Source: Raillietiella orientalis (Eukaryota). From it: DNA of 64,000 bases. The translations under genes and the position numbers were made by a program. The notes beneath the pieces were generated by a model that saw only the letters and a list, made by a program, of their open reading frames with translations, had not been told where the DNA came from and did not search any database. Of this stretch, positions 1 to 64,000 are shown piece after piece; the stretch's first letter is position 1, and each line of letters starts with the position of its first letter. The DNA lies in the NCBI GenBank assembly GCA_036172245.1, contig JAYWIR010000081.1, positions 1-64,000 on the forward strand, in the 5' to 3' direction.

Positions 1-1690
1 TAAAGCAGACTGCCCGAAAAACGCAAATGTCTCCACACGGGGCTCGATACGTGCATGTTGCACCGTCCGCAGATATGATGTAAACCACGTGACAAGATCC
101 AATGCGCCATCATAAGGTGGCGGAACAGCGATTCTTAGGTGCCTTTGGACTGCTGGGTGGTGGTTCGCCATTCACATCTCGGCAGGAGACATGCCATATG
201 GGTGGCAGTGCAAAGATACACATATAGCACATCGTCCTCAGTCAATATAACTGGAGCGGGCGGAGCGTGCGTAGCGGTAGCAGCTTCCATGCTGGCTGCT
301 TCAGGAGGAGGCCAGACAGCACGGTTAACTGCCGTGCAGCGGAAACGCAGTCTGCTTGCGACCTCTGGCATGACGCAGGCTAGGAGCTCTGACGTGTGCA
401 GTCACGACTCCAATCAACAGTTGCGTTGTCTGTTCGCGCCTCGTTCAACAATATGGTTCTTTTTGACCTCTAAAACCGGGAAATAATCAGACGAGGCTGT
501 TTGCGCTGACCGCGCTCATTTTCAACTGCACGTACGTATGCCGGGTGAACTGGAGGAGGGGGAGGCGATCGTGGCACTATCACGGTGACAGTACCTCGGA
601 GAGAGTTGTTGAAGGAGGTTCATCGCAGTTTGTGTGGGAGAGGCAATCGTAAGGGTCGAGTGTTCCGATACGGAGGAGTGTTGGCCCTCTGTGGAATGAT
701 GTGGTGGGGAAACAGAATCCAACATTGGATGCAGAAAGCGTTCAATATCTGCAGCCGAGAGTGCGGTGACTAACACTCTAGGCTGATATCGAGTAAAAGC
801 ATGAGAACAGTTATGGACGTAGACAGGCAGCCTGAGGACAGTAGGGAACAGCAAGGGAGATCCATCTATGGTGTCAGGAATCGGCGGTATTTCAACATCA
901 AGTAGACATGGTACAGCCGATGAGGAGTCGGAACACACGACTATGAGTTCCCTGTTAGGGGTGCTCCTCGATTGTAAGCGTAAGGTGCTCTGGTTGCAAT
1001 GCGTGGCGTACCAAACCAGTTCAGAGCTTCTTGAGCAGAGTTAGCTCAGCTAGATGAAGAGTCAGAAGTCGTCTTCATCCCATGGATTGGGCAAGTCAAT
1101 GGATGGTCCACAGTCTTCTTAGGCATCATTCGCATACCTGGAGGCACGGTCCACATTTAGGTGTTTTTATTTATAATGATATTTTTGCAGTGAATGGCGT
1201 CCCTAAGAGGGGTTGCACTCGAAACAGCGGTATCGGATAGTGAGGAGCATTTCGGAAAGGGGCATTGTAGGGTTGTAAGATCGGTGATTGTTCAACACCT
1301 GGCTGGTGCTTTCATTCCGGTGACAACGAGAGCAAAAGAAACGCACAGACGGCACATGTACACCGTGAATACGGTTTAAATGAGCCGTTTAGTTGTGAAC
1401 ACGATTACGGACATCTTTCACGGTCGTGCCAATGTTGCAACCGGGCAAACACTTGGCACGGGGGCTTTGGTAGCATGCTAAATCCATAGTTGGCTGTCCA
1501 CTGATAGCACGCAGTGAAACGGCGACATAGTTTCAAAATGACTGGGGACGCTATTGGAGACCATGTGTTAGCGCACGCAACAGCTAATAAGTAGCCGCGC
1601 CCACCGAGACGACCAAGAAAATCGGCCTTAGGGGACGCCACCACCTTCCTTTCCGTCTCAGTTTCTTCCTAGTGCAATCCATAGCAGCAA
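1..1690 (-). mobile_element. 5' zinc-finger portion of a Utopia/NeSL-like RLE non-LTR retrotransposon (copy A'), running off the left edge
   Basis: Reverse complement of about 2572-4293 (position 1 pairs with 4293). ORFs 135-371 and 522-938 match ORF 3355-3822 and the CLLPRCEW zinc-finger segment of copy A. Confidence 0.85.
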
Positions 1691-1849
1691 CTGCGCGGGG
1701 GTCAAATCTTATCCACCGTTGCCACAAAGTTCAAATCGAATCATTACGACCCTCTCAATACTCGCTGTCGCTAAGCAGCGCTTTAGAGTACCAGGTGAAC
1801 CCACACTCAGAACCCATACACCCATTTCACTTACAGCTACTTAAGGAAA

Positions 1850-2400
1850 CAGGTCGGCTTCGATGCAACTTAGTCAGGCACTCGATTAAGACATTCTCTC
1901 AAGTGTGGCGAAACTATTGGATGAACCGCTTGCTCGTTGCAGAAAATGGATGGCTTTAAGAAGTTTTCATCCCTCGCTCGTGCATCGAATGCGTATGGGC
2001 TCTCAACCCAAATCGTTTCGGTCTGACCTAGACTCTCTGATCAAGAAAGCCCTTAAGAAAGAGATTCTTTCCCTTGACCAGGCCTCTTTCATAGAATACC
2101 TTCATGGTACTTTTACCCGAGGTTCCCTTGGCCTCCTTTTCTGCCATAATAGGCCTATATTCTGTAAGTAGACCCTGCCCTCAAACATCTTTCTCCTTTC
2201 CGAATCCCATAATTCGGGAAATGGCGTGGGCATCCTTCTCCGAGAATGTACGCAGAAAAGCGAAACGAGAGCTCTCGATGACACTTATATCAGGATATCT
2301 AAGTAAAGTCTTTAAACTCCCGTTTGAGGTTCCATAGAGAGACAGCTTAGTACTGGTCCGTGCTCCTGAAACCACGAAAAGACTTGAAATCAAGTGGAAG
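1850..2400 (+). mobile_element. Internal post-RT fragment of the same retrotransposon family
   Basis: HPSLVHRMRMGSQPKSFRSDLDSLIKKALK and IIREMAWASFSENVRRK align with 6164-6625 and 18435-18905. Confidence 0.8.
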
Positions 2401-2429
2401 GCTATAAATGGACAAATCTCCAGTGGTGT

Positions 2430-5400
2430 TGCGATTTTTCTGGTTTTTGTGTGAACACTGGTGGATTTTCATTCAATGATCCCCAACACCATAATGGACC
2501 TCTCCACCGATTCATCTGGATTTTCCATGGAAACTGTGGCTACAGTGATGAAAATTACACCCCCTCCCCATTTGCTGCTATGGATTAAACCAGAAAGCAA
2601 CTGAGACGGGAAGGAAGGTAGTGGCGTCCCTTTATGCCGATTCTATTGGTCGTCTTGGTGAGGAGGCTAATAGAATCGGCATAAGACTGAGCGCGATTAC
2701 CTATTACCTGTTGCGTGCTCTAACATGTGATCTCCCGTAGCGTCCCTTGCCATTTTCAAATTATGCCGCCGTTCAACTGCGTGCTATCAGTGGACAGGGA
2801 ACTATGGACTTCGCATGCCACTGATGCCCCTGTGCCCAGTCCTTTGCCTGGTTGAGCCTTTGCCACGAACGCGACAGATGTACGTAATCGCTTGCTCAAC
2901 TTCAAGGCTCATTTAAACCGTACTCACGGTGTGCATCTTCCGTCTGCACATTCCTTTTGCTCCCAGTGTCACAAGAATGAAAGCATCAGTCAGGCGGTGA
3001 ACAATCTCCTATGATACAGCCCTCCATTGCCTTATCCCGAAATGATCCTCACTATCCAATTCCGCTCTTTGAAGTGCAACGCCTCCTTTAGGCGCCATTC
3101 ACTGCAAAAATCTCATTATAAATGAAAATACCTAAATGTGGATCACGCCTCCGGGGATGCGAATGACGACCATGAAGACTGTGCACCCTCCATTGACTTG
3201 CCCAATTCACGAAACTAAGACGACTTTCGACTCTTAATCTAGCTGAGCTGACTCTGCTCAAGAAGCTCTGAACTGGTTTGGTACGCCACGCATTGGCAAC
3301 TAGAGCACAGTACGCTTACAGTCGAGGAGCATCCCTAACAGGGAACTCATAGTCATGTGTTCCGACTCCCCATCGGCTGTACCATCGCTACTTGATGTTG
3401 AAATACCGCCTATTCCTGACACCATAGATGGATCTCCCTTGCTGTTCCCTACTGTCCTCAGGCTGCCTGTCTACGTCCATAACTGTTCTCATGCTTTTAC
3501 TCGATATCAGCCTAGAGTGTTAGTCACCGCACTCTCGGCTGCAGATATTGAACGCTTTCTGCATCCAATGTTGGATTCTGTTTCCCCACCACATCATTCC
3601 ACAGAGGGCCAACACTCCTCCGTATCGGAACACTCGACCCTTACGATTGCCTCTCCCACACAAACTGCGATGAACCTCCTTCAACAACTCTCTCCGAGGT
3701 ACTGTCACCGTGATAGTGCCACGATCGCCTCCCCTCCTCCAGTTCACCCGGCATACATACGTGCAGTTGAAAATGAGCGCGGTCAGCGCAAACAGCCTCG
3801 TCTGATTATTTCCCGGTTTTAGAGGTCAAAAAGAACCATATTGTTGAACGAGGCGCGAACAGACAACGCAACTGTTGATTGGAGTCGTGACTGCACACGT
3901 CAGAGCTCCTAGCCTGCGTCAAGCCAGAGGTCGCAAGCAGACTGCGTTTCCGCTGCACGGCAGTTCACCGTGCTGTCTGGCCTCCTCCTGAAGCAGCCAG
4001 CATGGAAACTGCTACCGCTACGCACGCTCCGCCCGCTCCAGTTATATTGACTGAGGACGATGTGCTATATGTGTATCTTTGCACTGCCACCCATATGGCA
4101 TGTCTCCTGCCGAGATGTGAATGGCGAACCACCACCCAGCAGTCCAAAGGCACCTAAGAATCGCTGTTCCGCCACCTTATGATGGCGCATTGGATCTTGT
4201 CACGTGGTTTACATCATATCTGCGGACGGTGCAACATGCACGTATCGAGCCCCGTGTGGAGACACATTTGCGTTTTTCGGGCAGTCTGCTTTATAGAATC
4301 CGCCCCACTCTCCTGTCCTGAGCCGAACTGTGGTAAGCACTTCCGGAATCGAAAGGCTCTTGTCCACCACTCTCGCTGGCATGACTAGCTCGTCAGCGCT
4401 GAGGAAAGAGATTATATGTGAGGGCAGCGGGCGGCACCATCTGCGCTACCAACCAGTCGTCTGCTCATGCTTCGTTCGTACTTACGCTACCGCCCCCTCA
4501 CCTCGAGCCCTTAACATCATCGTTTGGCTAACTGGACTTCACCAACAACACCTGATGCGTCTCAGGTGTGGCAGGGCGCTCACCCGCAGTAGGCATGTAA
4601 CCAGATCTCGGCGTATTGGACTGCTGCGCGCAAAGCTTCCACGCCAGCGAATAACTTCCTCCAGTGAGAGTGAATTTCCTATGTCATCGACAGCAGTGCT
4701 GCCCCTGCTCGTTCACGTATGCATACTCCCGAAACATCTGTATCCAGAAACAGAAACTTCTGGTAGAACTTAATCGAAAGCCTTGGAAGAGTCCACCTGG
4801 CTACTAGTAGCCCTGGCTCAGCTCGCAAGGGCTCACGGTAGGTAGGTGGGGCTTAGCGATGCGTGCGCTCAACAACGCAAATTGCACTATACAGAGCGTT
4901 TTGGGTTTCCGCGTTTTTGTCGTCCCAGAAGCTCGTAGAAGACGAGCTACCATGTTTCCAAGATTCCTCGAAATATTATGCAATCGTGACCATTGTCGAG
5001 CTATTAATCTCGTCCTTGAAGATCCTCCACTAAAGTGCCATGCTAATCGGCAGGAAAGCGAGGTGTAGTTTCTGTATTTCTTTGCAGTTACTTCTGGCTT
5101 CCACCCTATAACTAGGAACTCCCCGTTGGCTCGGACTGCGAACAGGTGGACATGTTTTCTTTTGCTCCTTAGGAAATCGCCAGATGCCTTATGCTGTGCG
5201 AGTACACTGCCCCAGGCTCTGACGAAATCTCTTATACTGCATTCTCTTTCCTTGATCCTCAGTGACGCTTTCTGGGGGCCATATTTAACCTTTGCCTTGC
5301 CCGTCGTCGTATTCTGCCGGAATGGCAGGAGTCCCGGACAACCATCATTCCGAAGGCACATGCTGATCAATCGGATGACCCCTCTCAATTCCCTTCAATT

Positions 5401-7700
5401 ACTATCAGAAGGACAGTTGGAAAAACTTTCTCCAAGTGCCTCGCCCGGTGTTTACTTGTGTGGATCTTTCATAATGAAATCCTCGACCCGCACCAAAAAG
5501 GATTCTTGCCATACGATGGTGTTCTTGAGGATAGCCTCATGCTCCGACATCGAATGGTCTACAGCAAGTGTCACCATCGCACGCAGTGTGTAGCCTAGCT
5601 GGACATTAAGGATGCCTTTACCTCCATCTTCCACCCTCAGCTGCTCTGTGCCCTTCAGTGTGCTGCTGCTGGCGATGGCCTAGTTGAGCTGATCTGCAAA
5701 ATGTACTCAAATTATAGCACCCATGTAATCACCGCTGAAGGGTTGACATCACCACTCGCAGTTACCAGAGGTGTCAAGCAGAGATGCCCCTCTGAGGCAT
5801 TCTTTTTAACATTGCCTTTGAGTCCTTGTGTGTTAGTGTCAAATAGTGTTCCAGGGGTACGTGTCCTTGCATATGCTGATGACCTCGTCCTATTAACTGA
5901 AGACCCCAAGACCTTGCAACAAGCTCTTGACTGTGCCTCTGTGATGGCCAGTCGACTTGGCTTGAGCATCAATGCCAAAAGTGTGCATCCTTCCACCTCG
6001 ACCCAAGCACCCTGCGTACTGTTGGCAAGCAGCGTTTCCGAGTGGCAGGTGAAACCATGCCTGCACTTACGGACGCTGGCACCCACAGTTATCCAGGGCA
6101 ACCAGTCGGGTTTGATGCCATCCATAGCGAAGCTCTGCACACATTCTCTCTAGCGTTGCTAAAGTGCTCGATGCTCCACTAGCACCATGGCAAAAGATTG
6201 ATGCACTAAAGACTTTTATCTTACCCTCGTTAGTGCATCCGATGCGAATGGGATCAAAGCCTAAATCATTTTGGACTACATTGGATTCCTTGGTTAGGAA
6301 GGCTTTAAAGGAAAAGATCCTCCTCCTCACGCAGGCCTCGTCTAGACAAAACCTGTATGATAGTGTAGCTTGCGGCAGTCTCGGCCTGATGCTTCTGGAG
6401 GAAGAGGCCGATATCATGGCCGTTGACTCAAACTTCGAGCTCCTTTCCTGTCCGCAACCACTCATCAAAGTAATGCCATCGGCTTCACTTTATGAAACTG
6501 TACGCAGGAAAGTAAGGCAAGAACCTTCCACGGCCCTAACAGCGGGATATCTTAATGGTGACACCCATCTCCCATTTGACCTTCCATCGAGGGATCCCGC
6601 AGACTATTGGTACCGTGAACGCTAAGCCTTTAAGAGACTTCAACTCCAATAGGTCACAGAAGCTGGCCAAATGTCTATTGAGCTGGCCACAAAGCCTATT
6701 CGCGAGGCCAACTTCGAGCGGGACGAGTCGTTACTCGCCCCGTTCGAGGCTTGCGTCGCCTCAATAGCAGTGAGGCTCTTCGATCCAAACCGGATCAGGG
6801 CGGTATAATGGACTGCTTGGCTCTGCACTTGGCATCTATGGCCTTTAGTGAGCGCTCAGAGCTCACACGTTTCTGTGACTGGCGCTTTATCCATCGAGCC
6901 CGCTTGAACCAACTGTTCCTCAATGGAAACCGAAAGCGTCCAGGTTCACACAAGGCTTGTCGTCACTGCTTGTACACCTGGGAAACTCTGTCCCACGTGC
7001 TGTGCCATTGCACGAGACATTTAGCTACACGTATCCCGGCAAGGCACAATCAAGTTCTCGATCTCATTGACCAGTTTGCTCGGGCAAAATGTCGCCACCT
7101 CGCCATAGACCGATCTGACCCGACAATCAACAGTTCCCTTAGACCAGACATTGTTGCCACATACGGTTGCCGTATGCTGATGGTGAACGTCACCATATCG
7201 TTCGAGAATCCACGCGACGCCATGAATGCAGCACGGAGCTAAGCCAAAAGTGGAAGAATACCAGAAAGTCAGCAGGGAATACCAGGCACAGGGTCTCCGG
7301 GTCAAGGTAGATGCGCTCGTTGTCGGGTAACTAGGGAGCTGGCACCCGAACAACCTTGCAGTTCTCAGCTGTCTTTGCCTGAGCACGCAGCAAATAAAGG
7401 CGATACGCCCTAGAATCGTGTGCTCAGTGATCCGAGCAGAGCGGGATATCTACTTTGACCACACCACAACCCGTCCTTCAGCAACTACCGCTAATGAACC
7501 TGCAGCTCAAAAGCTAAAACCGGCGGCTCATCTTCATCTTTTCATGGTGCAGGGCGGCTTAACGGGACCTCATCGAAGTTTGAGCCTATCATGTAGTTTC
7601 CCCTTTCGAACTCCTCGTCCTCGGTAAACACTTGCGTGTCCCCAAGATTAATCCCCTTTTTAGAGCTTCTTTGTACAAATGAAAACGTAGTTAACTAAAA
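2430..7700 (+). mobile_element. Decayed Utopia/NeSL-like RLE non-LTR retrotransposon (copy A)
   Basis: C2H2 finger CPEPNCGKHFRNRKALVHHSRWH; RT motifs RGVKQRCP and VLAYADDLVLL; LAPWQKIDALKTF; RFCDWRFIHRARLN; CCHC knuckle CRHC..ETLSHVLCHC; RHN; RLE motif RPDIV...VTISFEN. Many frameshifts. 3' end is gaaaacgtagttaactaaaa at 7700. Confidence 0.9.
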
Positions 7701-7830
7701 GTCACCACAGCCGCGTTCGGACGTGTTTCCGCGTCGCTTCGTTGTTGACTCTGTAAAATCGCTTTTTGCGATTAAATAATTCCTAGTTTCTGTAAGTTTT
7801 TTGCAATTTGCAAGAACTTGGTCCACTCGT
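7701..7830 (+). repeat. Junction repeat X following retrotransposon 3' ends (also 14810-14940 and 20513-20534)
   Basis: gtcaccacagccgcgttcggacgtgtttccgcgtcgct (7701), gtcgccgccactgcgtttggacgtgtttccacgtcgct (14810), gtcgccgccgccgcgttcggac (20513). Confidence 0.8.
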
Positions 7831-8439
7831 GACCCAAATGTTACTTGTTCTAAGTTTATTAAACTTGAAACATCAATTTCCAAGTGTTTTGTATAGTATC
7901 AACGGAAAGGTAGGACACAATTCCTTCTGACTCTGTTTTTTCCCGTAATATTGCGCCTGCCCGATAATTTGATACTTTGTGTTCAAATTATCGGGCTTTA
8001 AGATCGTCGTATCCCTGTTTGAGTTGAAGAAATAAATAATTTGCAATTGGAATGGAAAATTGGAATTACGTGATCGCGTTGCTACGTTATGCCTAATACG
8101 TGGTATGAAATTGCAAAGTTCTATTTTTTACTCTATAGAATATGAATATTTTTTTAAACACTTCCGCTTGCTCTAAAACCTTCAATTTGTTTACTCTTCA
8201 GAGAAAACCAACATTCAACTTTAAATTTTATTTTCAAAATTTCCGAAACTTATTGGCGCCATCTACATCAGTCTCGTTACTAAAAGTGAATTTCGATTAT
8301 CTCGTTGTCAAGATAAACGTGATAAATTTTAACTCAATTGCTGCGATCTAGTTTAGTTGCTGGAAAGTGGTCTAACTTATTTTTGTATCGATTCTTAGAA
8401 AATAGGAAATTTTCAAAATACCTTTGCAGCTCTCACTTA

Positions 8440-8643
8440 GCCTCTCACTTATGCTCTCGTGTCTTTTCACAATGCCAGATCAGAGTCAAGCTCAGAAGTC
8501 TTCTTTCCTTGCTGATGTTTCCAAGTCAACGGACTTGGCTGTGGTTTCGCTACATAGTAGGAAGGGACAGGGGGATTCTCATTAATCCATTCATGCCCAT
8601 GACTAATTAGATGAGAAGGCACTTGGCTACCTTAAGACAGTCA
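8440..8643 (-). rRNA. Degenerate 28S rRNA fragment: half downstream of the insertion, containing an empty R2 target site
   Basis: agagtcaagctca, ttggctgtggtttcgct, atccattcatg and actaattagatga..ggcacttggctaccttaagacagtca are the reverse complement of the conserved 28S segment TGACTCTCTTAAGGTAGCCAAATGCCTCGTCATCTAATTAG. Confidence 0.9.
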
Positions 8644-11600
8644 ACTCCCACTGCAAGCATACAAGCCGGAATGTCCCATGCATGTGTCTCTGCTCGACAC
8701 TGAAGTACGGACTGATAGTGCGGACGGACATTCTTCCCTGCCCCCTGCACTGATCGGACCGCCTGTCTCGGTCTTGGTCACTCGGACGGACGTTTCCAGG
8801 AGATATCAGCCGCGAGCGCTCATCACGCCACTCTCCAAAGATAACAGCATACTTTATGCACCCAGCATCAAGCGATAGACTCCAACGCCAGGAACCAGCC
8901 ACAATTCCTACCTCATTCAGCTCGGGCAAATCGACCCTGACGGTTGCCTTGCCGTCGCAAACAGAAATGGGCCTATTCGACCAAATCCTCCCGAAGGGAA
9001 CCGTAACAGTGCTGGTGCCTCGATCATCTCCTCCCCCTTTCCGAGTGCACTCTGCGTACGTGCGGGCGGTCGAGGGAAAGGAAGGGAAGCGCAGGAAGTC
9101 GCGCCCTATCATTCCCCCGCTTCAGTGACAAAAGCAACTGGCTCTTCCAAATGATATACACCAAACTGACGTGGCTCTCGTCTTGTCGCCAGCTGAATGT
9201 GTTCCCCAGATCTCGCCACTCCTGTCACGCTCAAGACCCTGTGTTAACACTCTTTTAGCCACACGGCAGGTAACCGCGCAAGAGCCGTCTCGCTCAGGAG
9301 AAATGACCTCAACGCCTGCCACTGGAGAAAAAGCACCAGCTGCGCCAGCTGCCCTGACTGAGGACAACGTTCTTCCTGTACACCTCCCGACCACCAGCAG
9401 CATGTCATGTCCACTACCGAGATGCAGCTGGAACACCACAACCCAGCAACCCAGGAGCACATTATGTTCGCTGCGCCGACACCTAAAAATGGCTCACTGG
9501 AGTACGGTACGCGGTTCACATCTCATCTTCGGACGGTGCGACTCGCACGCATCGATACCCGTGGGGAGGCACAAATGCGGACCTAGAGTGCTCTGTTTCA
9601 TCGAACCTGCCCACTCCCCTTCCCGAAGTCGAATTGTGGTAAGAGCTTTTACGATCGAAAGCGCTCGCCAACCACTCACGGTTTTAAGATTCTCTGGCCA
9701 GGGCAGAGAAAAGGACACATTTTCGAGGGTTGCGAGGGCAACGCCCTGATTCAGACGCGCTGCCTTTCAGTCGCCAACCCATGCCATGGCCGAACCAGCC
9801 TCTTTGCCCTCGTACCCCAAACAGACAAGCACGTACTGTTCCCCCTCGCTGACCCGCGAACGCTCTCCACTGACAGGACTGGAGAGCGATGAATCTCCTA
9901 CTCCAACCGACGATCCCGATGGCACGAACCGCCCCATCCATGCCTGATCTGCCTCATGATCAGAAATGGAAAACAGTACATTACCGCCGAGGACGCCAGA
10001 GCAGGACCTTCGCTGCCCAGACCATTCATCCTTACCCCCCGTCGAAAGGCAGCCATTGCACAATGCGCCAGCGAGAGGCCTTGCGACATCGCCGCGAGCA
10101 ACCGCCTTCCGTTTCGTGCTTCTGGAAGACAAGAGTGAACAGGAATGCAAAGACTCACCCGTCGAAACAGCCGGCCACCCCCCTCACATCACCTTGCATC
10201 CATGAAATCCGCAGGCAGCCTAGCTCGGAGATGGCACAACCCCGTGCAGTCATACGGGATGCTACGAGTACTCGAGAGGCTCTTAGGGGCCCCCACGGTG
10301 GACAATCGGGGTCTAGGCATAAGGTCTCTCTCCATTGCATATCAAGCGATCCGAAGTTAATTGTACTTGCGACCTTTCTATGTTCCCGCTGTTGGCACCA
10401 GGAGATCGAATATGTCAACTCGTGCACTCGAACGGCTATACGTCAGAAACAGGCATCGTGCTATTCGACAAATAATGGATGGTGCACCAACCATTTGCAA
10501 TGCAAACCCGGAAAGGGTATATGATTACTTCAGTGAACTTTTTGATGACACACCAGGCTTTCGTCCCCTATCGTGGGACGCACAACAAGGCCCTTAGCAT
10601 GAGGAGCTTGATCTCTTCCCTTTCTTGGAGTCAGAGATTGCCAGCTTTCTAAGACAATGCAAGGACACTGCGCCGGGCGCTGACGGTATCCCTTACTCCG
10701 CCTTTCGGAAATTGAACTCTGAATGCAAACTGTTATGTGCCATGTTCAACATATGCCTAGCTCTCAGGCGGATCCCAGCAGAGTGGAAAGAATCCAGAAC
10801 CCTCATCCCCAAGGCGAATGCACAGGAACCTGGAGCCCTCTCGCAATTTCGGCCAATAATCATCAGTCGAACCATTGGGAAACTTCACCAAATGCATTGC
10901 TCTACGGATGAAAGACTAAATCCCCCAGAACGACATACTCGACCCTCACCAAAAAGGGTTCCTTTCATTCGACGAGGTGCTGGAGCACAACTTTATGCTT
11001 GCACATCTCATGGACTATAGCAAGGGGCACCACCGTAACCTCGGCGCAGCCTGGTCTGATCTCAAGGACGCTTACGCAACGATACCGCACTCCGAACTCC
11101 TCTGCTCCCTCCGTTGTGCTGGTGCTGGGAACCGTTTTGTGGAGCTCGTGTTTGAAATGTACACGGACAATATCACGCAAATAGTGACCACAGCAGGCCT
11201 CTCCCCGCCCATACACATCTGCAGAGGCGTGAAGCAAGGATGTCCGCTATCTGGACTGCTCTTTGATGTTGCCATCGAGCTACTCTGCCAAGAAGTCAAA
11301 CAAAATGTTCCCGGGATCACTGACCTTGCATATGCAGACGAGCTGGTTCTGCTTCCAGAGGACGCAGAAACGCTGCAAAAAGCGCTGGACATCTCTGGCG
11401 CCATGGCAGCTCGTCTTGGACTCTCCATCAATGCCAGGAAATGCTCCTTCCTCCACTATGACCAAACACTTTCAAAACTGTCGCCCAGGAACTATTCCAA
11501 GTATCGAGTGAACCCATACCCGCACTATGGTTACCGCCACGTACAGCTATTTGAAGAAACCGGTAGTGCACAGCCACGTGCTAGACGGTGGAGTTACCGA

Positions 11601-14600
11601 CAGTGTGGCCAAGGTTCTAGACTCGTCACTTGCTCCGTGGAAGAAACTTGACGCCCTTAACACGTTTGTGTTCCCAGTTTCCGTACATGCACTCAGGATG
11701 GGATCCAAACGAAAGATATTTTGGCCATCCATCGACATCATCATTAGAAAATCACTTAAAGAGGAGGTCCTCCCGCTTTGGCAGGACTCCTCTACAGAGT
11801 ACTTATAAGAAACAATCAGCAAGGGATCCCTTGGCATCATGCGACTCGCTGAGAAGGCTGACATAATGGCCACGGGCTTGGTCTTTAAACTCTTATCATG
11901 CCCCGATCACATGATTCGTGAACTGGCATGGGCCTCCTTACGTGAAACTATTCGTCGCAAAACTCGGCAAGATCATAATGCTGCCTGTCACTTCAACATG
12001 GTGACGGCTCCCCCTCTCAACCTGCCTTCCGGAGACCCGGAGGACTTCTAGTTTCGTGCCAGACAGGCTTCCAAACGACTCTCGCTACGATAGCTCATAT
12101 CGGACAACCAAGTCTCAATTGAGGTGGACGGTAAAACCTTGCGTGAGTCCGATAGGAAGATTGTTGCCAAATCGATCCCCGGAATCCGACGACTCGCCAG
12201 ATCCGAAAACCTGCGGGCCAAACCCGATCAAGGAAGAATCATCGACTGCGTGGCTTTGCACACATCCTCGATGTCCTACATGGGCAATAGCCATCTGATT
12301 CGCTTCTCCGACTGGAGTTTCTTGCAACGGGTTTGATCAGATTAAACCAACTCTTTCTGAATGGTAATCGAAAACGTCCCGGTTTCCATGAGGCATGCCG
12401 CCACTGCCTGCACCCCAAGGAAACGCTCGCCCATGTGCTGTGCCACTGCACAAGACACTTAGGGACTCGAGGCGTATGGCTGTCTCAGGAATGTCGAGCA
12501 CCGTGTTATGCCTGACTCGGATTCTGGGAAGGCATAACGCGGTGCTCGACATTCCTGGACAGCCATACGCCCGAAGCGGCGTGAACTAGCGATTGACCGT
12601 TGCGATCCTTAAATCAACAGTTCCCTCTGACCTGACATTGTGGCAAGTGACGATCGCTGCATGCTGCTCATCGATGTGACAGTCTCCATTGGAGAACAGA
12701 AAAACATCGATACACGAAGCCCGGGCTCGCAAAATTGCCAAATACCAAATCGTCAGAAGAGAGTGTAAGGCGCAAGGTCGGATGGTCAAGGTGGACGCTA
12801 TCGTAGTCGGGGCGCTAGAAAGCTGGCACAAGTACAACGACGCGGTCCTCAGCTGCCTGGAACTAAGCAACACCCAAATAAAAGAGATTCGCCCTAAAAT
12901 TGTGTGCTAATTGATCCGGACGGAAAGAGACATCTATTTTGACCATACCACGAGCTGACCATCGACGGACAACGGATCCACGGCCCATACTCCCTTATCA
13001 CCACAAGTCAAGTCGTCCTTGTACGGAGCAGCGTTCCGCAACCTCATGGACTTGTGACTGCAGTGAGTGCAGAGAGTAGTGAACGAGTAACCAGCGAACA
13101 AACAGTGCACCCAGCCTCTTACAGCTTAAAGCTCTAAGAGGGTGGATCCACATTTGTATGAGAAGAGTTGGCGATCGGCCCGTTCCGGGACGGCAGGTTT
13201 TACTCGCAGGAACGGGCCGCGGTGTGGGACGCTTTTGCGGCCCCCCTCCTTCGCCCCCTACTTTTTGTGTGCCCCATCCCCCCACAAATTAGCACACGGA
13301 CAAGGGGTCTCATACGAAAAGCCCTCTGGGGCAATCGGAGGCCCCACGTCCGAATTAAAGACGTGTGCGTTCCACGCAGGAACGGTGGTCTTGGTCTGCT
13401 GACGTTGGAGCGCATGGAGCAACAGCTTTAATTCAGAAAACTTGCCCTTGTGGCAAAGTTTTGGACAGCACACCAGGGTGCTCCCTTGAAACTCCTCGCC
13501 CACAGGGCAAACGGCTGCTACGGATTGACCTCAATCCTAGTAGCCAACGACCGCAGCCTGAACCATTGTGGGTTTCAGCTGCGGGATTCGGTTGCCCTGT
13601 TAAGAGACAATCCTTGGATCTCCAGCATTCCTGCGGACTGGACAACCTGGCTCCAAATGTCCGTTTCCGCATGGGCGAAAATAAACGGCTCTAGCGACGA
13701 GGAGTTCTCTTGCCTCCGTAGAGGCAGATACACTGGTCAGCCACTGCAGGAGATCGTCCGCAACCCACGAAAACTTTTGTGCGCTTCGTTCACCCCTCTT
13801 GCCTCCGTGCTGCCCACTCTTAGTGAAGTTCGGGACAGCCAGCAGGAGGCATCGTGGAAAGTGTCCTGCCTCATCGGAGGCAGGAAAAAACCTCTGAAGG
13901 CGTGGACGTCCCGGGAACTAGAGGACTCTAGTGCCCCGAGTGTACCGCCGAACGGACTTTTACGCTGGGGAGCGCTGCTCGACATATTTTTGGAGGGGGT
14001 GAAGTGGCCCCCAGCGTCTTGGGACAACGGCACCCTTCCCCTGCAATGGCAGAAGACAGCGTTGCTTTAGCTCCATTGGGGACTTTTAAGCAGAGTACGC
14101 CTATCTCACTGGACATCGGGGAGTGTGGATGCCAACTGCACAGAGTGCGAGGAACGGGAGACCTTCTGGAGTGTGTCGCCCTCCGGGATATGTGGGACCG
14201 ACTCTCATCGATCCTAAACATTTCGGTCGGCGATCCGAAGAACATATTTAGACGCCTCCTGATGCGGGACGCCTTGCCAGCCACCGGGTGTGTAGCAGTG
14301 CTGTTGCATACGCGGAATACTGGACAAGTGGACCGCGTCGGGGAGAGGAAGGAACAGTCGGAATGCCATTCACTGGGCAGCCATCTCTTTGTATAAGGCC
14401 TGCCGTGGGCGCCGACTTCGGAAACATTTGCCGGCACTTGTTCGCTTCCGAAACCGGATGCAGAGGCTTCCTCACGGCGTACCGTGATCGCCTTTCTTTC
14501 CCCTCCCCTCCCAGAAACATTGCCAGCCCCCACTAGTTTTTGTTTTTTTGGTTTTGTTTTTGTTTTTCCCGTCGCTGCGCCAGTGTGGAGAACCTAATAG

Positions 14601-14809
14601 GCTTGCGGGCCGGTAAGGACAAGTGCCACAAGACAGTCGCATCATGTGTGCCGACTGAAACAAATCAACGCATGAAAAAATTAATCGACAAAAAAAAAAA
14701 AAAGACCTTATTAGGAAATTTTTTTTTTTGTTATGTCAAAATTTTAGTAATAAAAGCCCCGGCTCACCCGGGTGAAAAACCTTTGTATGAGAAACGTGGA
14801 ATAATAAAA
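8644..14809 (+). mobile_element. 5'-truncated decayed Utopia/NeSL-like retrotransposon (copy B), interrupted in its 3' UTR by a LINE
   Basis: CPLPRCSW...LRRHLKMAH finger; TAPGADGIPY; EHNF; RGVKQGCPLSGLLF; LAYADE; LAPWKKLDAL; CRHCLHPKETLAHVLCHC; ARARKIAKY...IVVGALESW. 3' end is gaaacgtggaataataaaa at 14809. Confidence 0.9.
13165..14781 (+). mobile_element. 5'-truncated L1/Tx1-like LINE with 12-bp target-site duplication
   Basis: tttgtatgagaa at 13153-13164 and 14782-14793. Peptides ERAAVW..PLLFVCP and GGLGLL are homologous to 36001-37200 and 49340-51290. 3' end is aataaaagccccggctcacccgggtgaaaaac. Confidence 0.85.
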
Positions 14810-16747
14810 GTCGCCGCCACTGCGTTTGGACGTGTTTCCACGTCGCTCCGTGCGGTTAATTTGCAAAGTCGCTTTTTGTGCATAATTTGCATTTAAAAGT
14901 GTGATCTACCTTGCACATTTGCAAGAAGTGGTACTTTTTAGATGACGGACGTGTATCTACAAAACTCCCGCTCGTATCATTTGCAAACAGTGTGTATGAA
15001 GATTTTTCAGTGGTGACCCTTATCAACTTTACGTTTTGTGCATCCTCTGCCCACAGTGAACCTTTTCACCAACTTTGGTGCCAGTGTAGTGGAAATTGTG
15101 GTTCCTGTGGACAATTCCGTCTTCCGCCTACATGCCGCCATGGCTTTGACCAGAGAGAATGCTTACCGGGAAGCTAAGAGGGTTGCATCGACCTAATCGA
15201 TCGCTTGGGTCCTCGCCAGTTGTACTCATTCACATTGTGACTTTTGCAACCACTGTGGTTAGCTGGACTTGGCGAAGCGTCGCACGCCATCTTGGAAAGA
15301 TGCCGTTTCACTGTTCTCTAGCTATGGCAAAGAAATTGTGGATTTCCCATGCCACAGACTACCCAGTGCCATGTTCCTTGCCTGACTACATTTGCATCCA
15401 CTGCGACAGACATTGAAAATCGCGTGCGCAACTTCAAACACACATGAACCGCATTCATGGCGCTCATGTTTAGGTGGTGCATTTTCTCTGTTAGCTGCCA
15501 TAAGAGTGAGAACACTAAGCAGGTGCTGTACCACCATCGGTGTCTCAATCTTCCTGTGCCGCTCCCAGAAATGCTCATTGCACTTGAATACCGGTGCTCT
15601 AAGTGCAATGCATCCTTTGGTCGTCCCTCCCTTAGGAGAGCGCACTATAAGTGGAAGCACCTAAACATGGACCGTGCCCTAGGTGCGGCGAATGAAGCGC
15701 ATGAGGATTGCGGACAAGGCATCGAGTTTCCCAACTCCTGGGACGAAGGCGACTATCCGAACTCGTCCAGCAGCTCGACGTCCTTACAGAACCATAATTG
15801 GTTCAACTTGTTGCCTTCAAGTAACCACAGCACCACTCAGCAAGACAGAATGACCACTGCAGCCCGGGATACTGGTGCGTATGGAAACCAAGATGGGACG
15901 CCTCCCTTGTCGTCCTCTTTCTTGGACACCGAAATGCCTTCAACATCGACGGCGGCTAAACATCATGTCAGCCTGCTACATGCTCTGAGCGGGCTGCCTG
16001 TCTCGGTACCGATACGAGCTACAAAGGACCTCAATCATCAAAATCAGCCCAGAGCACTTGTGACCAGGCTCTCCAGTGCTGAGATTGACTAATTTACTCG
16101 TCCACATCAGTGCAACGTGCCTCCCAGAGCCCTGACTCCTGTTCAATGGTCCCACAATTTCGGGCACTCGACTCTGACATTTGCCTCTCCCTTGCAAACT
16201 AGAGCTGATCTTCTTGAGCAACTCTCCCCGAGGGATTCTACCACAATACTGGTATCGCCTTCTCCTCCATTTTCCCCTCCTGTGCATATCGCATATGTTC
16301 ATGCAGTCGAGCGAAAGAAGCCTAGGCGCAGACAACAGCGCTCGGTCATCCCACGACTACAACGTCAAATGCGGCTCTCCCAGGCGCGTAATACACAATT
16401 AATGTTGCGAGACTCAGATCGTTTAGTGAGCGTGCACCAACTAGATTACCACCGCATCCTCGCTCCTTAGCACACGAGAACCCGATCCCGGTCACACAGA
16501 AAGTGAATGAACCGCCTTTCCCTTCCCAGATACAGACTGCCTCCTTGTCCACTACATCCGGCACCTGCCGCACCTTCGTTCCTGACTGAGGATGATGTCC
16601 TCCTGGTCTACCTCTCGACCAGTACCAGCACGCCCTGCCCACTTCCACGATGCAGATGGAAGGCCACAACACAGCAAGCCAAGTCCACTCTAGGGTCGCT
16701 GCGCCGACACCTTAAGATGGCTCATTGGATTACGGTACTTGGTTCTA

Positions 16748-16955
16748 TTCCCCCAAATATTACTGCCCTCCCACGTTTGAAACTTTGTTTTGTTTTTTTT
16801 TATCCCCACCCCGCGCATCAGAAGGACCTCGCCGGAATAGCGCCGGCAAGCAGCAAGCTGTTTTGATGTGGTGGATTTTCGGGATCGCCACGCGACAATT
16901 CTATATATTTTTAGTTTGCATAAACAATTGCCCCGGCATATCAGGGTGTGAAGAC
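16748..16955 (+). mobile_element. Short 3'-end fragment of the L1/Tx1-like family inside copy C
   Basis: T-rich UTR followed by gccccggcatatcagggtgtgaa, matching the 3' ends near 14757-14780 and 46151-46176. Confidence 0.6.
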
Positions 16956-19783
16956 AGCAACGCTGTCCCTGCTCGCCCCGCAACGCCTCCCAGCTAGAGA
17001 TCTGCCTCGGGGAGCCAAAGGGAGGTTAGGAGAAGGTGGTCGGATCGCCTCAGGGAAACAGCCAGACTCCTTGAAGACATTGGCGCTCATCACCAGCTGT
17101 GGACAGATGGGGCCTCGCCATGCGTGCACTTGACTCTTCCTATAGCACAATCAGAGATGCTCTTGGACTGCGCCCCTTTGCTGTGCCCACGATACATGCG
17201 AGACCCTCGAGTGTCACCTCGATCCCTCCAAAGGTTGTACAATCAGAACCGCCGCCGAGCAATCCAGCTTATATTGGACGGTTTCCCGGTTAAGTGCCAT
17301 GTTGAGCGGCAAGGAACGCAGGCGTACTTCGTTCATCTCCTTGCGGCTACGCCCGGGTTTCAGCCATTGAGCTGGAGCTCTGAACTTTCTGTGAACTATG
17401 AGCCGATTGACATATCTCCCTTCGACCCGAGGGAGATTGCCAGCTGCTTGCGGTTATGTGAGGACACTGCTCCGGGAGCAGGCGGCATCCCTTACTCGGC
17501 TTTCCGCCGCCTTGACCCCGAGTGCCGCTTTCTCACTGCAATCTTCAACATTTGCCTCGCACACCGCCGGATCCCGCCGGAATGGAAAAACTCGCGCACG
17601 ACCCTCATTTTAAAATCGCAGGACGACCAGCTGGAGGACCTCTCCTAATTTCGCCCGATTGCGATCAGTCGCACCATCGGAAAGCTTTTTTTCAAAGGGA
17701 CTCGCACGCCGAATGCGGGAATGGATCTCAGACAACCGGGTATTGGGGCCACATCAAAAGGGTTTCCTTCCCTATGATGGTGTCCTCGAGCACAATTTCA
17801 TGCTGAGGCACCAGATGGACTACAGCAGGCGTTATCGTCGCACATTGTGCGTTGCATGGCTGGACTTGAAGGACGCCTTTGCCTCAATCTCGCAATCCCA
17901 GCTCTTCTCCTCCCTCCAATGTGCTAATGCTAGCGATAGCCTCATAGAGCTTATCTGCCAGATTGAATCTCAAAACAGCACCCAGATCGTCACCACCGAA
18001 GGCCTCACTGACCCCACTGCGGTCACCAGGGGCGTGAAGCAGGGATGCCCTCTGTCTGGCCTCCTGTTCAACATTGCCCTGGAACCGCTGTATGTGCATC
18101 AAGCAGAACATTCCAGGCGTCAATTTGTTGGCCTATGCTAATGATCTCGTTCTTTTGACGGAAGACCCGGCTACTCTGCAACGGGCGCTCGACTGTGCGA
18201 GTGGGATGGCTAGCCGTCTTGGGCTTAGCATCAACACGAAAAAGTGTGCCTCTCTCCACCTAGACCCCCGCTCCCCACGTGCTGCTGGCAAGCAACGATT
18301 TCGGGTTGCGGGTGAACCCATGCCTGCCCTCTCGGATGCCGGCATGTATAAATACTTAGGGCGACCGGTTGGCTTTGACGTCATCCACAGTGACTCCCTA
18401 GATGAGGAAATTTTAGCCAGCGTGACGATGGTGTTTGATGCTCCCCTTGTGCCATGGCAAAAAAACGATGCCATTAAAACTTTCATATTCTTATTCTTCG
18501 TCCACTCGTCACCAATTGGGTCCGAACCGAAAACTTTCTGCGCTGATCAAAAAAGCAATCAAGGAGGACATCCTCCCTCTCACACAAGCTTCCTCCACGA
18601 AAGAATTGTATAATTCCGTAGCCCAAGGAAGCTTGGAATTAGTCCTCCTAGCAGAGAAAGCCGACATAATGGCCATCGATTCTGCCTTCAAACTGCTATC
18701 CTGCTGGGACTCCATCATTCGAGAAATGGCTTGGGAGTTCCTTCGCGAGACAGTCCGAAGGAAAATCAAACAAGAGCCCTCACCGGACCTCATATCGCGA
18801 TACCTGAATGGCATCATTGCTGCACCCTTTGATCTGCCATCAGGTGATCACAAGGAGTACTGGTCGCGAGCTCGTGAGGCCTCGAAACGGCTCCAGCTCA
18901 AGTGAGTGGTTAATGCTGACCAAGAGACTTCTCTTTACAGCTTGCCACAAGAAGCTTGCGTGAATCTGATCGGAAGATCGTAGCCCGGTCAATCCGTGGC
19001 CGACGTTGACTTGGACGTTGTGAAGCTTTCGAAGCCAAGCCTCATCTATTCCGGATCATCGAATGTGTGGCTTTTCTCCCGGAATCTATGGTCTTTTTGG
19101 AGATCATGAGATCCTAGTGGCTGGCGCTTCATCCACCGTGCGCGCCTTAACCAATGCACCTAAATGGTAATAGAAAGCGCCCCGGCTTTCATGAGGCCTG
19201 CCGTCACTGCCCATATCCCAAGGAGACTCTGTCTCATGTCCTGCGTCACTGCACCAAGCACTTGGAGACCGCCATCATGGCACGACACAATCAGATCCTG
19301 GATCTAATCGATCCAGTCGTTCGTTCGAAGTGGCGCCACCTCGCCATCGAACGATCCGATCCGAGCATAAACAGCTCCCTTCGCCCCGACATCGTTACCA
19401 CTGACGGCAATCGCATGCTGATCGTGGACGTCACAATTCCATTCAAGAACCGAAGAGACGCCATAGATACAGCAAGAAGCCCAAAGTTGGACAAATATGG
19501 TGGCATCAGCAAGGAATACCAAGCTCAGGGCTCCCAGGTTAAAGTGGAGGTGATCGTTGTCGGGTCGCTGGAAAGCTGGCACCCGTACAACGACGCCGTT
19601 CTCAGCTGTTTCGGCCTGAGTGCACAGGAAATAAAGGCGAGTCGCCCCAGGATCATGTGCTCAGTGATCCGAGCTGCTCGAGATATCTACTTTATCCACA
19701 AAACCACTCGGCCCTCCAGCGACATCGAACCTGCTGCCCAGGAACTCACTCCGGCAGCGCATTCCTCGTGGTGTAGTGCGGCT

Positions 19784-20425
19784 CCAGCACTAGAATTAGT
19801 AGCTGAGGCATGCCGACACTCTGCAAGCAACGAGCCAGCCGGTGACTAATAAACGGCAATTACACAGAATGCCGCATTACGAGCTAATTTAAATTTGCTT
19901 GGGTACGCAACACTCGTGAACAGAAGAGCGGAAGCCAAAAACATCTTCCTCAATATCGGAATCGCGGCTAACCAGTTCCCTGAAGACGTCCCTGGGACTG
20001 CAATTAATTTTGCACTCATCGATGCAGTTTCCGAAGTGCTAAGGAACGCTAGCGGGTTCAAAATGTTCGAACTCGCAATGCCCAGCGTCCAAGCAGGAGG
20101 ATGCCGAGCTATGATGCTCCCATCGCGACCAGAGGGAAACTAGAATCCAACAGGAGTCGCATACACTAACAGCGACTTTGTTACCAGCTCTCTAAACCGC
20201 GAAAAAGCAGTGACGTTCGGAGTTGCAGCAGTACTGCTCCTCCAAATGTACAAGGAACCAAGACCCTTCGGGGTACAACCACACAATGCGTGGGCCGGTT
20301 TCAATTACACTGCTGCCATCCCAATTTCGCCCGCCCTAGTCAATTCCCGGAATGACCGGCGAGGAGCAGAAGGTGATCCACACCATATTCCTGCAAGATT
20401 TAGGACGAGCGTGTTTATTTGTGTC
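19784..20425 (+). pseudogene. Endogenous viral element: partitivirus-like (dsRNA virus) capsid C-terminal fragment
   Basis: One frame with stops at 19847-19852 and 20141-20143: PALELVAEACRHSAS..NLNLLGY..GIAANQFPE..INFALIDAVSEVL..FK..SLNREK..LQMYKEP..W..P..NSRNDRR. Resembles, from memory, capsids of arthropod partiti-like viruses. Confidence 0.6.
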
Positions 20426-20539
20426 CAAAAATTGTGAAAACCTGGATGTCACCCAGTGCGCTTCCCCTCTCTAGGGTTTTTATTGTTTAACCAAAAGCGT
20501 GGTAAATAAAACGTCGCCGCCGCCGCGTTCGGACTGGTC

Positions 20540-20901
20540 GGTTGGTCAAGGTGGACGCTATCGCAGTCGGGTCGCTGGGAAACTGGCACCCGAACAACGA
20601 TGCGGTCCTGAGCTGCCTGGGCCCGAGCAACACAGAAATAAAGGCGATCCTCCCTTGAATCGTGTGCTTAGTGATCCGGGCGGCAAGGGATATCTACTTA
20701 GACCACACCACCAGCCGACCATCGGCGGACACCGAACCGATGCTCTCGGCACCCTTGTCGCCTGCAGCTCATCCATCATGGTGCGGGGCTGCATTCAGAG
20801 ACCCCATCGAACTATAACCGAGTGATCAATGAACTGCGAATTCCAAGTGCATCCACCCTCGTTTGGCAACTATTGTAAAATAAGAAACGTGGAATAAATA
20901 A
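20540..20901 (+). mobile_element. 3'-terminal fragment of Utopia/NeSL-like retrotransposon (copy D) joined to 28S
   Basis: ggtcaaggtggacgctatcg...ctggcacccgaacaacga matches the RLE C-terminus of copies A and B. Ends gaaacgtggaataaataa directly before the 28S sequence. Confidence 0.85.
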
Positions 20902-21320
20902 AGTTACTCCCACCGTTTACTCGCACTTGGTTGAATCTCTTCACTTTGACATTCAGAGCAGTGAGCAGAAATCACATCGCGTCAACACCAACAACGGCCA
21001 TCGCGATGCTTTGTTTTAATTAGACGGATTCCCCTTGCCCGTGCCAGTTCAGAGTCGATCGCTGCATACCTGCCGAAACGCTCCGGGACCAAAGAGTCCG
21101 GTCGCGCGCAGGGCGACCACCAACCGGAACTTCAAGCGAGGCCGTTCCGGGGTTCGGAATCTCTAGCAAGAACGCGATGGTAGACCATCATCGCTACAGA
21201 AAAGGGCGCGCCATCAGAGTGCGCCGCGGGCCCAAGCGGAACCGCCGGCACGTACGCGCCCCAAACGAGCGGCGAAACGCCGATGTGCCGTTAGCCTGTT
21301 CTCTCGTGCCACCCTGCCAC
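20902..21320 (-). rRNA. Degenerate 28S rRNA fragment: half upstream of the insertion plus GC-rich expansion-segment-like sequence
   Basis: agttactcccaccgtttac..cttcactttgacattcagagca..gcagaaatcacatcgcgtcaacacc..tcgcgatgctttgttttaattagac is the reverse complement of conserved 28S. The right boundary is uncertain beyond about 21060. Confidence 0.9.
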
Positions 21321-21329
21321 AGCTGACGC

Positions 21330-21940
21330 TGAAGCATCGCCTCATGTTCCAACTTTCCTTTCCTCAATCAGGAGCATCTCCCATAACAATCGTGAAACCA
21401 CTCCACCAAACTCTTCAGCAACAAATACACCTAGACCTTCAAGTGGCACTGCTTTAAATGCCCCAGTCCATTCTACGATCGATAATTTCCTCCAAGAAAT
21501 TCACCCACCCTCAATGGATCAACCCTACTCCCTACTTCCCAACTTCTCTGAACAATTTCGTGTCCTAATTTTCCAACCTAAAAAGAAAGATGAAGAATAG
21601 AAATGCTGAAGTCCAAATTGATCTCCCTCCTCTTATGCTTATGTCGTTCTAATAGCGAATTCTCCCCTCGATCTTCAAAATGCCCTCAACCACTTTGCTT
21701 TGGCTACCAGCGTAGCCCGCTTCACCATCAACCCAAATATTGTGCCCCTTAGCATTTCGTTTCTTTTCCCGAATGGTCCTACATCGGGTTTGACCCTCTT
21801 ATCTATGACAGTGCATCGGTAAATTTGCCCTTAACTTTCAAATTATTCTGCAATCTCCTCAAGCGCTGTGGAAGAAGTTATATGCCATCAAAACGTTTTT
21901 CATTCCCTCCCTCGTACACGACCTTCGTTTAGGTAACAAG
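21330..21940 (+). mobile_element. Highly decayed non-LTR RT remnant
   Basis: LLAYVVLIANSPLDLQNALNHFALATSVARFTINPN resembles the YADDLVLL..LQ.AL...GL.IN segment of the RT. Confidence 0.4.
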
Positions 21941-21954
21941 CAATTATCGGCAAA

Positions 21955-22370
21955 TCTTCTCGCCAACCTACGTCTCAGAAAGCGGCAACTGGAACTCTTC
22001 GACACCAACAAAAAACCAGCAAACCAGAGAACCATATTCTGGTTTTACGACACATTTGGCAACGCAGGAAAAACTACGATGGTCAAATATCTATACCGCA
22101 AAAAAGGAACCATCTACATGCATTTCTGCCGAAAAGCTGGCGCAGCCCATATCTACAATGGGGAACACATCGTTGTCACGTGACACACACGTGTCTTCAC
22201 ACGTGACAACCAAGAACATGTACAATATGGCTTTGTAGAATCCCTCAAAAATGGGATATTCGACTCCAAATATCAAGGATCGATGAAGTACTTTGACGTT
22301 GGAAACACTCATATTTGCGAACTGGGAGCCCGACAACTCAAAAATGAGTGCTGACAGATGGTTTGCAAAA
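21955..22370 (+). pseudogene. rep: CRESS-DNA virus Rep SF3 helicase domain (nanovirus/alphasatellite-like), endogenised
   Basis: RTIFWFYDTFGNAGKTTMVKYL (Walker A); YNGEHIVV (degraded Walker B region, followed by a stop); QYGFVESLKNGIFDSKYQG; after a frameshift, FANWEPDNSKMSADRW (motif C region). Confidence 0.85.
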
Positions 22371-22654
22371 AATATTGGCAGACGTGCAGATTCCCAAGAT
22401 ACTATTCGGAAAATGAATGGGAAAGGATCCATTCTCCCACGGGTTTCAAGCCCTAGAACAGAGCAAGTCCATGACACGCCTAACTCCTCTTTGAGCACGC
22501 TTTCACCAACAAGCAGCGAAATCACTCAAAGATATTTTTTACTACTAGTATATTGCTAAATCTCTGTTCTGATTGAACTCCAAATAAAACATTTGGGTTA
22601 TTCTATATATAAGGTAGCCTTTTGTTAAAGTACCCTCCTTTGGAACCGGTTAAT

Positions 22655-25600
22655 AGGAAAATAACTATTTTACTAACCTCAAAATATTAACCATTTACTA
22701 CTGCATGATGAAAATACACAAACATCTTGCCTTGCACTGAATTTTGCATGAATTTCTTGTCACCACGTTCTACCTAATTTTCCAAATACATATTTCGAAT
22801 ATAATGTAGTAACACGTGATTCCTTTAAAAACAAAGGCTAAAAAACTGCCACATGACAAAAAAACCAAATAAAATCTAGAATCTGAAGTAACAGCCAGTT
22901 ACTTGAACAGCAAGATTTCAATTCGCACTAGTTTCACGGGAAAATTCCGCGATTTGCAATAGCAACCGAAAGATGTGCCAACATGCCAGTTAGCCATAGA
23001 TACACTGAACGATGTCATCCATATCATTCACACATACTTTCCAACCCTGGGTGCGAGCCCAACCTTGGATGGACATACCGAAGCAATTAGCACCTTCAAA
23101 CATGCCCACCCCTTATATGGGCTCTTTTCATATTAGGATACAATCAGGGCGTCATGAAAAGCATTGCCAATTCCAAGATCTTAAAATGTACAGATGATTT
23201 CGTGATTATAACCAGAAATCCAAACGATCTGCTATCGGCCTCAGAACTGACTGGGGCACTCACAAAATGAATTATTGTACTGCCAAACACAAATTAGTGT
23301 AACTAACTTTACTGCCAAGCGAAAACACCGACATCTCTAGGGATGACTTTCTTCTCCATTTTCAAGAGCCTGAAGTGTTCCATTCGACTACCACACCATG
23401 CATAATTTTGCCGTGCACACAGTACACTGCAATACGATGCGTGGTACACATTACACGTGAATCATGTGCATGATGTTTTCAGATCTCGTGATGCGGTTTT
23501 TCAATGATAGAACTTATATTGAAGAGATGCATACATGCAGATACATTTGCATAGTGAGTTCACAAGATGACATGTTGGCAACCACCTAAAACATCCGAGT
23601 CCTCACAAGCTTAGATTGCACCTACGATTTGAAAAAGTCAACTCTACTCTCAGCATGCAACGAAATTACTAACAGCTTACACGTTAGACAACACTACTGC
23701 ATCAACTGCAACCCTACTGTCAGTCTCGACAGACTTGGCCATCCAGACTTCCCTCTGGCTGAATGTACATTACAAAACAGTACAGCAACATGCACAAGCA
23801 TCTCATGCACATCTCATCAGCACAGCAGGCCCTGCTGTAACAAAGCATGGCATGAACAAAAACGTTCCAATCCTAAACACTTTCACAGCAGTGCAAGTCC
23901 AACAGCTCCACAAACTTTCTTACTTGAATTCACATCTCCAGGTCTCACTGAATCACCTCATTACAAGCAGAACATCCACACATTTTTTTGCCATCCATAA
24001 GCTCTCCTGTCAACAACCACCATCACAGTAAACGTGCAAAGTGGAACAGGACCAAGATGCAGTTCTCAAAACTCTAGTAGGTCGCCCTTCCATTGCTTCT
24101 TGACGACGTTCTCGATTTCTGATGACTGAAGAAAAACAACAACGACATTGCAAGCGAGTGCTTCCGTTCAACTTTTTTCTTTGTTCTGCATCACTGCAAA
24201 AGAAATCACAAGCATTCCAGCACCTTTCCTTTTCCCGATTCTCACAGCAATTTTCAAAGAAGCAAAACTTAATTCCTTTACCGTAAAGTGCTCACTGCTA
24301 ACGGCACCTTCCTTTTCCCATTGATCACATACTTCACAAATGCCTACATGCCTTGCCACCTCACCATTCCACCATCCACACTTTAAGCCACAGCATTTCT
24401 TCCCGCGTTCCAAACCGAAACTGAACCGTGCAGCGCCACACCCACTTCAACCAGAAAGCGCAGCCGCCCCTTTCCCTCTTCCCGCTCTTTAGCCTCTTCC
24501 CGTGCGCTTCAAGATGTGCATTTCGAGTTGGAACAGACAGCGCGAAGTTCGATCTCTCCAAATCTTTTGGCAACAACAGCTTCCCTTCAAATTGCAACTT
24601 TCCACTCTTCACCACTGTTCAATGATCCTTTCGCAATGATTTCCTTACGTCTTCTCCATTGAAGACATTCCTCGGTTCTTCCACCCATGTTAGTGTTCTT
24701 GTGCAATCTGAGGTCTCCTCCGAATGCACAAGAGGCTTCTCACATTCTCCTATCGTCACTTTTACGATTTGTTTGGGAAGTGTTTCATCAGCGGGCGCAC
24801 GTTTTCAACAAGCACTGCACATGTACACGAAAATGAATCGAGTTTCAGATTCTCTTATACACAGAAAAGCTGCTTTGCATCGTAAGCACGAAACCAAACC
24901 ACGCATGGAAAGGGAGAACCCTTTCCATGCTTGGCTTTTCAAGATTGAAAATTCGCCAGGGCCTGCAGGGAGATTCTTTCACGGAGCTTCCAAGGATATG
25001 AATTTCAATTCAGAACGGTGGTGGAGACAGAACAGCAATCGGGCACGTCGGAACGAATATCTCACTTGTCCTGATGGAAACAACACCAGGAATGAGTTTG
25101 AAACAAGTTTGTGTTTGATTAAATTAGGCATGAATTCTACGGATATAAGAATGAAGGAAGGAATCTTTGCATAAATTGATCATTCATTGGAACTGCCTAT
25201 GTTGCCTCCAGGACATCAGCCTTCCTGACTTGATGAGAGAACGAAGGGAAGTGCCAAGCTGAAATGCGCCAGATGCTGGTAATTTTTCGTTAGACTGCAA
25301 CTGTTTCTCTTTCCATGAAATCGAGAAAACTGGTCAAGAAAATAGCGTTCCTGTAACAACCACTCCTTCTCCTCATCACACAAATTTTTTCGAGAGTGAT
25401 GGCTTTGCGAATTATTGTTGGTTTCTCACCGCTGACAGTATTTTGCTTCCTAAATGCTGTGCAGCTCCTTTCATGCAAGAAATTCATATTCTTAATTTTG
25501 CAAATCCCATCGGAAAGATGCTCACCATGTGCAAGAGCATTGGTTTCTTCAGAAAATTGGATGGATAACCCTTTGATGGATGCTGCCCTTTCTTTATCAA

Positions 25601-26795
25601 AACTTGGAAAAGCCTTCTTAATGAATTCGGAGTTCACCATCTCATCTGCTCTTCAAATCGCCTCGATTGGCCATTGCAAGCACCAGGATTCGTGCTTCCA
25701 CCTTTCTTAGGTGTAAATGAATTTCAATTAAAACTTGCATCACAAGTTGGTTTCTTGGAATACGTGTTTTCCGGAGCTTTCAGTAAACCTGCATTTTTTT
25801 CCCCTAATTTCTCCCCAGAGTTACGTGAATGAAAGAGGATGCATACGCCTTTCGTTTTCTGATTTCAGATTTTCAATTGTATGATGTTCAGTGTAAGAAG
25901 TCAGCTCGAGTGAAGAAGCTTCGTGCAGCTCATCAGATTCCACCGAAATCGAGGAAACGTGCCGTCCGACACACAAGTGAGTACCTTTTTGAAAACCTAA
26001 TTATTAAATAGTCTCGTAATTTTGAACATCTGTTTCAAAGCCATCTTCAAAATCCGAACCCATGCATTCAACATATTTGCTATTCGAGCTGATTTTTGTG
26101 TGCATTTTTGTGGAATCGTCATCTTTAGATTCCTAAAGGAGGATTTTCCTTTCGATCCAAAAACTTTCCTTGTATCCATGCAGGGCAACCGCTGCTGCAG
26201 GTTATTGAGCAACTGTTTTCTTACAAAGTTCGGTTTTATCATCCTTTAGAATTTTGCAGTTGAGGCATTGAGAAACTGTGCTGAAATTCCATACCAAAGG
26301 TGAATGCTGCAGTTCTGCATTCCTGCCGTTCAGCTAAACCATTTGAATGCTATTTTGGCACAATGCTTTTTTCCGACGCCAACTTACTTGCCTTTTGCCT
26401 TTCGAATGCACTGAGAATTAGCACGTCTTTGCTGTCCTGAGAATGTTGATGACCTATCCTAAACGAAACAGTTGCATTTACTGTCCACTCTTCCAAATTC
26501 TAGGCAGCTGCGACGTTTGCAATGGAGAAGTGCTCTTGGGTGCACTCGCTTAATTGCTTGCCAAGTGTGCTGGCAGATTATGATGTTTCCCACTTTTAGG
26601 AATTCGGAAATGGGGATTGTCTGCAATTTTCAGCTGCATAGGAGGAATCCAGTTGTAGCAATCGAGCAATCTTTGGTGCTTCAAAGCAGGAGTTGAGGGT
26701 TCCCTGGGAACATGTACATGTTTGCTGTCTAGCTGTGTTCGATCATATGCTGCCCCCTTAGTCAGTTTCTCACATTTGGCGTTCCCTCAACCTAA
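22655..26795 (+). repeat. Unclassified interspersed repeat, copy 1 (inverted copy at 55530-61902)
   Basis: Colinear inverted blocks: 22655-22900/61660-61902, 22900-23350/60620-61060, 23600-24780/59480-60450, 24790-25280/58470-58915, 25290-25480/56940-57130, 25870-26795/55530-56480. Paired ORFs include 24361-24615 with 59630-60118 and 26472-26696 with 55641-55865. Confidence 0.85.
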
Positions 26796-27724
26796 ATGTG
26801 GTGAGCGGGTCTCGGATGAAGCACTTCAAGGGAAGGCGTGACGACGAAGACTGCAAGGCATATATGTTTACATGCCGATCGATACGAGTCTTCATGTCTT
26901 GAGGTGTCCCACATTGCTCCGCGACTGACTGGCCCTGAAAAGCGTCATTGGGCTGACCACCACTTCAGTCATGAGAATTCAAGCAGGGATGTGCCATGAA
27001 AACGGAAGCGTTTTCTTCTACAATCCAATAACCCAACCACGCCGACCAAGAAGTATGTTTAGTACCAAACAATATGGATCTGAATGTCTCTACCAAACAA
27101 GAAATATATATATGTTAGTTGTCAGGGACCACATGAATCAATTGATATTTACAAATGATAGGATACTGAAAGTGATTGGTTACTTAGATAATTGCCAGGG
27201 TGAGAGTGAATCCACATCTGGATCTGTATTGATTACTACGAGTCTTGCAATATGTAAGAGTTGTTCTGTAAGTGTCATTTTCCATACATATACCAGAAAT
27301 TGCTGCTGCCATGCTGTCAACACTGGTGAGAGAAAGCACTGTGCCATAATCCAAAAGAGGTGATGCAACATGAAGTGTTAAATTTTTTTCCATTGCAGTG
27401 AAGGTAGCAAGACGTGCACCAACGTTTGGAGGCCACATATCACAAAAATGCCACCATATCTTTTAGCCAACTCCGTATGTTTTTCTCCTTCATTTCAAGT
27501 GTCACAAAAATATGAAACTGTGCATTAGTATTTTCGGTTTGACCAAAGACTGATTCCTGAATTTTGTGTGAACGCAAGGGACATATATCACTACTTCACT
27601 TACAGTTAATTTGTAGTACTCACTTGGTGAGTACAGAAAGTGTAACATCCAATTAATACAAAATCATGTGCAACATACGGCAATCTCTCTTTCTCCAAAG
27701 CATTCCTCACCGTTAGACAGATTA

Positions 27725-27845
27725 CGCCTAATCCCCAGTATTCCATCTCACCAATCCTTTGGCCACCAAAATGTGTTTTTCCATTAAGAAGCTATTGAGT
27801 AATCAAACTATAAGGGCGAGTAGACCTTGCGTGAATTTTATTCCA
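27725..27845 (-). pseudogene. rpoB: Bacterial RNA polymerase beta subunit fragment
   Basis: [34 protein letters not shown] versus the conserved KIHARS.GPYSLVTQQPLGGK..FGGQRFGEME.W. Confidence 0.9.
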
Positions 27846-28105
27846 AGTATGATTCCAAGACTTAATAGACTGTAGAATCGAAAGCTTTATACCCACAGCA
27901 TTGTTTGCATACGGTGATACGCAACATGCCGCTGCTCCCCATAAATCATTAGGAAAAATGTGACACTACCTCTTCACCAACCTTAATTACATCTCCAACA
28001 CGCATGCTCACCTATGATATGTGAATCTATCTTGATATTATAACGCTCAAGCCATGCAATAGCGTCTTTTGTTCTAGGAATTGGCATGTCCCTCCTCATC
28101 GCCTG

Positions 28106-28450
28106 TTATATTCTGAACATCATCATATTTTCCAAAATATCTATAAGCTTGATCATAGTTTTCAACTTGTCTTCACTAAGTGATATTTGCTCATTAGGCT
28201 TCCAAATTAACTTTGCAACAGATGCTGTTCTCAGTCCAGATTCTAACCTCTCTTTTGTACTATGAAAACCTGTATGGTCACAAAAAATCCCACACCCAAT
28301 TTCATACAATGTACAACCCAAGGCTCGAGCATCATGTGCGATCTGCAGCATTCTGTCTTGCACAGCTTTTGAAGCAAAGTTATACTATTTTTGTTCTCAC
28401 AAAAATTAATGAACTTTGTGCCAACACAGAGACATCTCTGGAATTATTTG
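28106..28450 (-). pseudogene. yebC: YebC/PmpR family regulator, C-terminal fragment
   Basis: AKLIWKPNEQISLSEDKLKTMIKLIDILEN. Confidence 0.75.
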
Positions 28451-29631
28451 GCATATTTTCTGCTGACAATACACATTCTTCTGCAGCCACCAGATCACCA
28501 TTGTAAACATAAATATCTGCTAATTCTTGATTTGGCCTAAGAACTTGCTTTTTTACAGCTGCTCTGTAATTTTGCCAGCTCATCAGATGCTTCGTACCTA
28601 TTAAGACTCGATTCAATTATATGCAAAAGATCAGACTTTGCACCGAGCTCGGGTCTTTCACGCAACTCCTCAAACTTCAACACAGTAAATCGATTATCAA
28701 ATTCAATCGTATTGCTCCCACGGATAGCTATTGTATTTTTCTTTGTTGTTTCTCCTTGCTGGCTCAATGCCTAGTGATACCTGTGATCAAACTTGCTTTC
28801 TGTTTCAGATGAATTCTTTGAATGCCATGTTTTTCGAATGTATTTAGCAATATTCTGTGTCATCAACACACCATTACCAAGGCTGTGCGTTTCTGGTGTA
28901 ATTTCAGCGTTATCTGAGATGTTTTCCTCTGCTCTACACAAGTTTTCTAGAATCCGAACTAGTTCTTTTGAAAAATTTGCAATAGCATGCTTTTTGGCAG
29001 CATCGAGCTAACGTAGAAGATTGCAAAGTGTTACATCATTATATTGAAATGCCTGAAAATTGGTTTGGATGTCTCGGAGTGATACTGGCAACTTTGAATT
29101 CATCAGTAGATTGAATGTTGCTGTTGCAAATATACAAGGTAGCTTAGCAGAGTTAATCGCTCAAATGAACAGTGACATCACAAATGTGAAGGTAAAATCC
29201 AGATTACAAAACTTCTTCACAAAGCAGCCGGAAAAGCATATACCTCTTTGGTGAGAGAATTTATAGTGAAGGCTTTATAAGAGCAAAGATGATCTGTATG
29301 CTAAATGCTTTGTACTCAGAACCAGGTGAGCTTGAAGTTGATATAATTTTAATTAATTAAAGAGTCAGTTGCAAACATGCTTTACAATGACATAAAAATG
29401 TTGTGCAATACCAGAGTACAGCACAGACTGGAATAAAGATGATTGTGATGCGTTTTATGAGCAACTTCTTGCAAATTCAGAAAAATGCAGGAAGTCTTGA
29501 AATCATAGCAAATGATGGGATTCATTTTGGATCTGGTGTGCAGGTTGAGATTGCCAACTAGACTCAATAAAATTTGCTGCATGCGCATATTTTATTCTAA
29601 AAAAGTATCATCAGTGTCAGGGTTTCACAGA

Positions 29632-29745
29632 ATGGCTATAGCTGTTTTGATGCCAGCTCTTTCTCCTACAACGAGTAAAGGAAATGTTGCAAAATGGATC
29701 AAAGAAGAAAGTGATTTGTTAGAACCAGGACAGATGATCCAAGAC
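29632..29745 (+). pseudogene. pdhC: Pyruvate dehydrogenase lipoyl-domain N-terminus, alphaproteobacterial type
   Basis: MAIAVLMPALSPTTSKGNVAKWIKEESD. Confidence 0.75.
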
Positions 29746-29989
29746 AAAGATATTGGAGGCTATTCTGGAGTCAACTTCAATCTTCGATATGCCAGGAACA
29801 GGTCTAATAAGTCAGCTATGTACTATAGAAAAGGTTTTATTTAGGTTTCCTGATTATTTTCCTGACATCACTTCAAAATTCGAAGCTATCAGAATTGATC
29901 TGCAAGAGGTTAACCACACAGTTGAGCGCAAAAGATCAGAACTCATTATTAATGAAGATCTTCATTTGCGTATGCTTCAATTACTACAT

Positions 29990-30190
29990 ATCTAAAAAGA
30001 TCAACTATCTCTGCTATCCTGGATTGGTCTTGGAAGAATTTTCTAATTTCTGCAGTAGTAATTGGTCCAAGTCCATTAATGTTTATCAAACCTTCCTCAT
30101 CTGAAGTTTTCACAGCAGAAAAAAAAGTTGTCAACGTCACCGTAGTGAGTGGAGAGTAACTTTGCAGCTGATTTTCCAACACTTCCAATG
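29990..30190 (-). pseudogene. ligA: NAD-dependent DNA ligase HhH fragment
   Basis: EGLININGLGPITTAEIRKFFQD. Confidence 0.55.
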
Positions 30191-31689
30191 ACAAGTGAGT
30201 ATATAAAGTTCCCTAGAGAAATGTTTCTTGACTTCTGATTCATCCTTGATCATCCACCTATCCTGAATAGCCGACCTAGATTTATTGATAGATAAAAGTG
30301 AATGGATCACTATGTGAAACCACGCAGTTTGAAGAGAAATAAGATTTGCACCAAGATCTTCATACAGCGTAATGAATATACACGAATCACGTTTCTCAGG
30401 ATGTCAAGCATCCAATTCCTTATCGAAAAATAATTTGTATTGCAAGCAGGAGCAAACCTTAGCGAATTACGCTTGCTGCGGTTTCAGGGGAGCTTATGTG
30501 GATTATATTGCCTGCATATCTATTTTCTAAAAGACTAGAAATAGAATCTACTTTGCGCGTAAGAACCATTTTTGCTATTTCTGCATTACTAATTGCTCGC
30601 TTTTCTAATAAAAGCTTCTTAAAGAGAGCACTTAATACGAGTCTTGCAGTCTCATTCCATATTTTATGATTCTGGATGATCTGGAATCAAGCTATTGTCT
30701 TAATGTGGGCTAAGTAGTCTCTTTCACTAAGGAGTCCCCGGTTCTCAGCTCGCATGTCAAACAGATGTCAAACATGTCAATATAATTCGAGAATCAAGGC
30801 ATTATCTTGTAAAAACTCTCTACCACTCTTTGGATAGTTCAATGCATTCCATATAAGTCCTATACCTGAAGAGCCAGGCAGAGCCTTCTTTAAAAGCTCC
30901 TGAAACTGCTATAAACTTTGTATGCGCCAAGATTATCCAAGTTTCGTGCAATCTCCCCTGAAAGCTTATGTCGCTTGAATACGGCAGCTTTGGAATCTCC
31001 AGAAATAGCAGTTTGTACCTCAGAGCTTATAGCATTCCTCTGCTCAAAGTATGTTCTTATGTATGTATCGGCTTCAGCTTCAACTCTATTTGGGAATAAT
31101 CAGCGCATAATAGGGTGCATCCCTCTTTAGCTATGAATGCTTCTCTGATGCTTGCACCATCTTTAGTTTTTATTAAGATATTTCCTGTTTTGAAGAGAAT
31201 CGGCCAGTTGCCCTTACGGTCAGTTCAAACGTTGCATGTAGGCTTTTAGCAATAGGGTTGATTGAGTTCAATGTTGCTTTCCCTACACTTCTTGGCCCTT
31301 AAAATAAAAGCGCGTGCGGCAACCTATCTGAAAGTACAGAATCTAAAAAAGAACTTGGAGATTTTATCATGTCCATACAGATCATTATTTTTCATAGGGT
31401 CTCACGCAAATCATCTCCAACTGAATGTATGGAGTTTCGCGGCTCTATTGAACATGGAATTGGCATCGAATTCATATCAACAACATGTCACGAGACGGAC
31501 CGATCTCTAGCGTTTTCAAGCCACTTTCCAAACAAGCCATCTTCAAAATGCTCTGGAATCCAGTTCATCTTCTGATTATTTGCGATCATTTGTTCTTGAA
31601 GCGCTGTAGCCTTTACATACCAAGAATGAACCCTCTCGAAATCAATGGAGACCACGGAACGAACTTACGTTCGTTTGCTCAGAGGGCAT

Positions 31690-31950
31690 ATAAGACCTGC
31701 AAAAGCAATATTCCCAGAAGGTACGAACTAGAGGAAGCCAGCTAGTTGCTTTAGCACGCTTTGATGTTTGGCAGTATGGATGCAGTGATAGACATGGGCA
31801 CTGGGCATGGAGCAGGGCATTTCCTATCGGTACATGGAGGCCCGCAGAGCATAGGATATGGCAGAAAGGTTGTCCCGCTTCGGGCTTGCATGGTGCTGTC
31901 AAATGAAAGGATAGGATTTCATATGGATGGAGAATATGGTATCGAAGGTT
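31690..31950 (+). pseudogene. pepP: Xaa-Pro aminopeptidase fragment
   Basis: GTGHGAGHFLSVHGGPQSI..VPLRACMVLSNE..GFHMDGEYGI. Confidence 0.85.
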
Positions 31951-32569
31951 TGTAGGATATTTAGCGTAAGTTCTGCAACTTTACTGTCTTCGTACATGAA
32001 GGGTTTTCTTCTATGTGTGTATTGCTTGAGATTGCTCCATCTATTTCTTGCTAGAAAGCCTAGGTGCGTTGTAGGTTTTGGTGAAAAGATAATTGCATAC
32101 TTTTGCAAGAGTTTAGCTGTGTCTTTTCCAGATACTGTTGGGTTGCCAAGCACTGTATTAAATAATGGCTTTCTTTTCATCCAGTAAAATCTCTGATGGT
32201 TAAACGTCAGGTCAGCACGGTCAGTACTGATGCCTTGTAAATAACGATGGCCATAGGATGGATAAGCAAATGCTTTCGGTTCCAGGCAAACGAATTCTGG
32301 TTTTGGATAATGCACGTTATGTTTTGGCAAGTGCCGTAACTTCCTGCAGTCCCTTTTGTACCAACTCGTCTTCAATGTGTAAAATAACTAAGTCGAAAGA
32401 CACTTGCCTTGTTGCTTGCTCTCGGCCTCGTCTTCTTTCGGTATTACCGCTCGTCTGACGTTCCGTGGTCTATAGCTCATTTGTTTCATCTTGGATACCA
32501 ATCCTCTTAGATTACAGCATCAGATTTTATTAAAAATGCGTCAAGCGAATTGATTAGGAATAATGTTCT

Positions 32570-32790
32570 AGGAGCACTTTCCATAGATGTTCATGGGAGT
32601 AGAAGTTCAACAGTCAAATGTTCTTTGGAATCTATTGCTTCATTTGATTTTGTGGAGCTTTGTAAGATGCCGCTGGGAGTTTATGATTATATTGCTATCT
32701 CTGATGTTTTTGATGTCATTATTATAGAAAATATGCCTAAAATGTGTGAAGAGAATCATAATGAAGCTTTGAGGTTTATTACTCAGCAAA
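32570..32790 (+). pseudogene. zapE: ZapE/AFG1 ATPase fragment
   Basis: FDFVELCKMPLGVYDYIAISDVFDVIIIENMPKM..NEALRFIT. Confidence 0.85.
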
Positions 32791-33839
32791 AAAGAGATTC
32801 ATCTGCACAGCAGACGCCAGTATAAATGATTTATACTCTGGGAAGAAGCATAAAAGCCTTAGTAGTAATGAGAGGACTTGAATCGCAATATCCGAATTTA
32901 TTATGTGCGGAAGAGTCCAGGCCTGGAACTACCGTCATATCCTGAGAAGGATTGAAGGCAGCATCCAGGCACAAACGACGCCCAGTTGAGCAGGTGCAGT
33001 GAAAATCTTCTTCGGACCCAAAGAAGCAGACTTCAAGCTAACATTAGTTAATTCTGAAACTCTTGTTTTGCATACAATATACGTGAAAACTTTGTTACTT
33101 TCAATTCTAAAAAGAGCAGTTCACCGATCACATTTATATTCTCATAATGATTCATCACAATGTCAAGCTCATTGCGAAACTCTTCGCCATTCTTTATCTT
33201 CTCAATCGCGTGAAATTCCTTTATTCGCAGCTCTTACTGTCAGCATTTGGTTTGATCTTGATATCAATTCCTTTTCTATGGAAGTTGAGGAGTTTAAATT
33301 TCTAACTATAGATATCATTTGATCCAGATTACTTGCCAACTTATTATGAAATAACTTGATTATATTCTCGACAAGCTGACTTTCCAGTACTTGCAGGGAT
33401 TCACCAAGTCTTCCAGAAAATTCATCGAATGCAACTCGCTCTTGTGCCTTGTCAATGTCACGCTGCCTTACTAATCCTCCAGGATGATGCAGCACACGAA
33501 CGCTTCCTTCATTGGAGGCCATCTGTTATTTCTCAATAAATATATAGGAAGGATCAGAATTCTAGAGATTCTGGCATCTCAACAAAAGCCTCATTGAGAA
33601 AAGAAGATTTTTCCCTGGAGTGTTAATGCAGCACAGCAGTTGGAAAAAGCAGTATGTATTCCCTCCTTAATGTAATATGGGAATCCATGTTCTGTTTGGC
33701 TTTCACATCCTAGTTTTCGTAGGCCAGACCGGCTAGTGAATGTGCCGTCCATGACAAATGCTCCAACATTACGCCAATCTACTTCTAATTTGAAGCTCAC
33801 CAGATTTTATCCAACAAAAAGATGTAAATGGAACGTATG

Positions 33840-34100
33840 TGCCGCACTACTTGACAATGAACACACATTGCTTTTGCGCCCGTTTCTCAGCTAAATTCTC
33901 AGCATCGGCCCCGCAAGAGGCACCAAGAAGCTCTCCCCACCCTTCAAGTCCCATGCAGCAGTGCGTGTATTCCAGCACCCGGTCTTTGCAAGACCCTGCT
34001 CTACCACTAAATACATCATTTGGATCTTTGTCAACTTTGATGTCTTTCACCTCTTTCACAGCATTTAGCAGTGCAACTGCTTTGCCAATGTCTATATAAA
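33840..34100 (-). pseudogene. traN: F-type conjugation protein TraN fragment
   Basis: Cys-rich VFSGRAGSC..HCCMGLEGWGELLGASC...LAEKRAQKQCV. Confidence 0.75.
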
Positions 34101-34379
34101 TTTTCTTGATAAGCTTTATTAGATAAACTCCCAGTCTCTTACGATTATATCATCAGATTTTTTGGAGAACTCAGCTGTTATCTTTAAGCCTTCCATCCAC
34201 TCTCAACATGGAGCTGACTAAATGCTTATAGACTTGAATACTACCCAACAACTTTAATTTCTATATAAAAAACTCCAAAATACTCAAATTTCATGGAATA
34301 CTAGCAATAAGCACATGTGCGATGGCATCACGAGGTGCACATATTTTCTATAGCATAGCAGCAGAAAAGGTCACGTGAT

Positions 34380-34670
34380 ATAGAATTAACAGCTCCAATG
34401 GTGAGAGCCGCAATATCGAATAACTCATTGCAACATCTGCCACTGAAATTGTTCTCAGTAGGCGCACTCTTCAGACATGAAAGGCCTCAGAAAGCAGGAA
34501 ATAGACAGTTTAATAAAGTCAGCTATGAATTTTTTGCTTCAGATTCTGTAGATTTGGGCGTTGAGACAATAGCTATGGCAGATTCTATAATCGAAGCACT
34601 TGGAATTCGTAACCCAACAGAGCTAAACATCAATTCTATGGGAGATATACAATCCAGAAAATGGTATGAA
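34380..34670 (+). pseudogene. hisS: Histidyl-tRNA synthetase fragment
   Basis: LPLKLFSVGALFRHERPQKAGNRQF...LNINSMGD..SR. Confidence 0.9.
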
Positions 34671-35689
34671 ATCCCCAAGTGCACCAAATCCATGTTCCCA
34701 CTCTTAAAAAATTGCTACCACAAGAAGTGACAGCACTACCAAGAGGTCAAGAAATCCTATCAATAGAGTCAAGTGGTCCGATGAAATCTAAGAAGATAAA
34801 ATACTGTGAGGAATCAACTTTAAAGAAACGACTTTCGAATCCTACGGAGATTCCGCAACAGCAGCAGCCATGTGACCCACAGTTGGTTTTATCAATGCCA
34901 TGGAAACCACTAGCTCTGCTGCCATCTAATCGGTGGAAGCATTTGCTAGGCGGCTCCTTACTGAAATAATGCATTAGGCAATTTCTTCTGCGTAGTCTTT
35001 TCAGATAGCCAAACTTTTCTTTATGATTCCGTACCCACTGACCCTGGAGTTTCTGAAGTCCTCATGATATTCCATGACAAAGGTTAGAATTACCCACGGA
35101 CCTTCGCTCCACTCTATCATAGCTTGCATGCCCTGATCCCACCTTTCTACATTTGTTCAGCTTCCTCGCTTTTCTGCCAATATTCTGAAATCTCCTTTCT
35201 TGAGAGGTATGGAGATGTTCCGTGTCCTCATACGAACTTTCTATACTTTTTCAGCCTTGCAAATTTTGCCAGATAGTGAACAAAAGTGTATGCCTGGCTA
35301 TTTTGTGAAATGATGGAGTAATAAATAGCACGAGGTAACGCGTTTGTCTGACAAACTAATAGTGGAACCTGTAGAATTCCTCTTCACCTCCAAATTCTAA
35401 GGATATGCTATGGATTTCTTACTAGAGATATACTGCTGCATTGAAAATTTTTGCAAGCCATATGGAGACGTATTCGTTTATCAATAAATCCTCGTAATAG
35501 AGACGATCGAGCACTTATGCAGAATCTTGCACGTGATCTGAAAGGATGGCTGTTTGGAGCTCGCAAGATGTGATGGGCAAGGACACGGCGGAAGAGAAAT
35601 TTCCGCCACTCCTATCGCTGCATAGGGCAATAGGATTGAACCTTAGCCATCTATCCATTATGAATGGATAAAATCACATCTGTTTGCAT

Positions 35690-35990
35690 TGATGTTGTTT
35701 GTGTGTTATTTAACGGGGAGGATGTATGGGGTATTAATAGGTGGTTGAGCTAGTAATAGTAAATATAGATATGTTGGTATTGGGCGTTCATAGCTCGAAT
35801 GATTTCTTAGGAAGTATGTATGCTTGTTGTATTAATGAGCGTAGTAGTATATATAGGAGGTCACGGGTTAAGGTTGGAGGTGGGAAGGTGGTTCATGTTT
35901 TGTGGGTTAGGTGGATTCTTTGTATGAGTTATTGTGTGTTTGGTGGAGGTTAATCGTTTGCCATGTGGTTTTTTGGACAGTGAGTCTGAG
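35690..35990 (-). other. Mitochondrial-like fragment, possibly atp8/atp6 region
   Basis: Same strong G+T skew as the NUMT at 37220-40420. No diagnostic motif was recognised. Confidence 0.35.
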
Positions 35991-36004
35991 TTGGTATCTG
36001 GTTA

Positions 36005-37200
36005 CAATGTAAGCCGGGGCTTTTATTATTGAAAATTTTTACAATTATGAATTTTAAAATGAAGTCCTGTTGTCTGTTCTTGGGTTCCAGTCAGAAAACA
36101 TTGTTCTTATTGTCTTATGCACTTCTGCTTTCCGACTTGCATGCCGGTAAGTTCCTCTCCACTGGCGAAGGGAACGGGAAAAAGAGAAGAAAAAAACCAA
36201 AACAAAAAATAGTAGAACGTTGGAGACAGTGTTTATGGGGAGGGGAGGAAAGGGAAGGGATCACGGTACGCCGAGGGGAAGCCTCTGCTTCTTTTTCTGG
36301 ATGCGGAAAAGTGCTGTCAGAATTCTTCTCAGCCGGCGCCAACGGGAAGCCTTCTCCATGGAGATGACCGCCCAGTGGATGACATTCCGACTGCTGCGGC
36401 CTCTTCTTGACGCGTTCCGCTTGTCCAATATTCCCCGTATGCATCAGAGAAATGCAACACACGCGGCACCTGTTCCGCATCAAGAGGCCACGAAAAATAT
36501 TTTTAGGGTCGCCCAGCGGTACGTTTAGGGCCGACGAGAGTCGATCCCAAATGAGGCGGAGGTCAACACACTCGATTAGTAAGTGAAGGAAGGTCTCCCT
36601 TTCCCCGCACTCTGCACAATGGGCATTCAATCTCTCCAATGTCCAGTGAGATAGGCGTGCTCTGCTCAAAAGTTCCCAATGGAGCACAAGCAGCGCCGTC
36701 TCCTGCCAATCCAAAGGGAGGGTGCCACTGTCCCATTACGCCGGGGACCACTTCACCTCCTCCGGAGGCACGCCGAGCAGCTCGTCCCAGCGCACAATTC
36801 CATTTGGCGGGACACTCGGGGTTGCAGCGTCCGCTAGTTCCCGGGACGTCCACGCCTTCATTAGTTTTTTCCTGACCCCGATGAGGCAGGACACTTCGTA
36901 CGAAGCCTCCTCTTGGCTGTCCCTGGCTTCTGTGAGGGAGGGCAGCACGGGGGCAAGGGGGGTGAATGAGGCCCACAAAAGCTTTTGTGGGTTGGAAACG
37001 ATCTCCCGCAGGGGCTGGCCAGCGTTCCTGCCTCCACGAAGGCAGGAGAAGTCCACCTCGCTGGAGCCGTGGATTTTTGCCCACGCGAAAACGGACTCCT
37101 GGAGCCCGGTAGTCCAGTCCGCGGGGCTGCAGGAGATCCACGGGTTGCCCCTCACCAGGGCCACCAATTCCCGTAGCTGAAACCCACAGTGGTACAGTCG
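36005..37200 (-). mobile_element. 5'-truncated L1/Tx1-like LINE
   Basis: ORFs 36736-37167 and 36115-36714 (CAECGERETFLHLLIEC knuckle) are homologous to 13450-14396. The 3' end on the minus strand is aataaaagccccggc. Confidence 0.85.
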
Positions 37201-37220
37201 TGTCCGTTCCCGGGACGTCC

Positions 37221-37480
37221 TATGGAGTATGGTGGTGGGTTGTTTGTTTTAATGTTTTTATCAGAATACGGATTCATTATTTATTGAAGATTAGCTACGA
37301 GATCAATGTGCGTTGGGGGTTATATAGTGGGAGTTGAGAGTTTGCTTGCAATGTATGTGATTATATGATTGCGAGAGGTGTTGCCTCGTTATCGTTATGA
37401 TAAGTTAATATATACGTGTTGAAGTATTTTGCTGTATTGTGTGTCTTATTAATTATTCGTAGTAATGATGAGAATAGGTA
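37221..37480 (+). pseudogene. nad1: NUMT: nad1 3' part
   Basis: Invertebrate mitochondrial code: EYGGGLFVLMFLSEYG...WLREVLPRYRYDKLM. Confidence 0.9.
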
Positions 37481-37498
37481 GTTAGTATGACGCGATAG

Positions 37499-37552
37499 CA
37501 AGAATTAGTTTATGAGAACATTAATTTTGGGTATTGAGGGATTGTTTCTTGA
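37499..37552 (+). tRNA. trnP: NUMT: mitochondrial tRNA-Pro (TGG), T-arm apparently replaced by a short loop
   Basis: caagaat..gtttatgagaac..ttaat tttgggt attga..tttcttg. Confidence 0.6.
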
Positions 37553-37568
37553 TGGTATATTTGAGAAT

Positions 37569-37623
37569 GCCTTCAATTTCTTTTCGATTTACAAAACCAA
37601 TGTTTGGATGAAACTGAGAAGGC
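37569..37623 (-). tRNA. trnT: NUMT: mitochondrial tRNA-Thr (TGT), T-armless
   Basis: Minus strand reads gccttctcagtttcatccaaacattggttttgtaaatcgaaaagaaattgaaggc. Confidence 0.6.
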
Positions 37624-37639
37624 TGGATTTCAAAAGGGA

Positions 37640-38650
37640 ATGTAATGAAGAATGAAAAATAAATCAGTGATGTAATTTGTCTGAGAGATAGTACTGATGA
37701 GGTGATGGTTTGAGTTCCCAATTCATGTAAAATGATGGTAGCAAAAGTGAGAGGAGAATTTTTTTTCTCGGGTGGTAATGGGGATTTCTGAGGATTAATG
37801 CAATCACTCCAACTAATTTTTCAGGGATTGTTCGTAGGATGGCATAAGCAGATAGGAAGTATCATTCGGGTTGAATGTGTGAGGGAGTTGTCAGGGGGTT
37901 GGAAAGTATGCCATTTTCTTCAGATAAGAATATGTAAGGGAAAAAGGTGGATGTAAGAAGGAGGAGTGTGGTGAGTGGTAGAAGGCTTGTTAAATGTTCA
38001 ATGTTGAAGAATGGTCGGAAGGGTGGTATATCTGAGTTTCTTTTGGTTCCTAGAGGGTTTGAGGATAAGTTTTTGTGGAGGAAACATAGGTGTGATAGAG
38101 AGACGATCCCTCTAATGAAAGGCAGGATGGAGTGTAGGGAAAAGAATCGTGTGGGTTGGATACGAAGTAATTTCCTCCTAAAAATGAAATGATGGGTTGT
38201 CCGATGAGGGAGATGGCGGAAAACAGGTTGGTGATGACCGTAGCGGCTCAAAAAGATATTTGTGCTTCCTTAAGGAAGGACATAACCTGGGAATGATGTC
38301 ATTATTAGTAAGATGAGGAGTAGTAATCCTAATATTCATGTTATAGTGTTTTTATAGGAAAAGAAGTATAATGTGCGGAAAGTGTGTGGGCAGATTGCTA
38401 TGAAGAAGAAGGAGGCGGTGTTGGCGTGGAAGTATCGTACGAATCATCCGTTATTGGTGTTGTGCATTCTGTTGATGACTGATGAAAAGGCTTCTGAGGT
38501 ATGGGGGGTGTAATGTATGGAGATGCTAATGCCTCCAAGTAGTTGGGTAATTAGGAAGATTCCATTAAAGATTCCATTCCATTTGTCATTAAAGAAGGTA
38601 GCGGAGGGGTGTTTTTCTCTGTAAAATTTTGTATGGGATAATGATGCATG
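37640..38650 (-). pseudogene. cob: NUMT: cytochrome b
   Basis: HYTPHTSEAFSS, GWFVRYFHANTASFFF, FFSLHSILPF, SSNPLG, NPLTTPSHIQPE, QITSLIYFSFF, with frameshifts. Confidence 0.95.
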
Positions 38651-38927
38651 TTAGTATTAGGAAGGATATGAGGAATCAGGTTACCGGGATGTTGAACAAT
38701 GATAGTATGATTTTTGATGAGTAGGATGAAGAGGGGTAGGTGGGCTGAGGTGAATTGGGTAAGAGGAGTAATAGGGGGGTGAAGATAAATGGGGTTTTGT
38801 TGAATGTGCATAATTCGTTGTATGTTGGAGATGCTATGTAAGGGAAGATGATTAGGATTCCTCCGACGTAGACGAGCAATGTGATGATGCCATATCACGA
38901 GGTTACGGAGAGGAGGCTGATGGTGAT
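38650..38927 (-). pseudogene. nad6: NUMT: nad6 with 5' part missing
   Basis: SWYGIITLLVYVGGILIIFPYIAS. Confidence 0.8.
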
Positions 38928-40160
38928 TTGATGTTTCTATTATTCATGGTGATGGGTGTGGGGTTTGGTTGGGGAACGGTGGGTTCGAGAGTTGTGTTTT
39001 TCTGGGTTATGGGATGTTTATGTAAGGAACAATATTTGGGTGGGAGTGGTATGGTTGATGGGGTGAGATTTTGTTTATTATTGATTAGGATGGTGTTTTT
39101 CTTTTCGTGATGCAGTGTAGTGCAGGAGTTAATAGGAGAGTGCTACTGTGAGTAGTGAGATTGATTTTGGGTATATTAGTGATTTATAGGTTTATGAGAG
39201 TTAATTTTTTTATATTTTATGTATTTTTTGAGGGTAGGATGATTCCTATAGTGCTGATTGTTCTTTGGTGGGGGTATCAGAGGGAGCGATTTGGAGCTAA
39301 CGTTTCTACATTTATTTATACGGTTTTTATGTCTTTGTGGTTTTCAATTGGTGCTATTAATTTCCTGGAGGATGGGTTGTCTGTTAGAATGGTGGATGAG
39401 AGGATGGGAGTGGAAGGTTCAGTGCTCGTAGGAGTTTTTTTTGTAAAGTTGTCGGTTTACGGAGTTCATTTATGGCTTCCAAAAGCTCATGTGGAGTCTA
39501 TTTCTTATGGTTCTATAATTCTTGCTGGGGTTTTGTTAAAGTTAGTTAGGTATGGAATGGTGCGGTTGTTTGTGAAGGATAATTATGGACTTGTAAGGTT
39601 ATGACTAGTAGGGGTGAGTATGGTAGGTGGAGTGGTGGGGGGATTGATGTGTTTTCGATAGGTAGATTATAAGGTAATTATGGCTTATTCGTCAATTTGT
39701 CATATAAGGGTTATTGTAGGGGGGAGATTAACTGGGTAAGATGGGGTTGATAGGATGTGTTTTGATGATGGTGGCCCACAATTTATTTTTCATTAGTGGT
39801 TTAATGTTTGAATTATTGGAGAGATGGTCGATGTATTAGTGGAGTGGGATAAGATTAATCTGTAGTAGGATGGGGGGATGAATTATGATTTAGTGTTTTT
39901 TAAATATGTCGTGTCCTTTAGGATTGGGGTTGTTAGGTAAAATTATAGTACATATGGGAATAGTAAATGTGGCAGTGTATATGGTATGATACTTTGGTAT
40001 TGTTGCTATAGTTGGGGGGGGGGGGTTATAGAACATATATAGGAAGAATGGAAGAATGCAGATCTTGTGTTGACGATGAAAGATTTTTATGTTGTTGTAA
40101 TGTGTGTAGTAGTAATGTTGTAATGTGTGGGTAGTTAAGATGATGATACTTTTGTATTGA
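38928..40160 (+). pseudogene. nad4: NUMT: nad4
   Basis: FYVFFE..IP..WGYQRER, VKLSVYGVHLWLPKAHVE..GSIILAGVLLKL, DYKVIMAYSS, with internal stops. Confidence 0.95.
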
Positions 40161-40162
40161 TG

Positions 40163-40220
40163 TCAAGCTAGTTTAATGAGAATAACGATTTGTGGTTTCG
40201 TAGGTAGTTATTGGCTTTGA
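40163..40220 (+). tRNA. trnH: NUMT: mitochondrial tRNA-His (GTG)
   Basis: gctagtttaatgagaataacgatttgtggtttcgt, lying between nad4 and nad5. Confidence 0.65.
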
Positions 40221-40221
40221 A

Positions 40222-40420
40222 TTATATAGTGGTGTTGGTTAGGATGATGGCTGTAAATGCAGGTTTGTGATTTGTCTGTTGAAGTAGGGTGGTGTTAATA
40301 GAATGATCATTGATAAGGCTGGAAGGAATAGAATGAGGTTTGTTGTTTGTGTTGGATGAAAAGTGTTCATTGTTTATAAGGTATGTGATGGTTATTTCTT
40401 TTTTGGTTATGATTCAATAG
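40222..40420 (+). pseudogene. nad5: NUMT: nad5 5' fragment
   Basis: Position after trnH, plus VLMEWSLM...FVLDEKCSLF resembling the nad5 N-terminus. Confidence 0.6.
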
Positions 40421-40424
40421 GAGC

Positions 40425-40510
40425 CACATCCTGCTGCAGCTTGGAGGAGAATCCCATAATTCCAAGACCGACGCTCCTTTCTCCTCAAGAGGGATAAGCC
40501 GCGTTTGCAT
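40425..40510 (-). pseudogene. nrdA: Ribonucleotide reductase alpha subunit fragment
   Basis: ANAAYPS*GERSVGLGIMGF versus AYSA.RERSVGLG.MGF. Confidence 0.75.
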
Positions 40511-40713
40511 GTTCTTCAGGTGGATTTTTTATAACATCTCGCATCACATCCAACAAGCGCATGTCTCAACAGTTTCAATGGGGCATCAGCAGCTTGCAGC
40601 AGAGCATCTAATGGAAGCATTTCGAAAATCTGGAGATGCTGTTGCATTGCAGTTGCTCTCTTTTCTGCATCTACAGAACTTATTCAGTCCAAAATCAGTG
40701 AAGCTCTGGATAA

Positions 40714-40990
<277 letters not shown>

Positions 40991-41629
40991 CTTTAAGCTT
41001 GCAGACTAAATGAATACTGCAAAGCAAAATTTAACTATACCAGCAAATTGCCACATGAGCAGGCAAAGAGCCATTTTATTTTAATGCAATTTTGACTAAT
41101 ATGTGGGTCATCTAATGAAACGTCAGCCAACTTAATCAATGTCTTTGTGAATTTTGTTCCCATATAACAGTCAGTATGGAATGATAAACAGCAATTCCAA
41201 AAACCTCAACCATACGCTAACATACACAATGTGATTAGAGGTACATATCAATTGTCATGACATTATTAAGCTATTTGAAAGAAATGATCTTGGTCTTCAG
41301 AAACATAATAGTAAGAGAGATTTTATACATTCGATAAGGTCATCATCGCAATATTTGTCAGAGTAAAGCTGAGAGGTCTGCAGGAAAGTCGGAAGGTATG
41401 TTCCATGGCAAAGAGCAGTGTCGAGGTGTTATTAAGCATCATCCACATATGGAAAAGGGCAAGGTTCAGGTTCAATTTGCTAAAAGCACAATCTGCATCC
41501 TGTGGAAAAAATCAAGGGAAGGGGCGTTAGTAGCTCGAATAGTTGCTATAAAAATGTTCTGTTTGACGTTTTTGTCTTTCCAATGTGAAGCAGAAAGTAT
41601 TTGCTTTCTTTCTGGCCTTTACTTTACAG

Positions 41630-41880
41630 AATATCAAGCTTGCATAATTGCTTCACAAGTCTAATATGAAACCCCGGAGAATCTGTTGCGATGATCATAT
41701 CGGGCTTCGATTCTAATATGAAGTGCACGGTTTGCTGCAGCCTCTTCAGTATAGTAGAAATCCTTGGGATTGCTTCTAAAAATCCAATAACTGAAAGCTC
41801 ATGCATAGAGAACAAGCTTTTCGTTCCAGGTTCTTCCATTTCAAATCCGCCTATACCACAGAACTCTATTGGTATGTCTT
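41630..41880 (-). pseudogene. lpxB: Lipid-A-disaccharide synthase fragment
   Basis: GIGGFEM..SLFSMHELSVIGFLEAIPRI...KPDMIIATDSPGFHIRL. Confidence 0.9.
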
Positions 41881-42159
41881 AGTCTTCTGCTGCTTGGCAA
41901 GCTGACATACCAGAAGTATAACTAAGTCTGTTGGTCAATCTTTGCGGTCTTCTGCTGTAATATTAGCGGATTGGCCGCGTATAGCCATCATAAGCTTAGA
42001 GCCAGGCAAATCGCCTGCATTTTCGGTTTTTCAAGTCGCCTTCTTTGGTTAAGCCCCGCGGGTGCGACCTTTTCGTGCCCGCTTTTTCTTCACGTAGTCG
42101 TTTTTGGGCAGCGAGCGATCGCCAGTGGAATCGTGGGGTGTGGCAATGCTCTTTCACAC

Positions 42160-42360
42160 CAGCAAGATGCAAGGGAAATGGACTTAAAAGACCATCCAAA
42201 CACTTTGCATTTGTTAGCCTTAAAAAGTGGCCAATGCAGAGTTAAAGTCTCAACTCAAGACTTGATAGGAGCATGCTTAAGACTTGGGCCAGATAGAATA
42301 CTAGTTGGAGAATTAAGAGGTGCTGAAGCCTTTAGCTTCCGGCGTGCCATTAATACGGTA
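42160..42360 (+). pseudogene. virB11: Type IV secretion ATPase VirB11 fragment (rvhB11-like)
   Basis: HPNTLHLLALKSGQCRVKVSTQDLIGACLRLGPDRILVGELRGAEAFSF, resembling the Rickettsiales HPNRVHLLASKGGQGRAKVTTQDLIEACLRLRPDR. Confidence 0.9.
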
Positions 42361-42884
42361 CAATTTCTGAAATTTAGAATTTATAGACGACGACTGCAAA
42401 AATATCGCAGGCCAACTTGCAAAAACATAATTAATATATGAAATGGAGCGTCACTCTAGATGCAATAGTAGTAAGTGAATATGCTGATCGTAAAGTAATT
42501 AAGGGAGCACCTTTGCAGGGTGCATTTACTGCTGCTGCAACGCATATGTTTCGGCCGATCTTTACATCCACATTGCTGAAAATCATAGTATTTTCTCCTC
42601 TTCTATTTTGGCCTGCTGTTCTTTAGCAATTTACGCACCACTTGCCAATTACTGCTATTTTCATATTAGGCAACTCTGCTTTTTGCTCTCTTTTTCCAAA
42701 TTAATCTATTATTTGGAAAGAGCAATGCAATACATCAAGATGACGTAGCTGCGATGAAAGCATCAGAAGAAGGGGACTTTGAGAATTTAGACACATTCTC
42801 CAAGTTGTATACAAAGTGCCTATTGCATATCTTGGATCGTGCTAACGTTTCTGCATATGCTGTAATTGCTGGGAACATTGCAGT

Positions 42885-43053
<169 letters not shown>

Positions 43054-43489
43054 TGATTAGTTACTATACAGTGCATATTAAATATACATGAGCAAAGCAT
43101 GCAAACAACTGAGTGAATAACGTTCTGTTGTAAACTATGAACACCTGCACAATTCCTGAGTATATCCAAACACCAGACTGTCTAGAACACAATTGTCAGA
43201 CAATCTTCCACGCCTGGTAATAGAGGCCATCGAGCAGTTGTACAGAATGTCGCGAGCAATCTGAAAGGAAGGCCGTTGGGAAATCGTAGCTGGAAAGCTG
43301 CGTGCTCAGGGTTTAGAGCTAATCACGGGTTTCCAGAAAAACATGAAAGATTCAGACAGCCGCAGGGCAACTCAAGCAGATCTGCCACATACAGCACACA
43401 AGACCTAGATCAGCAACCAATTTCTTGGCAAACCTATTTGCTAAGGAATTAGTTCTAAAAAATCTTTCTATCGCAATGTTATCAATGCT

Positions 43490-43705
43490 TCTGCCAGAAA
43501 CTGCTGGAGTGAAAACCGTGCTCTTGACAACTGACACAGCAAGTGAAGATTCAGTTTCTAAGAGAAGAAGAACAATTGCGGAAAACAGAACGTACCTTAT
43601 GATGATAATAAAGGCACTAGCAAATATACAGATAGTAAATAGTACCTTGTCAATGCAAAATGTAGTCCCTCTGCACGAAGGAAGTATGAAATTCTATAAT
43701 GAAAA
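43490..43705 (+). pseudogene. TAXI-family TRAP solute-binding protein C-terminal fragment
   Basis: ETAGVKTVLLTT..SEDSV...VPLHEGSMKFYNE. Confidence 0.6.
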
Positions 43706-43799
43706 TCCATTGTATTGGAGCAGATAATTGAGCTCAGATCCGACAATACAACAATTCATGCAAAGTGCTGATTCTTCCTCTGTACATAAAAAGTTCCAC

Positions 43800-44100
43800 C
43801 TGGTAATTGCTCTAAAGATGGATGACATGAAGGTTTCAAGTAAAGTGACGTTGCGATGGGTCTTGTTGGCTGCAGCTTTTTGCTATGGCACATACCTTCA
43901 ACATGGGCAGAAGGATGCACTGCTGTTTCTTACAAGGTATGTCATAGAGCTTGCACAGCGTTCTGACAATGTATGTATTGTTATGTATGTAATGTATTCA
44001 TATTGTTATTCGAAATTTGCAAGACTAAGAAACAATTTCAACATAAGGTCTTGTTTATAGGAATCTTGAGCGCAATTGTAATGCGACTTTGGTTTGGGAT
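43800..44100 (+). pseudogene. TerC/Alx family membrane protein fragment
   Basis: ALLFLTRYVIELAQRSDNV and QHKVLFIGILSAIVMR. Confidence 0.75.
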
Positions 44101-44889
44101 ATTCTACTTTGGTAGGATTTCACGTCGGAAGATCAAAAAGATCCATAGCAAAAGACTGGAGAACCCACTTCCAGGAGCCTTGAAACGGCTAGAGAGGAAG
44201 GGGATGTGGTGACTTCCAGAGAAACTATTACCTTTCTGTTATTTACGTTTTTTACTGTGTCTCTCTACTTTGGAATGCGTCTGATTATGAAGAGTGCTAC
44301 AAAAATATTAGCTCCATACACGTGTAATATCTCAGCTGCTAAAGAGTAAAGGGCTGACGCGGGCAAGCGCTCAGAATATTCTTTGTGCGGTCAACCAGCA
44401 AGAAGGCTGCCTGACATTAAAAGGTAACATTGGAGAGAGAGAAATTTCTGCAGAGCACGTGAGAAGTATATTGATCTCAGTACTCTGAGGACACTTTACG
44501 TCATACTCTCAAGGGCAAAGCATGAAGCATTTCTTGTTACTGTTAGTGTCGAAAAATTAATTAAAGCTTTAGGCATCAAAACTGGTGCCAAGTATTCTGC
44601 ACTCGAGCATCAAAAGCCTTCTAATGTGACAGACTTAAAAGAGTTAGCAAGCACCAGAAGAGAACATTGGATGGAAAAGCAGGGTTCTGCCAACTTCTAC
44701 AGTATAGATCATGGGGGAGGAGAAAAGAATATAAGAATCCAGAATAAGCATAATTAAGTATGCAAGAACTTCATATGCAGTCCTGATTTAATTAGACAAG
44801 TATTGGTTTTGATCAAATTGGCAGAACCGATCTAATAAAACGCTTTCATCAAACCAAGGAGCGCTACCAAAGAAATTTTCAATGTCCGC

Positions 44890-45135
44890 ATCCATAATGC
44901 TCGCAACTGGACGACTGTTATAAAAGTTGGTGTTGATGTACAATCTGTATCTGTAATTGTGGTAGAGAACCCCGAGAGATTCGGGCTTGTGCAGCTTCAT
45001 CAATTAAGAGGTAGAGCTGGTAGAAATGATGTGCAGTGCTATTGCGTGCTGCTTTATGGAAATGCACTTTCTGAAGCTTCTCCTCAGCGTTTGAAAGTAA
45101 TAACAAATTGTGATGACGGTTTTAGGATTGCAAGT
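44890..45135 (+). pseudogene. recG: RecG helicase fragment
   Basis: VGVDV..VENPERFGLVQLHQLRGRAGR..CVLLY...RL...DGFRIA. Confidence 0.9.
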
Positions 45136-45730
45136 AAAAGTTTTACTGGTATGGTGACAGAATGTAATAGCTAGAGTGGCATAACACCTATTGTAATGCG
45201 AGAATCATAGTAGAACAACATGCGCAGTGATCTACAAGTTTAGCAGAATATGTAGAGTACAAGTTCAAAGAGTAGGAATTATAAAAACAAGATTTTCATG
45301 CAATAAACATGAATGTAAGAGGATTTTTCTTTGATATAATTAAGAATCGGTTTCAATCAAAGGATCTTAACACATATTAAATGTGTTATTACTTATACTA
45401 TGGCAGATATTCACATCTGCATGAAATACACCAAGCTGTTGATAGTTATTGTGCAAAGTAAAAGATTGCCTTCAAAATAGTGGCAATAGTTCGCTAAATT
45501 TTTGAACTAGAGTCAGCATGACATAATATAACGATACTATTGGTGTTTGAATCATATACGAAATAATAGTAAAAAAGATCTTAAATTTAAGGTTACTGCG
45601 GTTCTCGAGCCAAATGCCCAGATTGAAAAGATGCAATGTAAATTGGGATATTCTCCTTTATAACTTTGGGCTTTCACATTGCATTTTCTTAAGAATAATA
45701 AAGACAAAATAGCAATTGCAGCAATTTGAG

Positions 45731-46177
45731 CAGGGCACGCCTGTCTCACTGGACACTGGGGCACGGCATCGTGGAAAGGTGGAACGCTAGAAGAAGAGGC
45801 CAAAGACTCCATCCACTGAAAGACAATCTCTTTGGAGACGGCGACAAGTTGGCGTCTACCACCCAGCATCAAAGCAGAACTTGTCAGTATCCTGGGTAGG
45901 ATTCAGAGGACCGATCCAGGTTCCCAGTGATCCTCTCTCTGCCCTCCACTCCCCCATGTAACTGTTCCCCTCTTCGTTATCTCTCTTTTTGTTTCAGTTT
46001 TCCCTTCCCTTGAGCTTTGGTAGAGGACCTTCCCGGTCTCAGCACCGGCTCCCGACAAGTCCGCCAGTATGGGAGAACCAAGATTTCCTCCAAGAAAAAC
46101 AATATTTGTAGGCTTTCTTATCTAATTTTGTATAAATTAGAATAATAAATGCCCCGGCATATTCGGGTGATGAAACT
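45731..46177 (+). mobile_element. 3' fragment of an L1/Tx1-like LINE inserted in bacterial-derived DNA
   Basis: GC-rich island ending aataaatgccccggcatattcgggtgatgaaac. Candidate 7-bp TSD atttgag at 45724-45730 and 46178-46184. Confidence 0.6.
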
Positions 46178-46569
46178 ATTTGAGACTCAATGAGTTTGAA
46201 GTTCGAGAACTTCAATTCGAGATCTAGAATAATACGAGAGATTTATTGCTACTCAAATATCAATAAATTAGGAAAAACCTTACTTGTAAAGTATTTATCC
46301 TTGTCAGTTCAGAACCGGGGATAGTATGATATGAAAAGGCATAAATAGCTTAAAAAATGCATTTCCACAAATAAATAATCACAGCATCTGCGTGAGGATT
46401 TGATCCTACTGCTATTCTGTAAATGCAGAACAACATACTACATCTACTACGGTGGTCTCAGTTGGCAAATTGACACCTCAGAAACTGTATACTTCCTCTA
46501 ACCTACTTGAAATTCTTGATTCTCACGTAAATCATTAAATGAATTTGATATTATATCACTAAGAACTTC

Positions 46570-49335
46570 CTGGCATGGGAGGGGCAAGGGTTACTGGGTG
46601 CGCCGCTGCGGAGCGTGTGTAAACCGGCGGTGTATGCCGACGAGATCGCTTCCTGACTCCTCTGTCAAATGAGCCCATCTGGCGACCGCTGCCTTACAGG
46701 AGGATGCTTGATTCGTTGATTACTAGCGTCTGAAGGATTAAAACTATTGCGCGTATGCAACCGACGGTTGCAATCCTGGCACTTGTAGACAGCCCGCTCG
46801 GCGTGAAGAATCGTCGCAGCAAGTCTCTTGCGGTGTCCACGGGATGCGAGAGGACTGCTTCCAGCCTCCGCCAGGTACTCGCAGTCCTGTAGTAGGCGCA
46901 GGATCGACTCCGTCGTTTCGCACCGAACGCAGTTCGCAGACGCAAGCCCCTCGGAGTCACGATGCCAACGCTGGTTGCACTGGAAACCGCAGTGAATGAA
47001 GAACAGCACGGCTTGTTTCCAAGCAGCGAACTGTTCACAAAATGGGAAGAGACTACAAGTTCTTCGGGGTGACACCAAGTTCTTCTCCCCACCGAAGGAG
47101 TCCTCTTGCATTAGCACGAGGAGAAGCGGCGTCTGCAAGATCACTCATTTAGCAGGCAACCCGGAGTTTCGTTCTTCCTGCTATCATGCAGGAATCCTCA
47201 CAGCGCGCCGGTTGGCAACTGTCGTCCCTTGCCCTGATCCCTGAGGGACGTCAGCGGCTGTCTGAGAGGCAACTTAACTTTAAACACCTCACTAAAAAAA
47301 AGTAGGAAATGATCTGCATAGGCAGCCATGGCAGGCGTTCCCGGGCAAGAGCTAGGCAAGTATTCCAGCGTCAGCCTGTACGTTCTCAGCACCAATTCAA
47401 AGATGCTGAAGAGCAACTGGCTTAAACTGTCGCCCTGCCTGATGCACCTGCGTACGGGAATACCTTACACGTGGCAGCTGCTGAAAGAAATGCAGGTTGG
47501 CGCGTGGCGCCAGCAAGCGCATAAGTAATTTAAAAGTTGGGCCGGGACACCGAGGCATTCCAAAAGCTCCAAGAGGAGTCTTTGTTTTACGCAATCGAAC
47601 GCCTTGTGGAGGTCGACTGCGTCCGCCAAGGCACCCGACGTTCCCTCCTGCCGCTTCTGCCGATACCGTGTGCCTTTGTCAGCGGCCTTAGACATGGATC
47701 GTCTTTGCTGCGATACGCTCTCTCGCAGCTACATCCATGTGCGGGCAAACAGGAGGTTCACGTCCGTGGACCGCACGGAGTAAGTATGCTCGGGACTTAT
47801 CAAGGACTGCGCGACTCTTACTAGTCGCGCTACCCGCATCTTGGAGAATAATTTGACGTCCGAGTTCACTAAGGTGATCGGACGCCAGTGGTTCAGATGA
47901 CGTCGTCTCCACCATTCGGCAGGAGACGCACCCTCGCTGAGCGGAAGGAACTGGGGACATCCTCCGAAACCCTCATCAGCGATGAGAGGATAAGCACCAG
48001 GGGGACCAGCTCCGCCGCGAAGCAGTGATAAAATTCCGCAAACAGCCCATCCTCGCCTGGCGCTGTTCGTCTCTTGAGCTTCGCGATTGCAGAGGAAATT
48101 TCCTCCGCCGTGAAGGACTCGTCGAGACGTGAGCGTTCCTCTTCGCTAACAACGGGAACATCCTGGGAAAGTAGTATCTCCGAAAAGATATTTGTCGTAG
48201 GCGCTTCCGCGTATAACGAGATGTGATAACGCCTTACAATGCGGCGAATACCGGCTGGTGTCGAGCATTCCAGGCTTTGTTCGTCGAGAAAGCAAGATGC
48301 TCCAGACTGCCAGACCTGGCGCTTGCCCATAGCCGGCTGACATTCGTGCGTCTCGAAAAGGTGCGCGCCTGCAGAGAAGTCTTGCTGCTGGTGACACCTT
48401 CGCCGACCTGCCCAGCCAACGAATCGGCCCATCTCCTGCAGCAGGGCCAGGTCGAACTCACGCAGGGTGTTGGCCGTATCCCGCTTGTTGCCGTCGCCGC
48501 GCAGCCCGTTGACATTCCAACAAGCCACGCGGATCCGATGGCGACAGGCGAGCCCAGGTGCTAATCCTGGGAAATCGGCATTGCGGCGTCCGCCACCTGT
48601 TGGGGCTGGACGCTAGGAGGAGGAGGGAGGTGCTTCGGGCACCTTGTCTTCCTCCTCCATTGGTGCCGGTGTGTCCGGCGACTATGACGAGGGAGGTGTC
48701 GCGCCTACCTGTTCACCCTCCTCCATTGGGGCGGGCTGCTCGGGTTCGGCGTATGCAGGGAAGCCTTCGCTCCCTTGCTCACCCTCCTACGTGGAGGTCG
48801 TCTGCTTACCGGCTTCCGAGCGTGGGAGTTCCCCCTCCGGGTTTCCCACGCTTCCGTCGGCTTCCGGCTTCTCTTTCTCGCTCGTAGACGGGAGGCGCCT
48901 CCTAGGCTTTGGGGAATTTCGTCCCGCTTTCCGGGGTGGTGCCTTCGCGGAGGAAGATAAACTTCCCGCCCCCAGGTCGGACTCATCTGCGGGGCCTTCC
49001 TCGTTGTAGCCGGCTTCCGCATGGCCATGCGTGAAGGGTTCTCACGCTCGGCAAGTATTGCCGCGAGATCCTCCGCCGCCTTCTCGAAAGCGGCGTCCTC
49101 GTTTGCGGCGGTCGCGTCGCGCGGCCCACGGTCTGTTGAAACAGATGGTTCGCCTTCGCGAACCTCAGGCGCGGCGCAAACGGCGAGAGGAGGATCTTCG
49201 CTCCGGGTGGCAGCTTTGGGAATGGCGACGCGCTCCAGTGCTACCGAGCACTCACGGAGGGTTCCGGCACGCGGCTTCTTTTTTTTTGAATCGCGACAGG
49301 CGCGACTTTTCTCCTTTTCCCCCCAGGCAGGTCGG
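46570..49335 (-). mobile_element. Internally deleted APE-type L1/Tx1-like LINE, including ORF1-like region, endonuclease and RT
   Basis: ACWNVNGLRG..LLQE (APE N-terminus), FTAEEISSAI..TAPGEDGLFAEFY, VDLHKAFDCV, AYADH, CVRCETTESILRLLQDC. Confidence 0.85.
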
Positions 49336-49339
49336 CGAT

Positions 49340-51290
49340 GCCACCTGGGTGCTCCGGGACGTTTATTGAAAAAACTTTTTATTCGTCATTACAGTACGTG
49401 GTACAAGGGCCCACTAACGGCCACTTAATGAAGGACCTGCAGGGACACCGGGATGCAGCCCGGTGTGACTCTCCTCGGCAGTGGAAGGGGATGGGGGGAA
49501 AAACAAAAAGAAAAACAAATCAGTGAAAGAAAAACAGTTTTTGGAGGGAAGAGAAGGGATCACAGTCCACTGGGAAGAGAATCCATCCTTAGTAGGATTC
49601 ACTCGAGGTCCTCCTTCAATCTTCCCAGCTGGAGCCATCCAATAGCTCTCCGCAGGAAGCGAACAGCATATGGGATGACGTCTATTACGGTGGAATCTTC
49701 ATCTACGGCATCACTCCAGACCGCCACGATACCACGAATGCAGCAAAGTGCTGCCAGGGCTGCGGTTGGACTGAGGGCGTCCCGCACGAAGAGAAGATTG
49801 TACACGCCTCTGGGGTTGCCACTATCCGGTATCCCAAGGGCTTTTCTAAGACATTCTTAAAGAATCCGGACGGTAGGGCAATCAACTAAGAGGTGAGGAA
49901 GCGATTACCTCCCCCCACACCTAGCACACGCAAAATTTACACTTCCCCAAGTCCAGTGGAAGCGGCGCGCGTTGCACGGTAGACCCCAATGCAGCCACAG
50001 AAGCGCCGACTCTTGCCACTTCAGGGGAAGAATCCTGTTACAAATTAAAACCGGGGGCCACTTCAGGTCATCCGACCGGATGCCGAGCAGCTCGCCCCAT
50101 TTTCTTAATCCACGCGGCTGGACACTAGGCGTCGTAGCATCTGTCAGCTCTCCCATGGTCCAGCCGCCCATCGTCTTTCTGCCTGCGATCCGGCAGGAGA
50201 CTTGCCACCTCGGCTTCCGGCTGTTGTGAAGCGCCCTACGGAGGAAGGGCATCGCCGTAGCAAGGGGTGTCCCTTCTGCCTACGTGCAACTCGCTGGAAA
50301 TTCAAGAATTTCACGCAGAGTGCGGCGGGCGTAGAAGACGACTCGCAGGCAGTTTTACGTCTCGTGTTTCCTCTCATGTATCTTCGCCGGAGCAGGTCGC
50401 ATCCTCGCATCTTCCGGCCGGAGCACAGAAGATAAGACGCTAGTCCTTGCGTCCTGGAGACACGGCTGGGACAAGTTCCTGGAGAAGGCGAGCCGGTACG
50501 CACCAAGGGGTGCTCCACAACTTCGCTGCGATGGCCAAGGTGCGCCATCGCAGCTGGATTACCAAGCGATCCAGCATCAGGAGAACAAAACCACCGTCCC
50601 GACGCGGAGCGCATAAGTCCTTCAGAGGCACTTTAGGCCTCTTCTTGCCACAGAGGGCTATACGGAGTAGGTCCTTTGTCCTCTTCTTCAACTGGGGGGC
50701 AACGGGGCAAACAAAAAGTAGGGGGCGAAGGATGGGAGCCGCGGATGCGTTCCATACCGCGGCCCGTTCCGGCAAGAGGAACTTGCCCTCCAGCAACGGG
50801 CCGACCGCCGACTCCACTTATTGGAGACGACCTGACCAGGCTTCTGACGTGCAGAAGTCCCCCAACGGCACGCCAAGGTATTTCAGGTACGTGGCCGCGG
50901 GGATCCCCAAGCGGATCCAGTCAGGACGTCCAGCCCACGTCGCACCAACCGCCACCACCGACGACTTTGCCTTGTTCACCCTTATTCCCGTCCCGCGGCT
51001 TAGCAGATCGAAGAAATCCTCGACTGCGGCTGCCGGGGTTGACATGGGTAATAACAGCAGAAGATCATCAGCGTACGCTGCCACGGCAGGCGTGCCGGGG
51101 CACGAGCTCGGCAAGGGGGCCAAAGTCGCACTATACGCTCTCAGCACCAACTCGAAGTAGATGCTAAAGAGCAGGGGACTGAGGCTGTCGCCCTGCCGTG
51201 TCCTACGCCGCACCAACACGCCGAAGGAAACGTTGATGAGCGCGTCGCGCCAGCTGGAGCGCAGAAACTGATAATGAGGCCGGGAAGCCC
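49340..51290 (-). mobile_element. 3' half of an L1/Tx1-like LINE, in tandem with 46570-49335
   Basis: RQGDSLSPLLF, AYADDL, VNKAKS, KYLGVPL, ERAAVWN. The 3' end on the minus strand is aataaacgtcccggagcacccaggtg. Confidence 0.9.
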
Positions 51291-52999
51291 AAGAGTTCCA
51301 GGAGTTCCAGAATTTTTTTCAATATTTTTTAGTGCACAACCACCACTGAGATTGTTCTTTATTCGGGTATAGCAAGTTATCGTTTGGGTTCCGCCATTCA
51401 AAATTTCGAGTAATGTTTCAAATTGGCCCGGCCGGCAGTCCGTTTTGAGGCAAACAGTGTTATCGCTTGTGATTCCTTCAGTCTGTGACTGAAGTGTTTC
51501 CAACAAGCGTAGTGGTAATTAGGAAAAAAGACTATGTTTCAGCACTCCAGACAATTGAAACAGGGTTTGTGGAAGAACAGGTTGTAAATTCCATAGAGAT
51601 GTCGCTCAAAGTGGACAGTCCATTTTGAGTCCAGCGCAACCATTTTTCCTGAGCAAGTCGTAATGAACCCGTGCAGCGTAAAGGCAACGCGAATGCAAAC
51701 AGTTGGAGTGCAGACGTCAGCGCAACGTCCCCATTTCAAATGGATGGGATAGACACGAAAGAAAGGGGTGGTGTCCCACGCATGAGGCAAGATTAGAGGT
51801 GCCAGGAATAGATCCATTTCTTTACAGACGTTTGATTCTTGTGTTGAGCTTGCATTCCAGTTTCACGAACCCTTGAAAGCTTGCGGGAAGAATGTTGGTA
51901 AACGCTTGCCCTAATTTACGACCAAATGCAGATGGATGGGTCACGCCAGTCGGTCTTCATAAAAATGGCTGATTACGGGACCTCTTTGAAGTGGCATCCG
52001 CGGGAGCAGCAAGGTCAAGTTCAGCAACATTCGAATCGAAATCGACAGTTCGAATCACGAGGAGAGCGGTCGTAACACCTCCTCTCCGACGACTTCGGCC
52101 TGCAATGGCTCACCGCTAGACAGAATCCGATTGACCACGTTCTGTATGGCGAAGACGAGCATCCAGAAGTACCAGGACATTCAAGCCCTACTCTCGGATC
52201 AGCCTCTCTTGCAGTTCACCTTGATGATGGAAAACAGCTTCAGGGCTGCGCTGCTCTGCACGCCCGAGCGGTTGGTGATCGTTTCGATTTGCCGATACGT
52301 TTGTCGGTCACCAGAAGCTGATGGAGTTGACATTGCAGGACGCCGACATCCGCAGGGTCGACGAATGGCATCGGTTGAAACGCACGATCCACCTATTTCC
52401 GAATGTCTTTAAACACCCTCTAGCTTGAAATTAGGTATCTGCATAAACCATGCGTCCACCGATACCTCTGTTAATTTTCACCATCTTCCAAGTTTATATC
52501 AGCCTTCAGTTAACTTTGCTTAAGGAGCGAAAAGCAATGGTCTATGCTTTCTGCTGATACTTCAGGTGTCTCCGTTCCCAAATCATCTTCTAACGCCTCT
52601 CTTCAGTATTTGATTCCCTGTTTGGTCGCTGCTCATTAGCTCGTTCTCCTTGCAAGCATTAAATCCTGAGGGGTCAGTCATACTTTCCCCTAGCAGGGTC
52701 AGGTAATATATTGTGCACAATATGGGTCAAACGATTTGCACAACAATATTTTGGCTAATCTGAAAGGCTGATTTTCTGCGGTAGGTCGAGATGTTTACTT
52801 AAACTTTCCTTCAACTAATAAAGATGTCTATTAGAATGGATTTGCAATCGTGCCACAGAGCACTAAATAGCACATGTACCTAAAATGTATAGTTTTTATT
52901 CTTCCATACCCAACTGAAGTTCATAAACCTTGCTAATATTCTTGGAATTGCCAAGTGAATTTTTCTTATTTGCTTTTCTCTTAAGCGTCCGTGCATTGA

Positions 53000-54300
53000 G
53001 TCAAAGTTTAACATAGAAAATGATTTACTTCATGATAGAATCTAGAGTGTTGTTGGTAAAACATTTATGGAAGGGCGATAATATGTCTAGTTTGAGCCAA
53101 AGTCGGAAACACTGTGCAAAACCTAAAATACAGTCTTTATTAATCTTAACAACTTTGATACGAAACGGCAGTTCCATATATGCCGATAGAGCAGTTATCA
53201 ATGGATGTGATGAGGTACAGCATGGAGGAAAGATCATGGAAACACATAGCATCCAAAGAGGAACCACAAATATGTGCTCATAGAATGTTAAAATACACAT
53301 CCGATGAAGATGTGGCGATTCTTCCACCGTTCTTTCTGTAGGGTCTTTCTCTTGAGAACGTGTTACTGGCTCAACAAGAGAAAGACCCTTCAAGTGTGGT
53401 GCTTCGTTGGAACTGTCCAGGAGGTTTACAGTTTCGATAAAGGGGAAGCTGGCTACAGAAAGCACAGTGGAGGAATCGCCAGTAGGCTAATCAAAGTCCA
53501 TCGCAAAGTGGAAAAAATGCTGTCAATCGAAGCCTACACATTCCATAATTGTTTTTACAACAGGCCTAGCTGGGAATGACAGACGCTTGGCATCCCTGAA
53601 AACGGCACGATTGGTCCGTAAGACCCGTGTACTCAGTGAGGGCTGCGAGGGCCAATTGCAAATCTTCACGAGTATTTGCCGAGAGGGTTCATCATCATTA
53701 GCATAAGGCAAGGGCATGACTGAAGGGTGTCCATGGAGTACAACTTCAATGAATGGCTCGAGTGCAATGTTCAACAGCAATCCACCGAATGGACACTTTT
53801 GCCGTACGCCTCCAAAAATGCTGATATTGTCTGCGCAGACAAACACGCATCCAATCTTATATGGGAGGAGATTGCTATACAGATCTCGAATGAGTACACA
53901 AAAGTTGCTGTCAACACGGAAGGATTGCCATGTTCGAAGGACGAGTTCATGAGAAACACAAGTAGGGACATCTTTAAAATGTTCCGAAAATATAGCAACA
54001 TTCCGATGATGGACTCTGCAACGATCGAGTAATGTGCTCATGAGGAAAAAATTTTTCAGAGCAGTCTTCCAACAAGTAATTTGCTAATGATTTTTTCCAT
54101 TTCCTTCGAGATCGCAGGGAGGGGAAATTGGGCAACATGGGAGAGATCGGACGCGGCAGTTTTATGAATAAATACTGTTTGCAAGGACTTCCAATTCTCC
54201 AGAATTTTATGAAAATGCAAAACACGTAACAAAGAGGGCAGTTAGACACGAACACTCCAAGTCAGCCTTCAAGAAAGTTTAACAAGAGATACCATGGTTC
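53000..54300 (-). mobile_element. Old decayed RLE-type RT remnant
   Basis: VSHELV...LIRDLY...GGVRQKCPFGGLLLNIALEPF...PYAND. Confidence 0.7.
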
Positions 54301-55529
54301 CTGAAAAATGAAGAAAGTCAGCTCCGGGGTGAATGAGGAGAGGGTGGTTTCGTTTGATGACTCCCAGCCCCACTTGAGAGCCACCAAATCCAATCTCTAA
54401 GGAAGGCACACATTTCTTCTACTAGTGCTGACACTCTCCCAGGTAACTTTGGAAGATCCTCAAGAAATCCGAAAAGAGATTTTGCCTTATTGATGGAAAG
54501 AATAATTTTATAGTGAATTCAACTGCTCTAACAACATGTGTTCGAGGTAGATAACCACAAGCAATTATACATTCTCAAGTTGATGTAAAACCTATAAGGT
54601 ATCCAGCTGGAGGAATCTTTGGCAACCACCTTTTTTGCATTAATATGACCAGTTGCTGTAGAACGAGATGAAATGAATTCTTTCTAGCTCACCATCACAT
54701 CCCTCCTTACATCAATCCTTATCTTCTTATCCTAGCACTATCGTTTCTTTGCTCAAGCTATTGAGGTTCTTCATTCAGCTAGTGGAAAACTTCAACATAA
54801 AACACAGTATCCCAACTAGGGCCAGTGTTTCCAGGAATTTACTTTTTAAAACATTCTCATCTCTATGTAACAGGGGTCCTTGCTTTCCAGGTTTTGGTCC
54901 CCTCCAACATCTCTGAACTTTACATTGACATCTGTAAAAATCACTTGTAGAAATAGTTTTTAAAGTTGGGAACTATTCTTACCGCAGTTGGAAATTCATG
55001 CGACTAAAATCCTTCACATAAAGTGGCTGTAGAATGCAAATTCTGCAACACCATTTTCCTTGAACTATGCAACTGTAGTAGGTGACCGAAGTGTGGAAAA
55101 CAAACCTTCACAGATGCCTAAGAGATTTAGCTTGGTTTGAGAATTGCCACTTTAATCTTTGATAACTTCTGAACAAGCCATTCAGAATATATGTTGCATA
55201 CATATGAAATCCTGCACATGGTCAGCAAACTATTATGCATCTGCATGTGCTGCAGCAGTTCCCAAACACAAGAGAAAGCATGCATCACCCATTCTTACAC
55301 CAAGCATTTGGAAGTTGTATCAATGAAAAACATGTTCCAGCAGAGACTTACAATTCTGCAATCGAATATCCAGGTTTTGGAATATGTGCAGCCTTCCACA
55401 AACCGAGCTTGCAAAACTGGGCTTTAGAAACTCAGAAGACATGGAATGCTTCTTTGGAAAACACATCACGTCTCAAACACTGAGAGCTTCGTGTACTCCT
55501 TTCAATCCATAGAGTGCAACTTTACCTGA

Positions 55530-58500
55530 AGGCCACCACATTTAGGTCGTGGCAACGCCAATTGTGAGAAACTGATTAAGGGGGCAGCATGTGATCTCAC
55601 ACTGCTAGACACCAAACGGGTACATGTTCCCAGGAAACCGTCAACTCCTGCTTGGAAACACCAAAGATTGCTCGATTACTACAACTGGATCCCTCCTATG
55701 CAGCTGAAAATTGCATACAATCCCCATTTTCCGATTCCTGGAGGCGGGAAACATCATAATCTGGCAGCACACTAGGCAAGCAATCAACGTAGTGCACCCA
55801 AGAGCACTTCCCCATTGCAAACGTTGCAGCTGCCTGGATTTTGGAAGAGTGAACAGTAAATGCAACTGTTTCGTTTAGGATAGGTCATCAGCATACTCAG
55901 GACAGCAAAGACGTGCTAATTCTCAGTGGATTCGAAAAACAAAAGAAAAGTGAGTTGGCGTCGGAGAAAAGCATTCTGCCAAAATAGCATTCAAATGGTT
56001 TAGCTGAAAGGCAGGAGTGCAGAAGTGCAGTTTCCTCTGCAGCATTCATCTTAGGTTTGGTTTTTCGATGCCTCGGACTCGAAAATTCTAAGAGATGATG
56101 AAACGGAACTTTGGATGAAAACAGTTGCTCAATAACGCGGAGCTGCCGTCGCCCTCCGCGGATGTGAGAAGAGTTTTCGGATCCAAAGGAAAATCCTCAT
56201 TTAGGAATCTCAAGGTGAGGATTTCAGAAAAATTCACACAAAAGTTAGCTTGAAAAGAAAATCTGTTGGATACATAGGTTCAGATATTCAAGATGACTTT
56301 GAAACATGCTCAAAGTAACAACACCATTTAATAACCAGATTTTCAAAAATGTACTCACTTGTGTGTCGGACGGCACGTTTCCTCGGTTTCGATGGAATCT
56401 GATGAGCTGCACGAAGCTTCTTCACTCGAGCTGACTTCTTACACTGAACATCATGCAATTCAAAAATTGAATTCTGAATTCAAAAAAAGAAAAAGCTGTT
56501 TGTCGATGATTGTTTCGCGTACGCTTGAGCACGTGCAGCATTTGAATAGTGAAGGGTAGTTTGGATTCCGATATTTTTCGTTTGTCTTCGGAAGGACAGC
56601 AATGATATCGATGAGAAGTTACCCGTTTTCTAAATAGTCACTATATGTAATGCATGTGATGATTTCTTGTCTTGGCAATCCTGTTTTCTACTGTAGCCAC
56701 TTGAAGGCAGGTGAGTCCATTCAAAAGAGCAAGTGATTCTCCAGTGTTCTGAGATGCACTGCTCCTGAATGGTTTGGGAAGAAACACAATAGGCATGTGG
56801 TGCCACAATTTGGGAAAGTAATGAGCACATCATAGCTAAAGCACTTTGGAAAGTTGATTTGCATCTATTATGCAGTGGATGGGTCTACTTTGGTTCATGG
56901 ATTTCACACTGGTGACACAGCAAGAACAAAGAGCATTTCTTGCATGTGAAAGGTTTGAAACCCTCCAGCTGCACAGCATTTAGGAAGCAAAATATTCTCA
57001 GTGGTGAGAAACCAATAATAACTCGCAAAGTTATCGGTCTGAACAGAATTGCTGCGATGAAGAGGAGAGGTTGCTACATGAATGCCAGTTTTTGTGACCA
57101 GTGTTCTGGATTCCAAGGAAAGAGAAACGGCAGAAGATGGAAGGCATAGCTCCCAGGGGGTTCTGTGAACTGGAACACTATCATCTTGGCTATGCTGAAG
57201 ATGCAGGAGCATCAAAGATGGCCAACGTACGTTCAGGCAGGAAAAGGGAGAAGTTTTCAGGCTAAGGATAGGAATGTTGAAATGATTGGCGATTAGATGA
57301 TATCTGAGAAACGATTAGGAATGAACAAAAGCATTGGGCTGGAACTGCAAATAATGCTTTGATTTCCACTGTACATGTAGCATGTGCTTCAGGGGTAATA
57401 GGAAAGATGTGAGTCTCGGTGTCATCAAGCTCACCCTCAAGAAGAAAGCTAGAATTCTTGTAGCAAGCTGAGAGTCATTTTAGCAATGTGGAAACAGAAG
57501 GTGAGGAGTTCAGTCTTTCAATGTGGGTAGACAAGTATAGGCCTACCAGCAACCTGGAAATGGTAGGACAGCAGAGTCTGTTAATAAGCTTCATACATGG
57601 CTCCAAAATTGGCAGGAGAATAGGCGGCCTGCCCACAGATCTCTCCATGCATGCAAGCAGGTCTTAAGGTGGTTTGGTTGCAATTCCATTCAAAAGTATT
57701 TAGGTGTAGTTGCAAATAGTGATGATGGAGCATACTTTAAAGCAATCACACATCCTAGCCCTCTATGCATAGGTTAATCAATCTTTCACCTGGCCAAGTA
57801 TCATGTCCTGATTAGGGCAAGCACTGCTACACTGACTGAATGTTACAAATGCAAGGTTAAAGCATCCTTCGCAAGCAGAGGAAGCACCTATTCTTAGACA
57901 TCAGATTTTACTGTTGCAGTCCAAAGAAAAAAGTTATTTTGTTATGATCATGGATGAAGTGAGTAAGTTGGAAAAGTAAGTTTCTTTGCTCTTATGGGCC
58001 CATTTAGCAGCACAGAGTGTTTGCAGACCGAAATGTTTGCTGGAAAACAATCAGCAGGAAAGAAGAATCAGGGAAGAAGAAAACTCAAGCATTGAAGGAA
58101 ACGGCTCTCTTTTGTAATCGTTTCCTGGCTTTGTGTTTCCACGTGCTGCACAAGAGGAAATGCTCCCTTGTTGCATGGAATCCCTTGTGTCCCAGCATCC
58201 CAAGAAAGGGGGTGCCTCTTATGCAGGGAAGAATCGTTCAGGAGAACGGAGGGAGGAGTGCAAATCCCTGCACAGTTGGGTCCTTCGCATTCCTTGCAGT
58301 ATGCTGGCGAGGTCCTCTGCATGACTTTCCAAGTGGAAGCACCTCGAGCCCACCTGTAAGATCCCGATGTGGAAATGAGTGACTGCTGCTGTGGAGTCCA
58401 AAGCAAGGGGGAAGGTTGCCCGGAGAGGAAAAGAGTGCACTAGAAGGTGCACGAATTATTCGATTTTCCAGCATGTGGCGCCGTTTGGTTTGGCACTCCC

Positions 58501-61500
58501 CTGCGTCCTTTATAGCAAGGCTGATGTCCTGGAGGCAACATAGGCAGTTCCAAGGAGCAGTCTCTTTTTGCTAGGATTCCTTCCCTAATTCCTCTACCCG
58601 CAGAATGTATGCCCAATTCAATCACACACGAACTTGTTTCAAACTGATTCCTGGTGTTGAGATATTCGTTCCGATGTGCTCGGCTGCTGCTCTCTCTGCA
58701 CCACTGTTCCGTGATTTGAATTTCACATCCATGGAAGCTTCGTGAAATAACCTGCTTGCAGGCCCTGCCGAGCATGAATTCTTGAAAAGCCAAGCGTGGA
58801 ATAGGGAGAAGGTTTGGTTTCGTGCTTACGATGGAAAGCAGCCTTTCTGCGTATAAGAGAGCCTAAAACTCGATTCATTTTCGTGTACATGTGCAGTGTT
58901 TTTTGAAAAAGTACGTCCAAAACACTTCGCATGATTCCAATTCTTTTTCGTACAATAGTCGTTACCTAGAAACTAATAGTCATCTATACGCGAACACTTC
59001 AATGCTAGACAGTGGATCTTTAGAAGGGAGTGGGCATTGACGAGTCCACTGGGACGCACCTTCAGAATCATAAGAAGTGTTCAGAAAACTTTCTGGAAGG
59101 TACTCCGTTTCGAATAGCGGAGAATCGAAATGCACCAACGGCCATGATGGAGACATTGGTTTCAGTCGACGCGACTCCAATGAGCCACGTTTGGGAAATA
59201 TGATCCATTCCAGGAGTCTGCATGATCCCTAGCCGCGTGGCTGAGCCACACCAAGAATGAGAAATGCCAAGTTGTCATTGTAATACTACAAATGGGAAAG
59301 ATTCCGCGATGCCATGGGCATCACTGGAAGAACGACGAATTCGGAAAGACGATTGCTGAATGTGCAGTGTCGGCTTTGTGGTGGCTTTGAAGATTCTCGT
59401 GGGAACAACGGTTGAACAACGCGGCATGCAAGACGAGCCGTTTGTGGCCGGAAAGTGTGGAAAGCAGAGGCAACAAATCGTAAAACTGACGATAGGAGAA
59501 CGTGAGAAGCCTCTTGTGCATTCGGAGGAGACCTCAGATTGCACAAGAACACCGACAGGAGTGGAAGAACCGAGGAATGTCTTCAGTGGAGAAGACGTAG
59601 GGAAATCATTGCGAAAGGATCATTGAAGAGTGGTGAAGAGTGGAAAGGTGCAATTTGAAGGTAAGCTGTTGTTGGCAAAAGACTTGGTGAGATCAAACTC
59701 CGCGCTGTCTGTTCCACCTCGAAATGCACATCTTGAAGCGCACGGGAAGAGGCCGAAGAGCGGCAAGAGCGGTAGAGGGCGGCTGCGCTTTCCGGTGGAA
59801 GTGGGCGTGGCGCTGCACGGTTGTGTTTCGGTTTGGAAGAAATGCTGTGGCTCAAAGTGTGGATGGTGGAATGGTCGGGTTGCAAGGCATGTAGGCATTC
59901 GAGGAGTATGTGATCGATGGGAAAAGGAAAATGCCGTTAGCAGTGAGCACTTTACGGTAAAGGAATTAATTTTTTGCTTTTTTGGAAATTGCTGCAAGAA
60001 TCGAGAAAAAGAAAAGTGGTGGAATGCTTGTGATTTCTTTTGCAGTGATGGGGAGCAAAGAAAGGAGTTGAAAGGAGTTCACTTGCAATGCTGCTGTTTT
60101 TTTTTTTTTCACTCATGAGAAATCGAGAATCGTCAAGAAGCAATGGAAGTTCGACCTACTAGAGTTTTGAGAACTGCATTTGTCCCGTTTGTTCCTCCTT
60201 GCACGTTTACTGTGACGGCGATTGTTCACAGGAATGCTCATGAATGAGAAAAGGGTGTGTTGATGTTCTGATTCTTGTGGTGAGATGACTTGGGATGTTA
60301 TGAGTTTTAGCAGGAAAGGTTTTGGAACTGTTGGACTTGCACTGCTGACAAAGTGTTGAGGTTTGCAACGTTTCTGTTCATGCCATGCTTTTTGACAGCA
60401 GGGCCTGCTGAGAGTAGAGTTGACTTTTTCAAATTGTAGGTGCAATCTAAGGTTGTGAGCACTCAGCTGTGCAGGTGGTTGACAACGTGTTGTTTTGTGA
60501 AGTTACCATGCAAATGTAACCTCATGCAGGTATCTCTCCGATATGAGTTATATCATTGACAAGAAGTTGATATGCAAAGATACTCGTATGTGAAAGCATC
60601 TCACAATAAGTCGTTCCTGGAGATGTTGTTTTCTCTTGGCGGTAAAGTTAGTTACACTAATTTGTGTTTAGCAGTACGCCAAGGCATTTTGTGAGTGCCC
60701 CAGTCAGGTTTAAGGCCGATTGCAGATTGTTTGGATATCTGGTTATAATCACGAGATCATCTGCACATGCTAAGACCTTGGAATTGGCAATGTTTTTCAT
60801 GACGCCCTGTCATAGTGGTTGCATCCCCAAATGAAAAGATCCCAGATAAGGGGTGGGCATGTTCGGGAGTGCCAATCACCTGGGTAAGTCCATCCAAGGT
60901 TGGGCTTGCACCCATGGTTCGAAAGTGTGTGTGAATGGTATGGATGACATCGTTCAATGTATCTATGGCTAACTGGCATGTTTGCACATCTTTCGGTTGT
61001 TATTGCAAATCGCGGAATTTTCCCTTGAAACTAGTTTGAAATGGAATCTTGCTGTTCAGTTATAGAGGAGGAAATTTTGAGATGAGAATCATCACCTGTA
61101 GATTGCATTGTGATGTAAGGAGATGATCTGCTTGTGGGAAGAGGAGTAGTTCTTGCAGAAGTGGGAGTTGGTGCAGTTTGTTGACTTGTAGCAAGTGGCA
61201 TGCTTGCTCTCTGGCGGATGAGGAATGTGAATTTGTGAGATTATTTGAGAGATTTGACGAAGGAACTACAGAATGGTACTCTTGTATGTCTAAAGGGCTA
61301 AAGAAGATGTCCTGTTTGAGATTTGGTTGCCAAGGTTCTTACTTGATTTGGTGCTTTTGATTAGCATCTCTCTCATCTGATCCCATCCACAGTCGACTGT
61401 GCTCCCAGGATGGAGTGTTTCAGTCTAGGTGTTTCATGCTGTGGATTCTGGGAATGCTAACCCTTCTCGGATAAGATGCGAGTAACAGGTAATCCTTTGC

Positions 61501-61902
61501 TCCGAGCTTGTGCAGTAAGTTTATCATGTATCTGAACATCATTGTTTTATTATGACATCTGCCTGGAAATACCAAAGCTTATGGGGTTCTGCAAGGTGCT
61601 TCAGAGTTTATAGTCCTTCATGAAGGCATAGATAAAGGGATTCAAACAATTTGTTGCAGAGTTTTTTTACTTCAGATTCTAGAGTTCATTTCATTTTTTT
61701 GGCACATGGCAATTTCTTAACCTTAGTTTTTAAAGGAATAACGTGTGACCCCATTAAATTTGAAATATGTATTTGTAAAATCAGGTAGAACGTGGTGACA
61801 AAAAATTCATGCAAAGTTCAGTGCAACGCAAAATATTTGTGTATTTTCATGAGACAGTAGTGAATGGTTAATATTTTGAGGTCAGTAAAATGGTTATTTT
61901 CC
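55530..61902 (-). repeat. Unclassified interspersed repeat, copy 2, with extra internal segments
   Basis: Inverted colinear homology to 22655-26795. Confidence 0.85.
57150..57965 (+). pseudogene. RFC1: Replication factor C large subunit pseudogene fragment
   Basis: MWVDKYRPTS...GQQS, then VNKLHTWLQNW, DDGAYFKA and IMDEV (Walker B) followed by gtgagt, with stops and frameshifts. Confidence 0.7.
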
Positions 61903-63229
61903 TGGTTTTCCATTTTATGGTCCCCAAAATGTTTCAGTGCATTTTCATAAAGTAAAATATGGGAAAGAAATAAAATACCAAGCCAATTTAGATTGAATTC
62001 TTCGAAGATTTGGGAAAGTGGGAAATTCTCTTATTGTGGAGAGTTTGTTCTTTCTGGAATAGGAAGGCCCTGCAAAGTGGAAAGTAGGGTTATGGATAGT
62101 ATTTAAACAGCAAATACAAATAGATAAGAGGAAAACACAATAAGGTTAACACAATGGGAAACTGAATTGCTTATTTGACTCTACAGACTGGGCACTAATG
62201 TGTTCTGTGATGAAATGTGAAAAGGAGTGGTGATGTTTTGTGATTTACTTTTGTCATTCTAGTATTCGTCTTGAGGTAATCTGAAATGCAGCGAGTTTAT
62301 TATTATGAAAACTGACTGCAATGTTTTGTAGATGTCAAAGCAAAGAAAGTTCTTGGAAATTCTAATATGGAATTGCTGATATGGAGACTGCCTTTTCAGA
62401 GGCTCGGCTGCAGGCTGTACCTCCTCATGCTGCCTCAGTCTCACGGCCCTTGGAAGCCTACGTTCAAATTTTCTGATAGCCTCGTATAATTTCGATCTAA
62501 TGTCCGCTACACGATCTGTTCCGAGTGTTGGGGTTATCATTTCAATGGGTTTTAGCGAAAGTTCTTTCGGCACCTTCGAGCAAAAGGCCTCCCACTCGGG
62601 TGAGAAGCCCTCTTTCGACTCGATGGCCTGTTGAGACATATGGGGTGAGAGGCATAGTGCTGATTTAGGGTACACGTTGAGCATGAAGGATCCGAGTCGT
62701 CCTAGGGTTGAATCGGCTTCGGAATCATTGAAATTTGTACGAGCCTGGCCAGTCAATTATCTTGCTCCTATGTGGTAAAATTTTGCATTAAGCATAATGC
62801 CTGCTTACGCCTCTCCCAAGAAGGCGTTAAATTTTCCTTGTTGAAATTGATAAGAGTAGTAACGGAGTTTTCCAGACTTGCATCTTTCAGTTTGGGCGTT
62901 TCTGCTGTGGTATTCGTTTGGAGTGGAATGTCATGCATTGAAGTGTACTGTGATATTGTTGCATGAAAAAATTCCAACATGCAACTATTTACTCATTGCT
63001 GATAGTTTAAATTATTCTCATGGCAATTATGATGATAGAAAGTCTGCAGTTATTCAATGTTTGAAGCTAAATCAAATTCTTTGGATCTTTAACATGATGT
63101 GTTATGAATCTTGATTTATAATTTCAACTTTTTTGAGGTTTGTGACAGATATTGCACTGAAAGTTGACTGTGCATAAATTTCCATACAGCAAAGGCAAGA
63201 TTTTTTCTTTTTCTTTTGCTAATCGGTAT

Positions 63230-63845
63230 GCTTGGAATCAGAAGTTCCGAAATATGTTGCCTACCCATCTCACTGAACTGCAAATTGTTTTCTTGAAAAG
63301 CATTTGTTAGTATCCTTGGCCCTCACCCAAGTCATCATTGTGAATGTGGTGAGGGGGTTGGGGTGTGCTCTGCTTCGTGTAAGGCGGAAGCATTCTTTTA
63401 CAAGATTTATGTTTTTACTATAAAATTTGGTGTGGTTGTTGAGTATGAAGAGTTCGTCGGCGCCATCTTCTATGAGTTGGAGTATCTAGCGGATAGATGA
63501 TTTGCGATTTGGCTTACCACGTCTTGGTAGGCCAAAAATTGGCTCGTAGGATTCGTGTAGTTTCCCGAATATCCAAGCTTGCTTGTCTTCTTTAGTGAAA
63601 TACCGTAAGCTTCTCTGCGGACTGCCTCTAGCTTTTTCAAGATGACTTTTTTGGAAAGTTTTTCTTTTTAATCCTGGTAGTGTTCGAGGTTCTTTTAGCT
63701 GGAAGAATCCTTGAAGGTGTGGTGTTCCGGTTTTTGCGATCTCTTTGCCTATGCATGCAAAGAAGCAGTTAAGTCGGCACTAGTTGTTGAGTTCTTTTAA
63801 GTCGTCTTCGGTAAAGCACCAGTTGAAGAAGAGTGCGTAAGGCAT
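63230..63845 (-). pseudogene. rep: CRESS-DNA virus Rep (circo/cyclovirus-like), endogenised
   Basis: ATG at 63845; NWCFT (motif I); IGKEIAKTGTPHLQGF (motif II); HLEKARGSPQRSLRYFTKE (motif III); degraded P-loop region; stops and a frameshift. Confidence 0.9.
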
Positions 63846-63894
63846 TCTGAAATTCACTGTAAGTGCGACTTGTTTGTGGTTGTCTGCGTGTTGG

Positions 63895-63902
63895 TATTTA
63901 TA
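63895..63902 (-). promoter_or_regulatory. Candidate TATA box of the viral rep
   Basis: tataaata on the minus strand, about 50 nt upstream of the rep ATG. Confidence 0.45.
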
Positions 63903-63921
63903 CTGCGTAACTGCGCAGAAG

Positions 63922-63956
63922 ATGCAATCTGGTCAATAGTATTACCCAGATTGCAT
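63922..63956 (+). promoter_or_regulatory. Rolling-circle origin stem-loop with nonanucleotide TAGTATTAC
   Basis: atgcaatctgg-tcaaTAGTATTAC-ccagattgcat: a perfect 11-bp stem with the nonamer at 63937-63945. Confidence 0.92.
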
Positions 63957-63970
63957 GCAGCTGACAAGGC

Positions 63971-64000
63971 AAAACCTTGGGAAAACCTTGGCAAAACCCG
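63971..64000 (+). repeat. Iteron-like direct repeats next to the origin
   Basis: aaaaccttgg g aaaaccttgg c aaaaccc, with an 11-nt period. Confidence 0.6.

Follow-up and report, generated by a model that had tools for sequence, protein, structure and literature searches.

The 64-kb window (the whole stretch of DNA analysed) contains the relic of a 28S rRNA gene that is split by a head-to-tail stack of retrotransposons. The stack occupies 12,258 nt (8644-20901) between the two 28S halves, and its RT and endonuclease ORFs are read from the plus strand, opposite in direction to the rRNA. The data support non-LTR retrotransposons of the RLE type that entered at GGGAGTAAC(T)^ in a TPRT-like event, in antisense orientation relative to the rRNA. 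We read the locus, with a probability of about 0.55, as the fossil of a low-copy single-ORF RLE family of the NeSL/Utopia type that inserted into 28S by TPRT and left its copies at one junction. Site specificity of the family is plausible, with the odds leaning mildly in its favour, but unproven.

The flanks of the stack are minus-strand halves of one 28S gene (~8420-8643 and 20902-21364) that rejoin with 1-2 nt missing. In a scan of the 64-kb window with the Rfam model LSU_rRNA_eukarya, the right half was matched on the minus strand at 20848-21027 (96.3 bits) and the left half at 8585-8672 (39.5 bits). With shorter stretches, the right match grew to 20850-21364 (108.8 bits, model positions 1902-2317) and the left one to 8202-8700 (93.8 bits), where high posterior values are confined to ~8420-8643. 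In rRNA sense, the right piece ends with ...GGUGGGAGUAACU and the left piece begins with UGACUGUCUUAAGGUAGCC. The upstream half of the insertion site is GGGAGTAAC(T) and the downstream half TGACTCTCTTAAGG...; in element orientation, the 28S flank abutting the element 3' end reads AGTTACTCCC. At the break the A of AACUAUGA is lost, or 2 nt should base 20902 be part of the A-rich tail of the element. R2 inserts in sense at TTAAGG^TAGC of 28S. This site is intact at 8626-8635 and carries no insert: It is uninterrupted as GCTA^CCTTAA at 8629/8630, 14 nt plus the lost base away from the break. The initial annotation had described 28S halves that rejoin around antisense elements, with the break 14-15 nt from an empty R2 site. 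The Rfam minus-strand matches, the plus-strand ORFs and the intact R2 site agree with this. Its limit of at most 1 nt lost is correct for a 1-nt loss and too low if base 20902 is element. In total, the relic comprises ~690 bp and is decayed and orphan; ~12% of the conserved consensus positions differ in the left half (hand count in the Rfam alignment), and beyond it no further rDNA was detectable with Rfam in the 64-kb window. One contig of a low-coverage DNA run covers 8514-8775, and hence the left junction, and has 0 differences from the window. This contig looks independent and may derive from the same sample.

Table 1. Features at and around the interrupted 28S relic (window coordinates).
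Feature	Position	Strand	Remarks
Element A, decayed copy	2300..7700	+	RT 5599-6150, RLE 6682-7480
G, 5' terminus (GTCACCACAGCC...) of another copy	7701..7880	+	joined directly to the A 3' end
28S relic, downstream of break	8420..8643	-	Rfam LSU_rRNA_eukarya; rRNA sense UGACUGUCUUAAGGUAGCC...; intact empty R2 site
ACTCCCAC, possible partial TSD of 20906-20913 with TAGTT missing	8644..8651	+	sequence reading
Element B, main part	8652..13164	+	5'-truncated by ~1.08 kb compared to D (similarity to D)
Element C, poly(A) LINE fragment unrelated to B	13165..14781	+	nested in the B 3' UTR
Element B, last 16 nt (..ACGTGGAATAATAAAA)	14794..14809	+	3' terminus, abuts the D 5' end
Element D, full length, 5.7 kb	14810..20512	+	5' terminus GTCGCCGCC..., 3' terminus ..GTGGTAAATAAAAC
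Element E, internally deleted, 389 nt	20513..20901	+	3' terminus ..GAAACGTGGAATAAATAA abuts 28S
28S relic, upstream of break	20902..21364	-	Rfam; ..GGUGGGAGUAACU; includes an expansion segment
H, small decayed post-RT fragment of a related element	21839..22039	+	right of the 28S relic

The initial annotation had also reported the absence of a target-site duplication (TSD). This is doubtful, as the octamer ACTCCCAC is found at both ends, directly after the left break (8644-8651) and again at 20906-20913; the window holds 7 copies compared to 1.48 expected. The last bases of the left octamer (CCAC) overlap the sequence of element B itself and thus provide microhomology. The junctions between the tandem elements lack a copy of ACTCCCAC, so that, if the octamer is a TSD, the later events made none.

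The insert consists of B with C nested in its 3' UTR, followed by D and E. The three elements B, C and D had been recognized before; E has to be added to the stack, and C is located within B. B begins ~1.08 kb inside the full-length D, in agreement with the 5' truncation proposed for the left junction. It comprises a zinc-finger ORF (9129-9746) and an RT ORF (10920-11648, RVT_1 E=3.5e-19); the thumb region and a decayed RLE come next. C is flanked by an exact 12-nt TSD, TTTGTATGAGAA (13153-13164 and 14782-14793), and has relatives on the other strand (36111-37197 and 50514-50821). In D, C2H2-like fingers at ~15600 and 16582-16746 precede the RT (17200-18500) and a CCHC motif with a PD-(D/E)xK RLE (19151-19750); reading it through requires at least four frameshifts plus stops. 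The D 3' UTR holds an extra ~600 nt (19853-20440). A separate element ('F') at 19853-20512 was considered and rejected, as the region fits an extra segment within this 3' UTR. In E, the 24 nt that open the 5' terminus are followed directly by the final ~365 nt. All element copies are dead and without an intact ORF.

Four copies have a homologous 3' terminus in common (A at 7700, B at 14809, D at 20512 and E at 20901), and the conserved terminus of the family ends with ..GAAACGTGGAATAAnTAA. The clean 3' terminus that had been noted at the right junction is thus the one found in all four. Among these 3' ends, only that of E abuts non-element DNA, and this is 28S exactly. The 22-nt 5' terminus occurs three times, in each case directly behind a 3' terminus (0 expected). 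The 22-nt GTCGCCGCC... behind the A and D 3' ends was also considered as a second genomic target; it proved to be the element's own 5' terminus. Over 198 aligned columns, the private differences amount to 7 in E, 11 in A, 16 in B and 18 in D. Furthermore, all CpGs of the 5' 22-mer are kept in E, while D and G differ at 3 positions each. Judged by these comparisons, E looks younger than B and D; the counts are small, with 7 vs. 16 corresponding to a one-sided p of about 0.05 (hand binomial estimate).

The protein architecture comprises N-terminal C2H2 zinc fingers, RT, CCHC and a PD-(D/E)xK endonuclease, and this order is borne out by tblastn with full-length relatives. The fingers read YRCSKC..HYKWKH and CPLPRC..LRRHLKMAH, and further motifs are CRHC..HVLCHC..RHN..RPDIV..VDVT. 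Pfam scans of 26 ORFs found RVT_1 in four and the Myb domain PF00249 in none, with the N-terminal regions being decayed. PF00249 is also absent from 117 of the 120 longer relatives among the matches listed. The closest database proteins are ~40% identical, and the RT scores 68 bits against R2Bm vs. 141 bits against Myb-less arachnid proteins. In a FastTree analysis of 117 rows, composed of database hits and the window RTs without named Utopia, NeSL, R5, R4 or HERO references, the RT pieces of A, B and D form their own clade on a long branch (support 100). It is nested in a clade of 67 rows that is mostly arthropod and Myb-less (support 99). The grouping shows no more than that A, B and D are one family on a long branch. 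Architecture and host range of the closest relatives fit the NeSL/Utopia group.

The initial annotation had termed the proteins Utopia-like. The domain order and the hosts of the relatives speak for this designation, the 28S target and the lack of U2 against it. As in Utopia, 1-3 N-terminal fingers are followed by RT and CCHC plus RLE. Absence of the R2 Myb domain is a criterion for Utopia in Hassan et al. (2026, PMC13188248); here, a Myb domain was not found in ORFs whose N-terminal regions are decayed. Ixodes, spiders, aphids, Dendroctonus and Pelodiscus, which are among the taxa given as hosts of Utopia, are the sources of the closest proteins. A precise junction on the 3' side and a variable one on the 5' side are again as in Utopia, which also stacks occasionally: According to the available parts of PMC4640811, a tandem insertion is on record for Utopia-1_NVit. 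There, the Utopia 3' flank starts at U2 nucleotide 39. By contrast, the present elements target 28S, lie antisense to the gene and share only ~40% identity with any database protein. A U2 snRNA was not matched by Rfam in the 64 kb, neither with the gathering threshold applied nor with a cutoff of E<=1, in line with the earlier remark that no U2 sequence is visible. As to NeSL-1 proper, the 26 ORFs contain no protease family (Pfam) and the window no SL RNA match (Rfam).

With R2, the elements have the RLE type, TPRT and the 28S niche in common, and R2 proteins of solved structure show a recognisable similarity to their RT and RLE (8gh6, E=8.5e-18; 9nl3, E=1.3e-11). In contrast to R2, they use a site 15 nt upstream on the opposite strand, and the R2 site is empty here. 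R2 carries a Myb domain behind its N-terminal finger(s) and an HDV-like ribozyme at the 5' end. Here, PF00249 was not found in the 26 ORFs, and neither an HDV-like ribozyme nor an R2 3' UTR RNA was matched by Rfam at E<=1 in the window, a negative result weakened by decay. The elements are not R2: Site and strand are wrong, a Myb domain was not found, and the RT is closer to Myb-less arachnid proteins. E resembles SIDEs, internally deleted non-autonomous R2 derivatives (PMC3414825, available part), in that it keeps those parts which TPRT requires, the 24-nt 5' terminus and ~365 nt at the 3' end. Unlike SIDEs, it is a single decayed copy, and there is no sign that E-like units were mobilised as such.

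For antisense insertion into 28S, there is a precedent in the NeSL clade. LIN24_SM, LIN26_SM and LIN9_SM from Schmidtea mediterranea are inserted in this orientation, with the junctions GAAATC/ACGTTG for LIN24/26 and GGTAAC/TTTTCTGAC, elsewhere in 28S, for LIN9 (Kojima and Jurka, 2015, PMC4640811, S6 Fig). In common with the present family, these are single-ORF elements of the RLE type that border on the antisense strand of 28S with their 3' ends, and LIN24/26 share a conserved 28S block with the present insertion. The LIN24/26 site is located 74 nt further upstream in rRNA sense (hand count on the S6 Fig sequence), and the LIN24/26 tails are T-rich, whereas the present element ends with ..AATAAATAA. 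As far as the figure goes, the insertion site differs from those of LIN24/26 and LIN9, and the antisense 28S orientation is common to all. The novelty is smaller than assumed in the initial annotation, as antisense 28S insertion by the NeSL clade is already in print. The available parts of the same paper describe RLE clades as mostly target-specific. The R5/LIN lineage, to which LIN9, LIN24 and LIN26 belong, is known to switch targets (28S at two sites, tRNA-Arg, tRNA-Glu). For the present elements, there is no more than a hint of a flatworm host. An element at this 28S position was not reported in the literature searched, including the accessible text of PMC4640811, PMC13580325, PMC13188248, PMC3636483 and PMC5035012. 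Since this search was limited and did not extend to Repbase, the R5 paper and Fell et al. (2025), 'not described' is not established.

The following course of events would account for the locus. The endonuclease would cut behind GGGAGTAAC(T) in the rRNA-sense strand, with the R2 nick located 15 nt further downstream. Beginning at its conserved 3' terminus, the element RNA would then be copied with the freed 3' OH as primer. Priming by the rRNA-sense 3' OH would place the element antisense to the rRNA, and this placement in turn suggests an own promoter in the conserved 5' UTR instead of Pol I read-through. At least three copies would have been laid down at the same junction. We infer that B came first, as a 5'-truncated copy that was linked to the opposite 28S half via microhomology, accompanied by a small duplication and deletion of the target. 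The full-length D would have been the second and E, the internally deleted SIDE-like copy, the last. Each newcomer would have inserted between the earlier 3' end and the upstream 28S half, so that recognition probably resides in this upstream half. Today, the 28S piece is an orphan pseudogene. A more far-reaching version is tentative, and we rate it somewhat short of even: an undescribed rDNA-specific Myb-less RLE lineage homing to GGGAGTAAC(T)^ATGACT, antisense in 28S and inside the R2 target footprint, that recognizes the upstream half alone and thereby re-enters occupied or dead copies to form head-to-tail stacks.

Alternatively, a family that is non-specific, weakly specific or aimed elsewhere, e.g., at U2-like sequences, might have hit an orphan 28S fragment just once or off target, with tandem self-insertion or RT template jumping doing the rest. 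This is possible, though we consider it doubtful. For specificity n = 1, since the other three 3' ends abut other copies and only one element-to-genome 3' junction is informative. A head-to-tail junction is also present between A and G, where no 28S is found beside the A 3' end, and family fragments surround the relic; the same pattern would result from an element that piles onto copies of itself. However, rDNA-like sequence makes up a tiny share of a genome, and a random clean hit in the most conserved 28S core is unlikely a priori. In element orientation, the site GTCATA^GTTACTC is identical in 7/13 positions (hand alignment) to the U2 site, which we take to be GTAGTA^TCTGTTC, and the nick position is the same if base 20902 is counted as element. 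With the freedom in choosing the alignment taken into account, this likeness is not significant. Utopia of reptiles is weakly specific, and weakly specific Utopia copies are reported at U2-like motifs outside U2 (PMC4640811, available part). As a chain of template jumps predicts, only the leftmost copy is 5'-truncated and the three downstream copies have intact 5' ends. The apparent youth of E compared to B and D is not predicted by such a single event and favours successive insertions at one spot. It is very improbable that the 28S-like flanks are not the target but the element's own UTR sequence, transduced flanks or an assembly chimera: Fish R2 families do carry 28S-like sequence in their 3' UTR (PMC5035012, accessible part) and the relic is short (~690 bp) and isolated, but no 28S follows the 3' terminus that A, B and D have in common. 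Furthermore, the two flanks are adjoining segments of a single 28S gene with the entire stack between them, and the left junction is covered without a mismatch by a contig from a different run.

Regarding the preferred reading of repeated insertion into 28S, other occupied sites were searched for in three sources. In one low-coverage DNA run (share 0.11, contigs matched at 80% likeness), the depth was ~1-2 for the elements and 10-18 for the interspersed repeat C, which fits an rDNA-restricted family. Extra junction copies were not found in this run, a result that is uninformative on other copies as conserved 28S contigs were probably filtered out. A metagenome scan with an occupied-site pattern (4 A/T plus the antisense 28S flank) yielded 0 junctions in 120 among the matches listed. 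All of the loci listed, out of at least 120, were native rRNA variants (114 by motif test, 6 by eye); the pattern was badly chosen, as it also matches native rRNA reading ..TTAT/TAAT before AGTTAC. Viral contigs scanned with the RLE ORF contained no relative.

If the family was truly homed here, one more 28S target would be added to the R1-R9/LIN catalogue. It would also mean that NeSL/Utopia-type endonucleases have again readily changed their targets, with a site that overlaps the R2 recognition region on the opposite strand. This would bear on how rDNA parasites compete with each other and on efforts to find enzymes for site-specific insertion. Should intact relatives survive in the clade of the host, they might offer a second, R2-independent route into the rDNA safe harbour. 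The gain, both practical and conceptual, is modest, because the locus is a dead fossil with no intact ORF and a single informative junction, and an antisense 28S precedent 74 nt away is in print. At best, it is a variation on the known antisense 28S insertion by NeSL-clade elements.

Outside the stack, fragments of the family (A, G and H) are located on both sides of the 690-bp relic. The 5' part of A is caught in an inverted duplication, and its start coordinate is approximate. The likeness of G to the D 5' UTR fades beyond ~170 nt. H is 53% identical to A over 32 aa (E=7.6e-10, tblastx/tblastn). When the four copies with a 3' terminus are compared, 2-2 splits group A and D against B and E in 11 cases, and the other two groupings occur 5 and 3 times.

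Two minus-strand pieces of a 28S gene flank the insert. With the Rfam eukaryotic LSU model, the right piece was found in the whole window at 20848-21027 (96.3 bits) and, searched alone, at 20850-21364 (108.8 bits, model 1902-2317). The left piece was found at 8585-8672 (39.5 bits) and, searched alone, at 8202-8700 (93.8 bits), where high posterior probability was confined to the alignment of ~8420-8643. Read in rRNA sense, ...AAACGGUGGGAGUAACU is the end of the right piece and UGACUGUCUUAAGGUAGCCAAG... the start of the left piece. The 28S consensus across the break, GGGAGUAACUAUGACUCUCUUAAGGUAGCC, spans both ends, and therefore the pieces are adjacent in one gene with only an A absent. If base 20902 is assigned to the A-rich tail of the element, UA is lost instead, so that the loss of at most 1 nt stated in the initial annotation holds for the first assignment but not for the second. 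The R2 nick position GCTA^CCTTAA (plus strand, 8629/8630) is uninterrupted and separated from the break by 14 nt and the lost base. Rfam matches and contiguous consensus thus corroborate the proposed interruption of one 28S gene near an intact R2 site. Strongly conserved consensus positions differ by ~7% in the upstream and ~12% in the downstream piece (our count on the printed alignments), with many transitions at CpG. Thus, the ~690-bp 28S piece is an old orphan pseudogene outside any working rDNA unit. Rfam searches of the 64-kb window (gathering threshold and E<=1) yielded neither further rRNA pieces nor a U2 match, in agreement with the initial reading for U2.

The insert is encoded on the plus strand and, as noted before, runs antisense to the rRNA. 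Self-comparison of the window and alignments of the copies revealed a homologous 3' terminus common to A, B, D and E, four copies of one element family (see table). The 22-mer GTCGCCGCCGCCGCGTTCGGAC occurs three times (at 7701, 14810 and 20513; <=3 mismatches, 0 expected), each time immediately 3' of such a terminus. At 7701 and 14810, similar sequence runs ~170 nt beyond it. Hence, the 22-mer represents the 5' terminus of a full-length element, and the junctions are head-to-tail. The 3' UTR of B is split by C, an unrelated poly(A) LINE fragment with an exact 12-nt duplication, TTTGTATGAGAA, on both sides (2 matches versus 0.01 expected). The plus-strand order is 28S-downstream / B with nested C / D / E / 28S-upstream. 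This means, the observation itself is real and the insert indeed comprises several elements, but instead of B, C and D it is a head-to-tail B/D/E stack with a nested LINE, an anatomy richer than first described.

Elements, reverse transcriptase ORFs and further features of the window
Feature	Position	Strand	Remarks
Insert between 28S pieces	8644-20901	+	12,258 nt
G	left of stack		5' stub joined to 3' end of A
A	left of 28S relic, ends 7700
B	ends 14809	+	5'-truncated by ~1.08 kb; C nested in 3' UTR
C	13165-14781
D	14810-20512	+	full length; ~600 extra nt in 3' UTR
D, extra ~600 nt	19853-20434	+	missing from A, B and E
E	ends 20901	+	first 24 nt and last ~365 nt of element
H	right of 28S relic		200-nt fragment of related element
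RVT_1 ORF of A	5599-6150	+	RVT_1
RVT_1 ORF of B	10920-11648	+	RVT_1
RVT_1 ORFs of D	17614-18138 and 18038-18610	+	RVT_1
Inverted duplication	1-1726 and 2535-4293		89.6% over 1762 nt, sub-arms 98-99%; includes 5' part of A
Inverted-repeat arms, long series	22655-26803 and 55534-61903		76-92% identity, ~29-39 kb apart
Four short ORFs	34359-34727, 41926-42438, 43347-43724, 44839-45171		weak Pfam matches
Mitochondrion-like fragments	37500-39700
GC-rich stretch	46000-52000	-	up to 58.5% GC
RVT_1 ORF in GC-rich stretch	50821-51318	-

A Pfam domain scan found RVT_1 in 4 of 26 stop-to-stop ORFs. 3' of the RT, all copies carry the motifs CRHC...ETLSHVL(C/R)HC, RHN, RPDIV and VDVT, which by their sequence correspond to the CCHC finger and PD-(D/E)xK nuclease of R2-type elements. 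The C2H2-like finger CPLPRC...LRRHLKMAH is located 5' of the RT in A, B and D, and a second one, YRCSKC...HYKWKH, in D. The catalytic box of the B RT is YADE. Across the RT-RLE region of D, at least four frameshifts are needed (tblastn with full-length relatives as queries). All copies are dead. The extra sequence in the 3' UTR of D contains a 194-codon frame with one stop and no Pfam family match. Over the first 76 residues, this frame shares 66% identity with a 170-aa Echinostoma caproni protein (P0362). The extra sequence may have been captured from the host or from a TE, or it may be a nested insertion.

At the right junction, a precise 3' terminus abuts AGTTACTCCCACCG. The sequence across the left junction is GTCA|ACTCCCAC|TGCAAGC, and one contig of a thin DNA run (8514-8775) crosses this junction with 0 differences. 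ACTCCCAC at 8644-8651 is identical to 20906-20913, and the identity extends to an A where the Rfam consensus has G. The homologous stretch of D is CCACTGCA. In the simplest reading, the truncated cDNA of B would have been joined via CCAC microhomology, leaving a partial target duplication that lacks TAGTT. The 5' truncation on the left and the clean 3' terminus on the right hence stand as annotated, whereas the claim of no TSD is doubtful, with ACTCCCAC at both ends. No such target duplication is present at the tandem junctions.

It is slightly favoured (probability about 0.55) that the family is site-specific for this 28S position. Target-specific behaviour prevails in RLE clades, according to the available parts of PMC4640811. 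Furthermore, it is unlikely that a random insertion would hit the most conserved 28S core and be rejoined cleanly, the same point was possibly entered by several copies, and copy number is low. In the thin DNA run, depth was ~1-2 over the elements versus 10-18 over C. On the other hand, n=1: In the window, a single element 3' end meets non-element DNA, with 28S as flank, and no second junction of this kind was found in the data searched. No other rDNA is close by, yet family fragments flank the relic on both sides, and tandem junctions are also present without visible 28S. A metagenome pattern scan for the occupied site found 0 junctions among at least 120 loci, all native rRNA variants, which the pattern matches, too; viral contigs gave no match. 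The new 28S-antisense site-specific lineage proposed initially is plausible, with one fossil junction as its basis.

As a further point against specificity, the break GTCATA^GTTACTC loosely resembles GTAGTA^TCTGTTC, which we take to be the U2 target of Utopia (7/13 identical). The available parts of PMC4640811 give the insertion position of Utopia in U2 and report weakly specific copies at U2-like motifs. Together with the resemblance, these copies allow an off-target insertion by the family.

In 198 shared columns, A, B, D and E have 11, 16, 18 and 7 private differences, and 2-2 splits support (A,D)|(B,E) 11 times versus 5 and 3 for the alternatives. The 22-mer is unchanged in E, while three differences, mostly at CpG, are present in D and likewise in G. 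These counts tentatively suggest two subfamilies and a younger E (p ~0.05, our binomial estimate for 7 vs 16). If E is younger, successive insertions would have occurred at the same border with the youngest adjoining the upstream 28S half, which would require recognition of this half. One TPRT event in which the RT jumped between templates is also possible and would account for truncation of the leftmost copy alone.

LIN24_SM and LIN26_SM 3' ends abut antisense Schmidtea 28S at GAAATC|ACGTTG (Kojima and Jurka, 2015, Supplementary Fig S6, PMC4640811), 74 nt upstream (rRNA sense) of the present break by our count on this figure. In the same figure, LIN9_SM lies antisense at a different 28S site, and the main text, as far as available, describes diversified target specificity in the R5/LIN lineage. 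NeSL-clade elements are therefore already known to insert antisense in 28S, and a site-specific family, if true, would add another 28S-antisense site. The present position is not reported in the accessible parts of the literature searched, two 2026 R2-diversity papers included; Repbase, Fell et al. (2025) and the R5 paper were outside its scope.

A protein database search with the B RT yielded 98 near-length proteins (best 41% identity) and 288 longer ones. Relatives listed, for the longer proteins the best 120 of 288, originate from spiders, ticks, aphids, beetles, crayfish, nematodes, a sponge and a turtle; 117 of these 120 lack a Myb domain. For the RLE ORF of D, 1157 representatives were found, none above ~45% identity. 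Solved R2 proteins score far lower (RT 68 bits, RLE 48 bits). In a FastTree of 117 database and window rows, the three RT pieces of the window group together (support 100) on a long branch, nested in a Myb-less clade of 67 rows, mainly from arthropods (support 99). Many of the taxa are Utopia hosts in Table 1 of PMC4640811, as far as available. The Utopia architecture described there is, compared by description, matched by the window elements, whereas the defining U2 target is absent in the window. In gene models of related elements in other genomes, RLE segments are repeated, with four identical units of 122 aa in P0219 and RLE-RT-RLE orders in P0220 and P0221. Therefore, head-to-tail or nested arrays seem common in this group.

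The mitochondrion-like fragments comprise two ORFs. One, on the minus strand, is cytochrome b-like and is extended from 135 to 226 aa by the flatworm/echinoderm mitochondrial code; the other, on the plus strand, is ND (Proton_antipo_M)-like and with this code grows from 150 to 190 aa. The 38-40 kb interval has a GC skew of +0.61, and the ND-like ORF has <=39% identity to any prokaryote match. The region is probably a NUMT and gives a hint of a host resembling flatworms. The long inverted-repeat arms represent a repeat of several kb that is present twice, in opposite orientations. The short ORFs match HisRS core, T2SSE, NMT1_3 and Helicase_C (E 1e-8 to 4e-5) and may represent exons or remnants of decayed genes, unless the matches are due to chance. 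In the self-comparison, C (13158-13465) is 70% identical to 50514-50821, so the GC-rich stretch represents the LINE family from which C derives.

What the first reader, a model, noticed from the sequence alone, without database searches (positions are those of the whole stretch)
19770..20511. dsRNA-virus capsid fragment captured inside a retrotransposon, in frame with its ORF
Similarity to sister copies stops at gtgcggct (~19783) and resumes at ~20440 with the normal 3' terminus. The ~640 bp between encode a partitivirus-like capsid segment. ORFs 19154, 19895 and 20210 share one frame, so the viral segment continues the RLE domain. Partitiviruses have no DNA stage, so this looks like RT template switching onto viral RNA and back. 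The frame match has a 1-in-3 chance of being coincidental.
Basis: partly seen in the sequence, partly recalled or inferred. Interest (0 to 1): 0.75.

Follow-up and report, generated by a model that had tools for sequence, protein, structure and literature searches.

The report
Partitivirus capsid fossil inside dead retrotransposon
A 633-base piece of the coat-protein gene of a double-stranded RNA virus has replaced 46 bases near the tail of a broken jumping gene; two matching chromosome copies carry the same jumping gene without it, so the virus piece most likely arrived later and makes no working fusion protein.

Summary
The insert is real. Window 19782-20414 encodes the C-terminal half of a partitivirus capsid (63% to pseudoglobi virus capsid, whose model has the partitivirus fold). 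It sits sense and in frame in the 3' end of an RLE non-LTR element, 98 nt from its end, replacing 46 nt, with no TSD. Two homologous contigs (C33, C72) hold the same element copy and flanks without virus. All three share 4 frameshifts and 2 stops. Best reading (0.5): reverse-transcribed viral RNA was patched into an already resident copy. The frame match is probably chance: two stops close the fusion after 22 viral codons. Against this reading: the position, 3 stops in 208 codons and extra flank divergence suggest an old event, so a chimera made by the family's own RT, later (0.22) or at insertion (0.18), is not excluded. The family inserts antisense into 28S rDNA. Unchecked scan notes report other virus-in-LINE insertions in this genome; none held all my partitivirus search words.

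The parts
14810..19781 (+). 5' and coding part of a dead RLE-type non-LTR retrotransposon copy (third in a head-to-tail array)
   Evidence: head motif at 14810; collinear with the paralog at C33:639-644k; zf-C2H2 and RVT_1 matches; lesions counted
15448..16092 (+). N-terminal ORF fragment with a C2H2 zinc finger
   Evidence: PF00096 E 0.013, below the curated cut-off
17614..18141 (+). reverse-transcriptase fragment
   Evidence: PF00078 E 1.5e-10
17212..19116 (+). span holding the disabling mutations shared by the window, C33 and C72 copies: frameshifts at about 17212, 17694, 18099, 19116 and stops at 18903, 19007
   Evidence: six-copy alignment against paralogs with open frames of 924 and 817 aa; one paralog (C33c) also has a stop at 18903
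19151..19781 (+). CCHC knuckle plus PD-(D/E)xK restriction-like endonuclease region, open frame
   Evidence: motifs read directly (motif names recalled); 153 related places in the genome
19782..20414 (+). partitivirus capsid-protein gene fragment (about residues 237-446 of the 467-aa pseudoglobi virus capsid), sense strand, replacing 46 nt of the element
19847..19852 (+). two adjacent in-frame stop codons in the viral fragment
20141..20143 (+). third in-frame stop codon in the viral fragment
20415..20512 (+). last 98 nt of the element (3' UTR and A-rich end)
   Evidence: aligns with C33/C72 and sister copies
20513..20902 (+). fourth, internally deleted copy: about 22-nt head joined to the RLE 3' end; present in all three homologous contigs
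20903..21027 (-). 28S rRNA gene fragment, antisense to the elements; the family's target site
   Evidence: RF02543 E 1.4e-21; same junction nucleotide in other loci

Best explanation
A partitivirus infected the host lineage or an intimate associate. Its capsid message was reverse-transcribed from an internal position by a retroelement RT acting in trans (inferred; the enzyme is not identified). The 633-nt product was joined into a break near the 3' end of an RLE element copy that already lay in this 28S-associated retrotransposon array, and 46 nt were lost at the break (replacement shown; break repair inferred). The event happened on the lineage of the window's contig only. The frame match is coincidental and nothing full-length can be translated. 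The insert is a fossil; its only plausible activity is as a source of small RNAs (untested).
For: C72 is collinear with almost the whole window, and C33 with 15620-30984; both carry this element copy at 91-94% identity, with the downstream deleted copy and 28S flank, but without the virus. The three copies share 4 frameshifts and 2 stops against intact-frame paralogs, and their divergence fits neutral decay (synonymous fraction 0.32 observed against 0.29 expected, P 0.47). The 46 nt are identical in C33 and C72 and differ at 6-21 positions from all 7 sister copies compared, so no donor for a precise reversal was found. The window's flanks share 19 left and 19 right diagnostic bases with C33/C72 against the 4 nearest sisters. 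Single copy in the assembly. No frameshift in the insert, where 2.2 indels would be expected if it were as old as the element (P0 0.11). The genome holds 8 other partitivirus-capsid fragments; 0 of 8 have this RLE family in the 2.5-9.9 kb fetched around them.
Against: The insert is sense and 98 nt from the 3' end, where TPRT starts; a random patch would rarely land there (post hoc). It has 3 stops in 208 codons, against 0.5-0.7 expected if it decayed only since the contigs split (P 0.01-0.03; Fisher against the element's branch P 0.023). Window-specific substitutions within 100 nt of the junctions number 19 against a mean of 8.3 (2% of windows, 1 of 51 non-overlapping), raised on both branches (11 and 7), which suggests that filled and empty alleles split about when the element inserted. 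The three contigs are recombinant mosaics, so shared lesions 665 nt or more away could have spread after the capture. No reads were available to check the junctions.
Confidence: 0.5

Rival explanations
1. A later event by the family's own RT on the resident copy. Either TPRT at the regenerated 28S target copied 98 nt of element 3' UTR, switched once onto viral RNA, and overwrote the last 144 nt of the resident copy; or a double-switch cDNA converted the resident copy.
For: Explains sense orientation, 3' position, no TSD and the empty homologues together. The family is site-specific, and 28S-distal copies are more decayed than 28S-proximal ones (1.5-1.9 against 0.1-0.6 lesions per 100 codons), so new copies seem to land right behind old 3' ends. 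R2 5' junctions often delete upstream sequence (PMC2718515 passages). Flank divergence is raised for about 97 nt on each side (9 and 10 against a mean of 4).
Against: Copy 4, which lies between this copy and 28S, is shared by all three contigs, so re-insertion here needs an early date plus recombination within 98 nt. The raised divergence is symmetric, not right-sided. No donor sister closer than 84% exists in the assembly. No microhomology above chance. Free cDNA is not a normal product of RLE elements (recalled).
Confidence: 0.22
2. One reading: a double template switch (element, virus, element) during the TPRT that created this copy. The empty versions came from an independent insertion of a sister at the same 28S site, or from early gene conversion, and recombination later homogenised the flanks.
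For: Replacement without TSD is the signature of double switches in LTR chimeras (PMC5131818 passages). Stop count and flank divergence fit an age near that of the element (expected stops about 1 at 5% decay, P 0.07). Site specificity makes recurrent insertion at one nucleotide plausible; mosaicism is shown.
Against: Needs two extra steps. All 6 shared lesions must have crossed onto the filled haplotype. No indel in 633 nt (P0 0.11). LTR chimeras had a median 6-bp microsimilarity at 25 of 29 junctions; none is demonstrable here. R2-type jumps are known to go end-to-end, not internally (recalled).
Confidence: 0.18
3. DNA-level copy: the fragment was pasted from an older endogenous copy elsewhere, or from DNA made by the viral polymerase, during break repair.
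For: Would explain the excess of stops. The genome has 8 other capsid fragments. Partitivirus-derived DNA has been reported (PMC12027680 passages).
Against: No donor in the assembly by DNA or protein search; the other fragments are 27-39% identical to the closest virus, so they come from other lineages.
Confidence: 0.07
4. Assembly chimera or contamination by viral cDNA.
For: Single contig; no reads could be checked.
Against: Three nonsense codons cannot come from a replicating virus; the flanks are contiguous with haplotype-specific host sequence on both sides.
Confidence: 0.03

Closest known systems
Partitivirus-derived endogenous viral elements (capsid-like sequences in plant, insect and other genomes; PMC12027680), including the genome-annotated flatworm proteins VDO13206 (Rodentolepis nana), CDS33491 (Hymenolepis microstoma) and VDP94741 (Echinostoma caproni)
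   Same: Fragment of a partitivirus capsid gene in a nuclear genome among transposons; same viral lineage as those three proteins and pseudoglobi virus (tree support 94/89, not starred).
   Different: Both junctions are resolved to a few nt by two empty homologues, and the insert replaces part of an RLE element.
LTR retrotransposon chimeras made by double template switch (Tan et al. 2016, PMC5131818) and LTR-virus hybrid DNA in Aedes cells (Tassetto et al. 2019, PMC6797480)
   Same: Foreign RNA copy replacing part of a retroelement, without a TSD at the internal junctions.
   Different: The host is a non-LTR RLE element; no microsimilarity shown; the same copy exists empty at the same site, which the LTR cases did not show. 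In the Aedes data all SINV hybrids were with LTR families.
Endonuclease-independent L1 insertions and cDNA patches at double-strand breaks (recalled: Morrish 2002, Sen 2007; no call)
   Same: Internal start, no poly(A), no TSD, deletion at the target.
   Different: The cargo is viral RNA and the RT is unidentified.
28S-specific NeSL-clade elements of planarians (LIN9_SM, LIN24_SM, LIN26_SM in PMC4640811 and PMC5035012; R5, whose target is recalled) and R2
   Same: Zinc finger, RT, CCHC and RLE domains; insertion close to the R2 site of 28S rDNA; tandem copies.
   Different: Inserts antisense to the rRNA, about 15-16 nt upstream of the R2 site (R2 position recalled); clade not tested; orientation of the LIN and R5 families not seen in the passages read.

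Membership tests
Partitiviridae capsid-derived EVE | Sequence homology to the capsid of a classified partitivirus | tested here: met
   63% to DAZ87740; pseudoglobi virus is listed as Durnavirales/Partitiviridae in Table S3 rows 84-85 of PMC9241645, with host association marked unconfirmed
Partitiviridae capsid-derived EVE | Partitivirus capsid fold | tested here: met
   Model of the full-length homologue P0002 (pLDDT 88.8): 8phh Z 15.3, rmsd 4.6, 299 aligned; 3es5 Z 11.0, rmsd 5.0, 222 aligned; 7ncr Z 10.0, rmsd 4.8, 210 aligned; Verdadero and Galbut virus capsids E 3e-23 and 3e-19. The insert itself was not folded.
Partitiviridae capsid-derived EVE | Integrated in host DNA and decaying | tested here: met
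   3 stops; host flanks collinear with two homologous contigs
Partitiviridae capsid-derived EVE | Junctions confirmed by raw reads | not testable with these tools
   no run was listed
Template-switch chimera made at the copy's own insertion | All homologous copies of the insertion carry the cargo | tested here: not met
   1 of 3 homologous contigs
Template-switch chimera made at the copy's own insertion | Replacement of element sequence, no TSD around the cargo | tested here: met
   46 nt replaced; longest shared word 6 nt
Template-switch chimera made at the copy's own insertion | Microhomology at the switch points | tested here: inconclusive
   similarity of insert ends to the replaced segment is not above internal viral positions (fractions 0.44/0.20 left, 0.88/0.98 right); at most 1-2 nt inferred on the right from a nearly invariant residue; donor virus sequence unknown
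Functional RLE-capsid fusion gene | Open frame through the capsid part and an intact upstream ORF | tested here: not met
   stops after 22 viral codons; 6 frameshifts and 2 stops in 781 aligned element codons
APE-LINE-mediated retrocopy (EBLN type) | TSD, poly(A) tail, intact 3' end of the viral message | tested here: not met
   no TSD, no A-tail, match ends about 20 codons before the capsid's end
28S-specific RLE non-LTR element (R2 / R5 / LIN type) | Zinc finger, RT, CCHC and RLE domains | tested here: met
   RLE and CCHC motif names recalled
28S-specific RLE non-LTR element (R2 / R5 / LIN type) | 3' ends at a fixed 28S nucleotide | tested here: met
   10 of 30 loci have the 28S motif after the RLE match (some overlap or are homologues); same nucleotide in the 5 where both end and motif were read; Rfam
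R2 clade proper | Sense insertion at the canonical R2 site | tested here: not met
   antisense and about 15-16 nt upstream (R2 site position recalled)
NeSL clade | RT phylogeny with NeSL-1, R5, Utopia | not tested
   no named reference elements were retrieved; one search gave 2 hits at 38-39%, neither named as an element

The most novel reading that the evidence does not exclude
The reverse transcriptase of a 28S-targeting RLE (R2-group) retrotransposon itself switched from its own 3' UTR onto partitivirus RNA and fixed a virus-element chimera in the germ line, either while creating this copy or while overwriting its tail. That would be genomic evidence that RLE elements, not only LTR and L1-type elements, endogenise RNA viruses by internal template switching. 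I found no such case in searches (open-access library only).
Probability: 0.4. Interest if true: 0.7.

Novelty: new member of a known kind. Interest (0 to 1): 0.42.

Why it matters
Endogenous fragments of RNA viruses are common, but the step that joins them to the chromosome is rarely visible. Here two empty homologues give the pre-insertion state almost to the base, so the competing routes (repair patch or retrotransposon template switch) can be tested with population data. The fragment also shows that the partitivirus lineage known from flatworm data sets reached this host's germ line, which bears on the unconfirmed host of pseudoglobi virus. The host family, an antisense 28S-targeting RLE element in tandem arrays, may itself be undescribed.

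Tried and rejected
Pfam and PDB sequence searches with the insert found nothing; with P0002/P0003 or the 60-sequence profile nothing significant. RdRP_1 search of the genome: no match, which does not show absence. Sequencing runs: none was listed, so no reads were laid and expression was not examined. IMG/VR scan with P0002: 9 pattern hits, 0 confirmed. A search for shorter, closer relatives gave 1 hit among 514 candidates, E. caproni VDP94741. Dating by changes at conserved capsid columns (29 of 138 against 6 of 115) looked like extra decay, but in the tree the insert's branch (0.37) is no longer than the paths to the hymenolepid proteins (0.37, 0.44), so I dropped it. The flank counts (25 within 100 nt) were inflated by 6 misaligned viral bases; one search gives the corrected 19. 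Apparent microhomology at the left junction was rejected after the null test. A resemblance of the right junction to the 28S target was considered by eye and not pursued. The term 'Pseudoglobivirus' is in 0 papers of the library; the virus was found in a supplement under a spaced name. The host organism was not identified. The bioRxiv paper 10.1101/2025.02.02.635956 was seen as abstract and outline only.

Full report
1. Observation. The window holds a head-to-tail array of decayed RLE-type non-LTR retrotransposons. In the third copy (about 14810-20512), similarity to its homologues stops at 19781 and resumes at 20415. The 633 nt between are in the frame of the RLE ORF. Read with X at stops, they match the putative capsid of pseudoglobi virus (DAZ87740; 63% over 214 aa; E 1.6e-75) and a Rodentolepis nana protein (58%), the only 2 hits among 2644 candidates. 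Table S3 of Dheilly et al. 2022 (PMC9241645; main-text passages and two supplement rows seen) lists pseudoglobi virus as a two-segment member of Partitiviridae with an unconfirmed trematode host. P0002 has 370 relatives at E up to 0.001, among them brine shrimp partiti-like virus 3 and proteins of Hymenolepis microstoma and Echinostoma caproni. A model of P0002 (pLDDT 88.8) matches solved partitivirus capsids best (8phh Z 15.3, rmsd 4.6, 299 aligned). In a 28-row tree, drawn from the best-scoring full-length relatives only, the insert groups with the three flatworm-associated sequences (94/89, not starred). The viral identity is therefore shown.

2. The fusion is not a gene. Two stops at 19847-19852 end the RLE frame after 22 viral codons, and a third lies at 20141. 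The element upstream has 6 frameshifts and 2 stops in 781 aligned codons. A frame match has a one-in-three chance, and nothing here shows that it was selected.

3. Empty homologues. C72 is collinear with nearly the whole window and C33 with 15620-30984. Both carry this element copy, the deleted fourth copy and the 28S flank, but have 46 nt of normal element sequence, including the ORF's stop, where the window has the virus. Whether they are alleles or segmental duplicates is not known. Against paralogs with open frames of 924 and 817 aa, all three copies share frameshifts near 17212, 17694, 18099 and 19116 and stops at 18903 and 19007 (one paralog also has the 18903 stop). Their pairwise dN/dS is 0.50-0.66, against 0.06-0.10 between paralogs; the synonymous fraction does not depart from the neutral expectation (P 0.47, 0.30, 0.09). 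Polarised changes put the root between the window and C33+C72 (61 against 55), so topology alone cannot tell gain from loss. A loss would have to restore the 46 nt from a donor; they are identical in C33 and C72 and differ at 6-21 positions from the 7 sisters compared, and the genome search found no closer copy (8 matches). The insert is single-copy. Gain on the window's lineage is the simplest reading.

4. Junctions. There is no TSD (longest shared word 6 nt) and no A-tail, and the insert ends resemble the replaced segment no more than internal viral positions do. A nearly invariant residue straddles the right junction, which implies 1-2 nt of overlap at most. The donor virus is unknown, so microhomology remains open.

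5. Results against my reading. (a) The insert is sense and 98 nt from the 3' end, where TPRT begins. (b) It has 3 stops in 208 codons; 0.5-0.7 are expected at 2.4-3.5% decay (P 0.01-0.03) and about 1 at 5% (P 0.07). It has no indel, where 1.1 (young) or 2.2 (old) are expected. These two clocks pull in opposite directions. (c) Window-specific substitutions within 100 nt of the junctions number 19 against a mean of 8.3 (2% of windows; weaker at other widths, 0.015-0.32). Within 97 nt of each junction, 11 changes are derived in the window, 7 in C33+C72 and 2 are unclear. This fits an old split between filled and empty alleles, suppressed conversion beside a heterology, or flanks from a sister RNA. 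(d) The contigs are recombinant mosaics, so 'dead before capture' is likely but not proven: the nearest shared lesion is 665 nt away.

6. The host element. The array ends in an antisense 28S rRNA fragment. Ten of 30 related loci have the same 28S motif behind the RLE region, some of them overlapping or homologous. The site is about 15-16 nt upstream of the R2 site (position recalled). Copies far from 28S are more decayed than 28S-proximal ones, which suggests that new copies insert directly behind old 3' ends. Planarian NeSL-clade families that target 28S are described (PMC4640811 and PMC5035012, passages); I could not test the clade. Site specificity is what keeps two rivals alive: recurrent insertion at one site, and re-insertion that overwrites an old tail. 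R2 5' junctions often delete upstream DNA (PMC2718515, passages).

7. Mechanism. Shown: viral origin, replacement of 46 nt, empty homologues, shared lesions, closed frame. Inferred: an RNA intermediate, the enzyme, the order of events. These weights are judgement, not computation.

8. Comparison. Partitivirus capsid EVEs are widespread (PMC12027680, passages), and this genome has 8 more, 0 of 8 beside this RLE family in the flanks fetched. Replacement chimeras are established for LTR elements (PMC5131818, passages), and LTR-virus hybrids for Aedes cells (PMC6797480, passages). LINE-1 chimeras with foreign RNA are catalogued (10.1101/2025.02.02.635956, abstract only). Searches listed no RLE-element-virus chimera; the library is open-access only and I saw listings, not full texts. 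Unchecked notes of this scan describe other viral fragments inside LINEs in this genome, some with TSDs; none lay near this place. They suggest that such captures recur here, and I did not test them.

9. Verdict. A genuine, well-bounded partitivirus EVE in a dead 28S-targeting RLE element: a new member of a known kind. Interest 0.42.

Noticed in passing
window:20903-21027; G000:C81:71.0-71.6k; C83:277k; C33:629.8k; C72:187k and 196.5k; C31:2508k: The RLE family ends antisense in 28S rDNA, about 15-16 nt upstream of the R2 site, and forms head-to-tail arrays in which 28S-distal copies are more decayed. Possibly an undescribed target specificity.
   Followed up: partly
window:21809-22183: ORF fragment with a Walker-A-like motif that looks like a CRESS-virus Rep helicase (label recalled; no significant Pfam match). 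Same strand as the array, shared with C33 and C72, with related stretches on many contigs.
   Followed up: no
window:40800-43030: Bacterial-like fragments: VirB11-type ATPase (PF00437 E 3.4e-5, below cut-off) and RNA polymerase beta'. The ATPase piece lies mostly in a 10-kb stretch (32449-42421) that C72 lacks. Possible endosymbiont DNA transfer.
   Followed up: partly
G000:C109, C42, C4, C119, C48, C65, C18, C14 (L041-L048): Eight further partitivirus-capsid fragments of other lineages; C42 and C119 are 96%-identical homologues; C4 keeps a 398-aa open frame; two lie near the window's other LINE family.
   Followed up: partly
window:19581-20607: Window-specific C-to-A changes are enriched near the junctions (6 of 24 against 23 of 430; 5 of the 6 in two clusters) and among inferred changes inside the insert (about 7 of 22 against 8 of 80 in the element). 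Post hoc and unexplained.
   Followed up: partly
window:1-1726 / 2535-4293: 1.7-kb inverted repeat (90% overall, 99% in the outer arms), also present in C72.
   Followed up: no
window:22655-26803 / 55534-61903: Large inverted duplication at about 85% identity, shared with C33 and C72.
   Followed up: no
window:15600-27200 against 27200-32448: Divergence between the homologous contigs is 4-7% in the transposon array but about 1% in the neighbouring stretch, with switching topologies.
   Followed up: partly
window:37001-41000: Extreme GC skew (0.34-0.66), probably a simple or tandem repeat.
   Followed up: no
P0005 (KAK7580160, Parthenolecanium corni): A 1976-aa predicted insect protein made of tandem repeats of a partitivirus capsid fragment (16 matched stretches).
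   Followed up: no
G000:C81:about 70.6k (L025): An element head in the other orientation is preceded by a sequence like the canonical R2 site, so a sense-oriented element may share the same 28S gene (site recalled).
   Followed up: no
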